From contig JAZQAQ010000219.1 of assembly GCA_045545255.1 (NCBI GenBank), forward strand, positions 1-42,028: a stretch of 42,028 nucleotides of DNA, given 5' to 3'. The notes under the pieces were generated by a model. It was not told the DNA's origin and ran no database searches. It was given only the letters and a program-made list of their open reading frames with translations. Shown piece by piece: positions 1 to 42,028 of this stretch. How positions within the stretch are numbered: the stretch's first letter is position 1; each line of letters begins with the position of its first letter. The translations under genes were made by a program, and so were the position numbers. This stretch comes from Eubacteriales bacterium (GTDB lineage: Bacteria; Bacillota; Clostridia; Oscillospirales; QAKW01).

Positions 1-2
1 TG

Positions 3-521
3 GAAGACGAGGCACTGATCTATGGTGAATATGATAACGGTGCAACTGCTGTTTTCCATACAAGTACCGGAGAATACCCCGGCACCAATCGATTGGAGAT
101 CACCGGAGATCGCGGTAAAATGGTGCTCGAAAACGGAGTGCTGAAATTATGGCGTTTGCAAGAGTCGGAAAGAAAGTTTTGCTTTGAGAACGATAGATCC
201 TTTGCAAAGATTCCTATGGAATATGAGGAAATGACTTTTGCACCTACCCCAAAAGCTCACGGTCTTGTATTGCAGAATTTTGTGAATCATATTCTCTACG
301 GTGAGGATTTACTTTCAGACGGAAGAGAAGCCGTTAACGAAGTGATGCTTTGCAATAGTGCCTATTTATCTTCTTGGCTGGATGGCTGGGTTGAGTTACC
401 CTTCGATGAAGAAAAATTTGATGCCGAATTAAAAAAACGGCAGGAATTATCCCAAAAACGCGCCGTGCGCGATGTCTCTGAAAATGCAGAGTATCAAGAG
501 CGTTGGCAGGTGCGCTGGTAA
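3..521 (+). CDS. Gfo/Idh/MocA-family oxidoreductase, C-terminal fragment (5' end cut by window edge)
   Basis: Frame 3 is open from nt 3 (EDEALIYGEYDNGATAVFHTSTGEYPGTNRLEITGDRGKMVLENG...), so the track start at 93 is only an internal TTG. Stop TAA at 519-521. The sequence pattern resembles the C-terminal alpha/beta domain of Gfo/Idh/MocA dehydrogenases. Confidence 0.7.
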   Translation, partial: EDEALIYGEYDNGATAVFHTSTGEYPGTNRLEITGDRGKMVLENGVLKLWRLQESERKFCFENDRSFAKIPMEYEEMTFAPTPKAHGLVLQNFVNHILYGEDLLSDGREAVNEVMLCNSAYLSSWLDGWVELPFDEEKFDAELKKRQELSQKRAVRDVSENAEYQERWQVRW

Positions 522-526
522 ATTAA

Positions 527-560
527 ATAAAAAAGGCGGTACTGTTGTACCGCCTTTTTG
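527..560. terminator. Bidirectional intrinsic terminator between the convergent oxidoreductase and hppA genes
   Basis: Perfect stem GGCGGTAC (535-542), loop TGTT, GTACCGCC (547-554). An A-run lies upstream and TTTTTG downstream, so it reads as a terminator on both strands. Confidence 0.75.
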
Positions 561-565
561 TTCTG

Positions 566-2668
566 TTAGAAAATGCTGATGTTGACGACCAATGCTGCAA
601 ATACGATGGAGACCATAGAGAGCAACTTGATCAAAATGTTGATAGAAGGACCTGCGGTATCCTTGAAGGGATCGCCTACAGTATCACCGACAACGGCAGC
701 CTTATGCTGGGCAGAACCCTTACCGCCGTGCTCGCCGCTTTCAATATACTTTTTGGCGTTGTCCCAAGCACCGCCGGAGTTAGACATAAAGATTGCCATC
801 AGGAAGCCGGAAACAGTCGCGCCGGCGAGCATACCTACAACGCCGGAGCAGCCGAGAATCAAACCGACGCAAACGGGAACGACGATTGCAATAATAGTGG
901 GAAAAATCATTTCACGCAAGCTGGAGCGTGTACACAAGTCAACACAGGAAGCGTAATCAGGATCGTTTTTGCCTTCCATCAGTCCTGTAATTTCTTTAAA
1001 CTGACGGCGAACCTCCAATACGACGGACTGGGCAGCCTTGCCGACAGATTCCATCGTCAGTGCCGCAAAAACAAAGGGGAGACAGGCGCCGACAAAGAGA
1101 CCGATCAGTACGGTGGGATTCATCAGGCTGAGATTTGCGAGCTTTTCAGCACCGCCCTCGATGGTGTTCACCTTATCGATATAGGATGCCATCAAAGCAA
1201 GCGCAGTCAGGGCAGCAGAGCCGATCGCAAAGCCTTTTCCGGTTGCGGCGGTGGTGTTGCCCAGAGAATCAAGAGCATCGGTGCGCTGACGCACTTCGGG
1301 CTCAAGACCTGCCATTTCAGCAATACCACCTGCGTTATCGGCGACGGGACCGTAAGCGTCAGTCGCAAGGGTGATACCCAAGGTGGAAAGCATACCTACT
1401 GCAGCAAGAGCGATGCCGTAGAGACCCATATTGGCGTTTGTGTTAGTGAACCCGCCGGAAACGAAGTACGCGATGAGTACGCAGGCGGAGATGATGAGAA
1501 TGGGGAGGGCGGTGGAGAGCATTCCAAGTGAAAGACCGCCGATGATGATGGTTGCAGAACCGGTCTCGGAGTTATTGCTGAGTTTTTTTGTAGGCTTATA
1601 GGTGTCAGAGGTGAAATGTTCTGTCGCCTGACCGATCAGCACGCCGGAAATCAAACCGGCGAGGATTGCAAAGTAAAGTCCGATGTGCTCTTTGCCAAGC
1701 AAGAAGAATACCATCGGCAATGCGATGATTGCGATTAGAATAGCACTGAAATTTGTACCTCTTGCCAGCGCATTCAGCAAATTCTTCTGAGAAGCACCTT
1801 CTTTGGTGCGTACCAAAAAAGTACCGAATACAGAGCAGAGAATACCGATTGCTGCCATCAGCATCGGCAACGCCATAGCGCGGATGTTGCCGTTGAAGGC
1901 AGCCACACCCAGAGCGGATGCGGAAATGATAGAGCCGACATAGGATTCGTAAAGGTCGGCACCCATTCCTGCTACGTCGCCTACATTATCGCCGACATTA
2001 TCAGCGATAACAGCGGGGTTACGGGGATCATCCTCCGGGATGCCCGCTTCAACTTTGCCCACAAGGTCTGCACCGACGTCGGCGGCTTTAGTGAAGATGC
2101 CGCCTCCTACGCGGGCGAAGAGTGCCATTGAGGATGCACCCATACCGAAGGTGAGCATTGCGCCGGTAATAGCGGCGGGATCCAGTTTGAAAACAAACTT
2201 TAGTAAGATGAACCATATAGAAATATCCAAAAGACCGAGACCGACAACGGTGAAGCCCATAACCGATCCTGCGGAGAAAGCAACCCGCAGACCGCGGTTA
2301 AGACCTTCGCGGCAGGCGTTGGCAGTTCTGCTGTTTGCAGCGGTTGCGATCTTCATCCCAACGAAACCGGACAGTGCTGAAAAGAATCCGCCGGTAACAA
2401 AGGCGAAAGGAACGTACCAAGTCAGCAGATCAAAGGCTGCCATAATACAAAGGATGACAAACATACAAGCAAAAAAGACAGCTACAATTGTATACTGGCG
2501 TTTCAAATAAGCGTTTGCGCCTTTTCGGATCGAACCTGCGATTTTTTTCATCAGATCTGTACCTTCCGAAAAGCTCATAACCTTTTTTGCCATAATGGCG
2601 GCAAATACCAGGGCGATAACTGCCCCGATGAATGTGAAAAACACAAGACAGTTTTCTAAGTTGAACAT
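566..2668 (-). CDS. hppA: Membrane-integral pyrophosphate-energised cation pump (M-PPase), K+-dependent subtype
   Basis: 700-aa polytopic ORF with diagnostic M-PPase motifs GGIFTKAADVGADLVGKVE, DNVGDNVGDVAGMGADL and GDTVGDPFKDTAGPSINILIK. GNTTAATGKG carries Ala rather than Lys, the known K+-dependence signature. SD GAAAGGA lies 8 nt upstream of the ATG. Confidence 0.95.
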   Translation of the reverse strand: MFNLENCLVFFTFIGAVIALVFAAIMAKKVMSFSEGTDLMKKIAGSIRKGANAYLKRQYTIVAVFFACMFVILCIMAAFDLLTWYVPFAFVTGGFFSALSGFVGMKIATAANSRTANACREGLNRGLRVAFSAGSVMGFTVVGLGLLDISIWFILLKFVFKLDPAAITGAMLTFGMGASSMALFARVGGGIFTKAADVGADLVGKVEAGIPEDDPRNPAVIADNVGDNVGDVAGMGADLYESYVGSIISASALGVAAFNGNIRAMALPMLMAAIGILCSVFGTFLVRTKEGASQKNLLNALARGTNFSAILIAIIALPMVFFLLGKEHIGLYFAILAGLISGVLIGQATEHFTSDTYKPTKKLSNNSETGSATIIIGGLSLGMLSTALPILIISACVLIAYFVSGGFTNTNANMGLYGIALAAVGMLSTLGITLATDAYGPVADNAGGIAEMAGLEPEVRQRTDALDSLGNTTAATGKGFAIGSAALTALALMASYIDKVNTIEGGAEKLANLSLMNPTVLIGLFVGACLPFVFAALTMESVGKAAQSVVLEVRRQFKEITGLMEGKNDPDYASCVDLCTRSSLREMIFPTIIAIVVPVCVGLILGCSGVVGMLAGATVSGFLMAIFMSNSGGAWDNAKKYIESGEHGGKGSAQHKAAVVGDTVGDPFKDTAGPSINILIKLLSMVSIVFAALVVNISIF

Positions 2669-2702
2669 TTAAAAAATCCTTTCTTTTTTAAAATAGGTAA
2701 AT

Positions 2703-2731
2703 ATTATAACAGAAATCTTTTTGTAATACAA
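2703..2731 (-). promoter_or_regulatory. Putative sigma-A promoter of hppA (extended -10)
   Basis: Minus strand reads TTGTAT, 17 nt spacer, TATAAT, with TGt immediately upstream of the -10. It sits about 35 nt upstream of the hppA ATG. Confidence 0.5.
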
Positions 2732-2781
2732 GTTTTTTTGTATATCGAATAATTTTTTGATGATGTTATTTGAAAAAAGGA

Positions 2782-2809
2782 TTGATAAATTCTTATTTCG
2801 TGATATAAT
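2782..2809 (+). promoter_or_regulatory. Putative sigma-A promoter of pncB (extended -10)
   Basis: TTGATA (2782-2787), 16 nt spacer, TGaTATAAT (2801-2809). It is divergent from the hppA promoter. Confidence 0.5.
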
Positions 2810-2870
2810 TATACAAAAAAATCGCATAAAGGTGCGGTTTATTATCGATAGGAATCGAGGGATTTATAAA

Positions 2871-4313
2871 ATGAATTCGGAATTTGAACTTAGTTTGCTT
2901 AATGACTTTTATGAGTTCACGATGAGCAACGGTTATTATAATGAAGGGAAAGGCGAGCAAATCGTCTACTTTGATGTGTTCTTTCGCCGAGTTCCGGACC
3001 GGGGCGGATATGCGATCTGTTGCGGTCTTGATCAGGTGATTGACTATATTTCTAATTTGTCATATTCAGATGAAAGTATTGAGTTTTTACGTCAAAAAGG
3101 TATGTTTTCCGAGGGCTTTTTAGAGTACTTGAGAAACTTTAAATTTACCTGTGATGTTTACGCAGTTCCGGAGGGAACCCCTGTTTTTCCCGGCGAGCCT
3201 ATTCTAACAGTACGTGGACCTGCGATCCAGGCGCAGCTTTTGGAGACGATGATTTTGTTGACCATCAACCATCAAAGCTTGATTGCTACCAAGGCGTCCC
3301 GAATTGTGCGAGCTGCAGACGGTCGAGGCGTGAGTGAGTTTGGCGCTCGTCGTGCACACGGTACGGCTGCTTCGATTATGGGCGCGAGAGCCGCATATAT
3401 TGCGGGATGCACCGGTACATCTAACGCCCTCTGCGATAAGCTTTACGGCGTTCCCTGCAGTGGTACGATGGCGCATAGCTGGGTGCAAAGCTTTCCTACC
3501 GAATATGAAGCTTTTGAGGCATATGCAAGAAACTATCCGAATGCTTGCGTTTTACTGATCGATACCTTTAACGTATTAAAATCCGGTCTTCCCAATGCGA
3601 TCCGTTGTTTTGACGAGGTCTTGAAACCAATGGGAGCACGGCCTGTTGCGGTCCGCATAGATTCCGGTGATATTACATATTTGTCTAAGAAAATACGTAA
3701 GGTTTTAGATGATGCAGGCTATCCGGACTGCAAGATTATGGTGTCCAATTCTTTGGATGAATATATCATTCGCGATTGTATTATTCAAGGGGCAAAGATT
3801 GATTTGTTTGGCGTGGGGGAGCGGTTGATCACCTCTCGAAGCGAGTCTGTATTCGGCGGTGTTTATAAGTTAGTAGCCGTCGAAGAAGAGGACGGAAGCA
3901 TAACGCCGAAGATTAAAATCTCTGAAAACATCGAAAAAATTACGACGCCTTGCTTTAAGCAATTATATCGATTTTTCTCAAAAGAGACTGGGATGGCGAT
4001 TGCCGATCTTTTGACGATTCACGATGAAGTGATCAACGAAAACGAGCCCTATACGCTGTTTGATCCCGTCCATACCTGGAAGGAAAAGTTGGTCACAAAT
4101 TACAAGGCGGTTCCTCTTTTGAAACCGATTTTTATGAATGGTGAATTGGTTTATGAAAAGCCTTCTACCCAGGAAATTCGCACATATTGTCTGGATCAGC
4201 TTGCCTTGCTTTGGGATGAGGTGAAACGTTTTGAAAATCCTCACGAGTATTATGTGGATTATTCTCAAAAACTCTGGCAAATCAGGCACGACCTTTTGAA
4301 AAACAGAACATAA
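2871..4313 (+). CDS. pncB: Nicotinate phosphoribosyltransferase
   Basis: MNSEFELSLLNDFYEFTMSNGYY... is a typical NAPRTase N-terminus, and MAHSWVQSF and RIDSGD motifs are present. The start was moved from the track's 2757 to ATG 2871, which follows the SD GAGGGA. The upstream 38 codons are A/T-rich promoter DNA. Confidence 0.9.
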   Translation: MNSEFELSLLNDFYEFTMSNGYYNEGKGEQIVYFDVFFRRVPDRGGYAICCGLDQVIDYISNLSYSDESIEFLRQKGMFSEGFLEYLRNFKFTCDVYAVPEGTPVFPGEPILTVRGPAIQAQLLETMILLTINHQSLIATKASRIVRAADGRGVSEFGARRAHGTAASIMGARAAYIAGCTGTSNALCDKLYGVPCSGTMAHSWVQSFPTEYEAFEAYARNYPNACVLLIDTFNVLKSGLPNAIRCFDEVLKPMGARPVAVRIDSGDITYLSKKIRKVLDDAGYPDCKIMVSNSLDEYIIRDCIIQGAKIDLFGVGERLITSRSESVFGGVYKLVAVEEEDGSITPKIKISENIEKITTPCFKQLYRFFSKETGMAIADLLTIHDEVINENEPYTLFDPVHTWKEKLVTNYKAVPLLKPIFMNGELVYEKPSTQEIRTYCLDQLALLWDEVKRFENPHEYYVDYSQKLWQIRHDLLKNRT

Positions 4314-4334
4314 CGCAATTTGTTATAATAACCA

Positions 4335-4373
4335 AAAATGCCGCTGTTATTTTTTTAACGGCGGCATTTTTGG
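4335..4373 (+). terminator. Intrinsic terminator of pncB
   Basis: AAAATGCCGCTGTTA, loop TTTTTT, TAACGGCGGCATTTT (one G.U pair), followed by a T-run. Confidence 0.75.
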
Positions 4374-4466
4374 CTATTATGCACAACTAATTATGTAAAC
4401 TGTTTTTTGATTGTTCATATTTTACGAAAAAATTAGCAGTTTTTTTGTAAAATGTTAAAAAAATGA

Positions 4467-4495
4467 TTGAAATTATATATATATTGTGCTATAAT
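4467..4495 (+). promoter_or_regulatory. Near-consensus sigma-A promoter of the 4.6-16.4 kb locus
   Basis: TTGAAA (4467-4472), exactly 17 nt spacer, TGcTATAAT (4487-4495). A leader of about 120 nt follows before the SD GGAGG (4611-4615). Confidence 0.65.
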
Positions 4496-4621
4496 CATCC
4501 CGATAGTATGGATAAAAGCGTACAAATCGTTTTTGTGTAATTTGTTCGATTTGATTTGTTCAAATGCACAAAGCCTTGTTCGCCGCTTGATATACTGATC
4601 AATTTAACTTGGAGGTAGTTT

Positions 4622-7600
4622 ATGAAAGACAAGAGTGCAAGTTCTGTCCTGCGGTCTTTTCTGGCGGTCGTTATGATCTTGATCATGGCGTTTTCTATGA
4701 CCACCTTCGTCTTTGCGGATGAAGTGGTTGAAAATGATGCGACTGCTGCCGGAGATACTGCTGCCGGGGCAGAGAAGGAAGAAACTTCGACAAATAATTC
4801 CTACGGTCCTGCCGATACGGTTATTCCTGAAGGCTCTAACAATGAGACTCAGGTTTCCGTGGTTGGCTTCTATCGTAGCGGAAGATATGTCGATTATTAC
4901 ACCGAGTATCAGCAATATGATGTTGCTCTGCCTGAGATCAAGGTCGATGCAACCCAGATCGTATCTGCAACCGCTCCCAACGAGATCAAGGCATCTTATG
5001 AGGGACGCAATCAGGTTGTTGTTACGAAGGGTGCCGGATCTTTGACCTATCAGATCAATGTGAGCAAAACCGGTATGTATGCTATCTGCCTGGAGTATTT
5101 CCCGCTGCTGGGCGATGGCAACGGTAAGGATTATGAAATTGCTGTAATGGTCGATGGCAAATATCCCCATAGCGACGCTAAGCGTTTTTCTCTGAAGCGT
5201 AACTGGGCAGATGAGGAAGATGAAAGTGCGTTCGACTCGGTCGGTAATGAACTCTACTCAAAGCAGGTTGAATCTGCCAAGTGGATGACGAAAGATATTC
5301 GTGACCCCGACGGTGTGTTCGACGATGCGGTTAAGTTCTATCTGACCGAAGGTGTGCACACCATTACCATCAGTGTAAACACCGGTGTTCTCGCTCTTGA
5401 CTCTATTCGTTTCTATAATGACGGCGAGGAGATGTCCTACGCAGATTACATTGCAATGAATGATTCCAAGGGCGCAGCCGATGCGATGGAAGAGTTTGTA
5501 CTTGAAGCAGAGACCTACATCGACAAGAGCGAGTCTTTGATTCAGCCTGCATACGACCGTAGTGACCCCAAGGTTACTCCGTACAGCATCAGCAAGACCC
5601 GTCTGAATGTTTTGGGCGGTGAGAACTGGAATACCAACGGTCAGACCGTTAACTGGCAGATCGAAGTTCCCGAAGACGGTTATTATACCATCGGTGTTCG
5701 CTATCGTCAGTCTTACGTTGAGGACTCCACCTCCTTCAGAAGAATCTATATCGACGGTGAGGTTCCCTTTGAAGAGGCGAATGCAGTAGGCTTCCCCTTC
5801 GGAAGTGGTTACAACTACAAAGTCCTCGGCGATGTGGATGAGAACGGCAAAGCCTATGACTTCAAGTTCTATTTGACCAAGGGCCAGCATGACCTTTCTA
5901 TGGAAGTTGTAATCGGTGATATGGCTCGTGTCAGCCGTGAAGCCGAAGATATCGTCTATCAGCTGAACTATATCTATCGTAAGATCATTATGGTTACCGG
6001 TACCACTCCGGATACTTATCGTGACTACGAGCTTGATAAGAAGATCGCCGGTTTGATGGATATGTTTAAGTCCGTCCACGAAGATATGCTTCTCGTTGAA
6101 GAGGAAGTTATCGCTATTAACGGTAACCTTGGCTCCGCTTCCATTATCAATACTTTGAAGCTGCAGCTTCAGGACTTCATCGCCAAGCCTTACGTAATTC
6201 CCGATCGTCTTTCTACCTTTAAAGATAATATAAGTACCCTCAGTTCCTGGATGCTGGCTCTGCGTAATCAGCCTGTTCAGTTTGATAAGCTGGTCTTTGC
6301 AGGCTCCGGCATCGTACCTACCCGTCAGGTTTCGAACTTCTTTGAGAATGTCAGCCACGAGGTTCGTGCATTTATCTCCTCTTTCGTGGATGACTATACC
6401 TCCGTCGGTGCAGAGAGCTCTACCGGCCGTGATCTGACGATCTGGGTTGGTACCGGTCGTGACCAAGCGACTGTATTGAAGACCTTGACCACCAACTACT
6501 TTACTCCGGAGACAGATATTTCTGTTAATGTTGGTCTGGTACCTCTGGGTATCTTGGAGAAGGCGATTGTTGCAGGCCGCGGTCCCGATATCGCTTTGCA
6601 TATCGGTCGTGCTACTCCTATGAACCTTGGCTTCCGTAATGCTGTTTATGATCTGACTCAGTTCAGCGATTTTGAAGAGGTCACCAAGCGTTTCTCTAAA
6701 TATGCATTGGTACCTTATACCTTAAGCACCAATGACGATGCAGGCAATCCGGTTAAGAAGGTTTTTGCTTTGCCCGAGACTCAGGACTTTAAATTGATGT
6801 TCTATCGTTCCGATATCTTTGCAGAGCTGGGTATCAGCGCTCCGAACACTTGGGATGAATTGGACGATGTCCTTCCTTATATTCAGGCAAACAATATGAC
6901 GGTCGGTCTGGATCCCAATGCCAGCGGTGAGACCTTCTATACCTTGATTCTGCAGAGCGGTCATACTCCTTACAGAGAAGACGGTACCGCTACCAATTTC
7001 ACCGAGCAGTATGCGATCGATGCATTCGAAAGATGGACTCGTTACTATCTGCAGTATGATCTGCCGACTGACTATAGCTGGTACAGCCGTTTCAGAAACG
7101 GTGAGATGCCTTTGGTAATTCAGGGTTATTCCAGCATTACTTATCTGCAGGAATCTGCTCCCGAGCTGAACGGTCTTTGGAAGGTTGCTCCCGTTCCCGG
7201 TATTCTGGATAAGGAGACCGGTGTCATCAACCGCACTGACCAATCCAGCGGTATGAGCGGATGTATGATCATTGAGCGTACCATTAAAAAGGCAAAGAAT
7301 CCCGAGCAGAAGCTTCAGGACGCTTGGACCTTTATGAAGTGGTGGACCTCCGCAGACATCGCAGCAGATTACGGTAACCGTGTTGAGATGGCGATCGGTT
7401 CTGTGGCAAGATATTCTACCGCAAACCTTCAGGCCTTCGAAAAGATTAAGTGGTCCAGTGATGAGGCTGCTGTTATCAAGGCTCAGCGTGAGTGGACCCG
7501 CGAGACTCCCGAGTTGGTCGGTGGCTACTATGTAAGCCGTAATATCATCAACGCATTCCGTAATGTTGTAAACAACAGTGCGAATCCGCGTGAAAAACTT

Positions 7601-7687
7601 TTCTATTATAATAATGAGATAAACGATGAGATTTGGCGTAAGCGTTCCGAATATCATCTGTCTGTCCCGGAGGAGGCGAGAAAATAA
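4622..7687 (+). CDS. Giant extracellular solute-binding protein (1021 aa): signal peptide, two tandem beta-sandwich (CBM-like) repeats, helical linker, C-terminal ABC family-1 SBP domain
   Basis: SD GGAGG lies 6 nt upstream. The N-terminal signal peptide ends ...FVFA/DE and has no Cys. The internal repeat pairs LTYQINVSKTGMYAICLEY...VKFYLTEGVHTITISV with VNWQIEVPEDGYYTIGVRY...FKFYLTKGQHDLSMEV. The C-terminal ~420 aa (DLTIWVGTGRDQATVLKTL...) resemble LplA/YtcQ-type sugar SBPs. Confidence 0.85.
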   Translation: MKDKSASSVLRSFLAVVMILIMAFSMTTFVFADEVVENDATAAGDTAAGAEKEETSTNNSYGPADTVIPEGSNNETQVSVVGFYRSGRYVDYYTEYQQYDVALPEIKVDATQIVSATAPNEIKASYEGRNQVVVTKGAGSLTYQINVSKTGMYAICLEYFPLLGDGNGKDYEIAVMVDGKYPHSDAKRFSLKRNWADEEDESAFDSVGNELYSKQVESAKWMTKDIRDPDGVFDDAVKFYLTEGVHTITISVNTGVLALDSIRFYNDGEEMSYADYIAMNDSKGAADAMEEFVLEAETYIDKSESLIQPAYDRSDPKVTPYSISKTRLNVLGGENWNTNGQTVNWQIEVPEDGYYTIGVRYRQSYVEDSTSFRRIYIDGEVPFEEANAVGFPFGSGYNYKVLGDVDENGKAYDFKFYLTKGQHDLSMEVVIGDMARVSREAEDIVYQLNYIYRKIIMVTGTTPDTYRDYELDKKIAGLMDMFKSVHEDMLLVEEEVIAINGNLGSASIINTLKLQLQDFIAKPYVIPDRLSTFKDNISTLSSWMLALRNQPVQFDKLVFAGSGIVPTRQVSNFFENVSHEVRAFISSFVDDYTSVGAESSTGRDLTIWVGTGRDQATVLKTLTTNYFTPETDISVNVGLVPLGILEKAIVAGRGPDIALHIGRATPMNLGFRNAVYDLTQFSDFEEVTKRFSKYALVPYTLSTNDDAGNPVKKVFALPETQDFKLMFYRSDIFAELGISAPNTWDELDDVLPYIQANNMTVGLDPNASGETFYTLILQSGHTPYREDGTATNFTEQYAIDAFERWTRYYLQYDLPTDYSWYSRFRNGEMPLVIQGYSSITYLQESAPELNGLWKVAPVPGILDKETGVINRTDQSSGMSGCMIIERTIKKAKNPEQKLQDAWTFMKWWTSADIAADYGNRVEMAIGSVARYSTANLQAFEKIKWSSDEAAVIKAQREWTRETPELVGGYYVSRNIINAFRNVVNNSANPREKLFYYNNEINDEIWRKRSEYHLSVPEEARK

Positions 7688-8649
7688 TGGCTTCTGTATC
7701 CAAGCAACGTGAAATTGAATTATTAAAGAAGAAAAAGCTTTCCTTCTCCGAGCGCGCAGCTCTTACTTGGCGGTCGATGAAGGAGAATAAAATCAACTAT
7801 CTGTTGATTATGCCTTTTATGGTCTTCTTCACTTTGTTTACGATCATCCCCATTGCTGCGTCTATGGTTTTGTCTTTCACTCGCTACGACATTCTGAATA
7901 CTCCCATCTTTATCGGTTGGAATAACTATTTGAGAATGTTCTTGGAAGACAGCGTATTTTTGATCGCATTGAAGAATACCTTGAAGTTTGCAATTATTAC
8001 CGGACCGGTCAGCTACTTGCTGTGCTTTATCTTTGCATGGTTTATCAATGACCTTTCTCCGGTAGCCAGAGCGTTCTTTACCGTAGTCTTCTATGCGCCG
8101 ACGCTGGCAAATGTATACTTCATCTTCCAGTACCTCTTCAGCAGTGATATGTACGGTCTTATCAATTCTATTATGATGAATTTGGGTATGATTGATGAAC
8201 CTATCGCTTGGTTGAAGAATACGAAGTATATGCTGAATATCGTTATTATTGTTCAGCTGTGGTGCTCGCTGGGTACCAGCTTCCTGTCCTTTATCGCAGG
8301 TCTGCAGAACTTGGATCCCTCTCTTGCAGAGGCGGGTGCTATCGACGGTGTTCGTAACCGTTTCCAGGAACTCTTCTATATTACCCTTCCTCAGATGGGT
8401 GGTATGCTGATGTTCGGTGCGGTTATGCAGATTTCCTCTTCCTTCGCAGTAGGTGGTATTTCCTCCTCGTTGCTGGGTAACCCGTCTGTTGACTACGCCG
8501 GTCATACTTTGGTTCTGCATATTTCCGACTTTGGTCATACTCGGTTTGAGTTGGGTTATGCATCTGCAATCGCAGTTGTACTGTTTGCAATGATGATTTT
8601 GAGTAAGGCTTTGATCAATAAGCTGCTTGCTCGATTCTCGCACGATTAA
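7687..8649 (+). CDS. Carbohydrate ABC transporter permease (LplB/MalF-like)
   Basis: 320 aa, 6 TM, with a typical CUT1 permease N-terminus (INYLLIMPFMVFFTLFTIIP) and an EAA-loop (LAEAGAIDGVRNRFQELFYITLP). The start overlaps the upstream stop as TAATG. Confidence 0.9.
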   Translation: MASVSKQREIELLKKKKLSFSERAALTWRSMKENKINYLLIMPFMVFFTLFTIIPIAASMVLSFTRYDILNTPIFIGWNNYLRMFLEDSVFLIALKNTLKFAIITGPVSYLLCFIFAWFINDLSPVARAFFTVVFYAPTLANVYFIFQYLFSSDMYGLINSIMMNLGMIDEPIAWLKNTKYMLNIVIIVQLWCSLGTSFLSFIAGLQNLDPSLAEAGAIDGVRNRFQELFYITLPQMGGMLMFGAVMQISSSFAVGGISSSLLGNPSVDYAGHTLVLHISDFGHTRFELGYASAIAVVLFAMMILSKALINKLLARFSHD

Positions 8650-8669
8650 GAAAGGAGAGTGAACAAGAA

Positions 8670-9527
8670 ATGTCTACTAAGTTAAGAAGAACGAAAGTTT
8701 CCGTTGTCGGCGACATTACTACTTATCTTTTGCTCGCTCTCTACGCTGCATTTATGTCGTTGCCGCTGGTTTATGCGATTGTTCAGTCCATTAAGCCGTA
8801 CAACGAGCTGTTCATCTTCCCGCCCCGTTTCTTCACCAGAAACCCGACCTTGATGAGCTTTAGAAAGCTTTTTGACTTGACCTCTACCTCTTGGGTACCT
8901 TTCTCCAGATACGTATTTAATACTCTTGCTAATACGATCATTGGTACGGTCATTCATATTCTTTCCGCAGCGATGTGTGCATATCCTTTGGCAAAGAATA
9001 AGTTCCCCGGTAAAAAGACCCTCTTCACTTTGGTTGTGTGGTCTCTGCTGTTTACCGGTGGTGTTACCGAGATTCCTGTTTATCTGGTAATGTCCTATTT
9101 GGGAATCGTTGATACTTACTTTGCATATTGGTTGCCTGAAATTTCTGCAACGATGGGTGTATTCCTTTTGAAGCAGAATATGGCAGAAATCCCCAATGCA
9201 ATGATCGAAGCTGCCCGTATCGACGGCGCAGGGGACTGGAAGATCCTCTGGTCCATTGTAATGCCTTCCATCAAGCCCGCGTGGTTGACTCTCGCAATCT
9301 TCTCCTTCCAGCGTAACTGGAACGCAACCGCAGGTTCTTACATCTATACTGAAACTCTCAAGACCCTGCCTACCGCGTTGAGCCAGATTACCGCTGCAGG
9401 AAGCGTTGCCCGTGCAGGTGAGGCTTATGCTGCGTCCGTTCTGATGATGATACCGCCGATCATCTTCTTTATCTTTGCTCAGAGTAGTACGGTAAAGACG
9501 ATGGCCCACGCCGGTATCAAGGGTTAA
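8670..9527 (+). CDS. Carbohydrate ABC transporter permease (LplC/MalG-like)
   Basis: 285 aa, 6 TM, EAA-loop MIEAARIDGAGDWKILWSIVMP. SD GGAGAG lies upstream. Confidence 0.9.
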   Translation: MSTKLRRTKVSVVGDITTYLLLALYAAFMSLPLVYAIVQSIKPYNELFIFPPRFFTRNPTLMSFRKLFDLTSTSWVPFSRYVFNTLANTIIGTVIHILSAAMCAYPLAKNKFPGKKTLFTLVVWSLLFTGGVTEIPVYLVMSYLGIVDTYFAYWLPEISATMGVFLLKQNMAEIPNAMIEAARIDGAGDWKILWSIVMPSIKPAWLTLAIFSFQRNWNATAGSYIYTETLKTLPTALSQITAAGSVARAGEAYAASVLMMIPPIIFFIFAQSSTVKTMAHAGIKG

Positions 9528-9540
9528 GGAGGTGCTCGAC

Positions 9541-11100
9541 ATGAAAATGAGATTTATGAAAGTCGGCGCTATTGTGATGATTATGGTTGTCTTGGCTTCC
9601 ATGCTTGCAATGCCCTCCTCTGCGTATATCGCTTATAATACCTACAATTTTAATTATTATGGTGAAGCGGTTGAAACACCTTCCGGCTATACTCCCGAGA
9701 AGGTTTACTACGGTGACGATTTAGGGGTCGGAGCTATTACTAACGCTGTTGACCTTTATGTCAGCCCCCAGAATGAGATCTATATTCTGGATTATTTCGG
9801 AAGTGAAAACACCGCGCGTTTGCATATTTTCGATTCCAATTTTAAGCATATTAAAACGATTTCTACTCTTACTGCAAACGGCAAGCCTTACTTAATGAAG
9901 TTGCCCGAGAGTCTCGTGGTCGATAAATATGGTTATATTTATATCTGCGATACCGGTAACCGCCAGATTTTAAAACTGGATAAAGATAAGAGCGGTAAGA
10001 TCGTGCAGACTGTCGGCGCACCCAATTCTGATCTGTTCAGCGGTGATTTCAAGCCCTCCAAGATTGCAATTGCAAAGAATATGTCCCTTTACGTAATCTG
10101 TACCGGTGCTTTGGACGGTATTATGGAGTTTGACTCCAAGGGTACCTTCCTCCGTTACTTCGGTGCTCCTGATGTGCAGATGTCCGTAACCGATATGGTT
10201 ATTTTGGCTTGGCGTCGTATTTACCGTTCCATCCTCGGAAGCGATGCGGATATGGCGTTCGCCACCTTTGTACCTACCGAGTTTGAAAACTTGGTCGTTG
10301 ATGATTTCGGTTTTGTTTATTCTGTAATTGCTGCAGCCGAGGATAAGAATACCGGGCAGCTGATGAAGATGAACTTCCTTGGCAACAATATCCTGGATCC
10401 TCTTGCCAAGAGTACCAAGAAGGTCAACGATACTCTTTCTGAAACCTATGGCGACCTTCTCCGTCGCGGTACAAAGTCTGAGGGTAATATCTTTACTGAT
10501 GTTGCGGTTGACCAAGATGGTTTTATTACTATGCTGGACTCTAACCTTTGCAAGATCTTTGAGTACGATACCGAAGGTAATCTTACCTTTATCTATGGCG
10601 GTGCCGGTAAGCAGCAGGGTTTCCTTTCTCAGCCTGTTGGTATGGCAAAGCTTGGTAAAAAGACCTTGATTCTGGATGCCAACTTTGGCTCTTTGACCGT
10701 CTATGATCTGACCAAGCACGGCCGCACTCTTCATGATGGCATCTTGCTTTATGATCAGGGACTTTATACCGATGCTGAAAAGTATTGGGATGAAATCCTC
10801 AAGCAGAATGCAAACTGTGAGCTTGCTCATATCGGTCTCGGTAAGGTTTATTATCAGTTCGGTCGCTACGCTGAAGCGTTGCATCACTTCAAGATTGCAA
10901 ACGACCGTATGAACTATCAGGATGCTTATGCACTGTATAGAGAATCCCTCATCGCCGATTATTTTGACTTGATTATGACCGCACTGGTTGTTCTGGTTAT
11001 TTTGGCGTTTGTATGGCGTTTCTTTGGAAAGAGAATTATTGAAATGATTAAAAATAGAAAGCAGGGAGGTGGAGACGATGATGCAGAATTTATGGAGTAA
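9541..11100 (+). CDS. Exported six-bladed NHL-like beta-propeller + TPR protein with a C-terminal TM anchor
   Basis: The start was moved to ATG 9541, 9 nt after AAGGAGG. The signal peptide ends ...PSSA/Y. About six repeats of the type LVVDKYGYIYICDTGNRQILKLD or VAVDQDGFITMLDSNLCKIFEYD are visible. A TPR-like segment (AEKYWDEILKQNANCELAHIGLGKVYYQFGRYAEALHHF) is followed by the TM helix MTALVVLVILAFVWRFF and an acidic tail. Confidence 0.7.
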   Translation: MKMRFMKVGAIVMIMVVLASMLAMPSSAYIAYNTYNFNYYGEAVETPSGYTPEKVYYGDDLGVGAITNAVDLYVSPQNEIYILDYFGSENTARLHIFDSNFKHIKTISTLTANGKPYLMKLPESLVVDKYGYIYICDTGNRQILKLDKDKSGKIVQTVGAPNSDLFSGDFKPSKIAIAKNMSLYVICTGALDGIMEFDSKGTFLRYFGAPDVQMSVTDMVILAWRRIYRSILGSDADMAFATFVPTEFENLVVDDFGFVYSVIAAAEDKNTGQLMKMNFLGNNILDPLAKSTKKVNDTLSETYGDLLRRGTKSEGNIFTDVAVDQDGFITMLDSNLCKIFEYDTEGNLTFIYGGAGKQQGFLSQPVGMAKLGKKTLILDANFGSLTVYDLTKHGRTLHDGILLYDQGLYTDAEKYWDEILKQNANCELAHIGLGKVYYQFGRYAEALHHFKIANDRMNYQDAYALYRESLIADYFDLIMTALVVLVILAFVWRFFGKRIIEMIKNRKQGGGDDDAEFME

Positions 11101-11758
11101 GATTTATCTTTTTATTCAAACATTCAGTGAACGGATGCTTGCAGGTAAAAAGAATCCTTTCCTGATGCTGAACCATCCGGTTGAGACGATGGAAGATCTG
11201 AAGTTTAAGAAGAATGGCTCTACTATTTATGCCACATTGCTCCTTCTTGCTTATTCTGTATCTGCAATTATTCAAGAGGTTGCAACCGGATTTATCTATA
11301 GTACCTTGCGCATCAAGGATTTCAACATCCTGACCGTGTTATGTACTTCCGGTTTGATGGTCTTGCTGTTCGTTGTGGCAAACTGGGCACTGTGCACCTT
11401 GCTTAACGGTGAGGGCCGTCTGGTAGATATCTACATTATGACCTGCTACAATCTGACTCCGCTGATCTTCTACAACCTGTTCAGTACCGCATTATCCAGA
11501 GTTTTGATCTCCAGTGAATTTGCCTTTGTATCTATCGTCGGTGTATGCTGCACGATTTGGTTCGTGGCTTTGATGTTCTACGGAGCGATGACGATCCATA
11601 ACTATTCATTCTGGGGAACTTTACTGAATTTGATTGCCTCCCTTGTGGCAATGGCCGTCATTTTCTTCCTCATTTTCTTGTTTGTTGTGTTGATTCAGCA
11701 GTTGTATGTGTTCGTTTTGACGATCTATACGGAATGCCGTATGAGAATTCTATCTTAG
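11078..11758 (+). CDS. Yip1-family polytopic membrane protein
   Basis: ATG 11078 lies 8 nt after GGGAGG and overlaps the upstream gene by 23 nt. About 5 TM helices follow a ~45-aa cytoplasmic head (NHPVETMEDLKF...), the pattern of bacterial Yip1-domain proteins. Confidence 0.65.
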   Translation: MMQNLWSKIYLFIQTFSERMLAGKKNPFLMLNHPVETMEDLKFKKNGSTIYATLLLLAYSVSAIIQEVATGFIYSTLRIKDFNILTVLCTSGLMVLLFVVANWALCTLLNGEGRLVDIYIMTCYNLTPLIFYNLFSTALSRVLISSEFAFVSIVGVCCTIWFVALMFYGAMTIHNYSFWGTLLNLIASLVAMAVIFFLIFLFVVLIQQLYVFVLTIYTECRMRILS

Positions 11759-11776
11759 GAAAGGGGAGAGGTTACA

Positions 11777-14002
11777 ATGAAAAAGACAATTTCTATCTTG
11801 TTATCGTTGGTGCTGCTCCTTTCCTGCATCTCTACGATTACATTTACTTCATCTGCTGCACCGGCGAAATTAGATGTTCCCGGCAATTATCAGCTGGTGA
11901 ACGAAAATAAGAATCTGGCACTGTATATTGATAGTACTGCAGGTACTTTCGGTGTAATGAACCAGAAAACCGGTACCGTCTGGTATTCCAACCCCTTGAA
12001 TTGGCAGGATGATAAGATCGCCCAAGGCGAAAGCTATGACGAGCTTACCAGTAAGATCGCGGTTACCTATCTGACTGAGACCTATAAATCTTATACGGTC
12101 ACCTCTAACGTTGCCTCGACCATCACCGAGCGTCAGGGCAAGGATTGGATTATGACCTTCTATTTCAAGGGCGAGAATCGCGATTTCACCATTCCTGTCA
12201 GACTTTCTCTGAAAGAAGAGTATCTTCATATTGAGTTGATGATTGATCGTATCAGAGAGTTTGGTGATACGCGTGTTCTTTCCGTTAAGATGTTCCAGTT
12301 CTTTGGCGCAGCCGGCTTGAATGATAAGGGCTATGGTCTGATTCCCGATGGCACCGGCTCCTTGATGGAGTTTAACCGCGGTGTTCTGAACTCTTATGAG
12401 TTTGGTCTTGAGGGGGAGGGTCAGTTCTATGCTCCGAACCCCACTGAGGTTGCTACCTCTAACTATTTCACCAACTGGAATGAGCCTCTTCGTCTGCCTG
12501 TATACGGTATGGTGAAGAATGGCGAGGCATATCTCAGCGTGATCGAGAGCGGTGAATCAGTTTCTGACTTGCACGCATATATCAGTAAATATAAGAACAG
12601 CTACAATACGATGTTCCCCGTTGTTCACGTTCGTGATACTCAGAGCCGTCGTAGCTCTACCGGTAAGGCAGGTAGTGGTTCTTACTATACCGATTCTTTG
12701 CCGGAGAACTACATTGCAAGATATTATCTCTTGGATGGCGAAAAAGCGAACTACATCGGTATGGCTGAAAAGTACAGAGATATTTTGATCAAAGAGAACG
12801 GTATGAAGGAAGTAAAGGATACCATTTCCAACACTCTCGCCGTTACTCTTTACGGTGCTGTAAAGAAATCTAAGCATTTCCTTGGAATTCCTTATACCGG
12901 TCAGGATCCTTTGACTTCCTATAAAGAGGCGGAAGAACTGATCGATCGTATGAACACCGATAAGATCGAAAAAGCGTATATCAACTATCTTGGTTGGGCA
13001 GCCGGCGGTCTTGAGACCACGATGACCACCGATGTTAATCCGAACTCCAAACTTGGCGGTAAAAAAGCTCTCAAGAGTTTGATTGCTAAGGCAAACGGCA
13101 TTGAAGATTATCATCTTTCCTTTGATCTTGATCTTCAGGCATTCTATAGCGGAAATTCCGATGTCAAAAAGTTTGAGAATACTGCTTATGGTTTGGATTC
13201 TTCTCCTGTAGCGATTTATAAGGCAAGAATTTATGCGGCAGGCGCAAGATCTACCGGTAACATTCTGAATCAGCTGATCCATCCCAATCATATGCTCGGC
13301 TATGCGAAGTCCTTTGTGAAGAATGCATCTGCTTGGGGAATTAAGAACTTCTCCTTTAATTCCATCGGTGATACCGTTTATTGTGCATACAACCTGAAGG
13401 ACGTAAGTACCCGCGATATGACCACTGCAACGATGGTTGAAATCTTCAAGAACGCTTCTGAAGCAGTCGGCGAGAACGGTATTGTAAATACCCTTGGCGG
13501 TAACGGTTATGCAATCTCCTATGTTGACAATATTTTGGAGGCACCCGTTTATGGTAGCCACAATAATATTGCTCTGCAGGAAGTTCCTTTCTATCAGATT
13601 GTTTTCCGTGGCTATGTCAATCTGGCAAGCACTCCGGTCAATCTGAATTCTGAGCAGGATGACTTGATCCTGAAACTGGCTGAAACCGGTATGAGTTTGT
13701 ATTATCTCTTGATGGATGCAGAATCTACCTCCTTCCAGGATACCAAGTTTACTGCTTCTTATGCTTGTGAGCTGGATGATCATTATGATGAAATGATCGC
13801 AAATTATAAGCGTATGAAGGTGGTTTATGATGCGGTCGGTTCCAGCAAGATCACCAATTATGAGATCGTCTCTGAAGATGTGAAGATCACTACCTTCAGC
13901 AACGGCGCAAAGGTCTATGTGAACTACGACACTGAGGAAGTTACCGTTAACGGTGTTAAGATCGGCGCTAAAGACTTTAAAGTGGTAGGGGGTGCTAACT
14001 AA
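11777..14002 (+). CDS. Exported 741-aa protein, DUF5696-like (function unknown); possible lipoprotein
   Basis: SD GGGGAGAGG lies upstream. The N-terminus MKKTISILLSLVLLLSC... has a lipobox-like LLSC, and an alternative SPase I site SSA/AP is also present. No catalytic motif was recognised. The DUF5696 family assignment is from memory of similar loci and is unverified. Confidence 0.6.
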   Translation: MKKTISILLSLVLLLSCISTITFTSSAAPAKLDVPGNYQLVNENKNLALYIDSTAGTFGVMNQKTGTVWYSNPLNWQDDKIAQGESYDELTSKIAVTYLTETYKSYTVTSNVASTITERQGKDWIMTFYFKGENRDFTIPVRLSLKEEYLHIELMIDRIREFGDTRVLSVKMFQFFGAAGLNDKGYGLIPDGTGSLMEFNRGVLNSYEFGLEGEGQFYAPNPTEVATSNYFTNWNEPLRLPVYGMVKNGEAYLSVIESGESVSDLHAYISKYKNSYNTMFPVVHVRDTQSRRSSTGKAGSGSYYTDSLPENYIARYYLLDGEKANYIGMAEKYRDILIKENGMKEVKDTISNTLAVTLYGAVKKSKHFLGIPYTGQDPLTSYKEAEELIDRMNTDKIEKAYINYLGWAAGGLETTMTTDVNPNSKLGGKKALKSLIAKANGIEDYHLSFDLDLQAFYSGNSDVKKFENTAYGLDSSPVAIYKARIYAAGARSTGNILNQLIHPNHMLGYAKSFVKNASAWGIKNFSFNSIGDTVYCAYNLKDVSTRDMTTATMVEIFKNASEAVGENGIVNTLGGNGYAISYVDNILEAPVYGSHNNIALQEVPFYQIVFRGYVNLASTPVNLNSEQDDLILKLAETGMSLYYLLMDAESTSFQDTKFTASYACELDDHYDEMIANYKRMKVVYDAVGSSKITNYEIVSEDVKITTFSNGAKVYVNYDTEEVTVNGVKIGAKDFKVVGGAN

Positions 14003-15426
14003 TGAGCAATCAAAACGAAGAATTGAAAAATGAAGCTTTGGAAGCTCAGGTTGAAGCAAACGATGTCCCCGAGACGGTTGAGGCTGAAGCTCCGGTAGAG
14101 CGTGACAACAAGGAAATTGCTGCTACTCTCACCAAGCAGAATCCCAAACGTGCCCAGGAAATTGCCAAGGAACGTCTTGCGAAGATGTCTCCCGAGCAAA
14201 TTGCGGCACTGCGCGCAGCAAAGGCAGCAAAGATCGAGGCTGAAAAAGCCGCAAAACTTGCGGCCGAAGAGGAAGCTGAGAAAAAGCGTCTCGAGGAGAT
14301 TGAGAAGAAGCAGCTCTCCGACGAGCAAAAAGCAATGATCGTTGATCAGCTTTCTCAGCTGACTCCCGAGCAGTTAGAGGCGGTAAAGCAAAATCGTGCC
14401 GCCAAAAAAGAAAGAGATCAGCGTCTGGCTGAGATCGAAGCTAAAAAAGAGGTTAAGGCAAGCTTAGCAGCTGATACGGCTGCTCCGAAAGCGGAGAAGA
14501 AGGAAGCTAAGAAAGCTAAAAAAGCCACCAAAAAGAATAGACGCGGTATTTCTTATGAATCCAAGCAAGCGTTTACAGGCTTTATGTTTGTACTGCCTTG
14601 GTTTATCGGATTTCTGCTGTTCTTTGCGGCACCCTGCTTCCAGTCCTTGAAATTTGCTTTTTCCAAGGTTGCTGTATTTGAAAATTATAAGTGCACCTGG
14701 TATGGTATCGGTAACTTTAAGGATATTTTGACCAGTGGTGCAACTTATCTGCAGGCATTGCTCGATACTCTGACAGATCTGGCAGTCAATGTGCCGGTTA
14801 TCCTGATCTTCAGCTTGTTCGTCGCTGTTCTGCTGAACCGCAAGTTTGCAGGTCGCGGTCTTGTGCGTGCGATCTTCTTCCTGCCGGTTATCGTTACCAC
14901 CGGTGTCGTTATGAGTACCTTTAACTCCTCCGGCGATGCCAGTGATGTTATGGAAGGCGATGTCGGTAACGGCGTTCTGTTCCAGGTAACCAATGCATCC
15001 AGCTTTTTGGCTGAACTTGGTCTGAATGAAAATTTGACCAATTATATGTCTATGGTCGCTGATCGAATCTTCGACGTAGTATGGGATTCCGGTATCCAGA
15101 TCCTTCTCTTCCTTGCTGCGTTGCAGGGTATTTCTCCCTCGCTGTATGAGGCGAGTGATGTTGAAGGTGCAACCGCTTGGGAAACCTTCTGGTTGATTAC
15201 TTTCCCGAATGTGGCGCCTATCATCTTGGTTAACATCGTTTATACCATCGTTGATACCTTCAGCGATACGGATAACGAGGTCTTGATCGAGATCGATAAG
15301 TATCTTACCAGTACCTTTAACTTTGGTGCTGCATCGGCTGCATCTTGGACATTCTTTATCGTTATTTTGTTGCTTATCGGTATTATTTTCGGTCTGTTTA
15401 AACTGATCGGAAAAGGAAATGATTGA
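14002..15426 (+). CDS. Carbohydrate ABC transporter permease (MalF-like) with a ~180-aa Lys/Glu/Ala-rich N-terminal extension
   Basis: The ATG overlaps the upstream stop (TAATG), and the SD GGGGG (13988-13992) lies 9 nt upstream. Residues 1-182 are low-complexity and charged. From FTGFMFVLPWFIGFLLFF onward it is a typical 6-TM CUT1 permease with the EAA-loop YEASDVEGATAWETFWLITFP. Confidence 0.85.
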   Translation: MSNQNEELKNEALEAQVEANDVPETVEAEAPVERDNKEIAATLTKQNPKRAQEIAKERLAKMSPEQIAALRAAKAAKIEAEKAAKLAAEEEAEKKRLEEIEKKQLSDEQKAMIVDQLSQLTPEQLEAVKQNRAAKKERDQRLAEIEAKKEVKASLAADTAAPKAEKKEAKKAKKATKKNRRGISYESKQAFTGFMFVLPWFIGFLLFFAAPCFQSLKFAFSKVAVFENYKCTWYGIGNFKDILTSGATYLQALLDTLTDLAVNVPVILIFSLFVAVLLNRKFAGRGLVRAIFFLPVIVTTGVVMSTFNSSGDASDVMEGDVGNGVLFQVTNASSFLAELGLNENLTNYMSMVADRIFDVVWDSGIQILLFLAALQGISPSLYEASDVEGATAWETFWLITFPNVAPIILVNIVYTIVDTFSDTDNEVLIEIDKYLTSTFNFGAASAASWTFFIVILLLIGIIFGLFKLIGKGND

Positions 15427-15443
15427 GAAAGGGGGTAAAAAAT

Positions 15444-16448
15444 ATGCGTATTATTAAAGCGTTCAAACATCAGTTTGGTGAAAACAGCAAGAAAGCTGAT
15501 AAGAGAATGTGGGGCTATTTATTGTCCAAGTTTGTGGCAAATACAGCCATTGCATTGATTTTGATCGGTCTTTCGTACATTATTTTGTACCCCTTGATCT
15601 TCAGTATTTCTCAGGCGATCCGTACGCAGGCGGATATGTATGATACGACTATCATCTATATCCCGAAGCATTTTACTCTTGAGAACTTTTTCGCTGCTTG
15701 GGAGGTCCTTGATTTCCCCACAGCGCTGAAGAATACTTTCAACATTTCTATCTGGCCCACACTTTTGCAGGTCTGTACCTGTGCGTTGACCGGCTATGGT
15801 TTTGCTCGGTTTAAATTCCGCGGGAAGAACATCTTGTTCTTGCTGGTGTTGCTGACGATCATCGTACCGCCCTCCACCATTATGATCCCGCTGTATACCA
15901 GCTTCCGTATGTTTGACCCTCTCTACATTGCAACTGCAATGCACGCATTTGGTTGGATCAGCGAGCCTTATCTGACTCTGACTGACTCCCTCTGGAGTTT
16001 CATCCTGCCCGCACTGTTTGCGGCCGGTTTGAAGAGCGGCTTGTTTGTATTCGTTTACCGTCAGTTCTTTAGCGGTTTCCCCAAGGAGTTGGAAGAGGCT
16101 GCTTATATCGACGGTTGTGGCGCAATGAAGACCTTCCTTCGAATCTTGGTTCCCAATGCGGCACCTGCATTTGTAACGGTATTCCTGTTCTGTATCGTTT
16201 GGTACTGGAATGACTATTATACTGTTCCGATGTTCCTGCCGAATATGGATACCCTGCCGAATGCTTTGGGTAACATGCATAGCAATATGACCGGTGACTA
16301 CGGCGGGTATAAGGGTGCTGACGCTATTTCCCTTTATCCGATCCTCCGTGCTGGTATTATTCTGTATATTTCTCCGCTGTTGATTACCTTTATCATCCTG
16401 CAGAAGAAGTTTACGGAGTCTATCGCTCGAAGCGGTATTGTTGGTTAA
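15444..16448 (+). CDS. Carbohydrate ABC transporter permease (MalG-like)
   Basis: The start was moved to ATG 15444, after the SD AAGGGGG. 334 aa, 6 TM, EAA-loop LEEAAYIDGCGAMKTFLRILVP. Confidence 0.85.
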   Translation: MRIIKAFKHQFGENSKKADKRMWGYLLSKFVANTAIALILIGLSYIILYPLIFSISQAIRTQADMYDTTIIYIPKHFTLENFFAAWEVLDFPTALKNTFNISIWPTLLQVCTCALTGYGFARFKFRGKNILFLLVLLTIIVPPSTIMIPLYTSFRMFDPLYIATAMHAFGWISEPYLTLTDSLWSFILPALFAAGLKSGLFVFVYRQFFSGFPKELEEAAYIDGCGAMKTFLRILVPNAAPAFVTVFLFCIVWYWNDYYTVPMFLPNMDTLPNALGNMHSNMTGDYGGYKGADAISLYPILRAGIILYISPLLITFIILQKKFTESIARSGIVG

Positions 16449-16451
16449 TAG

Positions 16452-16486
16452 AAAAAAGAGAGAGACAACGTCTCTCTCTTTTTTTG
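16452..16486 (+). terminator. Intrinsic terminator ending the 12 kb locus
   Basis: Perfect 10-bp stem AGAGAGAGAC (16457-16466), loop AAC, GTCTCTCTCT (16470-16479), then T7. Confidence 0.85.
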
Positions 16487-16517
16487 TTGAAGGGAATGTG
16501 CTGCGAGATGGATAATA

Positions 16518-16546
16518 TTGACTTTATATCGGATTTGTGATATAAT
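16518..16546 (+). promoter_or_regulatory. Near-consensus sigma-A promoter of the MarR operon
   Basis: TTGACT (16518-16523), 17 nt spacer, TGaTATAAT (16538-16546). Confidence 0.65.
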
Positions 16547-16550
16547 TCTT

Positions 16551-16570
16551 CTTGTTGAGTATTCAACAAG
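16551..16570 (+). promoter_or_regulatory. Perfect 8-4-8 palindrome, candidate MarR operator
   Basis: CTTGTTGA GTAT TCAACAAG starts 5 nt downstream of the -10 hexamer and therefore overlaps the expected transcription start. Confidence 0.5.
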
Positions 16571-16587
16571 TTTTGACGGAGGTGTTT

Positions 16588-17040
16588 ATGAAGGAGCGAT
16601 TTGAGACTTTTACGGTTCTCATTAACCGTATCAATCGTAATATTCGTAAAATCAAAAATCAGGAAATGGCAGAATATAATTTGAGAAGTGCCCATATTTC
16701 TTGTCTTTATTATTTATACTCTGCCGATGGAATGACCGCAACCGATCTTTGCGAGCGATGCGAAGAGGATAAGGCTACAATATCTCGCGCTTTGGATTTT
16801 CTTGAAGAAAATGGATATTTAACTTGTGAATCCCAAAGTGCCAAGCGGTATAAAAGTCCACTCTTGCTTACCGAAAAAGGTTATATGGTCAGCGCAAAGA
16901 TAGCCGAAAAGATCAGAGGTGTTCTTGATAAGATCGGCGTCGGTCTGACTGAGGAGGAAAGGGTGGCGTTTTATCGCAGTCTTTCCATTATAAGCAGCAG
17001 TCTTGAGCAATGTGTGAATAGTAATAAGAAAACAGTATAA
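16588..17040 (+). CDS. MarR-family transcriptional regulator
   Basis: The start was moved to ATG 16588, after the SD GGAGGTG. 150 aa with a winged-HTH pattern (MTATDLCERCEEDKATISRALDFLEENGYL...KRYKSPLLLTEKG). Confidence 0.85.
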   Translation: MKERFETFTVLINRINRNIRKIKNQEMAEYNLRSAHISCLYYLYSADGMTATDLCERCEEDKATISRALDFLEENGYLTCESQSAKRYKSPLLLTEKGYMVSAKIAEKIRGVLDKIGVGLTEEERVAFYRSLSIISSSLEQCVNSNKKTV

Positions 17041-17060
17041 AACGGAAAGGAATAGTTTTT

Positions 17061-19130
17061 ATGAGCAGAATGAATGAAAAGTATGATGCGCTGTTTACGC
17101 CGTGGAAGATTGGCAATGTTGAGATTAAAAATCGAATCGTAATGTGCCCTATGGGCGGAACCTCACTCTTTGGCTGGTTTGAATTAACAGGATGTCATTT
17201 TGATAAGGAAGCGGCAAAGCTTTTCCTTGAACGAGCTAATAATAATGTTGGTCTTATCATTCCCGGGATTGCACCGTTGAGGGATACCTTTTGGGGTAAA
17301 TGGCTTTGGCAGAATCCGAAGATGTTTGAGGAACTTAAAGTCTTTATGGATGAGATTCATAAGACCGGTGCAAAGCTCTTTATTCAGCTGACTGCGGGGA
17401 TGGGACGCTCTTGGGCGATCACCGAACTTGTGGCACCCTTACATAAAAATAAATTTACCCGCGCCATTGTAAAACCCATTATCGATACTTCTCACGAGTT
17501 GGCATCTCCGTCTCCGCAGCCTTCTCGCTGGGCGCACGACATTGAATGCCCTGAAATGACGGTGGAGCAGATTCACGAAATCATCGAGGCCTTCGCCAAG
17601 ACGGCAAAGCTTTGCAAGGACGCCGGGGTTGACGGCGTGGAAGTTCACGCAGTTCACGAAGGGTATTTATTGGACCAATTTTCTATCGAGTTTTTCAATA
17701 AGCGTACAGATGAGTATGGCGGTAGTTTTGAAAACCGCTATCGTTTTGCGGCAGAGGTTGTAAAAGCAATTAAAGAAACTTGCGGAGAGGATTATCCCGT
17801 ATCTCTCCGTTATTCGGTGGAGTCTAAAATGAAAGGCTTTTGCGAAGGTGCTATGCCCGGCGAGGAATATGTCGAAGTCGGTCGTAATATGGAGGAATCC
17901 GAGCGGGCGGCAAAGTATCTGCAGGATGCGGGCTACGATATGCTCAATGCGGATAACGGCACCTATGATTCTTGGTATTGGGCACATCCGCCTATGTATA
18001 TGCCTGAAAACTGTAATCTTGAGGATGTGGCGCATATTAAGGAGTTTGTGGACATCCCCGTCGTTTGTGCAGGCAGAATGGATGCCGAGGTTGGTGCCAA
18101 GGCTGTGGCTGAAGGAAAAATAGATGCTGTTGGTGTGGCACGCCAATTCCTTGTTGATCCGGAATGGATCACAAAACTGATCGAGGATCGGCTTGATGAT
18201 ATTAAACCTTGCATTTGCTGCCATAGCGGATGCTTTAATTTCTCCTCTTCCAAGGGTCACGCCAATACGCAGGATCTTACCGATACGATGGGTCTTGCTC
18301 GCTGTGCATTAAATCCAGAAACGATGCAATCCAAGAAATACTATATTGAACCTGCAAAAAAGCAAAAGACCATTGCCGTTATCGGTGGCGGTATTGGCGG
18401 AATGGAGTCTGCGCTTGTTTGTGCAAAGCGTGGTCATAAAGTTACTCTTTATGAAAAGTCTGATAAGCTCGGCGGTGTATTTATTGCGGCGGCTGCACCT
18501 TCTTTTAAGGAAAAGGACAAAGCACTCATTGCTTGGTACATTCGTGAACTCTCTAAATATCCTATTGATATTAAATTAAATACGGAAATCAAGGATGTCA
18601 AAGCAATTGATGCGGATGAGATTATCGTGGCGACCGGCGCTGTGGCCAAAAAGATTCCCGTAAAGGGCGCGGAAACTGCAGTAGAAGCAGTGGACTATCT
18701 GCTTGGGAATAAAACCGTCGGTGATAATGTTGTCGTGATCGGCGGCGGATTGACAGGTTGCGAAATCGCATACGATCTGTATCTGCAGGGGAAGAAGCCT
18801 GTAATAGTGGAAATGCAGGACGACTTGATTACGACGAAAGGCATTTGCCTTGCCAATACCAGCTTCTTACGCGATTTCTTTAAGACCAATAAAGTGCCGG
18901 TATATCTTGAAACATCGCTTTGCGAAATTGGCGAAAACAGTGTTTCTCTCAAGAACAAGGAAGGCGAAATCTTTAATGTGGATATGGATTCCGTCATCCT
19001 TTCGGTTGGATATAATCCTGCGCCCATCGTTTCAAAGGGTAAGCATATCCATATTATCGGTGATGCTGAAAAGGTTGGCAATCTCCGTAGTGTTATTTGG
19101 GGCGCGTGGAACACTTGTATGAAATTATAA
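17061..19130 (+). CDS. 2-enoate reductase / 2,4-dienoyl-CoA-reductase-like flavoprotein (OYE FMN barrel + Fe-S Cys cluster + FAD/NAD(P)H domains)
   Basis: 689 aa. The N-terminus is OYE-type (FTPWKIGNVEIKNRIVMCPMG, VEVHAVHEGYLLDQF). A Cys cluster CICCHSGC...RC follows, then Rossmann motifs VIGGGIGGME and VIGGGLTGCE. Confidence 0.85.
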   Translation: MSRMNEKYDALFTPWKIGNVEIKNRIVMCPMGGTSLFGWFELTGCHFDKEAAKLFLERANNNVGLIIPGIAPLRDTFWGKWLWQNPKMFEELKVFMDEIHKTGAKLFIQLTAGMGRSWAITELVAPLHKNKFTRAIVKPIIDTSHELASPSPQPSRWAHDIECPEMTVEQIHEIIEAFAKTAKLCKDAGVDGVEVHAVHEGYLLDQFSIEFFNKRTDEYGGSFENRYRFAAEVVKAIKETCGEDYPVSLRYSVESKMKGFCEGAMPGEEYVEVGRNMEESERAAKYLQDAGYDMLNADNGTYDSWYWAHPPMYMPENCNLEDVAHIKEFVDIPVVCAGRMDAEVGAKAVAEGKIDAVGVARQFLVDPEWITKLIEDRLDDIKPCICCHSGCFNFSSSKGHANTQDLTDTMGLARCALNPETMQSKKYYIEPAKKQKTIAVIGGGIGGMESALVCAKRGHKVTLYEKSDKLGGVFIAAAAPSFKEKDKALIAWYIRELSKYPIDIKLNTEIKDVKAIDADEIIVATGAVAKKIPVKGAETAVEAVDYLLGNKTVGDNVVVIGGGLTGCEIAYDLYLQGKKPVIVEMQDDLITTKGICLANTSFLRDFFKTNKVPVYLETSLCEIGENSVSLKNKEGEIFNVDMDSVILSVGYNPAPIVSKGKHIHIIGDAEKVGNLRSVIWGAWNTCMKL

Positions 19131-19152
19131 TTGACGGATAAGGAGAGGTAGA

Positions 19153-20430
19153 ATGATTTTAACAAAAGAACAGCAAGCCATCCTCGATGGCGAAAAAGGG
19201 GAAACCCTTGCTAAGGTAATGAAGACGCTCGTGATGTACGGTGACGCTTTTGAGGCGGAAAAGCTTGTGCCTATAACCTCAAAGTATAATCACCTTGTTA
19301 CTTCCTTTGGTCTAAAGGTGATGTCTCCCGTATACGATCTGATGCAGCAGTTACTTGACGCAGATGTTGCATCGGAGCAAAAGTTTTCTGTTGACCCCCG
19401 TCCTCTTGATAAAAACGTACCTGCAAACTTCTTGCAAAACTTTGTGTTTAATAAGTTTATGTACACAAAGCAGGAATTTTATGAGGATCAACTTAAGAAG
19501 TTGGGTCTTATGGATGAGAGTGCATTCACCTGTACCTGCTATATGGATGAGGTGGGGAATAAGCCTCAAAAGGGAGAGGTGCTTTCCTGGGCGGAATCCA
19601 GTGCCGTCGTCTATGCAAACTCTGTCCTCGGTGCTCGGTGTAATCGCAATTCAGGTATTATTGATATAATGGGTTCCATCGTGGGATATGTGCCGTATTT
19701 CGGTCTGCTTACCGACGAGGGGAGGAAAGCAACCTGGGTTGTGAAGGTGCAAACTACCCAAAAGCCTGAAGCGCAGCTTCTTGGCTCTGCCATTGGGATG
19801 AAGGTGATGGAAGATGTGCCCTATGTTATCGGGCTTGATAAATGGTTGGGTACTGAACTGAATGATGCAGCTTGCGCTTATCTAAAGGATTTCGGTGCTG
19901 CAACTGCCTCCAATGGTGCAGTCGGTCTTTATCATATTGCAAACCTTACCCCCGAAGCGGTGGAGCTTGGAGAGAATCTGATCGCTGATGGGGCAAAGGA
20001 ATATATTATTGATGACGCTGAACTTGAAAGAGTGAAAAATAACTATCCCGTTATCTGGAAAAATCCTGATGCAACGCCGAAACTTTGCTTTGTGGGATGT
20101 CCGCATCTTTCGCTTGAGCAGCTTAAAGATTGGACGTTGAAGATCGAGTCTGGGCTGAAAAAGAATGGAAAGAAAAAGGTGATCATCAATACGGTGTTTA
20201 CCGCATCTCCGGGCGTATTGGAGGCGTTTGCAAAGACGGAATACGCCGCGAGACTCAAAGCAACAGGGGTTATTACATCATATATTTGTCCGCTGATGTA
20301 TATGAACAATCCTCTGTGTAAAAAGATGCCTGTTATAACGTCTTCGAATAAGTTGCGCACCTATACCAGTGCGCGGTATTATACTGACGCAGAAATTCTC
20401 AAGGCTATTACAGGAGGTAAAAACGAATGA
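19153..20430 (+). CDS. Aconitase X (AcnX/DUF521) catalytic large subunit
   Basis: 425 aa with SD AAGGAGAGG. DUF521 signatures are present: FTCTCYMDE, SWAESSAVVYANSVLGARCNRNSG and FVGCPHLSLEQL. Confidence 0.85.
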   Translation: MILTKEQQAILDGEKGETLAKVMKTLVMYGDAFEAEKLVPITSKYNHLVTSFGLKVMSPVYDLMQQLLDADVASEQKFSVDPRPLDKNVPANFLQNFVFNKFMYTKQEFYEDQLKKLGLMDESAFTCTCYMDEVGNKPQKGEVLSWAESSAVVYANSVLGARCNRNSGIIDIMGSIVGYVPYFGLLTDEGRKATWVVKVQTTQKPEAQLLGSAIGMKVMEDVPYVIGLDKWLGTELNDAACAYLKDFGAATASNGAVGLYHIANLTPEAVELGENLIADGAKEYIIDDAELERVKNNYPVIWKNPDATPKLCFVGCPHLSLEQLKDWTLKIESGLKKNGKKKVIINTVFTASPGVLEAFAKTEYAARLKATGVITSYICPLMYMNNPLCKKMPVITSSNKLRTYTSARYYTDAEILKAITGGKNE

Positions 20431-20870
20431 AACAGTTTAAAGGAAGAGTTATTACCCCCGGTGAGGTGGTCGCTGAAGCGGTAGTGACAACGGAGGGCTT
20501 TAATACACTTGCTTCACTTCAAATGGCACTGCAATTTGGCGATAAGGAAGTAAAATGCGGGGACCAGAGCAATAAAGAACTTTACGGTAAGCCTTTGCTT
20601 GGTAAGGCACTTTGTCTGCCGCAGACCATTGGTTCCACTACCGGCGGACTCGTACTCTATTGCGCTTGCTCTATGGGGAAAAATCCCGCGTGTATGTTGT
20701 TTGCCAACCACATTGATTCTCTCGCTGCGGCAGGTGCTGTTCTTGCGGATGTATGGGTTGACGGCGTAACGATGCCGGTTATTGATTCCTTGGGTGATGA
20801 ATTCTTAAACTATGTAAAAGACGGGATGAAGATTACTGTAAAAGCAGATGGTATCATCGAGGTTGAATAA
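20427..20870 (+). CDS. Aconitase X swivel-domain small subunit (DUF126)
   Basis: 147 aa. An ATGA overlap links it to the large subunit. MKQFKGRVITPGEVVAEAVVTTEGFN... is the typical DUF126 opening. Confidence 0.8.
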   Translation: MKQFKGRVITPGEVVAEAVVTTEGFNTLASLQMALQFGDKEVKCGDQSNKELYGKPLLGKALCLPQTIGSTTGGLVLYCACSMGKNPACMLFANHIDSLAAAGAVLADVWVDGVTMPVIDSLGDEFLNYVKDGMKITVKADGIIEVE

Positions 20871-20874
20871 TTAA

Positions 20875-20912
20875 TAAAACGGAGCAGTCGGTATCGACTG
20901 CTCCGTTTTTTA
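20875..20912. terminator. Bidirectional intrinsic terminator
   Basis: Perfect 13-bp stem AACGGAGCAGTCG (20878-20890), loop GTAT, CGACTGCTCCGTT (20895-20907). An A-run lies upstream and T6 downstream. It serves AcnX on the plus strand and the convergent small ORF on the minus strand. Confidence 0.85.
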
Positions 20913-21074
20913 GAAATTCATGTGTTCCACAAAATTCCCGACTGCTTTGATCGCATTCCCCGCCGTTTTAGTCATACACTTTTTGGGCTTTGATTTCATC
21001 GCAAGCATACTTGCGGTTGCACCCAATGCTGCTCCGGCAACCATAGAAAATATCATTGTACGAGTCTGTTTCAT
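20910..21074 (-). CDS. Small hypothetical membrane protein (54 aa), absent from the ORF track
   Basis: My own translation is MKQTRTMIFSMVAGAALGATASMLAMKSKPKKCMTKTAGNAIKAVGNFVEHMNF. The SD AAGGGA lies 7 nt upstream, an extended -10 sits about 30 nt upstream, and the stop abuts the bidirectional terminator. Confidence 0.5.
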   Translation of the reverse strand: MKQTRTMIFSMVAGAALGATASMLAMKSKPKKCMTKTAGNAIKAVGNFVEHMNF

Positions 21075-21103
21075 TTTATCATCCCTTTCTCTGAAGTAAT
21101 ATT

Positions 21104-21112
21104 AGTATACCA
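21104..21112 (-). promoter_or_regulatory. Extended -10 element (TGgTATACT) for the small ORF
   Basis: The minus strand reads TGGTATACT. No good -35 hexamer is present. Confidence 0.35.
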
Positions 21113-21200
21113 AATGATTGGTTTTATATTTACTTTTTGAGTCGAATATTATATAATAAAAATATAAAGATTTGACTTTTTGAAAAAACGGGGAAATAAT

Positions 21201-23411
21201 ATGCGCATTTATCAAATGGAAAAAGAGCAGGTTTTGGAGCACTTTTCTTGCGATCTTATAAATGGAAGTGCTGCAAAATCCGATGAAGTGAAAAAAACTG
21301 CCGCTCATAAGAATATTCGGTTTTTGAGCGGTATTTTTGACTTGCTTCATTCTAAATTATATTATATTAACTTAATTGCCGCCATCAGCTTTGTCATCGT
21401 GTTTATTTTTTCATATTTAAATCACGATTGGCATCTTTTGAGCCTTGCCGTTGCGGCTTTTTTGTTGGCTATAGTTCTTTATTTTACGGAAGGCGTCGTG
21501 CTTTATCGTTATAAATCGTCGTACTATAATCGCAGTGTTTGTTATCGCCAGAGCATTAAGGTGATTCGCGGCGGTGAGATCATTGCGCTTGATCCGAATG
21601 ATTTGCAAGTTGGTGATCTGCTGGTCCTTGAGACCGGATCCGTACTGCATTGTGACGCGCGGATCATTGAGGGTGAAGGATTATTTGCAGATGAGGGGCT
21701 CGTCTTTGGTTCCACGATTCCGGAGGAAAAGAACAGTGCTGCGATTCATACGGAGAATCTTTCGGCGGATAAACAAAAAAATATGCTTTGGAAAGGAAGC
21801 TATATTTCTGAAGGCTCTGCGAAAGCAGTCGTAACAGCGTTGGGATCAAATTGCTATGTGGAAAAAACAGGTGGCAGAAAATCCCGTAAACAACGCTCCT
21901 TTTTCTATAACAAACAAAATAACATCGGGAACATCGCCTCGTATGTTTATATTATTTTGATCGCGCTTTGTTTGTTGTTTGCAATTCTTTTTACCAAGCG
22001 TTATGTTGAAGCATTTTTGATAATGGCGGCGATGTCTTCTCTTGTGGCGCTGAATCCGGTCTCCTGCTTGATGGAGTGGACCTACTATCGTACAGCGGAA
22101 AAGTTATATAATAACGGAGTTTTGGTTCGTAATATTGAAGCTTTTGATGGAATGAATAAGGAAAAACAGGTGTATTTCGATGCAGAAGAGCTTGTATCCG
22201 AACGCTTTTCCTATTCTCATACCATTGATATAAACGGTTCAGAAAAGAGCACACTTTCTTATTTCTCTCTTTGTATGGGCCCCGGTTATTTCACGGATAT
22301 TATCCAAAACGCTTTGGCACGTTATGAATTGAGTTATGAAAAACTCGATAATAGTTTCCCCGTATTCCGCCGCGAAAAAGATTCAGACGGAAATTTGTTC
22401 AGCCTTTTCTCAAATGACGGAAAGTCGGTTGTTGTGGCGGTGGGATACTGGAAAAAAATGCTGCCGATGATCCATAAAATGGATGAAGAACTGCTGCAGC
22501 AAATCCGCGAATTGGAGATTCACGGTAAATTTGTTTATCTGATGGCTGCAGATTCGATGGATTATATTCCGAATAAACTCGACTTTTCTTATTTCGAAGG
22601 GCATATGGATCTTGCATCGCTGATCGTATTTAATACCGCAGTGCGCGATGAGGCAAGGTCTATGATTAACCAACTGCGTCGTTCTTCGATGAAAGCCTAT
22701 CTGATCTCCGATTTTTCCGAGCAGTTCAGTGAATATCTCGCTGCCTCTTACGATATGGATGGGCATCTCGCATCGCCCCCGAATAAACCTTGCTATTCCT
22801 TACCTCATTTGAAGGGGAGTGCGCTCGCGGTGAATGAGGGTGCTTCTCCGGTGGATAAAGAGCGGGCAATGGTGATACTGAATCGAAATGCTTCACCTCA
22901 AAATGTGATCTATCAAGTTAAATGTATGTTTTGTGGAATTCGCAGATGCTTTAATTTTCTGGCCATCTCCGGTGTGTTTGTGGTTCTTACGGTGATGAAA
23001 CTTTTTATGTCGGATGTGGGCTTGGAAAAGTTAATTTACCCGATTTTGCTTTTGATACCCATCTTGATTTGTCCTTGCTATTTTCTGATAGAGACTGTAC
23101 GAAACTGTAACCGATATCGCAGAAGTCTGATCTTGGGTATGTTCTGCGGGTCTGCCGGATTTGTGGGTGCCTTGATCTCTTGCGATCTTGCGCTTTTTAC
23201 TTTCGGTCTTTCTGCGTTGTTGCTTTCCGCTTATTTACTGATCTCCGGCGGAAAAAAACGAGAGATCGGACGGCGTGACGTTGCTATGCTTGCGATTCTA
23301 TTGATCGTTTGGGTGATCCCGTGTGTTTTATTCGGCGGGAACTGGCTTCCTGCGGTTCTTTTGGCACTTTTCCCACCTCTTGGTGCTTTGGTACTGGATC
23401 TGTTTTATTAA
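21201..23411 (+). CDS. P2-type (Ca/cation) ATPase homologue with degenerate catalytic motifs
   Basis: 736 aa from ATG 21201. It keeps the cation-ATPase N-terminal pattern, TM1-2, the A-domain (IKVIRGGEIIALDPNDLQVGDLLVLETGSVLHCDARII), TM3-4, the P/N region and about 6 C-terminal TM helices. By-eye alignment gives TGES->FGST, PEGL->NPVSCL, DKTGT->DAEEL, TGDN->SDFS and GDGxND->NEGASP. Confidence 0.75.
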   Translation: MRIYQMEKEQVLEHFSCDLINGSAAKSDEVKKTAAHKNIRFLSGIFDLLHSKLYYINLIAAISFVIVFIFSYLNHDWHLLSLAVAAFLLAIVLYFTEGVVLYRYKSSYYNRSVCYRQSIKVIRGGEIIALDPNDLQVGDLLVLETGSVLHCDARIIEGEGLFADEGLVFGSTIPEEKNSAAIHTENLSADKQKNMLWKGSYISEGSAKAVVTALGSNCYVEKTGGRKSRKQRSFFYNKQNNIGNIASYVYIILIALCLLFAILFTKRYVEAFLIMAAMSSLVALNPVSCLMEWTYYRTAEKLYNNGVLVRNIEAFDGMNKEKQVYFDAEELVSERFSYSHTIDINGSEKSTLSYFSLCMGPGYFTDIIQNALARYELSYEKLDNSFPVFRREKDSDGNLFSLFSNDGKSVVVAVGYWKKMLPMIHKMDEELLQQIRELEIHGKFVYLMAADSMDYIPNKLDFSYFEGHMDLASLIVFNTAVRDEARSMINQLRRSSMKAYLISDFSEQFSEYLAASYDMDGHLASPPNKPCYSLPHLKGSALAVNEGASPVDKERAMVILNRNASPQNVIYQVKCMFCGIRRCFNFLAISGVFVVLTVMKLFMSDVGLEKLIYPILLLIPILICPCYFLIETVRNCNRYRRSLILGMFCGSAGFVGALISCDLALFTFGLSALLLSAYLLISGGKKREIGRRDVAMLAILLIVWVIPCVLFGGNWLPAVLLALFPPLGALVLDLFY

Positions 23412-23506
23412 AAAAGAAAAATATCATCGAAATTTTATACTTTCGGTGGTATTTTTTTTTATTATGTTGTATAATGTAATTTGGAATACTATTTGAGGTG
23501 AAAACG

Positions 23507-24259
23507 ATGGATTTTGAAGACAAAAAACAACAGTCCGATCTTGTGTTCGGCAAGAATAATGTTACAGAATTGCTGCTGTCTGATGCTGCGGTAGAGCGGG
23601 TCTATCTTGCCGGCGATCCAAAGAGCAACAATTTTAAAAAGATAATCGCCCTTTGCAAGACGAAAGGCGTCCCGATTATCCATACTGATACAAATGCGAT
23701 CAATCGTAAAGCACCCAATGTTAATCATCAGGGCGTAGTGGCTTACTGTGCGCAAAAAGAGTATGCATCGGTCAATGATATTCTGGAGGTTGCTGCCGAG
23801 CGTAATGAAGCCCCGTTTATCATTGTGGCTGATGAGATTGTGGATCCGCATAATCTTGGCGCAATTCTTCGATCTGCAGATGCATTTGGTGCTCACGGCG
23901 TGATTATTTCCAAGCGCAGAGCGGTTGGGCTTACCCCCTCTGTTGCTAAAGCAAGTGGCGGAGCAATTCACTATATTCCCGTGGCAAGAGTCTCCAACCT
24001 CGTACAAACCGTGGAAGAGTTGAAATCCAAAAATATTTGGGTTTACGGTTGTGATATGGCGGGTGAAAATGTGTATTATGAGCAGGATTATTCCGGCGGT
24101 GTTGCTTTGATCGTCGGCAGTGAAGAGTCGGGTATCTCGAGACTTCTTAGAGAGCAGTGCGATTTCTTCGTCAGAATTCCGATGAAGGGAAAGATCTCTT
24201 GCTTGAATGCGTCTGTAGCTGCATCTGTGATTATGCAGGAAATTGCAAAGCGTCGTTAA
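23507..24259 (+). CDS. rlmB: TrmH/SpoU-family 23S rRNA 2'-O-ribose (Gm2251-type) methyltransferase
   Basis: 250 aa from ATG 23507, after the SD GAGGTG. An N-terminal substrate-binding domain (VFGKNNVTELL) is followed by SpoU motifs (DPHNLGAILRSADAFG, IVGSEESGIS, IPMKGKISCLNASVAASV). Confidence 0.85.
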   Translation: MDFEDKKQQSDLVFGKNNVTELLLSDAAVERVYLAGDPKSNNFKKIIALCKTKGVPIIHTDTNAINRKAPNVNHQGVVAYCAQKEYASVNDILEVAAERNEAPFIIVADEIVDPHNLGAILRSADAFGAHGVIISKRRAVGLTPSVAKASGGAIHYIPVARVSNLVQTVEELKSKNIWVYGCDMAGENVYYEQDYSGGVALIVGSEESGISRLLREQCDFFVRIPMKGKISCLNASVAASVIMQEIAKRR

Positions 24260-24275
24260 AAAAGGAGCTTGTTTT

Positions 24276-26300
24276 ATGAGTTTTGAATCGAATGATCAAA
24301 AGTCTTCGTTCGACGAAATTATGGAAAAGATCAATGCCATCCAGCAGGAGGCATCGATCGTGGAGTCGTCGCAAAAGTTGATTGATGCACGCGAAAGCGA
24401 GGCTGACGGTGCGGAGTCCGGCGATGACTTTTTGATCGATGAAAGCATTTTTGATCAAATAATGGATGAAAAAAAGAATTCCTCTGATCCAAAAGAAAAG
24501 TCTGTTATTCGGCGTCTGATCGATGGGGACGAGGAAGAGAATGATGAGCAAGATGAACCGCCCGTTCGCTCTGCTATCTATGATGATGAACCGACCGATA
24601 TTGAAGATTTTGAAGCGGAAGAGGATCGGGATGCAATTTACCGTGACCTGAAGAATATTGTCGGTAAAATGGCGGTAAAGATGATCTTTTTGCTGCTGCT
24701 GAGTATTGCTTCGCTCTATCTCTTTATTGCCGGCTTTCATCCCGTACTTTTCGGTGGAAATGTGGAAACTGCCTGGTATGACATCGCTTTTCTTGCGGTG
24801 GATATTCTCTGCATTGGTGTGTCGTTCGGTATTTTTTCGCAAGGTATTCTGCGCTTGTTGCGTGCTCGCGCTGATACGGATACTTTGCTTGCGTTACTTG
24901 CGGTTGCGCTGGTCGTTGTACGGATCGCAGGATTGATCAAGCCCGATCTTTTTGCTTATAATCTGAATTTTGAACCAATGCTCGCGCTCGGCCTTTGCTT
25001 CAATGTGTCTGCAAAGAAAAAGATAGCGGCAAATATCAAGAAGAACTTTAAGTTTATTGCTTCTACCGGAGATAAGTTGACTGTTTCCGTACCACCTTCT
25101 TGCGAAGCTAATAACAGTTTGATTTTGGAAACGGGAGAGGGCGGAGACGTAATGTATGCCCACCCCACAGCGCTTGTTTCTAAATACATTGAGCATAGCT
25201 ACAGCGATTTTGATTGGGATTATAAATACCAACATCTCTGGTTTGCAATGTTGATAGTGATTCTTGCAGGGACGGTTGCTGTGTCTCAATTGACCGGTTG
25301 GGGAGAGGCGTTGCTCTTTCCTGCGGCAGCTCTTGCACCCTCTGTTCCGTTTTTCTCTCGTCATTTTTATGCAGCATCTATCTCCAAAAACGGGCGTAAG
25401 ATTCGAAAAAACGGCGGTATTCTCACTTCTGCGCAATCCGCAAAAGAATTAGAGGATTCCGATCTTTTGGTGATCTCTGAAGAAGATTTCCTGGGTAGTG
25501 ATGCAGTGTTACTTCAGGGCGTTAAGGCGATGGGGGATATCCAGATAGATGATCTGATTACCAACATTGCGGCACTCTTTAACGATGTCGGCACCCCGTT
25601 GAAACCTCTTTTCTTGAAGATGATTGATAAAGATACCGTTGATCTTCCGCGGGTGGATGACTCCTATTACCATGAGGGAATGGGATATTCCTGCCTGATT
25701 CACAGTAAAATGTTTTTGGTGGGAAATCGAAAGCTGATGGAGCATTTTAATATTGAATTTCCCAAGCAGCTGACAGAACTTCAATTGAAGGATTGCCGTT
25801 TCCCTGTTTATGTTGCGTATCATAAAAGTCCTGCCGGAATTTTCATAACCAGCTTTGAGCGCAATAAGCATACAGAGGCCGCTGTCCGTATTGCGGAGGA
25901 GGAGAGAGTGGGGGTTGGAATTGTTTCCAATAACTTCCTTTTTAATAATGAGCTCCTGCAAAAGATGTATCCCTCTGCACAACCCGATCTTTTTCATTTT
26001 ATCTCCTATGAAACCGGTAAGGCTTGCCGCCCCTATATGAAGCGGCTGGAAAAATCCCCCGACCTTATCGGCTCAATCACAGGGGCGAGGGGATTGGTGG
26101 CGTGCCTTTACGGTGCCAGCAAGCTTCTGACGGCACTGAAAATCAACAGCGTAATTCGCATCATTTATTCTATTATAGCGTTGGCGTTGATCTTCTTTAT
26201 TGCTTTGGCGGGCTATTCTGCTAATACGGCCCTCCAAGTTTTGGCATTTCAAGCCATTTGGCTAGTTCCTGTTTGTGCAGTTTGTACTTTTTGCAAATAA
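24276..26300 (+). CDS. P1B-type (heavy-metal) ATPase homologue with degenerate catalytic motifs and an acidic N-terminal domain
   Basis: 674 aa from ATG 24276, 8 nt after AAGGAG and 16 nt after the rlmB stop. It keeps P1B landmarks: GILRLLRARADTDTLLAL, LVGNRKLMEHFNI and two C-terminal TM helices. The CPC region reads ALAPSVPFF with no Cys. DKTGTLT->SEEDFLG, TGDN->SNNF and GDGxND->TGARGL. The first ~135 aa are Asp/Glu-rich. Confidence 0.7.
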   Translation: MSFESNDQKSSFDEIMEKINAIQQEASIVESSQKLIDARESEADGAESGDDFLIDESIFDQIMDEKKNSSDPKEKSVIRRLIDGDEEENDEQDEPPVRSAIYDDEPTDIEDFEAEEDRDAIYRDLKNIVGKMAVKMIFLLLLSIASLYLFIAGFHPVLFGGNVETAWYDIAFLAVDILCIGVSFGIFSQGILRLLRARADTDTLLALLAVALVVVRIAGLIKPDLFAYNLNFEPMLALGLCFNVSAKKKIAANIKKNFKFIASTGDKLTVSVPPSCEANNSLILETGEGGDVMYAHPTALVSKYIEHSYSDFDWDYKYQHLWFAMLIVILAGTVAVSQLTGWGEALLFPAAALAPSVPFFSRHFYAASISKNGRKIRKNGGILTSAQSAKELEDSDLLVISEEDFLGSDAVLLQGVKAMGDIQIDDLITNIAALFNDVGTPLKPLFLKMIDKDTVDLPRVDDSYYHEGMGYSCLIHSKMFLVGNRKLMEHFNIEFPKQLTELQLKDCRFPVYVAYHKSPAGIFITSFERNKHTEAAVRIAEEERVGVGIVSNNFLFNNELLQKMYPSAQPDLFHFISYETGKACRPYMKRLEKSPDLIGSITGARGLVACLYGASKLLTALKINSVIRIIYSIIALALIFFIALAGYSANTALQVLAFQAIWLVPVCAVCTFCK

Positions 26301-26312
26301 TTCATTAAATGC

Positions 26313-26341
26313 TTGCATTTTGTTTGGCTATATTGTATAAT
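26313..26341 (+). promoter_or_regulatory. Putative sigma-A promoter of the EF-G paralogue
   Basis: TTGCAT (26313-26318), 17 nt spacer, TATAAT (26336-26341). Confidence 0.6.
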
Positions 26342-26396
26342 AAGCCTATGAATTATTTTAAGCGTTCCGTATGGAGCTGCGAAAGGAGAACTTATC

Positions 26397-28448
26397 ATGA
26401 GCACACCAGCAAAAGACATTCGCAACGTATGTTTGATCGGTCACAAAGGCAACGGTAAAACCACCTTGGCCGAATCTATGCTTTATTTCAGTAAAGCATT
26501 GGATCGTCTGGGAAAGATCGAGCAAGGCAATACGGTTTTGGATTTTGACGCAGAGGAAATTAAGCGCAAAATTTCAATTTCTCTTTCGATGGCTTCTTTT
26601 GAATACAAGAAAACCAAGATCAATCTGATTGATGTTCCCGGCAACTATGATTATGAGGGTGATCAGATTTCGGGTCTTGAGGTTGCAGACCTGGCGTTGA
26701 TCGTTTTGACGGCGAAGAACACGGTATCCGTCGGTACGGAGAAGGCTTGGCAGAAGACTGAAAATCGGATGATGCCTCGCGCATTCTTTATCTCCGGTTT
26801 GGATGATGAGAACTCCGATTTCTATAGTATCGTTGAGCAGTTGCACGCAAAATTCGGTGCAAACCAGATTTTGCCCATCACCCTTCCTATTATCGAGAAT
26901 AATAAGTTGGTCGGTACCGTAAACGTAATCACCAATGAGGGCTATCGTTTTGGTGAAGGCGTTGTGCCCGTTCCCGCAAATATGCAGGATAAGGTCAATA
27001 CTTATTATCATTCCGCACTGGAAGCTATCGCTGAGACGGACGATGCTTTGATGGATAAATTCTTTGCGGACGAAGAATTTACCGCTGATGAATTGTCTAA
27101 CGGTCTGAAGGATGCAATTGCCCAACGGCTGATCTATCCCGTTTTCTGCGGTGTTCCCACCGAGGTGCGCGGTATTTATCAGTTGCTTGAGTCTATTGTG
27201 GATTATTTCCCCAACCCACTGGTTGCAGGAAAGGCTACCGTATTGAAAAATGGCGAAGAGACTGAGCTGGAGTGCAATCCCGCAGGTCCTATGGTATTGC
27301 GGATCTTTAAGACGGTTGCCGATCCCTTTGTGGGCAAAATGTCCTTCTTCAAGGTTTATTCCGGTACCGTTAAAAAGGATAAGAGTTATCTGAATACTAC
27401 CCGCGATGAGAACGAAAAGATCGCGCACGTCTATACTCCTTTTGGCAAAAAGCAGAATGAGGTTGATGAACTGCAGGCCGGTGATATCGGCGTCTTTACC
27501 AAGCTGGCAGTGACTGCTACTTCTGATGCACTTTGCGATAAAGATTATGCAGTCGTTATCCCGCCCATCGCGTTCCCCAAGGCAAACTACAGTAAGGCTG
27601 TTGTTTCCAAAGCAAAGGGAGACGAGGAAAAGATCGCCCAGGGTATTACCCGTATGATCGAAGAGGATCCCACTTTGAAGATGAAGGTTGATCCCGAAAC
27701 CAAGCAGATAGTACTCTCCGGCTTTGGTGATCTGCAGTTGGATGTTGTTGTTTCCAAGCTTGCGTCTAAGTTCGGCGTAAATGTTGATCTGGGCGAGGTG
27801 AAGGTTCCTTATCGCGAGGCGATCCGTAAGAAGGTTAAAGTTGAGGGTAAGCATAAGAAGCAATCCGGTGGTCACGGTCAATACGGTCACGTATGGATTG
27901 AGTTTGAGCCTTTGTATGATGGCGATTTCGAATTTGCCGAGTCGGTATTCGGCGGCGCAGTTCCCAAGAACTATTTCCCTGCAGTTGAAAAAGGCTTGCG
28001 TGAGTCTATTACGAAGGGTGTCCTTGCGGGCTATCCCGTAACCGGATTGAAGGCCACCTTGCTGGACGGCTCTTATCATCCCGTCGACTCTTCGGAAATG
28101 GCGTTTAAGACTGCCGCATCCATCGCTTTTAAAGAAGGTATGAAGGCCGCTAATCCTGTTCTTTTGGAACCTGTCGGCACCTTGACTGTCCTTGTTTCCG
28201 ATGCTTTGATGGGTGATATCATTGGTGATATCAATAAGCGTCGCGGTCAGATCCTTTCTATGGACGCTTCCGAGACCAGAGGCTATAAGATCGTATCCGC
28301 CATTGTTCCGATGAGCGAAATGAACTCTTATGCAATGGATCTCAGAAGTATGACCCACGCTCGTGCTACCTTTAATTTTGAATTCCTGGAGTATCGTGAG
28401 GCTCCCGGTAACATTACACAAAAGGTGATTGCTGAAAAAGCAGAATAA
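26397..28448 (+). CDS. Elongation factor G paralogue (EF-G2 subfamily)
   Basis: 683 aa with SD AAAGGAG. All five EF-G domains are recognisable, including the domain IV tip GKHKKQSGGHGQYGHV. The G-motifs diverge: GHKGNGKTT, DVPGN (His->Asn) and SGLD in place of NKxD. It resembles Thermus EF-G2 (GHAGSGKTT, DAPGY, TKLD). Confidence 0.9.
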   Translation: MSTPAKDIRNVCLIGHKGNGKTTLAESMLYFSKALDRLGKIEQGNTVLDFDAEEIKRKISISLSMASFEYKKTKINLIDVPGNYDYEGDQISGLEVADLALIVLTAKNTVSVGTEKAWQKTENRMMPRAFFISGLDDENSDFYSIVEQLHAKFGANQILPITLPIIENNKLVGTVNVITNEGYRFGEGVVPVPANMQDKVNTYYHSALEAIAETDDALMDKFFADEEFTADELSNGLKDAIAQRLIYPVFCGVPTEVRGIYQLLESIVDYFPNPLVAGKATVLKNGEETELECNPAGPMVLRIFKTVADPFVGKMSFFKVYSGTVKKDKSYLNTTRDENEKIAHVYTPFGKKQNEVDELQAGDIGVFTKLAVTATSDALCDKDYAVVIPPIAFPKANYSKAVVSKAKGDEEKIAQGITRMIEEDPTLKMKVDPETKQIVLSGFGDLQLDVVVSKLASKFGVNVDLGEVKVPYREAIRKKVKVEGKHKKQSGGHGQYGHVWIEFEPLYDGDFEFAESVFGGAVPKNYFPAVEKGLRESITKGVLAGYPVTGLKATLLDGSYHPVDSSEMAFKTAASIAFKEGMKAANPVLLEPVGTLTVLVSDALMGDIIGDINKRRGQILSMDASETRGYKIVSAIVPMSEMNSYAMDLRSMTHARATFNFEFLEYREAPGNITQKVIAEKAE

Positions 28449-28456
28449 ATTAAATA

Positions 28457-28522
28457 TACAGACCATATAAATTATTGAAAATCATTTCGGAAGAAGGATG
28501 AGCTATGTTTATATGGTCTGTA
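28457..28522 (+). other. Perfect 15-bp inverted repeat enclosing the RBS and start codon of the next gene
   Basis: TACAGACCATATAAA (28457-28471) pairs with TTTATATGGTCTGTA (28508-28522). The 36-nt loop holds GAAGGA and ATG 28505. No T-run follows the second arm. Confidence 0.5.
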
Positions 28523-28969
28523 AAATTAAATCGGAATCTTATCTGGGGTTTATGTGCTGCACTTTGCCTTTCCATTGGTGCACTTGCAGTTTTTTCGCCG
28601 AAAGACGCGGCAGATGTCTTGAAAAACTCTGTGGATACCGCGGCAAAGACAACGGAGCAACAGGTGACTTTTCTTCAGTCCTATGGCTATGAAACAGAAC
28701 CGCAGCCGACATTGATTGAGGAAGTTATCATCCCTGCTGAATTTGATGATGATTATGAAAAATATAACAATTATCAAAAAATGAGCGGTTTCGATTTGTC
28801 CAAGTATAAAGGCAGCAGAGCCAAAAAATATACCTATAATGTAACGAATTATTCGGATTGGCAGGGGGATGTGGTTGCAAATATCCTTGTTTATAAAGGC
28901 AAGGCAATCGGCGGCGATATCTCCTCTGCGGAATTGAATGGATTTGTTCACGGATTTGTGAAAGAATAG
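28505..28969 (+). CDS. DUF4830-like small exported/anchored protein
   Basis: 154 aa with an N-terminal TM/signal helix. The pattern IPAEFDDDYEKYNNYQKMSGFDLSKYKGSRAKKYTYNV matches my recollection of DUF4830; this is unverified. Confidence 0.6.
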   Translation: MFIWSVKLNRNLIWGLCAALCLSIGALAVFSPKDAADVLKNSVDTAAKTTEQQVTFLQSYGYETEPQPTLIEEVIIPAEFDDDYEKYNNYQKMSGFDLSKYKGSRAKKYTYNVTNYSDWQGDVVANILVYKGKAIGGDISSAELNGFVHGFVKE

Positions 28970-28972
28970 CTT

Positions 28973-29000
28973 GGCTGCGCCGTTATCGGCGCAGCCTTTT
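28973..29000 (+). terminator. Intrinsic terminator
   Basis: GGCTGCGCCG (28973-28982), loop TTAT, CGGCGCAGCC (28987-28996), then TTTT. Confidence 0.85.
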
Positions 29001-29010
29001 CGGGAATATT

Positions 29011-29706
29011 ATGAGACTTGATAAATACTTATGTGATACACTGAATATGACACGGACCGAGGCGAAAAAAGCGATTTCTGCACGGCGTGTCACGATCAAC
29101 GGCATTCCCGCCGCCAGCGGACGGATTCATATCGATGGCGAAGAAGTAAAATTGGACGGCGAAAGCATTGTCTATCAGCGTCATTTCTATATTATGCTTC
29201 ATAAACCGGCGGGCTATGTCTGCGCCAATCGGGACAGTCGCAGCAAAACGGTGTTTGATTTACTGCCTGCGGAATATCAAAAGAAGGACTTATTTGTCTG
29301 CGGGCGATTGGATAAGGATACGACCGGACTTGTGTTGATCACCAATAACGGAGAATTGGCGCATCGGCTGCTTGCACCGAAAAAGGATGTGTTTAAAGAA
29401 TACTTTGTCACTTTGCGCGACGCTGTGGACGAGGCAGATATCGTTGCTTTGAAAAAGGGGATTGCGCTCAAGGATTTTGTGTGTAAGCCTGCGTTCTTTG
29501 AACGTCAATCCGATAACTCCGGGTTATTGAGGATTTCGGAAGGGAAATTTCATCAAATCAAAAGGATGTTTGGCGCTCTTGGAAATGAAGTTGTTGCTTT
29601 GCATCGTAATTCTATTCACGGGTTATCTCTCGATCCCGCGCTCGAAGAGGGAAAGTGCAGATATTTAACGGATGAAGAGGTTATTTCCTTAAAATCTGTG
29701 GAATAA
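29011..29706 (+). CDS. RsuA/RluB-family rRNA pseudouridine synthase
   Basis: 231 aa. An S4 RNA-binding N-terminus (MRLDKYLCDTLNMTRTEAKKAI) is followed by the catalytic motif GRLDKDTTGLVLITNNGELAHRL. Confidence 0.85.
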   Translation: MRLDKYLCDTLNMTRTEAKKAISARRVTINGIPAASGRIHIDGEEVKLDGESIVYQRHFYIMLHKPAGYVCANRDSRSKTVFDLLPAEYQKKDLFVCGRLDKDTTGLVLITNNGELAHRLLAPKKDVFKEYFVTLRDAVDEADIVALKKGIALKDFVCKPAFFERQSDNSGLLRISEGKFHQIKRMFGALGNEVVALHRNSIHGLSLDPALEEGKCRYLTDEEVISLKSVE

Positions 29707-29780
29707 TACCAAAAGACAGTTGGTAATATCCGCTAAAAATACCGTCTAAATTAATTGTTTTGGAGCGAGTTTGTGCACTA

Positions 29781-29810
29781 TAAACAAATTGTAAACACTA
29801 AATTTGTTTA
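29781..29810. repeat. Perfect 10-bp inverted repeat with a 10-nt spacer upstream of msmX
   Basis: TAAACAAATT GTAAACACTA AATTTGTTTA, about 30 nt upstream of the extended -10. Confidence 0.4.
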
Positions 29811-29839
29811 AAAAAAGTATTTCAATTTTACCGCGGTTG

Positions 29840-29848
29840 TGTTATAGT
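29840..29848 (+). promoter_or_regulatory. Extended -10 promoter element (TGtTATAGT) of msmX
   Basis: TGTTATAGT lies 41 nt upstream of the ATG. The -35 is weak (TTTCAA). Confidence 0.45.
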
Positions 29849-29889
29849 ATATAACAGTAAATTTAATGCTTTGTCAGGAGGTTTAACAC

Positions 29890-30999
29890 ATGGCAAGTTT
29901 GTCTTTGAAAGGCATTTACAAGAGATATCCCGGCGGCGTAGTCGCAGTTTCCGATTTCAATCTGGAAATTGAGGACAAGGAGTTCTTGGTACTGGTAGGT
30001 CCTTCCGGTTGTGGTAAGTCCACCACCTTGAGAATGATTGCCGGTCTGGAAGAAATCACCGAAGGTGAGCTGTTCATCGGCGATAAGCTGGTAAACGACG
30101 TTGCTCCTAAGGATAGAGACATTGCAATGGTGTTCCAGAACTATGCTCTGTATCCCCATATGACCTGTTTTGATAACATGGCATTTGGTCTGAAGTTGAG
30201 AAAGACTCCTAAGGAGGAGATCAAGAGAAGAGTAGAAGAGGCTGCTAAGATCCTTGATATCAGCCATTTGCTCGACAGAAAGCCCAAGGCTTTGTCCGGT
30301 GGTCAGCGTCAGCGTGTTGCTCTGGGTCGTGCTATCGTCCGTGAGCCTAAGGTATTCTTGCTGGATGAGCCTCTCTCCAACTTGGATGCTAAGCTGCGTG
30401 CTCAGATGAGAACCGAGCTTTCCAAGATCCATCATAATCTGAAGACTACCTTCATCTATGTAACCCATGACCAGACCGAGGCTATGACTATGGCTACTCG
30501 TATCGTGGTTATGAAGGATGGTCTGATTCAGCAGGTTGATACTCCTCAGAATCTGTATCTGTATCCTTGCAATATGTTTGTTGCAGGATTCATCGGCTCT
30601 CCTCAGATGAACTTCGTTAAGGTTGAGCTGGTTGAGAAGGATGGCGCTTACTATGTTGAGTTCGCCGGCAACTCCCTGAAGCTGCCCGAGTCCAAGATCA
30701 ACGATGACGTTAAAGAAAAGGTTGGTCAGACTGTAATCTTGGGTATTCGTCCCGAGCACGTTCACGATGAGGCTGAGTACCTTGAGAAGATGCCCGAGTA
30801 CACCATTACCTGCAATGTTGAGGTTGCCGAGCTGATGGGTTCCGAGACCTATCTGTATCTGGAGATCGAAGGCAATAAGTTTACTGCCCGCGTTGCTCCT
30901 ACCTCCACTGCAGTTGCTGATGATGTTATCAAGGCTGCTTTGGATCTGTCTCATTGCCATCTGTTTGATGCTGAGACCGAGCGTACCTTGGTTAACTAA
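29890..30999 (+). CDS. msmX: Stand-alone MalK/MsmX/UgpC-type sugar ABC transporter ATP-binding protein
   Basis: 369 aa with SD AGGAGG. Walker A GPSGCGKST, signature LSGGQRQRV, Walker B FLLDEPLSNLD, plus a C-terminal TOBE/regulatory domain. Confidence 0.9.
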   Translation: MASLSLKGIYKRYPGGVVAVSDFNLEIEDKEFLVLVGPSGCGKSTTLRMIAGLEEITEGELFIGDKLVNDVAPKDRDIAMVFQNYALYPHMTCFDNMAFGLKLRKTPKEEIKRRVEEAAKILDISHLLDRKPKALSGGQRQRVALGRAIVREPKVFLLDEPLSNLDAKLRAQMRTELSKIHHNLKTTFIYVTHDQTEAMTMATRIVVMKDGLIQQVDTPQNLYLYPCNMFVAGFIGSPQMNFVKVELVEKDGAYYVEFAGNSLKLPESKINDDVKEKVGQTVILGIRPEHVHDEAEYLEKMPEYTITCNVEVAELMGSETYLYLEIEGNKFTARVAPTSTAVADDVIKAALDLSHCHLFDAETERTLVN

Positions 31000-31009
31000 G
31001 TTTATATTT

Positions 31010-31042
31010 AAAGCGTCTCGCGTTTGCGGGACGCTTTTTTTC
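31010..31042 (+). terminator. Intrinsic terminator of msmX
   Basis: AAAGCGTCTCGC, loop GTTT, GCGGGACGCTTT (one G.U pair), then T7. Confidence 0.85.
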
Positions 31043-31173
31043 TTATCCATTATGACGAATAAAAATAAGAAAAAATCGCAGTCTTCGTTGCTCCTTTGAC
31101 CAATAAATTGCCTGTATTTAGATAAAAATTTGCTCCGTTGTGCAATGTTAACAAATTATTTTACAAAAAACTG

Positions 31174-31202
31174 TTGAAAAAGATATAGATATGTAGTAAA
31201 AT
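31174..31202 (+). promoter_or_regulatory. Putative sigma-A promoter of the PucR-ftsEX operon
   Basis: TTGAAA (31174-31179), 17 nt spacer, TAAAAT (31197-31202). Confidence 0.55.
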
Positions 31203-31246
31203 ATGAATTAGCATTATAGGCAAAATGTATAGGAGGATGATTGTAA

Positions 31247-32332
31247 ATGTCCAATCGTATTTTTCAAAGTGTTGTATACCAGTTAAAGGATAGCATTGAG
31301 CGTACAGTCGGTGTTATTGATGAGAACGGTACTGTTATTTCTTGCAGCGATCTGATTAAGATCGGTGAGGTGCACGAAAATGTCATTTCGTCCATTTCTG
31401 CAACGATGGAAAGCATCATTGAGGATGGATATACATATAAACCTCTTAATTCCCGTTCAGGTCTGGAGTATGTGGCATTTGTGGAAGGTACCGATGAACT
31501 GGCAGCAAAATATATTAACCTGATCACTATTACGCTGACCAATATCAAGCAGTATTATGATGAGAAGTTTGATAAGAATAATTTTGTTAAGAATGTTATT
31601 TTGGACAATATTCTTCCCGGTGATATTTTTATCAAGGCGAAGGAGCTGCGTTTTGAGGTAGAGGCATTCCGTGTCGCAATTCTGATTCGTCTTTCCGATA
31701 AAAGCGATGTATCTGCCTATGATATTCTTCAAGGCTTGTTCCCGGACCGTCAGAAGGACTTTATCATCAATATCAACGAGACGGACCTTGTGCTCGTTAA
31801 GGAAGTTAAGAGCTTTAATGATAATAAAGATCTGGAGAAGCTGGCCAAGAGCATTGTTGATATTGTAAGCAGTGAACTGTATATCAAGGCATATGTCGGA
31901 ATCGGTACCATTGTGGATAATATCCGAGATCTGCCTCGCTCCTTTAATGAAGCGCAGATTGCTCTGGAGGTCGGTAAAGTCTTTGATACCGAGAAGTTCA
32001 TTATGACTTATGATAATCTTGGTATCGGTCGTCTGATCTATCAATTGCCCACCACCCTTTGCGAAATGTTCCTTTCTGAAGTCTTTAAGAAGGGGTCCAT
32101 TGAGTCGCTGGATTACGAAACCCTCTTTACCATTCAGAAGTTCTTTGAAAACAATCTGAACGTATCAGAAACCTCCAGAAAACTGTTTGTACATCGAAAT
32201 ACTTTGGTTTACCGTCTGGAAAAAATCCGCAAGTTGACCGGTTTGGATCTCAGACGCTTCGATCACGCGATTGTTTTTAAAGTGGCATTGATGGTTAAGC
32301 GGTATCTGACGGCTAATCCCACTAAATTTTAA
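31247..32332 (+). CDS. PucR/CdaR-family transcriptional regulator
   Basis: 361 aa with SD AGGAGG. The C-terminal PucR-type HTH reads NVSETSRKLFVHRNTLVYRLEKIRKLTGLDL. Confidence 0.8.
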   Translation: MSNRIFQSVVYQLKDSIERTVGVIDENGTVISCSDLIKIGEVHENVISSISATMESIIEDGYTYKPLNSRSGLEYVAFVEGTDELAAKYINLITITLTNIKQYYDEKFDKNNFVKNVILDNILPGDIFIKAKELRFEVEAFRVAILIRLSDKSDVSAYDILQGLFPDRQKDFIININETDLVLVKEVKSFNDNKDLEKLAKSIVDIVSSELYIKAYVGIGTIVDNIRDLPRSFNEAQIALEVGKVFDTEKFIMTYDNLGIGRLIYQLPTTLCEMFLSEVFKKGSIESLDYETLFTIQKFFENNLNVSETSRKLFVHRNTLVYRLEKIRKLTGLDLRRFDHAIVFKVALMVKRYLTANPTKF

Positions 32333-32344
32333 TTAGGAGTTGCC

Positions 32345-33031
32345 ATGATCTTATTTGATGATGTTTATAAAAGTTACCCAAACGGTACAAACGCGCTGAA
32401 TGGAGCCTCTTTTAAGATTGAGGACGGTGAGTTCGTGTTTATTATCGGACCCAGCGGCGCAGGTAAAAGTACCGTCATTAAATTACTGATGCACGAAGAG
32501 GTTCCTACCGGCGGTACCGTACAGGTGGGGGACTATAATATTAAAAAGATGAGAAATTCCAAGGTGCCGATGCTGCGGCGCAGTATGGGTGTTGTCTTTC
32601 AGGATTTCAGACTTATTGATACGCTTACCGTTTATGAAAACGTTGCTTTCGCAATGCGCGCTGTAGGAAGCAATAAGCGTACTATTCGTCGCCGCGTTCC
32701 GTATGTTTTGGGCATCGTCGGACTGGGGCATAAGGCAAAGAATTATCCCCCCGAGCTTTCCGGCGGTGAGCAGCAGCGTGTGGCTTTGGCGCGCGCTTTG
32801 GTTAATAATCCCCACTTGATTATTGCCGATGAGCCTACCGGAAATGTGGATCCGGAGATGGCACGCGAAATTATGGAGCTTTTGAACAAAATCAACCAGA
32901 ATGGGACGACGGTGATCGTCGTAACCCACGATAATACCCTTGTAAATGAATTTAATAAGCGTGTTATTCATATCGAAAAGGGTTGTGTCACCAGCGATCA
33001 AGTGGGTGGCTATTACGCGGATGAAGAATAA
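32345..33031 (+). CDS. ftsE: Cell-division ABC ATPase FtsE
   Basis: 228 aa. Walker [10 protein letters not shown], signature LSGGEQQRV, Walker [12 protein letters not shown]. It starts 12 nt after the upstream stop, with SD AGGAG. Confidence 0.95.
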
Positions 33032-33042
33032 GGGGGTGGACT

Positions 33043-33921
33043 ATGTATTTTCTGCAATCTGCTTTTAGAAGCATTCGTAAAAATTATTTAATGACCTTTG
33101 CGTCTGTTTTCGTTTTAATGGCTTGTATGCTGATCATTGGTTCCGCCTATCTTTGCTCTGCCAATATTGCTGCATTTATGGATTCTCTTGGTGAGAAAAA
33201 TGAAATTGTGGCGTATATTGATGACGAGGTTGAGGAAAGCAACTTTTCTTCTATCAAAGAAGAAATTGAAGCGATCGAATACGTGGAGTCTGTTGAATTT
33301 GTTACCAAGGATGATGCGTTGGCTGAATATCAGAAACAATTCGATGAAGATAGCAGCTATCTTTCTTGGTTCTATGGGGACGAGAACCCCTTACGTAATG
33401 AGTTTCGGATAACGGTTGATGAAAAAGCACTGATCGAATTTGAGAATGTATCTGCACAGGTCGCTTCCATTGAGGGGATTGCTAATATTTCCGATTCTCA
33501 AGAAGTGGTCAATGTGTTGCTTTCTGCAAAGAAGGTGATGGATGTGCTCAGCTTCTGGATTATGGTGATTTTGGCGCTGGTTTCCTGGTTTATCGTGTCC
33601 AATACCATTAAATTGGCGATGCATAACCGTCGGCACGAGATCAATATTATGAAATATGTGGGTGCAACCAATGCATTTATCCGTACGCCCTTTGTGTTAG
33701 AGGGTATGATCATCGGTCTTTGCGCGGCAGCGGCATCTTTCGCGGTGCAATGGATCATCTATGTTTATTTGCTGCAACCTTTGGTGGCGGATCTCAGCTT
33801 TATTTCGACGGTTCCTTTTGCATCCCTTAGTCCGATGATTATGATCTATTTCGGCGGCATTGGTCTTTTGGTTGGCTTGGTTGGAAGCGCATTTTCTATC
33901 AATAAGTATTTAAGGGTATAA
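33043..33921 (+). CDS. ftsX: Cell-division permease-like protein FtsX
   Basis: 292 aa. TM1, then an extracellular domain of about 120 aa, then 3 TM helices. The conserved INIMKYVGATNAFIRTPFVLEG motif is present. Confidence 0.9.
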   Translation: MYFLQSAFRSIRKNYLMTFASVFVLMACMLIIGSAYLCSANIAAFMDSLGEKNEIVAYIDDEVEESNFSSIKEEIEAIEYVESVEFVTKDDALAEYQKQFDEDSSYLSWFYGDENPLRNEFRITVDEKALIEFENVSAQVASIEGIANISDSQEVVNVLLSAKKVMDVLSFWIMVILALVSWFIVSNTIKLAMHNRRHEINIMKYVGATNAFIRTPFVLEGMIIGLCAAAASFAVQWIIYVYLLQPLVADLSFISTVPFASLSPMIMIYFGGIGLLVGLVGSAFSINKYLRV

Positions 33922-33930
33922 GGTGAATTT

Positions 33931-35115
33931 ATGAGAAGATGGCGTTCTTTCGTCGCTCTTGCACTTGTAGTTATGCTGCTCCTCGGGATGCTGACAACGA
34001 TTGTTTTCAGCATCAAAACCTATGGTGCGTCCAGCGTTTCTGATATGCAAAGCGAACTGGATGATATTATTGCCAAAAAAGAAAAATTAGAGAAAGAACT
34101 GAATTCTATCGCCGATAAGAAGGATCAGGTCTTGGAGCAAAAAGCACTTGTGGATCAGCAGATCAACGAGCTCAATGCCGAGGCGGAAATTCTTGATGGG
34201 ATCGTTGACGGTCTTTCTGATGAACTGGATATCAGTAAGGAAAAACTTGAGGAGGCAGAGGGGTCTCTGGATGAGAACATTGCGCACGCCAAGCAGCGCA
34301 TTCGCGCAATGTATGAGCTTGGAGATACCTCTTATATCAGCATTATCCTGAGTTCGGAGTCTCTCCACGATTTTATCACTCGAGTGGAATTGGTGAAGCA
34401 GATGGCAGAGTATGATCGTAAGGTCATCAATGAACTGAAGGAAACCAAGGAGACCATTGAACGAGAGACCAAGGCTATTGAGGATAAAAAGAAAGCGCAG
34501 GAGAAGGCGTTGAATTCTTTGGAGAGCAATGTATCCTCGCTGGAAAAGAAACAATCACAAAGTGATTCTCTGCTGGAGTCTTTTAATAAGAAAACGAAAG
34601 AGAATATTAAGGCTATTGAAGCTGCGGAGGCGGCAGAGGCAGAACTGCAGGCGGAGATTCGCGCCGCTTTGAACAGTAGTTCAAATGAGGAATTCGTCGG
34701 CGGCACTTATTTATGGCCTGTAAGCGGATATCATTCGATTACTGATAAATTCGGTATGCGTAAGCATCCTATTACCGGTGTCTATAAGATGCATACCGGT
34801 GTAGATATTGCGGGCGGCGGTATTCGTAATAAACCCATCCTCGCTGCAAACAGCGGTACTGTGTTGAAGGCCGGATGGCATACCGCTTATGGTAATTATG
34901 TCGTTATCGACCACGGCGGCGGATGCAGTACACTTTATGGTCACGCCAGCAGTCTGAATGTAAAAAAAGGGCAGAAGGTATCCCGCGGAGATGTGATCGC
35001 TTATGTCGGATCTACCGGCTATTCCACCGGTCCGCACCTTCATTTCGAGATTTATGAGAACGGAGAATATAAAAATCCTCTTTCGTTCTTCAACTATAAT
35101 TTCAAATTCTTATAA
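33931..35115 (+). CDS. Coiled-coil M23 peptidoglycan metalloendopeptidase (EnvC/PcsB-like FtsEX partner)
   Basis: 394 aa. A signal/anchor helix and about 230 aa of coiled coil precede an LytM domain with HTGVDIA (HxxxD) and GPHLHFEI (HxH). Confidence 0.9.
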   Translation: MRRWRSFVALALVVMLLLGMLTTIVFSIKTYGASSVSDMQSELDDIIAKKEKLEKELNSIADKKDQVLEQKALVDQQINELNAEAEILDGIVDGLSDELDISKEKLEEAEGSLDENIAHAKQRIRAMYELGDTSYISIILSSESLHDFITRVELVKQMAEYDRKVINELKETKETIERETKAIEDKKKAQEKALNSLESNVSSLEKKQSQSDSLLESFNKKTKENIKAIEAAEAAEAELQAEIRAALNSSSNEEFVGGTYLWPVSGYHSITDKFGMRKHPITGVYKMHTGVDIAGGGIRNKPILAANSGTVLKAGWHTAYGNYVVIDHGGGCSTLYGHASSLNVKKGQKVSRGDVIAYVGSTGYSTGPHLHFEIYENGEYKNPLSFFNYNFKFL

Positions 35116-35130
35116 TGGGCAGGTGCATTT

Positions 35131-36306
35131 ATGAAGAGAAAGATTGAGCTCGGAACAGTAATCTTCTTTGTTGTTGCTGCAATTATGGTGTCCTGCATTG
35201 CCACTTATATGTATATGGCGCATATGGTTGAGCGCACGACCGGCAAAAGTGAGATGTTTGAAAAACTCACGCGTGTATATCAGGTGATCAATAATCGCTA
35301 TGTTGGCGAGTTTGATGAGGATCAAGCAATGGACGCTCTGCTGAGCGGCTATATTGACGGCATTGACCGTTATGGCGTTTATCTGAATAAAACCAGCTAT
35401 TTGGAGTTTAAGAACTCTGCCGAGGGAAAAGAATCCGGAATCGGTATGAACGTAAAATACACCGCTTCTACCGGTTATTTGAAAATTACCCGTGTCCGCT
35501 CCGGCTCACCCTGTGATAAGGCGGGTGTCAAGGCGGGCGATGTGATCGCCAGAATCGACGGAAACGATGTCTCTGCAATGAGCTATACGGATGCAACCAA
35601 TCGACTTCAAGCACCTGTTGGTACTGATATTAAGTTGACGCTGATCAGAAATGATCAGACAGTGAACCTGACCGTTACTGTTCAGGAATATACAGAGTCT
35701 ACCGTTTCCACTCGATTGATGATCAATCAGGTGGGTTATGTTGCAATCAGTGAGTTTGATACCAATACCGCTGCTGATTTCAAAAAAGCAATTGAGGCCC
35801 TTCAGGAGAAAGGGGCTAAAAAGTTTATCTTTGATGTAAGAAATAACACAGGCGGCTCATTAACTGCCGTAACAGAGATCTTGGATTATCTCCTTCCCAA
35901 GGGTACGCTTTGCAGCGTGAAGGATAAAGAGGGGGAAGAATCTGTGTATTCTTCGGATGATGCCTGTCTCAATGCCGAGATGGTGGTATTGATCAACGGA
36001 AGCACATATAGTGGTGGCGAGCTTTTTGCTGCAGCAATTCGCGATTTTAAATATGGCACATTGATTGGTACGACTACCTATGGAAAAGGAATGGCACAAG
36101 AAATTATCCCGCTTGGTGATGATACTGCACTTTATCTCTCCACCAACCTCTATTATCCGCCCAATGGTGTAAACTACGATAAGGTAGGCGTGTTACCCGA
36201 TTTAGAGGTGACTCTTACCGCAGATAAAGAGGATCGTTTCTATGAGTTGACATATGAAGAGGACGATCAGCTTCAGGCGGCTATGGCACAGTTTGAAAAA
36301 GAGTAA
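35131..36306 (+). CDS. S41-family C-terminal processing peptidase (CtpA/CtpB-like)
   Basis: 391 aa. An N-terminal TM helix and a PDZ domain (GVKAGDVIARIDGNDV) are followed by the catalytic region NGSTYSGGELFAAA and TYGKG. Confidence 0.9.
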   Translation: MKRKIELGTVIFFVVAAIMVSCIATYMYMAHMVERTTGKSEMFEKLTRVYQVINNRYVGEFDEDQAMDALLSGYIDGIDRYGVYLNKTSYLEFKNSAEGKESGIGMNVKYTASTGYLKITRVRSGSPCDKAGVKAGDVIARIDGNDVSAMSYTDATNRLQAPVGTDIKLTLIRNDQTVNLTVTVQEYTESTVSTRLMINQVGYVAISEFDTNTAADFKKAIEALQEKGAKKFIFDVRNNTGGSLTAVTEILDYLLPKGTLCSVKDKEGEESVYSSDDACLNAEMVVLINGSTYSGGELFAAAIRDFKYGTLIGTTTYGKGMAQEIIPLGDDTALYLSTNLYYPPNGVNYDKVGVLPDLEVTLTADKEDRFYELTYEEDDQLQAAMAQFEKE

Positions 36307-36347
36307 TAAAAATGACTTGGAACTTTTGTGTTCCAAGTCATTTTTTA
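36307..36347. terminator. Bidirectional intrinsic terminator between the convergent ctp and ldh genes
   Basis: AATGACTTGGAAC (36311-36323), loop TTTTGT, GTTCCAAGTCATT (36330-36342). It is flanked by A-runs and T-runs. Confidence 0.8.
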
Positions 36348-37274
36348 TTTTTCCATTTCTTTTAAACGTGCAGCCGCATTTTCCAATTTGGCTTGCTCAT
36401 CCGGACTTAAAGCAAAGTCTAAAATTTCTTCAACGCCGCTCTTGCCGAGGATGGCAGGCAGACTCATATAAATGCCGTGTAGTCCGTAGTGTCCGTCAAC
36501 CAATACAGATATCGGTAATACAGAGTGCTGGTCTTTGATGATGCACTCCACGATTTTTCCTACCGCTTTGGCGATTCCGTAGTAAGTGGCGCCTTTTCCG
36601 TCGATAATGCGATAAGCACTGTTGACCACCTGCTCGTGAATGGTTGTTTTCAGCTTATCAAATTCGCAGTTTTTTCGTAATCTGCAAAAATCATCTAAAT
36701 CAATGCCGGAAATATTTGCTCCGCTCCAAACGGCGAATTCTCCGTCGCCGTGTTCGCCGATGATAAAAGCGTGGACATTGCGCATATCCACCGATAAATG
36801 CTCTCCAAGCAGATATTTAAGGCGCGAGGTGTCGAGTACTGTGCCGGACCCAATTACGCGCTCGGGCGGAAATCCTGAGGCTTCAAAGACCATTCTGGTC
36901 AAAACATCTACAGGGTTGGAGACGACGATGATAATACAGTCTTTATTATAACGCAGCAACTGCTTTACGATACTGTTCATAATTTCGCGGTTTCGTCCAA
37001 GCAGCTCCGGTCGAGTTTCTCCGGGTTTTTGGTTCGCGCCTGCGGCGATGATGATAATTCCGCATTCTTTGAGATCTTTATATTCACCTTGATAAATCTG
37101 CATTGGTCCGGAAAAGGGGAGACCGTGACTTAGGTCCATCGCCTCGCCTTCAGCGCGGCTCTTATTGATATCCAAAAGAACCATTTCGGAAAAAAATCCT
37201 GAGCTTGCAAGATCAAATGCGATGGTTGAACCCACAAAGCCGCATCCGATAATGCCGATTTTCTTCATATTCAT
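36345..37274 (-). CDS. ldh: L-lactate dehydrogenase
   Basis: 309 aa. GIIGCGFVGS (NAD binding), AGANQKPGETR (Gln gives lactate specificity), SNPVD, GSGTVLDTSR and IGEHGD (catalytic His). Confidence 0.9.
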   Translation of the reverse strand: MNMKKIGIIGCGFVGSTIAFDLASSGFFSEMVLLDINKSRAEGEAMDLSHGLPFSGPMQIYQGEYKDLKECGIIIIAAGANQKPGETRPELLGRNREIMNSIVKQLLRYNKDCIIIVVSNPVDVLTRMVFEASGFPPERVIGSGTVLDTSRLKYLLGEHLSVDMRNVHAFIIGEHGDGEFAVWSGANISGIDLDDFCRLRKNCEFDKLKTTIHEQVVNSAYRIIDGKGATYYGIAKAVGKIVECIIKDQHSVLPISVLVDGHYGLHGIYMSLPAILGKSGVEEILDFALSPDEQAKLENAAARLKEMEK

Positions 37275-37300
37275 TTAATCACCTGTAATGCTTTTTTGCT

Positions 37301-38572
37301 TTACATAAAAGCTGCGCAACCCGGATAATAACTATGCACGCCGATGAGGGATTCAATCCCTAAAAGACGGTTATATTTTGAGACGCGCTCGCTTCTTGCG
37401 GGTGCGCCTGTTTTAATTTGCCCTGCGTTGACGGCGACTGCAAGATCGGCGATAAATGCATCCGCCGTTTCTCCGCTGCGATGTGAAATAATCGTTTTGT
37501 ATCCGTTGTTTTTTGCCATACGAATGGTTTCTAAGGTTTCGCTTAATGTTCCGATCTGATTGGGTTTGATCAAAATGGCGTTGCCGCTCCCCATTGAAAT
37601 GCCTTGCTGGAGACGGGCACTGTTGGTTACAAACAGATCATCACCTACAATCTGAATACCGGTGCGACGACTGATCTCTGTAAAACCCTTGAAATCATCG
37701 TCGCCCAGAGGATCCTCCAGTGAGATGATGGGATATTTTTTGACTAAGCCGTCAAAATTGTCTATTAATTCTTCGGTTGTGAATGTTTTTCCGGACTTTT
37801 TTTGGCGGTATCCCTCGGGTGTTTTCCATTCGCTTGCTGCAGCATCAAGGGCGATGGCAATATCCCGATCCGGCTCCAGTCCGGTCCGTTTGATGGCGCG
37901 GAGCAATAGTTCCAGTGCTTGTTCATCGCTTTCAAGGTTGGGGGCAAAGCCACCCTCATCGCCAACAGTTGTGCCCAATCCCGCCTCTTTTAGTATATGA
38001 CCGAGACTGTGATAGACCCGTGTACTTAATTCCATCGCTTTTGTAAAGGTGGGCGCGCCGATCGGGACGATCATAAACTCTTGGATTTCAACATTATTAT
38101 TTGCGTGTGCGCCGCCATTGAGTACATTCAGCATCGGTACAGGCATTGTCATAGCAGCAGCTCCGCCAAGATAACGAAAGAGTGGCATTTTACTTGCGAT
38201 TGCCGCAGTTCTTGCCGCGGCAAGAGATACTGCAAGGGTGGCGTTTGCGCCAAGATTTGACTTATTATCCGTGCCGTCCAGTTCGATCATTTTACGGTCA
38301 ATTCTTGTTTGGTCGAAAATATCAAATCCGCAAAGTGCCTCACCGATAATGTGGTTTACATTCGCGACCGCATTGTATACGCTTTTTCCACCGTATATTT
38401 CTGCTTCATCTCTCAACTCAATTGCTTCGTATTTTCCTGTGGAAGCGCCGCTTGGAACCGCTGCGGCAGCGGTTACACCGTTTTCAAGCAAAATCTGCGC
38501 TTCGACTGTGGGATTCCCTCTCGAATCAAAGATCTGACGTGCGATAATGCTGCGGATGGTTGTGTTGTTCAT
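37301..38572 (-). CDS. eno: Enolase (phosphopyruvate hydratase)
   Basis: The start was moved to the ATG at 38572, preceded by AAGGAGG. The protein begins MNNTTIRSIIARQIFDSRGNPTVEA... and is 423 aa, with SHRSGETAD and IKTGAPARSERVSKYN motifs. The track's 43-codon N-terminal extension has no RBS. Confidence 0.95.
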   Translation of the reverse strand: MNNTTIRSIIARQIFDSRGNPTVEAQILLENGVTAAAAVPSGASTGKYEAIELRDEAEIYGGKSVYNAVANVNHIIGEALCGFDIFDQTRIDRKMIELDGTDNKSNLGANATLAVSLAAARTAAIASKMPLFRYLGGAAAMTMPVPMLNVLNGGAHANNNVEIQEFMIVPIGAPTFTKAMELSTRVYHSLGHILKEAGLGTTVGDEGGFAPNLESDEQALELLLRAIKRTGLEPDRDIAIALDAAASEWKTPEGYRQKKSGKTFTTEELIDNFDGLVKKYPIISLEDPLGDDDFKGFTEISRRTGIQIVGDDLFVTNSARLQQGISMGSGNAILIKPNQIGTLSETLETIRMAKNNGYKTIISHRSGETADAFIADLAVAVNAGQIKTGAPARSERVSKYNRLLGIESLIGVHSYYPGCAAFM

Positions 38573-38652
38573 AGGTATTCCTCCTTTTTCTTTTGGTAGT
38601 ATACCCATTTTTGACGGTATCATTATTTTTTTGATTTGATTTTGTGAAGCGG

Positions 38653-38681
38653 TTCTATTTTTTCGGCAGTGACCATAAAAT
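38653..38681 (+). promoter_or_regulatory. Possible sigma-E-type (mother-cell) promoter of spoIIIA
   Basis: TTCTATT (38653-38659), 14 nt spacer, CATAAAAT (38674-38681), compared with the B. subtilis sigma-E consensus kmATATT-14-CATACAhT. The match is only partial. Confidence 0.35.
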
Positions 38682-38704
38682 GAAAGCAAAGGGAGGGACA
38701 ACTA

Positions 38705-39649
38705 TTGATTAAAAGCAAGGATTGTCCAAAGGGAATACGGGAGCTTTATCCATACTTAAAAAATGAGTGGGTAATTGAGATTGAAAAGCAACCAAAGGAA
38801 CTGCTTCAAAAAGCTACAGAGCTTCGTTTTCGTATCGGTCGAGGCTGTAGCCTTACTTGCGGAAACGGGAATTATTCGGTTAATGGAATCTCGATAAGCT
38901 CCGAGGATATGGAAAAGCTATTCGATAATATTTGCCGCGGTGCGGCTTATCAGTTTGAAAATCAAGTAGAAAATGGGTATATCCCGTTACCCGGCGGACA
39001 TCGTGCAGGAATCTGCGGAACTTATGTAGTGGACGATAAAGGGATGATCCGCATCAAGGATTTATCTTCTGTAAATCTGCGAATTTGCAGGGATATTCGG
39101 GGCATAGCCGAAACGCTTTATCCAAAACTACTGTACGGTGGTAAATTCTGCGCGACGCTTATCGTTTCGGAGCCTTGCGGGGGTAAAACGACGCTTCTTA
39201 CCGATCTTGTACGTATGCTTTCTAAAGATGGATACCGATGTGCAGTGGTGGATGAACGAGGTGAGATTGCGGCAGCGTATCGTGGAGTTCCGCAGAAAAA
39301 AATGGGGGCTTTGGTTGATATTCTGGACGGATATCCGAAGCCATACGGGATGATGATTGCATTGAGAACGCTTTCTCCGCAGGTGCTTGTTTGCGATGAA
39401 ATAGGGACAGATGAAGAGACAGAGCGTATGATGGAGGCAATGAATGCAGGCGTTCCGATATTGGCGACAGCACACGCTCGTGATGAAGAGGAGCTCTTCA
39501 ATCGTCCGCAGGTCAAAAGGTTGATGGATGCCGGTGCAATTTCAAGGATCGTATTACTGAAAGGGGCAAAAGCACCCGGGAAGATCGAGCGGGTCATTAT
39601 GGTGAATCATTATGATGATGAAGATTTGGGGCGGAGCACTGATCGTTAG
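38705..39649 (+). CDS. spoIIIAA: Stage III sporulation protein AA (secretion-type ATPase)
   Basis: 314 aa. The TTG start lies 8 nt after GGGAGGG. Walker A SEPCGGKTTLL and Walker B VLVCDEIG. It is the first gene of a canonical spoIIIA gene order. Confidence 0.85.
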   Translation: MIKSKDCPKGIRELYPYLKNEWVIEIEKQPKELLQKATELRFRIGRGCSLTCGNGNYSVNGISISSEDMEKLFDNICRGAAYQFENQVENGYIPLPGGHRAGICGTYVVDDKGMIRIKDLSSVNLRICRDIRGIAETLYPKLLYGGKFCATLIVSEPCGGKTTLLTDLVRMLSKDGYRCAVVDERGEIAAAYRGVPQKKMGALVDILDGYPKPYGMMIALRTLSPQVLVCDEIGTDEETERMMEAMNAGVPILATAHARDEEELFNRPQVKRLMDAGAISRIVLLKGAKAPGKIERVIMVNHYDDEDLGRSTDR

Positions 39650-40049
39650 CGGCGGATATCTGCTTGGATGGGTGCGCGTCCGTCAATGGAAAAAACGACT
39701 GAAACTCTTGGAAGAAATATACCTTCTTTTCGAAGCGTATCTGCAGGAACTTCGTCAATATCGCAGATCATTGAAGGAATTCTTTGCGGAAAAAGGTGAA
39801 CTGGCAGGAAAAATCTTCTCAGGTGAAATGATAAGCGGTCTCTTAAACGAAGATCAGAAGCGGATTCAAAACGTGATTTCGCAACTGAAAAACAGTTCAT
39901 TTCAAAAGTCAATTGATGTTTGTGATGAATATATTCGTGAAATTGGAAATACGATTAAAAAAATGCAGGAGGATACCGCTTCCCAAGGAAAGGCACTTCC
40001 ACTGGTGACCGGTGCGATTGGGTTTCTGGTAGCGGTGCTGTTGTACTGA
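39612..40049 (+). CDS. spoIIIAB: Stage III sporulation protein AB
   Basis: 145 aa with TM helices at the N- and C-termini. It overlaps spoIIIAA and sits in the second position of the operon. Confidence 0.8.
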   Translation: MMMKIWGGALIVSGGYLLGWVRVRQWKKRLKLLEEIYLLFEAYLQELRQYRRSLKEFFAEKGELAGKIFSGEMISGLLNEDQKRIQNVISQLKNSSFQKSIDVCDEYIREIGNTIKKMQEDTASQGKALPLVTGAIGFLVAVLLY

Positions 40050-40050
40050 T

Positions 40051-40248
40051 ATGGAAGTGGAATTAATTTTTAAAATTGCTGCAGTCGGAATTATTGTGGC
40101 GGTAGTGAATATGGTTTTAAGCAAGCTTGGACGGGATGAATATGCTACCCTGACAACCCTTGCGGGAATCATCATTGTTTTACTGGTTTTGATGGGGGAG
40201 ATCCGTGACCTCTTTTCTACCATCAATACGGTCTTTGAGTTAAAATGA
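40051..40248 (+). CDS. spoIIIAC: Stage III sporulation protein AC
   Basis: 65 aa with two TM helices (IFKIAAVGIIVAVVNMVL, LAGIIIVLLVLMGEI), typical for SpoIIIAC. Confidence 0.85.
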   Translation: MEVELIFKIAAVGIIVAVVNMVLSKLGRDEYATLTTLAGIIIVLLVLMGEIRDLFSTINTVFELK

Positions 40249-40631
40249 GTATCTATCAGTTGCTGGCGGCAGTGGTTGGTTGCTTGCTGGTTTCCATCGT
40301 TTTAAAGGTTTTCAACGAGCGATTTTTGGTGTTTGTCTCTGTTGCGGGTGCGGTGTTGATCTTATTCTTTATTTGTACCAAGCTCACATCGGTTTTCACC
40401 TTTGTTCATCATCTCGCAGACAGTGCCGGCGTTAAGAATACGTATTTTGAAGTGGTTATCAAGGGACTCACGATCTGTTATCTCGGCGAATTTACAGTCA
40501 GTGCCTGCAAAGATTGCGGACAAAATGGCTGGAGCGATAAGGTAGAGCTCGCCTGCAGGTGTAGCTTGCTTGTGTTGGCTATTCCGCTTTTTGAAGATTT
40601 TCTGGATGTTGTAATGGGACTTTTAAAATGA
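40245..40631 (+). CDS. spoIIIAD: Stage III sporulation protein AD
   Basis: 128 aa with 4 TM helices. An ATGA overlap links it to spoIIIAC. Confidence 0.85.
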   Translation: MSIYQLLAAVVGCLLVSIVLKVFNERFLVFVSVAGAVLILFFICTKLTSVFTFVHHLADSAGVKNTYFEVVIKGLTICYLGEFTVSACKDCGQNGWSDKVELACRCSLLVLAIPLFEDFLDVVMGLLK

Positions 40632-41722
40632 AAAAAGTTTTCGCCTTGTTCATATTCATATTAATGATGAGTGCAATTCCCTTAACGGTATTGGCAGAAA
40701 ATACATATTCCGATGACTTTCGTTATTCGGTTGAGACGGAGGATTCGCTTCTTTCGGATGATACCGATCTGAATGATCCCGATGCGGTTATGGAGGATCT
40801 GCAATATAAGCATATATTCTCGTATATATTGCGGCAATTTAAGAACGGATTTGATGATGCGCTGGAGATTATGATCAAAGGAATAGCTTTGGTGTTGCTT
40901 TCGGTCATTGTAAACAGATTTAGCGGAAATATTCAAAACCAAAATCTGCAAATGCTGTTCTCGTTTATGGTTTCACTTTCGATTGTGTTAATGTGTGAAA
41001 GCAGTTTGCGCTCTTGCGCAATATCCTTGCAAAAAAGTATTGAAGATATGATGGTGTTCACGAGCGCGTGCATTCCATCCTTCACAGTTGTGATGATAGC
41101 TGCCGGGGAAGGGGCAGGAGCGACGGTGTTTTCATCTGCGATGGTTTTGCTGGGCGAGCTTGGGACATTGATCGCTCAAAATCTTTTACTACCGCTGACA
41201 GATGTTTATCTTGCTATCGGAATTTGCTCTGCGGTCAGCGATGAATATAATTTTGCTGTACTCGGAAAAAATATTCGCCGTTTTTTAATCTGGGTGATCG
41301 GGTTGCTTGTGTTGGCTTTTCGCACTGTGATGAAGTTGCAGTCCGGAGCCGCAGCTGCGGGAGATCAGCTTGCAAAAAAATACATCAGAGCCGCTGTTGG
41401 TGGAATGATTCCAATGGTCGGAAATTCACTTTCTCAAGGTGTTGACGGGCTTTTTGCTGTGGCGTCAGGTGTGAAAACTTCGTTTGCTATCGGTGGGAGT
41501 TTGATTGTGGTGTCTATTGTTCTGCCGATTTTGATTCGAATCGGTGTGTGTGGTCTCTCTTGGAGCTTTTGCAGGTGGATTGCTGAATTTATGAACGATT
41601 CCACCGTTCGTTTCATTGCCGATGTCCTTGCAAACAGTTTTTATTTGATGTTGGCACTGGGCGGTTGTGTAGCGTTAATGGGATTATTCTCCTTCTTTGG
41701 TTTAATTACACAGGTTGGATAA
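40628..41722 (+). CDS. spoIIIAE: Stage III sporulation protein AE
   Basis: 364 aa. A signal peptide is followed by about 7 TM helices. An ATGA overlap links it to spoIIIAD. Confidence 0.85.
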   Translation: MKKVFALFIFILMMSAIPLTVLAENTYSDDFRYSVETEDSLLSDDTDLNDPDAVMEDLQYKHIFSYILRQFKNGFDDALEIMIKGIALVLLSVIVNRFSGNIQNQNLQMLFSFMVSLSIVLMCESSLRSCAISLQKSIEDMMVFTSACIPSFTVVMIAAGEGAGATVFSSAMVLLGELGTLIAQNLLLPLTDVYLAIGICSAVSDEYNFAVLGKNIRRFLIWVIGLLVLAFRTVMKLQSGAAAAGDQLAKKYIRAAVGGMIPMVGNSLSQGVDGLFAVASGVKTSFAIGGSLIVVSIVLPILIRIGVCGLSWSFCRWIAEFMNDSTVRFIADVLANSFYLMLALGGCVALMGLFSFFGLITQVG

Positions 41723-41723
41723 A

Positions 41724-42028
41724 ATGAATGAAATCAAAAGTTTTGGCTTGATTATCTGTATATTAATGGTACTGATGGCGTACTTAAAACAGGTGATCCC
41801 AAAAGGTAAAACAACCCTTTTGATGAAAGTGATTATTTCCGTATTCATCCTTCTATCGGTTGTTGATGGGATTCTTGATTTTGATTTGAGTGCCATTAAG
41901 GAGTTGCAGCTGCAATCTTATTCGCATAACACTGAGGTTTGGAGTAAGGCTGAACGGCTGATTGAGGATGGCTTGCGAAGCGAGTTTGAAAACTATATTA
42001 AGAGCGAAGGAGTAAACGCAGAGGTGAG
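41724..42028 (+). CDS. spoIIIAF: Stage III sporulation protein AF, N-terminal fragment (runs off the window)
   Basis: It is not in the ORF track because no stop lies within the window. My own translation is MNEIKSFGLIICILMVLMAYLKQVIPKGKTTLLMKVIISVFILLSVVDGIL.... It starts 1 nt after the spoIIIAE stop and shows the two-TM N-terminus typical of SpoIIIAF. Confidence 0.7.
   Translation, partial: MNEIKSFGLIICILMVLMAYLKQVIPKGKTTLLMKVIISVFILLSVVDGILDFDLSAIKELQLQSYSHNTEVWSKAERLIEDGLRSEFENYIKSEGVNAEV

Follow-up and report, generated by a model that had tools for sequence, protein, structure and literature searches.

The locus comprises eight open reading frames, all on the plus strand between positions 4622 and 16448 of the window, i.e. 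the whole 42,028-nt stretch of DNA that was analysed. The intergenic distances range from -23 to +20 nt and the genes are bracketed by a promoter and an intrinsic terminator (Table 1). The promoter agrees with the consensus at 11 of 12 positions, as do only two other sites within the first 20 kb. It is located between genes, downstream of the terminator hairpin of the NAPRTase gene. The leader that follows it (4496-4621, roughly 125 nt) contains no Rfam family and no cre-like site. At the other end of the locus the stem of the terminator (16457-16479) has a dG of -19.7 kcal/mol, with z = -5.2 against shuffled sequences. All the reading frames and signals listed by a first-pass annotation, which had described eight genes on one strand with a promoter close to the consensus before them and a strong terminator after them, were found, and this arrangement suggests that the eight genes are co-transcribed as a single operon.

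Table 1. Features of the eight-gene locus and of the stand-alone ATPase gene (positions refer to the window).
Feature	Position	Strand	Product length	Match
Promoter, sigma-70-type (TTGAAA, 17-nt spacer, TATAAT, extended -10 TG)	4467..4495	+		
Gene 1, giant exported solute-binding protein (SBP)	4622..7687	+	1021 aa	SBP_bac_8
Gene 2, permease F1, UgpA/MalF-type	7687..8649	+	320 aa	NCBIfam UgpA E 1e-16
Gene 3, permease G1, UgpE/MalG-type	8670..9527	+	285 aa	BPD_transp_1 E 1e-8
Gene 4, exported NHL beta-propeller and TPR pair, predicted C-terminal membrane helix about 480-498	9532..11100	+	522 aa from GTG; 519 aa from ATG at 9541	Pfam TPR_16, NHL
Gene 5, Yip1-family polytopic membrane protein	11069..11758	+	229 aa; 226 aa from ATG at 11078	Pfam Yip1 E 3e-12
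Gene 6, exported, possibly lipid-anchored DUF5696 protein	11777..14002	+	741 aa	PF18952 E 1e-143
Gene 7, permease F2, UgpA/MalF-type	14002..15426	+	474 aa	Pfam BPD_transp_1; NCBIfam UgpA E 2e-12
Gene 8, permease G2, UgpE/MalG-type	15423..16448	+	341 aa	BPD_transp_1 E 7e-16
Intrinsic terminator (10-bp perfect GA/TC stem, A run 5', T run 3')	16446..16489	+		
MsmX/MalK-type ABC ATPase, stand-alone	29890..30999	+	369 aa	Pfam ABC_tran, OB_MalK, TOBE_2

Four of the proteins are permeases that form two pairs, each consisting of a UgpA/MalF-like and a UgpE/MalG-like member according to Pfam and NCBIfam. G1 is also matched by the NCBIfam models GlcU and UgpE (E 1e-21), and PF00528 is present in the orthologues of F1. 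The EAA coupling loops are kept in all four proteins: EAGAIDG...ITLP in F1, where the loop is intact, EAARIDGAG...IVMP in G1, YEASDVEGA...ITFP in F2 and EEAAYIDGCG...ILVP in G2. F2 carries an N-terminal extension of roughly 185 aa that is rich in Lys, Ala and Glu and is specific to the subclade of the window; its ATG overlaps the stop codon of gene 6. Since F1 and F2 are only 21% identical, and G1 and G2 25%, the pairs are best regarded as two distinct translocons.

The N-terminal helix of the giant binding protein, a signal or an anchor, leads into a disordered linker (residues 27-88). Next come two CBM35-like modules of the beta-sandwich type (about 100-266 and 290-430), a helical bundle (432-548) and, in the C-terminal part (about 600-1021), a MalE-type oligosaccharide-binding domain. 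The SBP_bac_8 assignment is given by both Pfam (E 1e-13) and NCBIfam. The CBM35 match stays below the threshold in this protein (22 bits versus a cut-off of 28 bits), and CBM_35 is matched in 20 of 30 homologues. The closest sequence match in the PDB is Lin1841, a sophoro-oligosaccharide SBP (E 4e-14), and in a Foldseek search with the AF2 model (pLDDT 84) the C-terminal domain resembles oligosaccharide SBPs with TM scores of up to 0.8. For the N-terminal 500 aa no sequence relative was found in the PDB.

Genes 4 and 5 belong together. The start of gene 5 overlaps the end of gene 4, the two genes are overlapping or fused in 61 of 64 loci, and in 16 of these 64 they form one in-frame reading frame, which suggests that both proteins act as one membrane unit. 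A profile built from 21 orthologues of gene 4 matches NHL propellers, the natural proteins among them being the sensor domain of PknD, TRIM71 and Brat. The membrane helix of this protein is predicted from hydrophobic segments. The proteins encoded by the locus may also assemble physically.

The gene 6 product has a signal peptide or lipobox recognizable in its sequence, and its AF2 model (pLDDT 90) consists of three domains: a (beta/alpha)8 barrel with one beta-sandwich on its N-terminal side and another on its C-terminal side. Foldseek places ZgGH129/DagB first (E 1e-33, TM 0.63-0.70) and NagBb second (1e-29), followed by GH101, GH31 and GH36. The DUF5696 profile finds DagB among the PDB sequences with E 2e-13, hhalign aligns the two with a probability of 99% over 615 columns at an identity of about 13-19%, and relatives of DagB exceed the cut-off on the N-terminal half of the Pfam DUF5696 model. 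From the profile and model comparisons we are confident in regarding the DUF5696 protein as a remote homologue of GH129-like glycosidases with a predicted three-domain glycosidase fold. The Pfam search of 4467-16486 returned no nucleotide-binding subunit, no GH family and no regulator, so the earlier statement that the locus lacks an enzyme stands as far as Pfam GH families are concerned; it is overstated because of the homology to the characterised DagB.

Homology to retaining alpha-glycosidases raises the possibility that the locus captures, hydrolyses and imports its substrate: the DUF5696 protein would be an active exo-alpha-glycosidase with relocated catalytic residues that trims a glycan held on the giant SBP, and the translocons would import the products. 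Relocation has a precedent, as NagBb and DagB themselves use different acid/base residues (PMC5698469). Among 151 representatives of the DUF5696 family, acids are retained at D191 (143), D537 (122) and D450 (113), and in the gene 6 protein itself D532, placed by hhalign in the column of DagB D486, is retained, as is E588, adjoining the column of DagB E531. On the other hand, the DUF5696 family does not conserve the four residues that mutagenesis showed to be needed in DagB, D202, D486, E517 and E531 (PMC5698469), with acids at the columns of D486, E517 and E531 in only 40, 66 and 60 of the 151 representatives, respectively. Moreover, position 537, the barrel Asp most kept in the family, is Ala in the window clade, position 573 is Leu, Ser or Thr there, and none of 62 orthologues encoded in eight-gene loci of this kind has acids at both the 532 and the 573 columns. 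The C-terminal half of the barrel matches no glycosidase in sequence searches and PF11308 gives no match to the protein. We consider an active glycosidase a doubtful, though not negligible, proposition, and the "processing" step that had been proposed for the locus is unproven in view of these substitutions.

The first-pass annotation had also stressed the missing ATPase. There is indeed none within 4467-16486, and yet a stand-alone MsmX/MalK-type ATPase is encoded 13 kb away in the same window, with PDB 7x0q (E 1e-175) and B. subtilis MsmX (6yir, E 1e-137) as relatives; with this gene present, the lack of one in the locus itself is no sign of an unusual system. It is routine for CUT1 systems of Firmicutes to share a stand-alone ATPase. 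The fact that such a gene lies within 10 kb of the eight genes in only 1 of 75 loci fits this habit, and by analogy the ATPase at 29890-30999 is the likely energiser, in trans, of both permease pairs.

The order and strand of the eight genes are identical in every related locus that is long enough to judge (60+ independent loci). The carriers include Eubacteriales, Acutalibacteraceae, Oscillospiraceae, Butyrivibrio, Ca. Epulonipiscioides, Paenibacillus, Defluviitaleaceae and Treponema, i.e. Bacillota and Spirochaetota from gut, rumen and soil, and the identity of the DUF5696 proteins drops to 22-25% among them. The flanking genes vary from clade to clade, so the eight genes can be seen as a self-contained cassette. 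One might suppose that there is no functional link and that a pair of ordinary sugar importers, each independent of the other, has merely come to lie beside three unrelated genes for envelope proteins: each permease pair resembles a complete F/G pair, the pairs are strongly diverged, and in other lineages each has its own SBP. We hold this to be very improbable, since the invariant order persists across two phyla while the flanks change, the genes overlap (the median gap is -35 nt between genes 4 and 5 and -4 nt between genes 6 and 7), and DUF5696 does not occur apart from the cassette in any of the loci sampled. The adjacency is thus more than chance, as had been assumed from the single sequence.

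That only one SBP accompanies the two permease pairs is true for the window clade. Elsewhere the second pair usually has an ordinary SBP of its own; a second SBP gene adjoins the cassette in 16 of about 28 distant loci. These SBP2 neighbours are mutually only 20-35% identical and the core proteins of the cassette are far more conserved.

The neighbours of the cassette in other genomes bear on its function. Genes for GH43, GH115, GH10, GH8, GH36, GH13, GH3, GH2 and GH38 occur beside it, as do AraC and histidine kinase regulators, and in Butyrivibrio fibrisolvens it lies directly 3' of genes for an AraC regulator, GH43 and GH115. Together with the oligosaccharide-SBP-like domain and the recurrent CBM35-like modules, this context bears out the earlier suggestion of a glycan-related locus. 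Only housekeeping genes (NAPRTase, P-type ATPase) flank the cassette in the window genome and in its clade, with no hydrolase or sugar regulator among them, so that a nutritional role in the window genome is an extrapolation from the other genomes. These flanks could also speak for a role in the envelope or in signalling, either in recycling or remodelling of wall or capsule glycans, or with the NHL propeller acting like the PknD sensor and gating transport, together with Yip1, on an external cue. It would agree with this that, among natural bacterial proteins, the one most closely related to the propeller is the sensor domain of a kinase and that the core is so much better conserved than the SBP2 neighbours. 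Nevertheless, we find such a role unlikely, given the many kinds of plant-glycan hydrolases and sugar regulators next to the cassette in other lineages, the importer type of the permeases with their EAA loops, and the fact that no constant companion gene of the cassette codes for a kinase, a transcription factor or wall synthesis.

The explanation that we prefer, with somewhat better than even confidence, is that one operon encodes a modular, dual importer of the CUT1 type for oligosaccharides, together with a so far undescribed extracytoplasmic accessory module. Unit A would consist of the giant SBP and F1/G1; the two CBM35-like modules may hold a polymer or a large oligosaccharide and the MalE-type domain would pass the ligand to F1/G1. 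Unit B would be the anciently diverged pair F2/G2. As the window clade has no second SBP gene, this pair would have to receive its ligand from one of three sources: the giant SBP, some SBP with its gene elsewhere, or the DUF5696 protein. The accessories, i.e. the NHL-propeller/TPR and Yip1 membrane unit and the presumably membrane-tethered, GH129-like DUF5696 protein, sit between the two units and may constitute a scaffold and a glycan-handling module at the cell surface, for binding or trimming, that feeds the translocons. The MsmX-type ATPase would power both translocons in trans. Which class of substrate is imported, and what each of the accessory proteins does, we infer from this context. 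The observations of the first-pass annotation are confirmed and its interpretation is partly supported. No characterised utilisation system corresponds to the locus, and our literature search found no paper that mentions the cassette; what appears to be undescribed is a surface module of NHL/TPR, Yip1 and DUF5696 proteins joined to two sugar ABC importers.

The nearest known systems are the CUT1 oligosaccharide importers (TC 3.A.1.1) of Firmicutes that share a stand-alone ATPase, such as the MsmX-dependent systems of B. subtilis and the cellodextrin transporters of C. thermocellum. The cassette resembles them in its MalF/UgpA- and MalG/UgpE-like permeases with EAA loops, in its MalE-type binding domain, and in the absence of an ATPase from the operon, the MalK/MsmX-type protein with its TOBE/OB domain being encoded alone. 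It differs in having two diverged permease pairs per operon, an SBP of 1021 aa in which two CBM35-like modules and a helical bundle precede the SBP domain, three conserved accessory genes between the pairs and, in the window, no adjoining catabolic enzyme or regulator.

NagBb, a GH129 enzyme, and DagB/ZgGH129 (ZGAL_3152), which is the exo-alpha-1,3-(3,6-anhydro)-D-galactosidase of Zobellia galactanivorans, share with the DUF5696 protein the succession of N-terminal beta-sandwich, TIM barrel and C-terminal beta-sandwich. The DUF5696 family departs from DagB in that it does not conserve the catalytic set D202, D486, E517 and E531 of the latter (PMC5698469). The gene context is also different, a Firmicute ABC cassette as opposed to a Bacteroidete carrageenan PUL.

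The cassette is reminiscent of the Gram-positive polysaccharide utilisation loci (gpPULs) of Lachnospiraceae in that it adjoins GH10, GH8, GH36 and GH13 genes elsewhere and AraC, GH43 and GH115 genes in Butyrivibrio fibrisolvens. Unlike in gpPULs, there is neither a regulator nor a recognised active CAZyme beside the transporter in the window, and the conserved unit is the transporter with its accessory cassette and not a substrate-specific set of enzymes. Finally, YknW of B. subtilis is a Yip1-family membrane protein that accompanies the ABC exporter YknXYZ. The gene 5 product is likewise a bacterial Yip1-family polytopic protein encoded with an ABC transporter, which it presumably assists; in contrast to YknW, its partner is of the importer type, an extracellular NHL/TPR domain is coupled or fused to it, and it comes without an MFP or exporter components.

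Eight ORFs lie in a row on the + strand, i.e. those of a giant solute-binding protein (gene 1, the giant SBP), the permeases F1 and G1 (genes 2 and 3), an NHL/TPR protein (gene 4), a Yip1 protein (gene 5), a DUF5696 protein (gene 6) and the permeases F2 and G2 (genes 7 and 8). At the junctions in this cassette, genes 4/5 overlap most, by 23 nt, and genes 2/3 lie farthest apart, with 20 nt between them; stop and start codons overlap or are common to both genes at 1/2, 6/7 and 7/8. The lengths and junctions agree with those of the first-pass annotation when genes 4 and 5 are taken to begin with the ATG codons at 9541 and 11078. A promoter-like site is located in a 300-nt intergenic region, 3' of the hairpin that terminates the NAPRTase gene upstream, and a terminator follows gene 8. 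We infer that the cassette is transcribed as one operon. The first-pass annotation had described an eight-gene envelope locus from the sequence alone; its ORFs, junctions, promoter and terminator were all borne out, its domains were confirmed with Pfam and NCBIfam, and equally borne out was its statement that no ATPase, recognised glycoside hydrolase family or regulator is encoded between positions 4467 and 16486. No Rfam family matched anywhere in the window. Cre-like sites were not enriched (21 in the window vs 13 +/- 4 expected), and none was found in the promoter and leader of the cassette. The coordinates of these and other features are collected in the table.

Features of the window and their coordinates
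Feature	Position (nt)	Strand	Description
Membrane H+-pyrophosphatase gene	566-2668	-	opposite end of the window from the sporulation gene
Cassette flanks			H+-PPase, NAPRTase; MarR-oxidoreductase-AcnX unit
Promoter-like site of the cassette	4467-4495	+	TTGAAA-17-TATAAT, upstream TG; 11/12 positions match
Cassette ORFs, genes 1-8	4622-16448	+
Cre-like sequence	4965-4980		about 340 nt inside gene 1; near-palindromic, one mismatch to WTGNAANCGNTNNCW on both strands
N-terminal extension of F2	14002-14560	+	about 185 aa
Terminator 3' of gene 8			perfect 10-bp stem and T run; dG -19.7 kcal/mol, z -5.2 vs shuffles
Promoter of the MarR-oxidoreductase-AcnX genes	16518-16546	+	near-consensus; genes at 16552-20870
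MarR-oxidoreductase-AcnX unit	16518-20870	+	MarR, OYE-type NADH:flavin and FAD/pyridine-nucleotide oxidoreductase (689 aa), split aconitase-X (425 + 147 aa)
MarR gene	16552-17040	+	heads the unit
685-aa ORF	24243-26300	+	between SpoU-type rRNA methyltransferase and EF-G-like GTPase genes; without a Pfam match at E <= 1e-3
Stand-alone MsmX/MalK-type sugar ABC ATPase	29890-30999	+	369 aa; ABC_tran + OB_MalK + TOBE_2
Cell-division or wall-hydrolase cluster	32345-36306	+	FtsE-like ATPase, FtsX with extracellular domain, PcsB-like coiled-coil M23 peptidase, S41 (CtpA-like) PDZ protease
Enolase and lactate/malate dehydrogenase genes	36345-38701	-
Stage III sporulation protein AE gene	40628-41722	+	points to an endospore-forming Clostridia lineage

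Relatives of the DUF5696 protein were scanned in one genome per species (GTDB), and the 70 loci obtained were compared with all eight window proteins by tblastn. All eight genes were present, in identical order and on the same strand, in every locus with a long enough contig, even where DUF5696 is 22-25% and the giant SBP 27-38% identical. Carriers of the cassette are uncultured Eubacteriales and Clostridia of animal guts, Acutalibacteraceae, Oscillospiraceae, Ruminococcaceae, four Paenibacillus species, Defluviitaleaceae, Natronincola, Ca. Darwinibacter and two termite-gut Treponema. A search that took remote relatives of the giant SBP (about 36% identity) as its starting points led to the same cassette in Butyrivibrio fibrisolvens CP146963.1, Ca. 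Epulonipiscioides gigas and two long metagenome contigs. Moreover, every DUF5696 gene with a readable neighbourhood lies inside a cassette; in a full-library profile search the family comprised 7205 clusters at 50% identity with E <= 1e-3 and 4108 with E <= 1e-30. The flanking genes shared within clades are housekeeping genes such as NAPRTase, P-type ATPase and PheRS, and no gene was found to travel with the cassette across clades. Since the flanks are conserved only within clades, the cassette itself is the conserved unit. The adjacency of the genes would have been accidental if the combination were not conserved in other genomes, a possibility that the first-pass annotation had raised; given the invariant order, we find it hardly credible that the genes are merely neighbours.

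Two Treponema MAGs from termite gut (loci L044 and L057) carry the complete cassette with an adjoining second binding protein gene in the Spirochaetota, which points to horizontal transfer from Bacillota to a diderm; there the periplasm and inner membrane would house the system.

The permeases form two pairs, F1/G1 and F2/G2, of the UgpA/MalF and UgpE/MalG types. PF00528 matches genes 3, 7 and 8 (Pfam), the NCBIfam families UgpA, UgpE, MalG and GlcT/U together cover all four permeases, and the EAA...G...P coupling-loop motifs are legible in all four sequences. F1 and F2 are 21% and G1 and G2 25% identical; they are ancient paralogues and not products of a recent duplication. The N-terminus of F2 is a Lys/Ala/Glu-rich, low-complexity extension ahead of the first membrane helix. 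This extension is probably cytoplasmic; it is retained in the nearest relatives and is shorter or missing in more distant cassettes.

The stand-alone ATPase in the window has as its best PDB relatives 7x0q (E 1e-175), probably an ATPase from C. thermocellum, and MsmX of B. subtilis (6yir, E 1e-137), followed by MalK, SugC and AlgS. Its gene, which appears to be monocistronic, has a pseudouridine synthase gene on one side and the gene of a PucR-type regulator on the other. Firmicute CUT1 importers commonly have no ATPase gene of their own and share MsmX or MsmK. An ATPase of this kind was found within 10 kb of the cassette in only 1 of 75 related loci. Because of this sharing, the coupling loops kept in all four permeases and the rarity of nearby ATPase genes, an operon without an ATPase is ordinary. 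The MsmX-type ATPase would be a candidate for powering both translocons.

The 1021-aa product of gene 1 matches SBP_bac_8 at residues 648-918 (Pfam, E 1e-13), and its best PDB sequence match is Lin1841 (E 4e-14). No meaningful match to PDB sequences was found for the N-terminal 512 aa. The AF2 model (pLDDT 84) starts with a hydrophobic helix and a disordered acidic linker (27-88), followed by a pair of beta-sandwiches at about 100-266 and 290-430, a long bundle of helices at 432-548 and a C-terminal SBP fold. Using Foldseek, the last was found to resemble oligosaccharide binders with TM up to 0.8, among them those of sophoro-oligosaccharide, cyclo-isomalto-oligosaccharide, maltodextrin, cellodextrin, manno-oligosaccharide and lacto-N-tetraose. 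The protein had been called CBM-fused at first reading. The CBM35 match of the window protein itself lies below the Pfam cut-off, but CBM_35 is matched in 20 of 30 family members (best E 1e-7), so the term is reasonable at the family level. The CBM-like modules may hold a polymer or large oligosaccharide, and the ligand would then be passed to F1/G1.

The count of four permeases to one binding protein, also noted at first reading, is true of the window but proved to be clade-specific. An ordinary SBP gene of 420-530 aa (SBP2) directly adjoins the cassette in Butyrivibrio, Epulonipiscioides, Paenibacillus, Treponema and others, altogether in 16 of about 28 distant loci and usually after G2. In the clade of the window locus (the window clade), none of about 30 loci with enough flanking sequence has an adjoining SBP2 gene. 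We therefore write the general layout as [giant SBP-F1-G1]-[NHL/TPR-Yip1-DUF5696]-[F2-G2-(SBP2)]. The SBP2 proteins are mutually only 20-35% identical. F2/G2 would be a second translocon, which SBP2 may serve in other lineages.

Between the two permease pairs lie the accessory genes. The single-sequence NHL match of gene 4 scores 22.9 bits against the 20-bit cut-off of Pfam, and no single stretch passes alone. With a profile built from 21 orthologues, matches to NHL propellers cover 3-6 repeats each (E 1e-20 to 1e-57), among them designed proteins, TRIM71, Brat and the extracellular sensor domain of PknD, the closest natural bacterial propeller. These are propellers of the ligand- or partner-binding kind and not hydrolases. 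Gene 5 matches Yip1 (PF04893) with E 3e-12 (47 bits, cut-off 28.6 bits; profile positions 3-172 of 173), and a simple hydropathy scan gives four strong hydrophobic segments. NCBIfam has no named family for genes 1, 5 and 6.

The genes of the NHL/TPR and Yip1 proteins overlap in 61 of 64 loci, and in 16 of the 64 they form a single ORF of 694-822 aa in which the C-terminal membrane helix of NHL/TPR continues directly into the Yip1 membrane domain. Such fusions provide Rosetta-stone evidence for a physical complex, in which an extracellular propeller and TPR would stand on a Yip1 membrane base. Together with DUF5696, this complex may work as one module at the surface, organising the translocons or feeding them. 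The fused form occurs in six Acutalibacteraceae loci (L045, L048, L061, L062, L066 and L069), which also have an uncharacterised 814-899-aa ORF 5' of the cassette; no Pfam match was found for this ORF in L045, the one scanned.

Gene 6 matches PF18952 (DUF5696) over profile positions 15-612 of 612 (E 1e-143; 480 bits, cut-off 25.6 bits). DUF5696 proteins are always extracytoplasmic; some clades have a classical lipobox, others a signal peptide or an anchor that is not cleaved. In the window protein LLSC(17) fits the lipobox pattern, but an AXA site lies downstream of it. An apparent fusion of DUF5696 with F2 was rejected as an ORF-extension artefact and is present in no locus. The AF2 model (pLDDT 90, pTM 0.90) consists of an N-terminal beta-sandwich, a (beta/alpha)8 barrel and a C-terminal beta-sandwich. 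Its top Foldseek match is DagB (ZgGH129 of Zobellia galactanivorans; 5opq/8rzk, E 1e-33, TM 0.63-0.70), followed by the GH129 enzyme NagBb (5wzn, E 1e-29) and then by GH101, GH31 and GH36.

A single DUF5696 sequence gave nothing meaningful against PDB sequences. The family profile matches DagB (E 2e-13) and NagBb (2e-5), covering no more than the N-terminal domain and the strands with which the barrel begins; the C-terminal half of the barrel gave chance matches only, and therefore the catalytic half is not alignable by PDB profile search. In a profile-profile comparison (hhalign) DUF5696 and DagB align over the full length (99%, E 9e-18, 615 columns). DagB relatives match the N-terminal half of Pfam DUF5696 above the cut-off and have PF11308 (GH129) in their C-terminal part; PF11308 does not match the window protein even at E <= 1.

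In DagB, Asp486, Glu517, Glu531 and Asp202 are each needed for activity, and Asp486 is the sole one of them also present in NagBb (PMC5698469). We looked for DagB D486, E517, E531 and D202, or NagBb D435/E478. In the hhalign alignment, which may be off by a few residues near beta4, Asp486 corresponds to D532 of the window protein, Glu517 to L573, Glu531 to L587/E588 and Asp202 to E214/G215. Of 151 family representatives, no more than 40, 66 and 60 have an acid at columns 532, 573 and 588, respectively, and in none of the 62 cassette orthologues are 532 and 573 acidic together. The residues that are conserved across the family are G192 and G194 of the PDGxG loop in the N-domain (D191 in 143/151), Y326, T380, N576, Y578, P604, F605, N622 and E636 (147/151); the last is probably structural, because it is placed at the end of helix alpha7.

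The rival reading, that DUF5696 is an active trimming glycosidase, could draw on Asp537 of the beta4-alpha4 loop. This residue is present in 122 of 151 representatives, five residues from the column assigned to the nucleophile; because of the ambiguity of the alignment at this point, Asp537 could in fact correspond to Asp486. The window protein and each of the 31 orthologues in its clade carry Ala at position 537, as part of an invariant Y-C-A-Y-N motif. We regard an active glycosidase as rather unlikely. Judging from these alignments, DUF5696 is remotely homologous to a characterised glycosidase but does not conserve the catalytic residues of that family, and in the window clade a non-catalytic (binding) role or a changed mechanism is more likely than a DagB-like hydrolase. 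Loss of Asp537 and loss of SBP2 are associated across loci; we do not count this as evidence because one or two phylogenetic events lie behind it. In the six Acutalibacteraceae loci with the fused NHL/TPR-Yip1 gene, column 537 is Ser with an Asp two residues on, and Ala replaces the otherwise near-invariant Asn576.

The genes beside the cassette differ among carriers. In Butyrivibrio they are AraC, GH43 and GH115, in another case two GH13 genes, in a third GH43, GH8 and GH36 with a histidine kinase; GH10, GH3, GH2 and GH38 are found further elsewhere. No single enzyme family recurs, and thus the cassette looks like a generic uptake platform that is joined to varied substrate-specific genes. 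A role in envelope recycling or signalling could be proposed instead, and we note that PknD contributes a sensor domain to the propeller matches; set beside the importer-type permeases with their coupling loops and the glycan-utilisation neighbours, it seems to us distinctly improbable. In the window the MarR gene was considered as the cassette regulator and rejected: it has its own promoter, heads another unit and is missing in 19 related loci. The whole MarR-oxidoreductase-AcnX unit is absent from these 19 loci, where a P-type ATPase gene directly follows the cassette. It looks like an insertion in this genome, and none of its genes (MarR, OYE/FAD-oxidoreductase, AcnX) belongs to the cassette system.

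On balance we lean towards a composite reading in which one transcript encodes a dual translocon, fed by the giant SBP and, where present, SBP2, assisted by a surface accessory module and powered by an MsmX-type ATPase. A bolder version, which we put forward as speculation and consider unlikely as it stands, is that the cassette is an unrecognised, widespread Gram-positive glycan-uptake machine, in which NHL/TPR-Yip1 organises the two translocons and the GH129-derived DUF5696, having lost hydrolysis, is a surface glycan receptor. In clades without SBP2 and with Ala537, DUF5696 may then be the partner that feeds F2/G2; if true, a pseudo-glycosidase would be the substrate-delivery protein of an ABC importer.

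The carriers include fibre-degrading gut, rumen, termite-gut and soil bacteria (e.g. Butyrivibrio, Paenibacillus, Oscillospiraceae, Treponema), and cultured ones exist, which makes the role of the cassette directly testable. Far less is known of utilisation loci in Firmicutes than of the Sus systems in Bacteroidetes. If the accessory proteins assist ABC import of complex glycans, a large DUF, the Yip1 proteins of bacteria and an extracellular NHL/TPR protein would each have a function assigned, and the cassette would be a marker for glycan uptake in Firmicutes. The textbook ABC importer consists of an SBP, 2 TMD and 2 NBD, and the accessory proteins would then be new parts for this scheme. Our literature search found no paper on DUF5696, PF18952 or the gene combination.

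In comparison with known systems, the cassette has the heterodimeric MalF/UgpA and MalG/UgpE permeases with EAA loops of CUT1 importers (TC 3.A.1.1), here in two pairs, and a binding protein of the MalE/oligosaccharide class, single within the operon; the MalK/MsmX-type ATPase with a C-terminal TOBE/OB domain is encoded in the window and not in the operon. The co-location of transporter, CAZyme and regulator that is typical of a Gram-positive PUL is seen in other carriers, e.g. Butyrivibrio, but not in the window. The repeated blades predicted for gene 4 fit the NHL-repeat beta-propeller class, and gene 5 has both the gathering-score match and the polytopic topology of the Yip1 family (PF04893). 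DUF5696 shares with GH129/DagB the three-domain fold, as far as the model indicates, and a detectable sequence homology, but not the conservation of catalytic residues. In other words, the CUT1 transport core is already known, whereas two translocons, a giant CBM-SBP, an NHL/TPR-Yip1 unit and a GH129-derived protein as one conserved cassette are undescribed.

Follow-up and report, generated by a model that had tools for sequence, protein, structure and literature searches.

A predicted MarR-controlled operon that pairs a two-subunit AcnX with an enoate-type reductase: a candidate route for CoA-independent removal of a β-hydroxyl group

Which organic acid is processed, and by which chemistry, when a MarR regulator, a flavin and iron-sulfur reductase, and both subunits of an AcnX enzyme are encoded one behind the other? 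To our knowledge, no more than two functions have been assigned to AcnX enzymes. The substrates of the two characterised enzymes are 3-hydroxy acids, which they dehydrate to 2-enoate or enamine products (PMC8184944). The four genes lie in a window of 42,028 nucleotides, the whole stretch of DNA that was analysed, from an Eubacteriales bacterium whose genome is 80.6% complete (contig JAZQAQ010000219.1). The locus is made up as follows:

16457 to 16477, plus strand: terminator-like hairpin of the upstream ABC-permease operon (7-bp stem, then a T run)
16518 to 16546, plus strand: sigma-70-type promoter (TTGACT, 17-nt spacer, TG-extended TATAAT)
16551 to 16570, unstranded: operator-like perfect palindrome CTTGTTGA-GTAT-TCAACAAG, beginning 5 nt past the −10 box
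16588 to 17040, plus strand: MarR-family regulator, 150 aa (ATG start; in-frame TTG at 16552)
17061 to 19130, plus strand: OYE (FMN)/4Fe-4S/FAD-NAD(P)H reductase, 689 aa, of 2-enoate reductase/FadH architecture
19153 to 20430, plus strand: AcnX large (catalytic) subunit, 425 aa (PF04412)
20427 to 20870, plus strand: AcnX small (swivel) subunit, 147 aa (PF01989), its first 4 nt shared with the end of the large-subunit gene
20876 to 20909, unstranded: bidirectional intrinsic terminator (15-bp stem, T runs on both strands)

The gene identities, gene order, and operon structure given in the original prediction agree with the open reading frame coordinates and the Pfam domains, and the coordinates return the same intergenic spacings (+20, +22, and −4 nt). 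The promoter with its operator-like palindrome and the closing terminator, also part of that prediction, were recovered as well. The promoter matches the consensus at 11 of 12 positions and has the top score between 16300 and 21300, and the 20-bp palindrome, for which 0.01 occurrences per window are expected by chance, is perfect and overlaps the start region. The four-gene unit is insulated by the hairpin at 16457-16477, where the upstream ABC-permease operon ends. The start of the MarR gene had to be revised: it had been read as a 162-aa protein from the TTG at 16552, but translation likely begins at the ATG of position 16588, which follows a GGAGG (16578-16582) by five nt and gives 150 aa.

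The regulator contains a MarR_2 domain (31.5 bits versus a Pfam cut-off of 27). Its top NCBIfam match, BilQ, reached 36 bits against a cut-off of 125, and the regulator is thus not a BilQ member. Both a MarR-family winged-helix domain and, at the regulator's own promoter, an inverted repeat are present, and binding of the domain to the repeat is predicted. The repeat TTGTTGA-N4-TCAACAA was found again in 12 related loci, either 5′ of MarR or 44-61 nt 5′ of the reductase gene, and it keeps to the reductase promoter even at loci without an adjoining MarR gene. It is a conserved 18-bp putative operator of the module. MarR itself is a variable accessory of the module: just 12 of the 59 close loci have it immediately upstream, and at other loci a TetR, a sigma-54 activator, or a LysR protein is the regulator, or there is none.

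A type II AcnX is composed of two subunits, and both Pfam domains were detected above their gathering thresholds on adjacent genes (PF04412 in the large subunit, 311 bits versus 31.5; AcnX_swivel, PF01989, in the small subunit, 46 bits versus 27). The nearest solved structure to the large subunit is PDB 7cnr_A (E 2e-39), and the small subunit matches 7cnr_B (E 1e-7). The type II catalytic set is complete. Alignment places three cysteine ligands (C127, C316, and C379), the Glu-Ser-Ser (E148, S149), and the Lys/Tyr pair (K400, Y404) in the large subunit, the positions of C379 and K400/Y404 coming from the AtAcnX alignment only, and the catalytic serine (S70) in the motif G69-S70-T71-T72 of the small subunit. 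The TkAcnX equivalents are Cys110, Cys283, Cys342, Glu129, Ser130, Lys361, and Tyr365 in the large subunit and Ser62 in the small one.

The best sequence match, at about 30-35% identity, is the archaeal mevalonate-5-phosphate dehydratase of type IIb (T. kodakarensis TK1249/TK1248, PDB 7cnr/7cns, and the A. pernix enzyme). It shares with the AcnX studied here two subunits, three cysteine ligands of a [4Fe-4S]-type pattern, the Glu-Ser-Ser, Lys, and Tyr residues binding the carboxylate and the C3 hydroxyl, and the catalytic serine of the small subunit. This match, together with the name "phosphomevalonate dehydratase large subunit-like" that some databases give to relatives, could point to a bacterial mevalonate-5-phosphate dehydratase of the modified mevalonate pathway. 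However, neither HMG-CoA reductase nor UbiD was found in the 80.6%-complete genome, in which IspH of the MEP pathway is present, and this pathway was rejected on these grounds. In addition, the partner conserved with AcnX is an enoate-type reductase and not the UbiD decarboxylase of the type IIb enzymes, and the type IIb phosphate loop with its Asn53 and Asn79 does not seem to be kept: Val or Lys stands opposite Asn53 and three-residue insertions interrupt the loop, in a region where three alignments to the archaeal structure differ by one or two residues. We consider a mevalonate-5-phosphate dehydratase extremely improbable.

Alternatively, the operon could convert cis-3-hydroxy-L-proline to pyrroline-2-carboxylate and then to proline, or L-carnitine to crotonobetaine and then to γ-butyrobetaine without CoA esters. 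Dehydration of cis-3-hydroxyproline is already a known AcnX activity (PMC5144071, PMC8184944), and one locus (L120) has proline-racemase-family and OCD-family genes nearby. The enzyme here also shares with AtAcnX the fold, the catalytic Ser70, the swivel-domain Thr at position 72, and, as we infer, a β-elimination from a 3-hydroxy acid. However, relatives of L120 at 81-83% identity have not retained the proline racemase, and no Pro_racemase gene was found in our 80.6%-complete genome. The AtAcnX landmark H-I-D-G-C-I-Y is replaced by H-L-V-T-S-F-G (H47 to G53 of the large subunit), with Val and Phe instead of the substrate-specific Asp203 and Ile206, whereas H-I-D-G-C-L-Y is the motif of those Firmicute AcnX genes that are truly neighbours of proline racemase and OCD genes. 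Unlike AtAcnX, which binds a [2Fe-2S] cluster through a Cys-x-Cys pair, the AcnX studied here has a different cluster ligand pattern and is not linked to genes for proline racemase or OCD. It reached only 135 bits against the cut-off of 700 of the NCBIfam cis-3-hydroxyproline dehydratase model (NF051439), and it does not cluster with the hydroxyproline dehydratases. The hydroxyproline route was rejected on landmark residues and gene context.

In favour of carnitine, the reductase-AcnX trio of locus L086 sits amid MttB/MtbB methylamine methyltransferase genes, but its pocket motif is a different one (HFVIAHA). The pocket motif also differs in the trio of locus L121, from which an amino-acid substrate had been considered, and because of these differences neither the carnitine/methylamine reading nor the amino-acid reading was transferred to this operon. 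A literature search returned no paper on a CoA-free carnitine dehydratase. A hydroxyproline or carnitine route is a highly improbable explanation.

Since the landmark residues are absent and no pathway partners were detected in the 80.6%-complete genome, the AcnX is neither of the two known enzymes, as the original prediction had supposed, and cis-3-hydroxyproline and mevalonate 5-phosphate are, on this evidence, not its substrates. According to the authors of the AcnX structures (PMC8184944), the bacterial subclasses IIc to IIf have no landmark residues and are uncharacterised; the supplement text of that paper does not name their members.

The partner enzyme has the architecture of 2-enoate reductases and 2,4-dienoyl-CoA reductases. 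It combines an OYE domain (Oxidored_FMN, 190 bits, followed by Pyr_redox_2, 115 bits) with a His-x-x-His-x-Gly-Tyr motif (HAVHEGY at 196), a CxxCxxxC...C cluster (CICCHSGC at 384 plus C415), and two dinucleotide folds (GGGIGG at 442 and GGGLTG at 561), and the closest solved structures are 6qkg (E 1e-56) and 1ps9. The domain order, the OYE barrel, the 4Fe-4S site, and the FAD and NAD(P)H folds are common to clostridial 2-enoate reductase (EC 1.3.1.31), E. coli FadH, and 2-naphthoyl-CoA reductase, but the reductase is only about 30% identical to the solved members of this family and has clade-specific insertions at about residues 120-140 and inside the cluster loop. Its scores were below the NCBIfam cut-offs for the bilirubin reductase BilR (365 versus 750 bits) and the bile-acid enzyme BaiCD (351 versus 825 bits).

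The pairing of AcnX with an enoate-type reductase is real. Of the 80 close loci taken from species genomes, 76 kept the arrangement reductase-AcnX large subunit-AcnX small subunit; 77 loci were informative, as three of the four exceptions start too near a contig end to tell, and the genes flanking the trio were not conserved among these loci. Among 401 Bacillota genomes, an OYE/FAD reductase adjoins, in either order, five of the six AcnX genes with at least 38% identity; in the sixth genome (G278), the two are unlinked and a 71%-identical reductase is encoded elsewhere. The diverse metagenome loci were limited to the 33 that extend 2.3 kb or more on each side, and 24 of these have a co-directional reductase, with a gap of 19-70 nt in 23 of them and of 501 nt in one. 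An adjacent reductase was absent from the nine others, from locus L039, and from G278, and one metagenome locus has a gene of the Fer4-nitroreductase family in the place of the reductase. The partner lies either upstream or downstream of AcnX and is of two types with about 30-34% mutual identity. This conservation in other genomes, across gene orders and reductase types, supports the functional coupling that had been proposed from the single locus. OYE/FAD reductases are multi-copy in some carrier genomes, with five matches in genome G229, and because the reductases are not orthologous throughout, a loose or opportunistic association also fits. The large-subunit tree is only partly resolved, and thus we make no claim on how often the link arose.

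Stress responses to electrophiles and aromatic acids typically involve MarR or TetR regulators and OYE-type reductases, which counts for a non-serial reading of the two enzymes. On this view, the operon might be a MarR-controlled response to toxic electrophilic enoates (acrylate, cinnamates), which AcnX hydrates and the reductase saturates in parallel, or the reductase might act first on another double bond. This would be in line with the interchangeable reductase type and with AcnX pairs that, in aerobes including Bacillus and Rhodococcus, also occur by themselves behind LysR. On the other hand, the gene gaps are tight or overlapping, the adjacency is kept over wide divergence, and dehydration is the working direction of both known AcnX enzymes, and a non-serial action is in our opinion unlikely.

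We favour, as the more probable reading of the sequence, a MarR-repressed operon for the CoA-independent, two-step reductive removal of a β-hydroxyl group. The general mechanism, from 3-hydroxy acid through 2-enoate to saturated acid without CoA, is likely. In the first step, the two-subunit [4Fe-4S] AcnX would eliminate the C3 hydroxyl of a 3-hydroxy-carboxylic acid to form the 2-enoate, the α proton being taken by Ser70 of the small subunit. In the second step, the FMN/4Fe-4S/FAD reductase would saturate the C2=C3 bond with NAD(P)H. Predicted features are the chemistry, the step order, the lack of a CoA ester, a role as electron sink, and induction by the substrate through MarR. The E. coli Cai pathway (carnitine to crotonobetaine to γ-butyrobetaine) and fumarase with fumarate reductase also dehydrate a β-hydroxy acid and reduce the enoate, as an anaerobic electron sink. 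The overall logic that we propose is alike, but the enzyme families are unrelated, and Cai uses CoA esters, a crotonase, and an acyl-CoA dehydrogenase, whereas the operon described here contains neither a CoA ligase nor a CoA transferase gene.

AtAcnX is the sole anchor for aligning the pocket loop, and in this alignment the side of the AcnX pocket that varies with substrate is apolar (Val49 and Phe52 of the large subunit, Leu28 of the small subunit). For this reason, a neutral alkyl- or aryl-substituted 3-hydroxy acid is tentatively favoured over an amino or polycarboxylic acid. With low confidence, 3-hydroxy-3-arylpropionates, which would give cinnamates, 3-hydroxypropionate, and 3-hydroxybutyrate can be put forward as examples.

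The same two steps could also act on a di- or tricarboxylic hydroxy acid and serve, in the herbivore gut, as an electron sink fed by plant acids, leading from malate, citramalate, citrate, or isocitrate through fumarate, mesaconate, or aconitate to succinate, methylsuccinate, or tricarballylate. Close relatives come overwhelmingly from ruminant gut genomes, the closest enzyme to the AcnX acts on mevalonate 5-phosphate, itself a tertiary 3-hydroxy acid, an arginine (R402) stands after the catalytic lysine in this clade, and the transporter beside actinobacterial homologues resembles TcuC and ShiA. These points are opposed by the apolar residues at the substrate-variable positions and by the absence of a clade-specific basic residue on that side of the pocket. 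No citrate/dicarboxylate transporter, lyase, or TCA gene was linked in about 200 loci, and the literature search gave no gene assigned to rumen aconitate reduction that could be used for comparison. A polycarboxylic substrate is therefore rather unlikely.

The neighbourhood of the module was also inspected for clues to the substrate. Flanking-gene clusters of 80 genome and 80 metagenome loci contained no recurrent transporter or pathway gene, and no conserved transporter or substrate-supplying enzyme adjoins the module; the sole recurrent neighbours are MarR (12 loci), DegV (about four), a ketopantoate-reductase-like gene (three), and ALDH (two or three). Loci that offer a lead are few, have 46-88% identity, and give divergent hints, namely aryl acids, diol-derived acids, and ketopantoate-reductase-like partners. 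In one of them (L048), the operator, MarR, Fe-ADH, ALDH, the reductase, and AcnX follow each other in one direction. The homologues of Rhodococcus sp. ZPP and of locus L085 adjoin a LysR gene and the ShiA/TcuC-like transporter and are located inside a hydroxyphenylpropionate island with 3-carboxyethylcatechol 2,3-dioxygenase. The apolar pocket, the Rhodococcus island, and the Fe-ADH/ALDH relative are weak leads to the substrate.

The genome was also searched for a B12 diol dehydratase; target and controls alike had no match, and this result carries no weight. One PFL-like enzyme is split over contig ends in the genome and is not informative for the glycerol/3-hydroxypropionate idea. A homologous unit of a cultured species, Clostridium carboxidivorans P7, has the order TetR-reductase-AcnX large subunit-AcnX small subunit around Ccar_03865 (locus L224); its AcnX large subunit and reductase are 50% and 41% identical, respectively, to those described here. 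The literature search returned no paper on a reductase-linked AcnX and nothing on the C. carboxidivorans locus tags.

A broader and more speculative reading, to which we give a modest chance, is that the trio represents a widespread, undescribed CoA-free "reductive β-dehydroxylation" of gut anaerobes acting on an orphan gut metabolite. Two candidates can be named: 3-aryl-3-hydroxypropionates, among them HPHPA, which is abundant in urine and attributed to gut Clostridia (PMC6316614), and 3-hydroxypropionate, converted through acrylate to propionate. If true, the first route would connect 3-aryl-3-hydroxypropionates with hydroxycinnamates and arylpropionates, and the second would complete a redox-neutral conversion of glycerol to propionate.

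In conclusion, the operon, judged from its genes, probably removes a β-hydroxyl group from an organic acid. This AcnX clade is represented in no fewer than several hundred species genomes of anaerobes from gut, rumen, and digesters, almost always together with an enoate-type reductase, which makes it a well-defined candidate for a third function of AcnX. For ligand screening, the conserved 18-bp operator and its MarR provide a handle. If confirmed, the operon would define a new CoA-independent route from 3-hydroxy acids to saturated acids, relevant to the electron balance of the gut and to the production of aromatic and short-chain acids, and it would also assign a physiological role to clostridial enoate reductases.

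The reductase-AcnX unit consists of four co-directional ORFs, with intergenic spacings of +20, +22 and -4 nt in the window sequence, and is insulated on both flanks:

16457-16477, + strand, hairpin and T run at the end of the preceding ABC-permease operon
16518-16546, + strand, near-consensus, TG-extended promoter
16552/16588-17040, + strand, MarR-family regulator (Pfam)
17061-19130, + strand, 689-aa protein with Oxidored_FMN and Pyr_redox_2 domains (Red; Pfam)
19153-20430, + strand, AcnX catalytic (large) subunit (AcnXL; Pfam, 311 bits)
20427-20870, + strand, AcnX swivel (small) subunit (AcnXS; Pfam, 46 bits)
20876-20909, bidirectional terminator with a 15-bp stem

The gene identities, spacings, promoter with palindrome, and terminator proposed in the original prediction were thus confirmed by ORF, Pfam, and signal analysis. 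The MarR start is most likely the ATG at 16588, preceded by GGAGG, which would give a protein of 150 aa. A perfect palindrome, CTTGTTGA-GTAT-TCAACAAG, starts 5 nt 3' of the -10 box (chance expectation 0.01 per window). The genome (a 2.1-Mb assembly of 249 contigs, 80.6% complete) contains one AcnX copy.

Several neighboring genes were also noted. Upstream (11777-16448, + strand), a DUF5696 protein (480 bits) precedes two ABC permeases, of which the first is unusually long (474 aa), with a match to the permease domain confined to its C-terminus. Downstream, a small ORF (20912-21076, - strand; about 54 aa, hydrophobic in its core), shorter than the 60-aa listing threshold, occupies the stretch from the bidirectional terminator to the promoter region of the next gene, which is P-type-ATPase-like. 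The product of that gene (21180-23411, + strand), a 743-aa protein, matches only the E1-E2 ATPase (actuator/membrane) part of P-type ATPases and falls far under the cut-offs of all NCBIfam P-type models; this could be a P-type ATPase that is degenerate or has diverged. A 685-aa ORF right after rlmB (24243-26300, + strand) had no Pfam or NCBIfam match.

The prediction that the reductase-AcnX pair is kept elsewhere was upheld by a neighborhood survey, in which the raw counts (76 of the best 80 close relatives, five of six distant genomes, and 24 of 33 metagenome loci) are inflated by the relatedness of the loci. The close relatives, taken as one genome per species, numbered at least 595; the best 80 were 80-92% identical and came almost entirely from ruminant or other animal gut assemblies. 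In three of the four exceptions to the Red-AcnXL-AcnXS trio, the locus begins less than 200 nt from the AcnX gene, leaving L039 as the only close locus with room yet without a reductase. The genes flanking the trio vary between loci. Among 401 evenly drawn Bacillota genomes, 24 carried an AcnX-like gene, six of them with at least 38% identity to that of the window, and an OYE/FAD reductase adjoins AcnX, upstream or downstream, in five of these six. In the sixth (G278), the AcnX pair stands alone and a 71%-identical reductase lies on a separate contig (L236, 8309-11880), 6 nt 3' of a DUF1846 (UPF0371) gene on the same strand. Of 80 metagenome loci (AcnX 49-91% identical to that of the window), 33 had 2.3 kb or more on each flank, and the 24 with a co-directional reductase showed a gap of 19-70 nt in 23 cases and of 501 nt in one.

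The reductases are of two types, of 650-690 aa (window-like) and 730-757 aa, which share only about 30-34% identity, and either type occurs beside AcnX 72-73% identical to that of the window. At locus L156 (5028-7655), a ferredoxin-domain nitroreductase-family gene overlaps the AcnXS stop in place of the OYE/FAD reductase, as if the reducing partner had been exchanged for a non-homologous one. With at least six distinct arrangements, functional coupling of reductase and AcnX is favored over mere inherited synteny despite the relatedness of the loci. The large-subunit tree was only partly resolved, and the number of origins of the link could not be read from it. AcnXL proteins at 81-86% identity (L036, L059, L068, L073, and L074) come from assemblies with the labels Erysipelotrichaceae, Anaeroplasmataceae, and Lachnospiraceae, besides Oscillospiraceae and Acutalibacteraceae, and have unrelated flanks, which suggests that the module spread laterally, provided that these bin labels are correct.

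The proteins of the window carry the full set of shared AcnX catalytic residues, as judged by alignment and the roles described in PMC8184944: Cys127, Cys316, and Cys379 of AcnXL form the type II ligand pattern, Glu148-Ser149-Ser150, Lys400, and Tyr404 are kept, and Ser70 of AcnXS lies inside a G-S-T-T motif. In structure matches, AcnXL was closer to the archaeal type IIb enzyme (7cnr, E 2e-39) than to cis-3-hydroxyproline dehydratase (7cnp/7d2r, E 1e-17 to 2e-18). In the latter enzyme, AtAcnX, the substrate-specific Asp203 and Ile206 sit within H-I-D-G-C-I-Y (PMC8184944), whereas a profile alignment places H47-L-V-T-S-F-G53 of AcnXL at this site. Bacillota AcnX proteins of about 28-30% identity that adjoin proline-racemase-family and OCD/mu-crystallin genes (L126, L129, L134, and L135) carry H-I-D-G-C-L-Y and provide an internal control for this reading. 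As these landmarks are missing and no proline-racemase-family gene was found in the 80.6%-complete genome, a cis-3-hydroxyproline dehydratase identity was rejected. Mevalonate-5-phosphate dehydratase was also rejected, since the genome encodes IspH of the MEP pathway, and neither HMG-CoA reductase nor UbiD was found in its 80.6%-complete assembly. The phosphate-binding Asn53 of that enzyme appears not to be kept, in a loop with insertions where the register to the archaeal structure varies by 1-2 residues between alignments. The landmark residues, and the pathway partners not found in the genome, bear out the claim that this AcnX is of neither known type. The clade fits the description of bacterial subclasses IIc to IIf, which carry neither landmark set and are uncharacterised according to the structure authors (PMC8184944). 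Full-text literature searches turned up the two known AcnX functions alone, and none of the papers found described an AcnX linked to a reductase.

The reductase has the three-module build shared with clostridial 2-enoate reductases and FadH, with an OYE motif (H196-A-V-H199-E-G-Y202), a cluster motif (C384-x-C-C387-x3-C391...C415), and two GGGxxG dinucleotide folds. Its closest solved structures are 2-naphthoyl-CoA reductase (E 1e-56) and FadH. It fell far under the NCBIfam cut-offs for bilirubin reductase (365 vs. 750) and BaiCD (351 vs. 825).

In both known AcnX enzymes, a swivel-domain Ser abstracts the C2 proton, and the C3 hydroxyl, held by the cluster, Glu, and Lys, is eliminated to yield a 2-enoate or cyclic enamine (PMC8184944). 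OYE-type enoate reductases with the His/His/Tyr set act on substrates of just this class. In the simplest reading, AcnX would dehydrate a 3-hydroxy acid to a 2-enoate, which the reductase would convert to a saturated acid, consuming one NAD(P)H; the unit itself contains no CoA ligase or transferase. Gene content and coupling are shown, and the dehydratase-reductase pathway originally proposed is partly supported; its chemistry, this direction, and an electron-sink role would follow only by inference.

The substrate leads are mutually discordant, and each falls short of decisive. At the positions separating the known AcnX enzymes, the window's proteins carry apolar residues (Val49 and Phe52 of AcnXL, Leu28 of AcnXS), and the pocket has no acidic residue for an amine in the alignment; these bulky residues could reflect an apolar substituent or just a small substrate. 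Across the window's clade, H-[LIV]-V-T-S-[FM]-G does not vary, and this motif also occurs in L083, L118-L120, and Bacillus, C. carboxidivorans, and Rhodococcus homologues. In Rhodococcus sp. ZPP and metagenomic contig L085 (AcnX 46% identical to that of the window), a LysR-AcnX pair adjoins a ShiA/TcuC-like MHS transporter, in an island with a flavin hydroxylase, a meta-cleavage hydrolase, and a 3-carboxyethylcatechol 2,3-dioxygenase exceeding its NCBIfam cut-off. Together, these genes form the set for catabolism of 3-hydroxyphenylpropionate and 3-hydroxycinnamate, a context that would fit AcnX as a 3-aryl-3-hydroxypropionate to cinnamate dehydratase. One such compound, HPHPA, is abundant in urine and attributed to gut Clostridia (PMC6316614). 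Inside the window's own clade, the extended operon of an 86% relative (L048, 2766-9715) comprises two operators, MarR, an Fe-alcohol dehydrogenase, an aldehyde dehydrogenase, Red, AcnXL, and AcnXS; L001 has the same aldehyde dehydrogenase upstream and, downstream, a ketopantoate-reductase-like gene that recurs at L004 and L027. These neighbors suggest a substrate reached by oxidation of a hydroxy-alcohol or aldehyde, e.g., 3-hydroxypropionaldehyde to 3-hydroxypropionate.

A more distant trio (43% identity; L086, 1-15320, and also L087) has MttB paralogues and two PAS/sigma-54 activators around it and directly follows a dimethylamine-methyltransferase-like gene whose reading frame is interrupted by a stop codon, as would be consistent with pyrrolysine. 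The pocket motif of L086 is HFVIAHA; as the motifs of L086 and L121 differ from that of the window, their methylamine and amino-acid contexts were not applied to it.

Of the 59 close loci having room, 12 have a MarR gene immediately upstream in the same orientation. The half-sites TTGTTGA-N4-TCAACAA were found in 12 loci, at the MarR promoter in seven and, in the five where MarR is not adjacent, 44-61 nt ahead of the reductase gene, so the putative operator belongs to the module. Homologous PAS/sigma-54 activators serve the distant trios L120, L086, and L121, the regulator is TetR for the Clostridium carboxidivorans P7 trio, and it is LysR for the AcnX of aerobes, which is without a reductase. 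The unit thus joins an uncharacterised variant within a known enzyme family to a new and robust partner.
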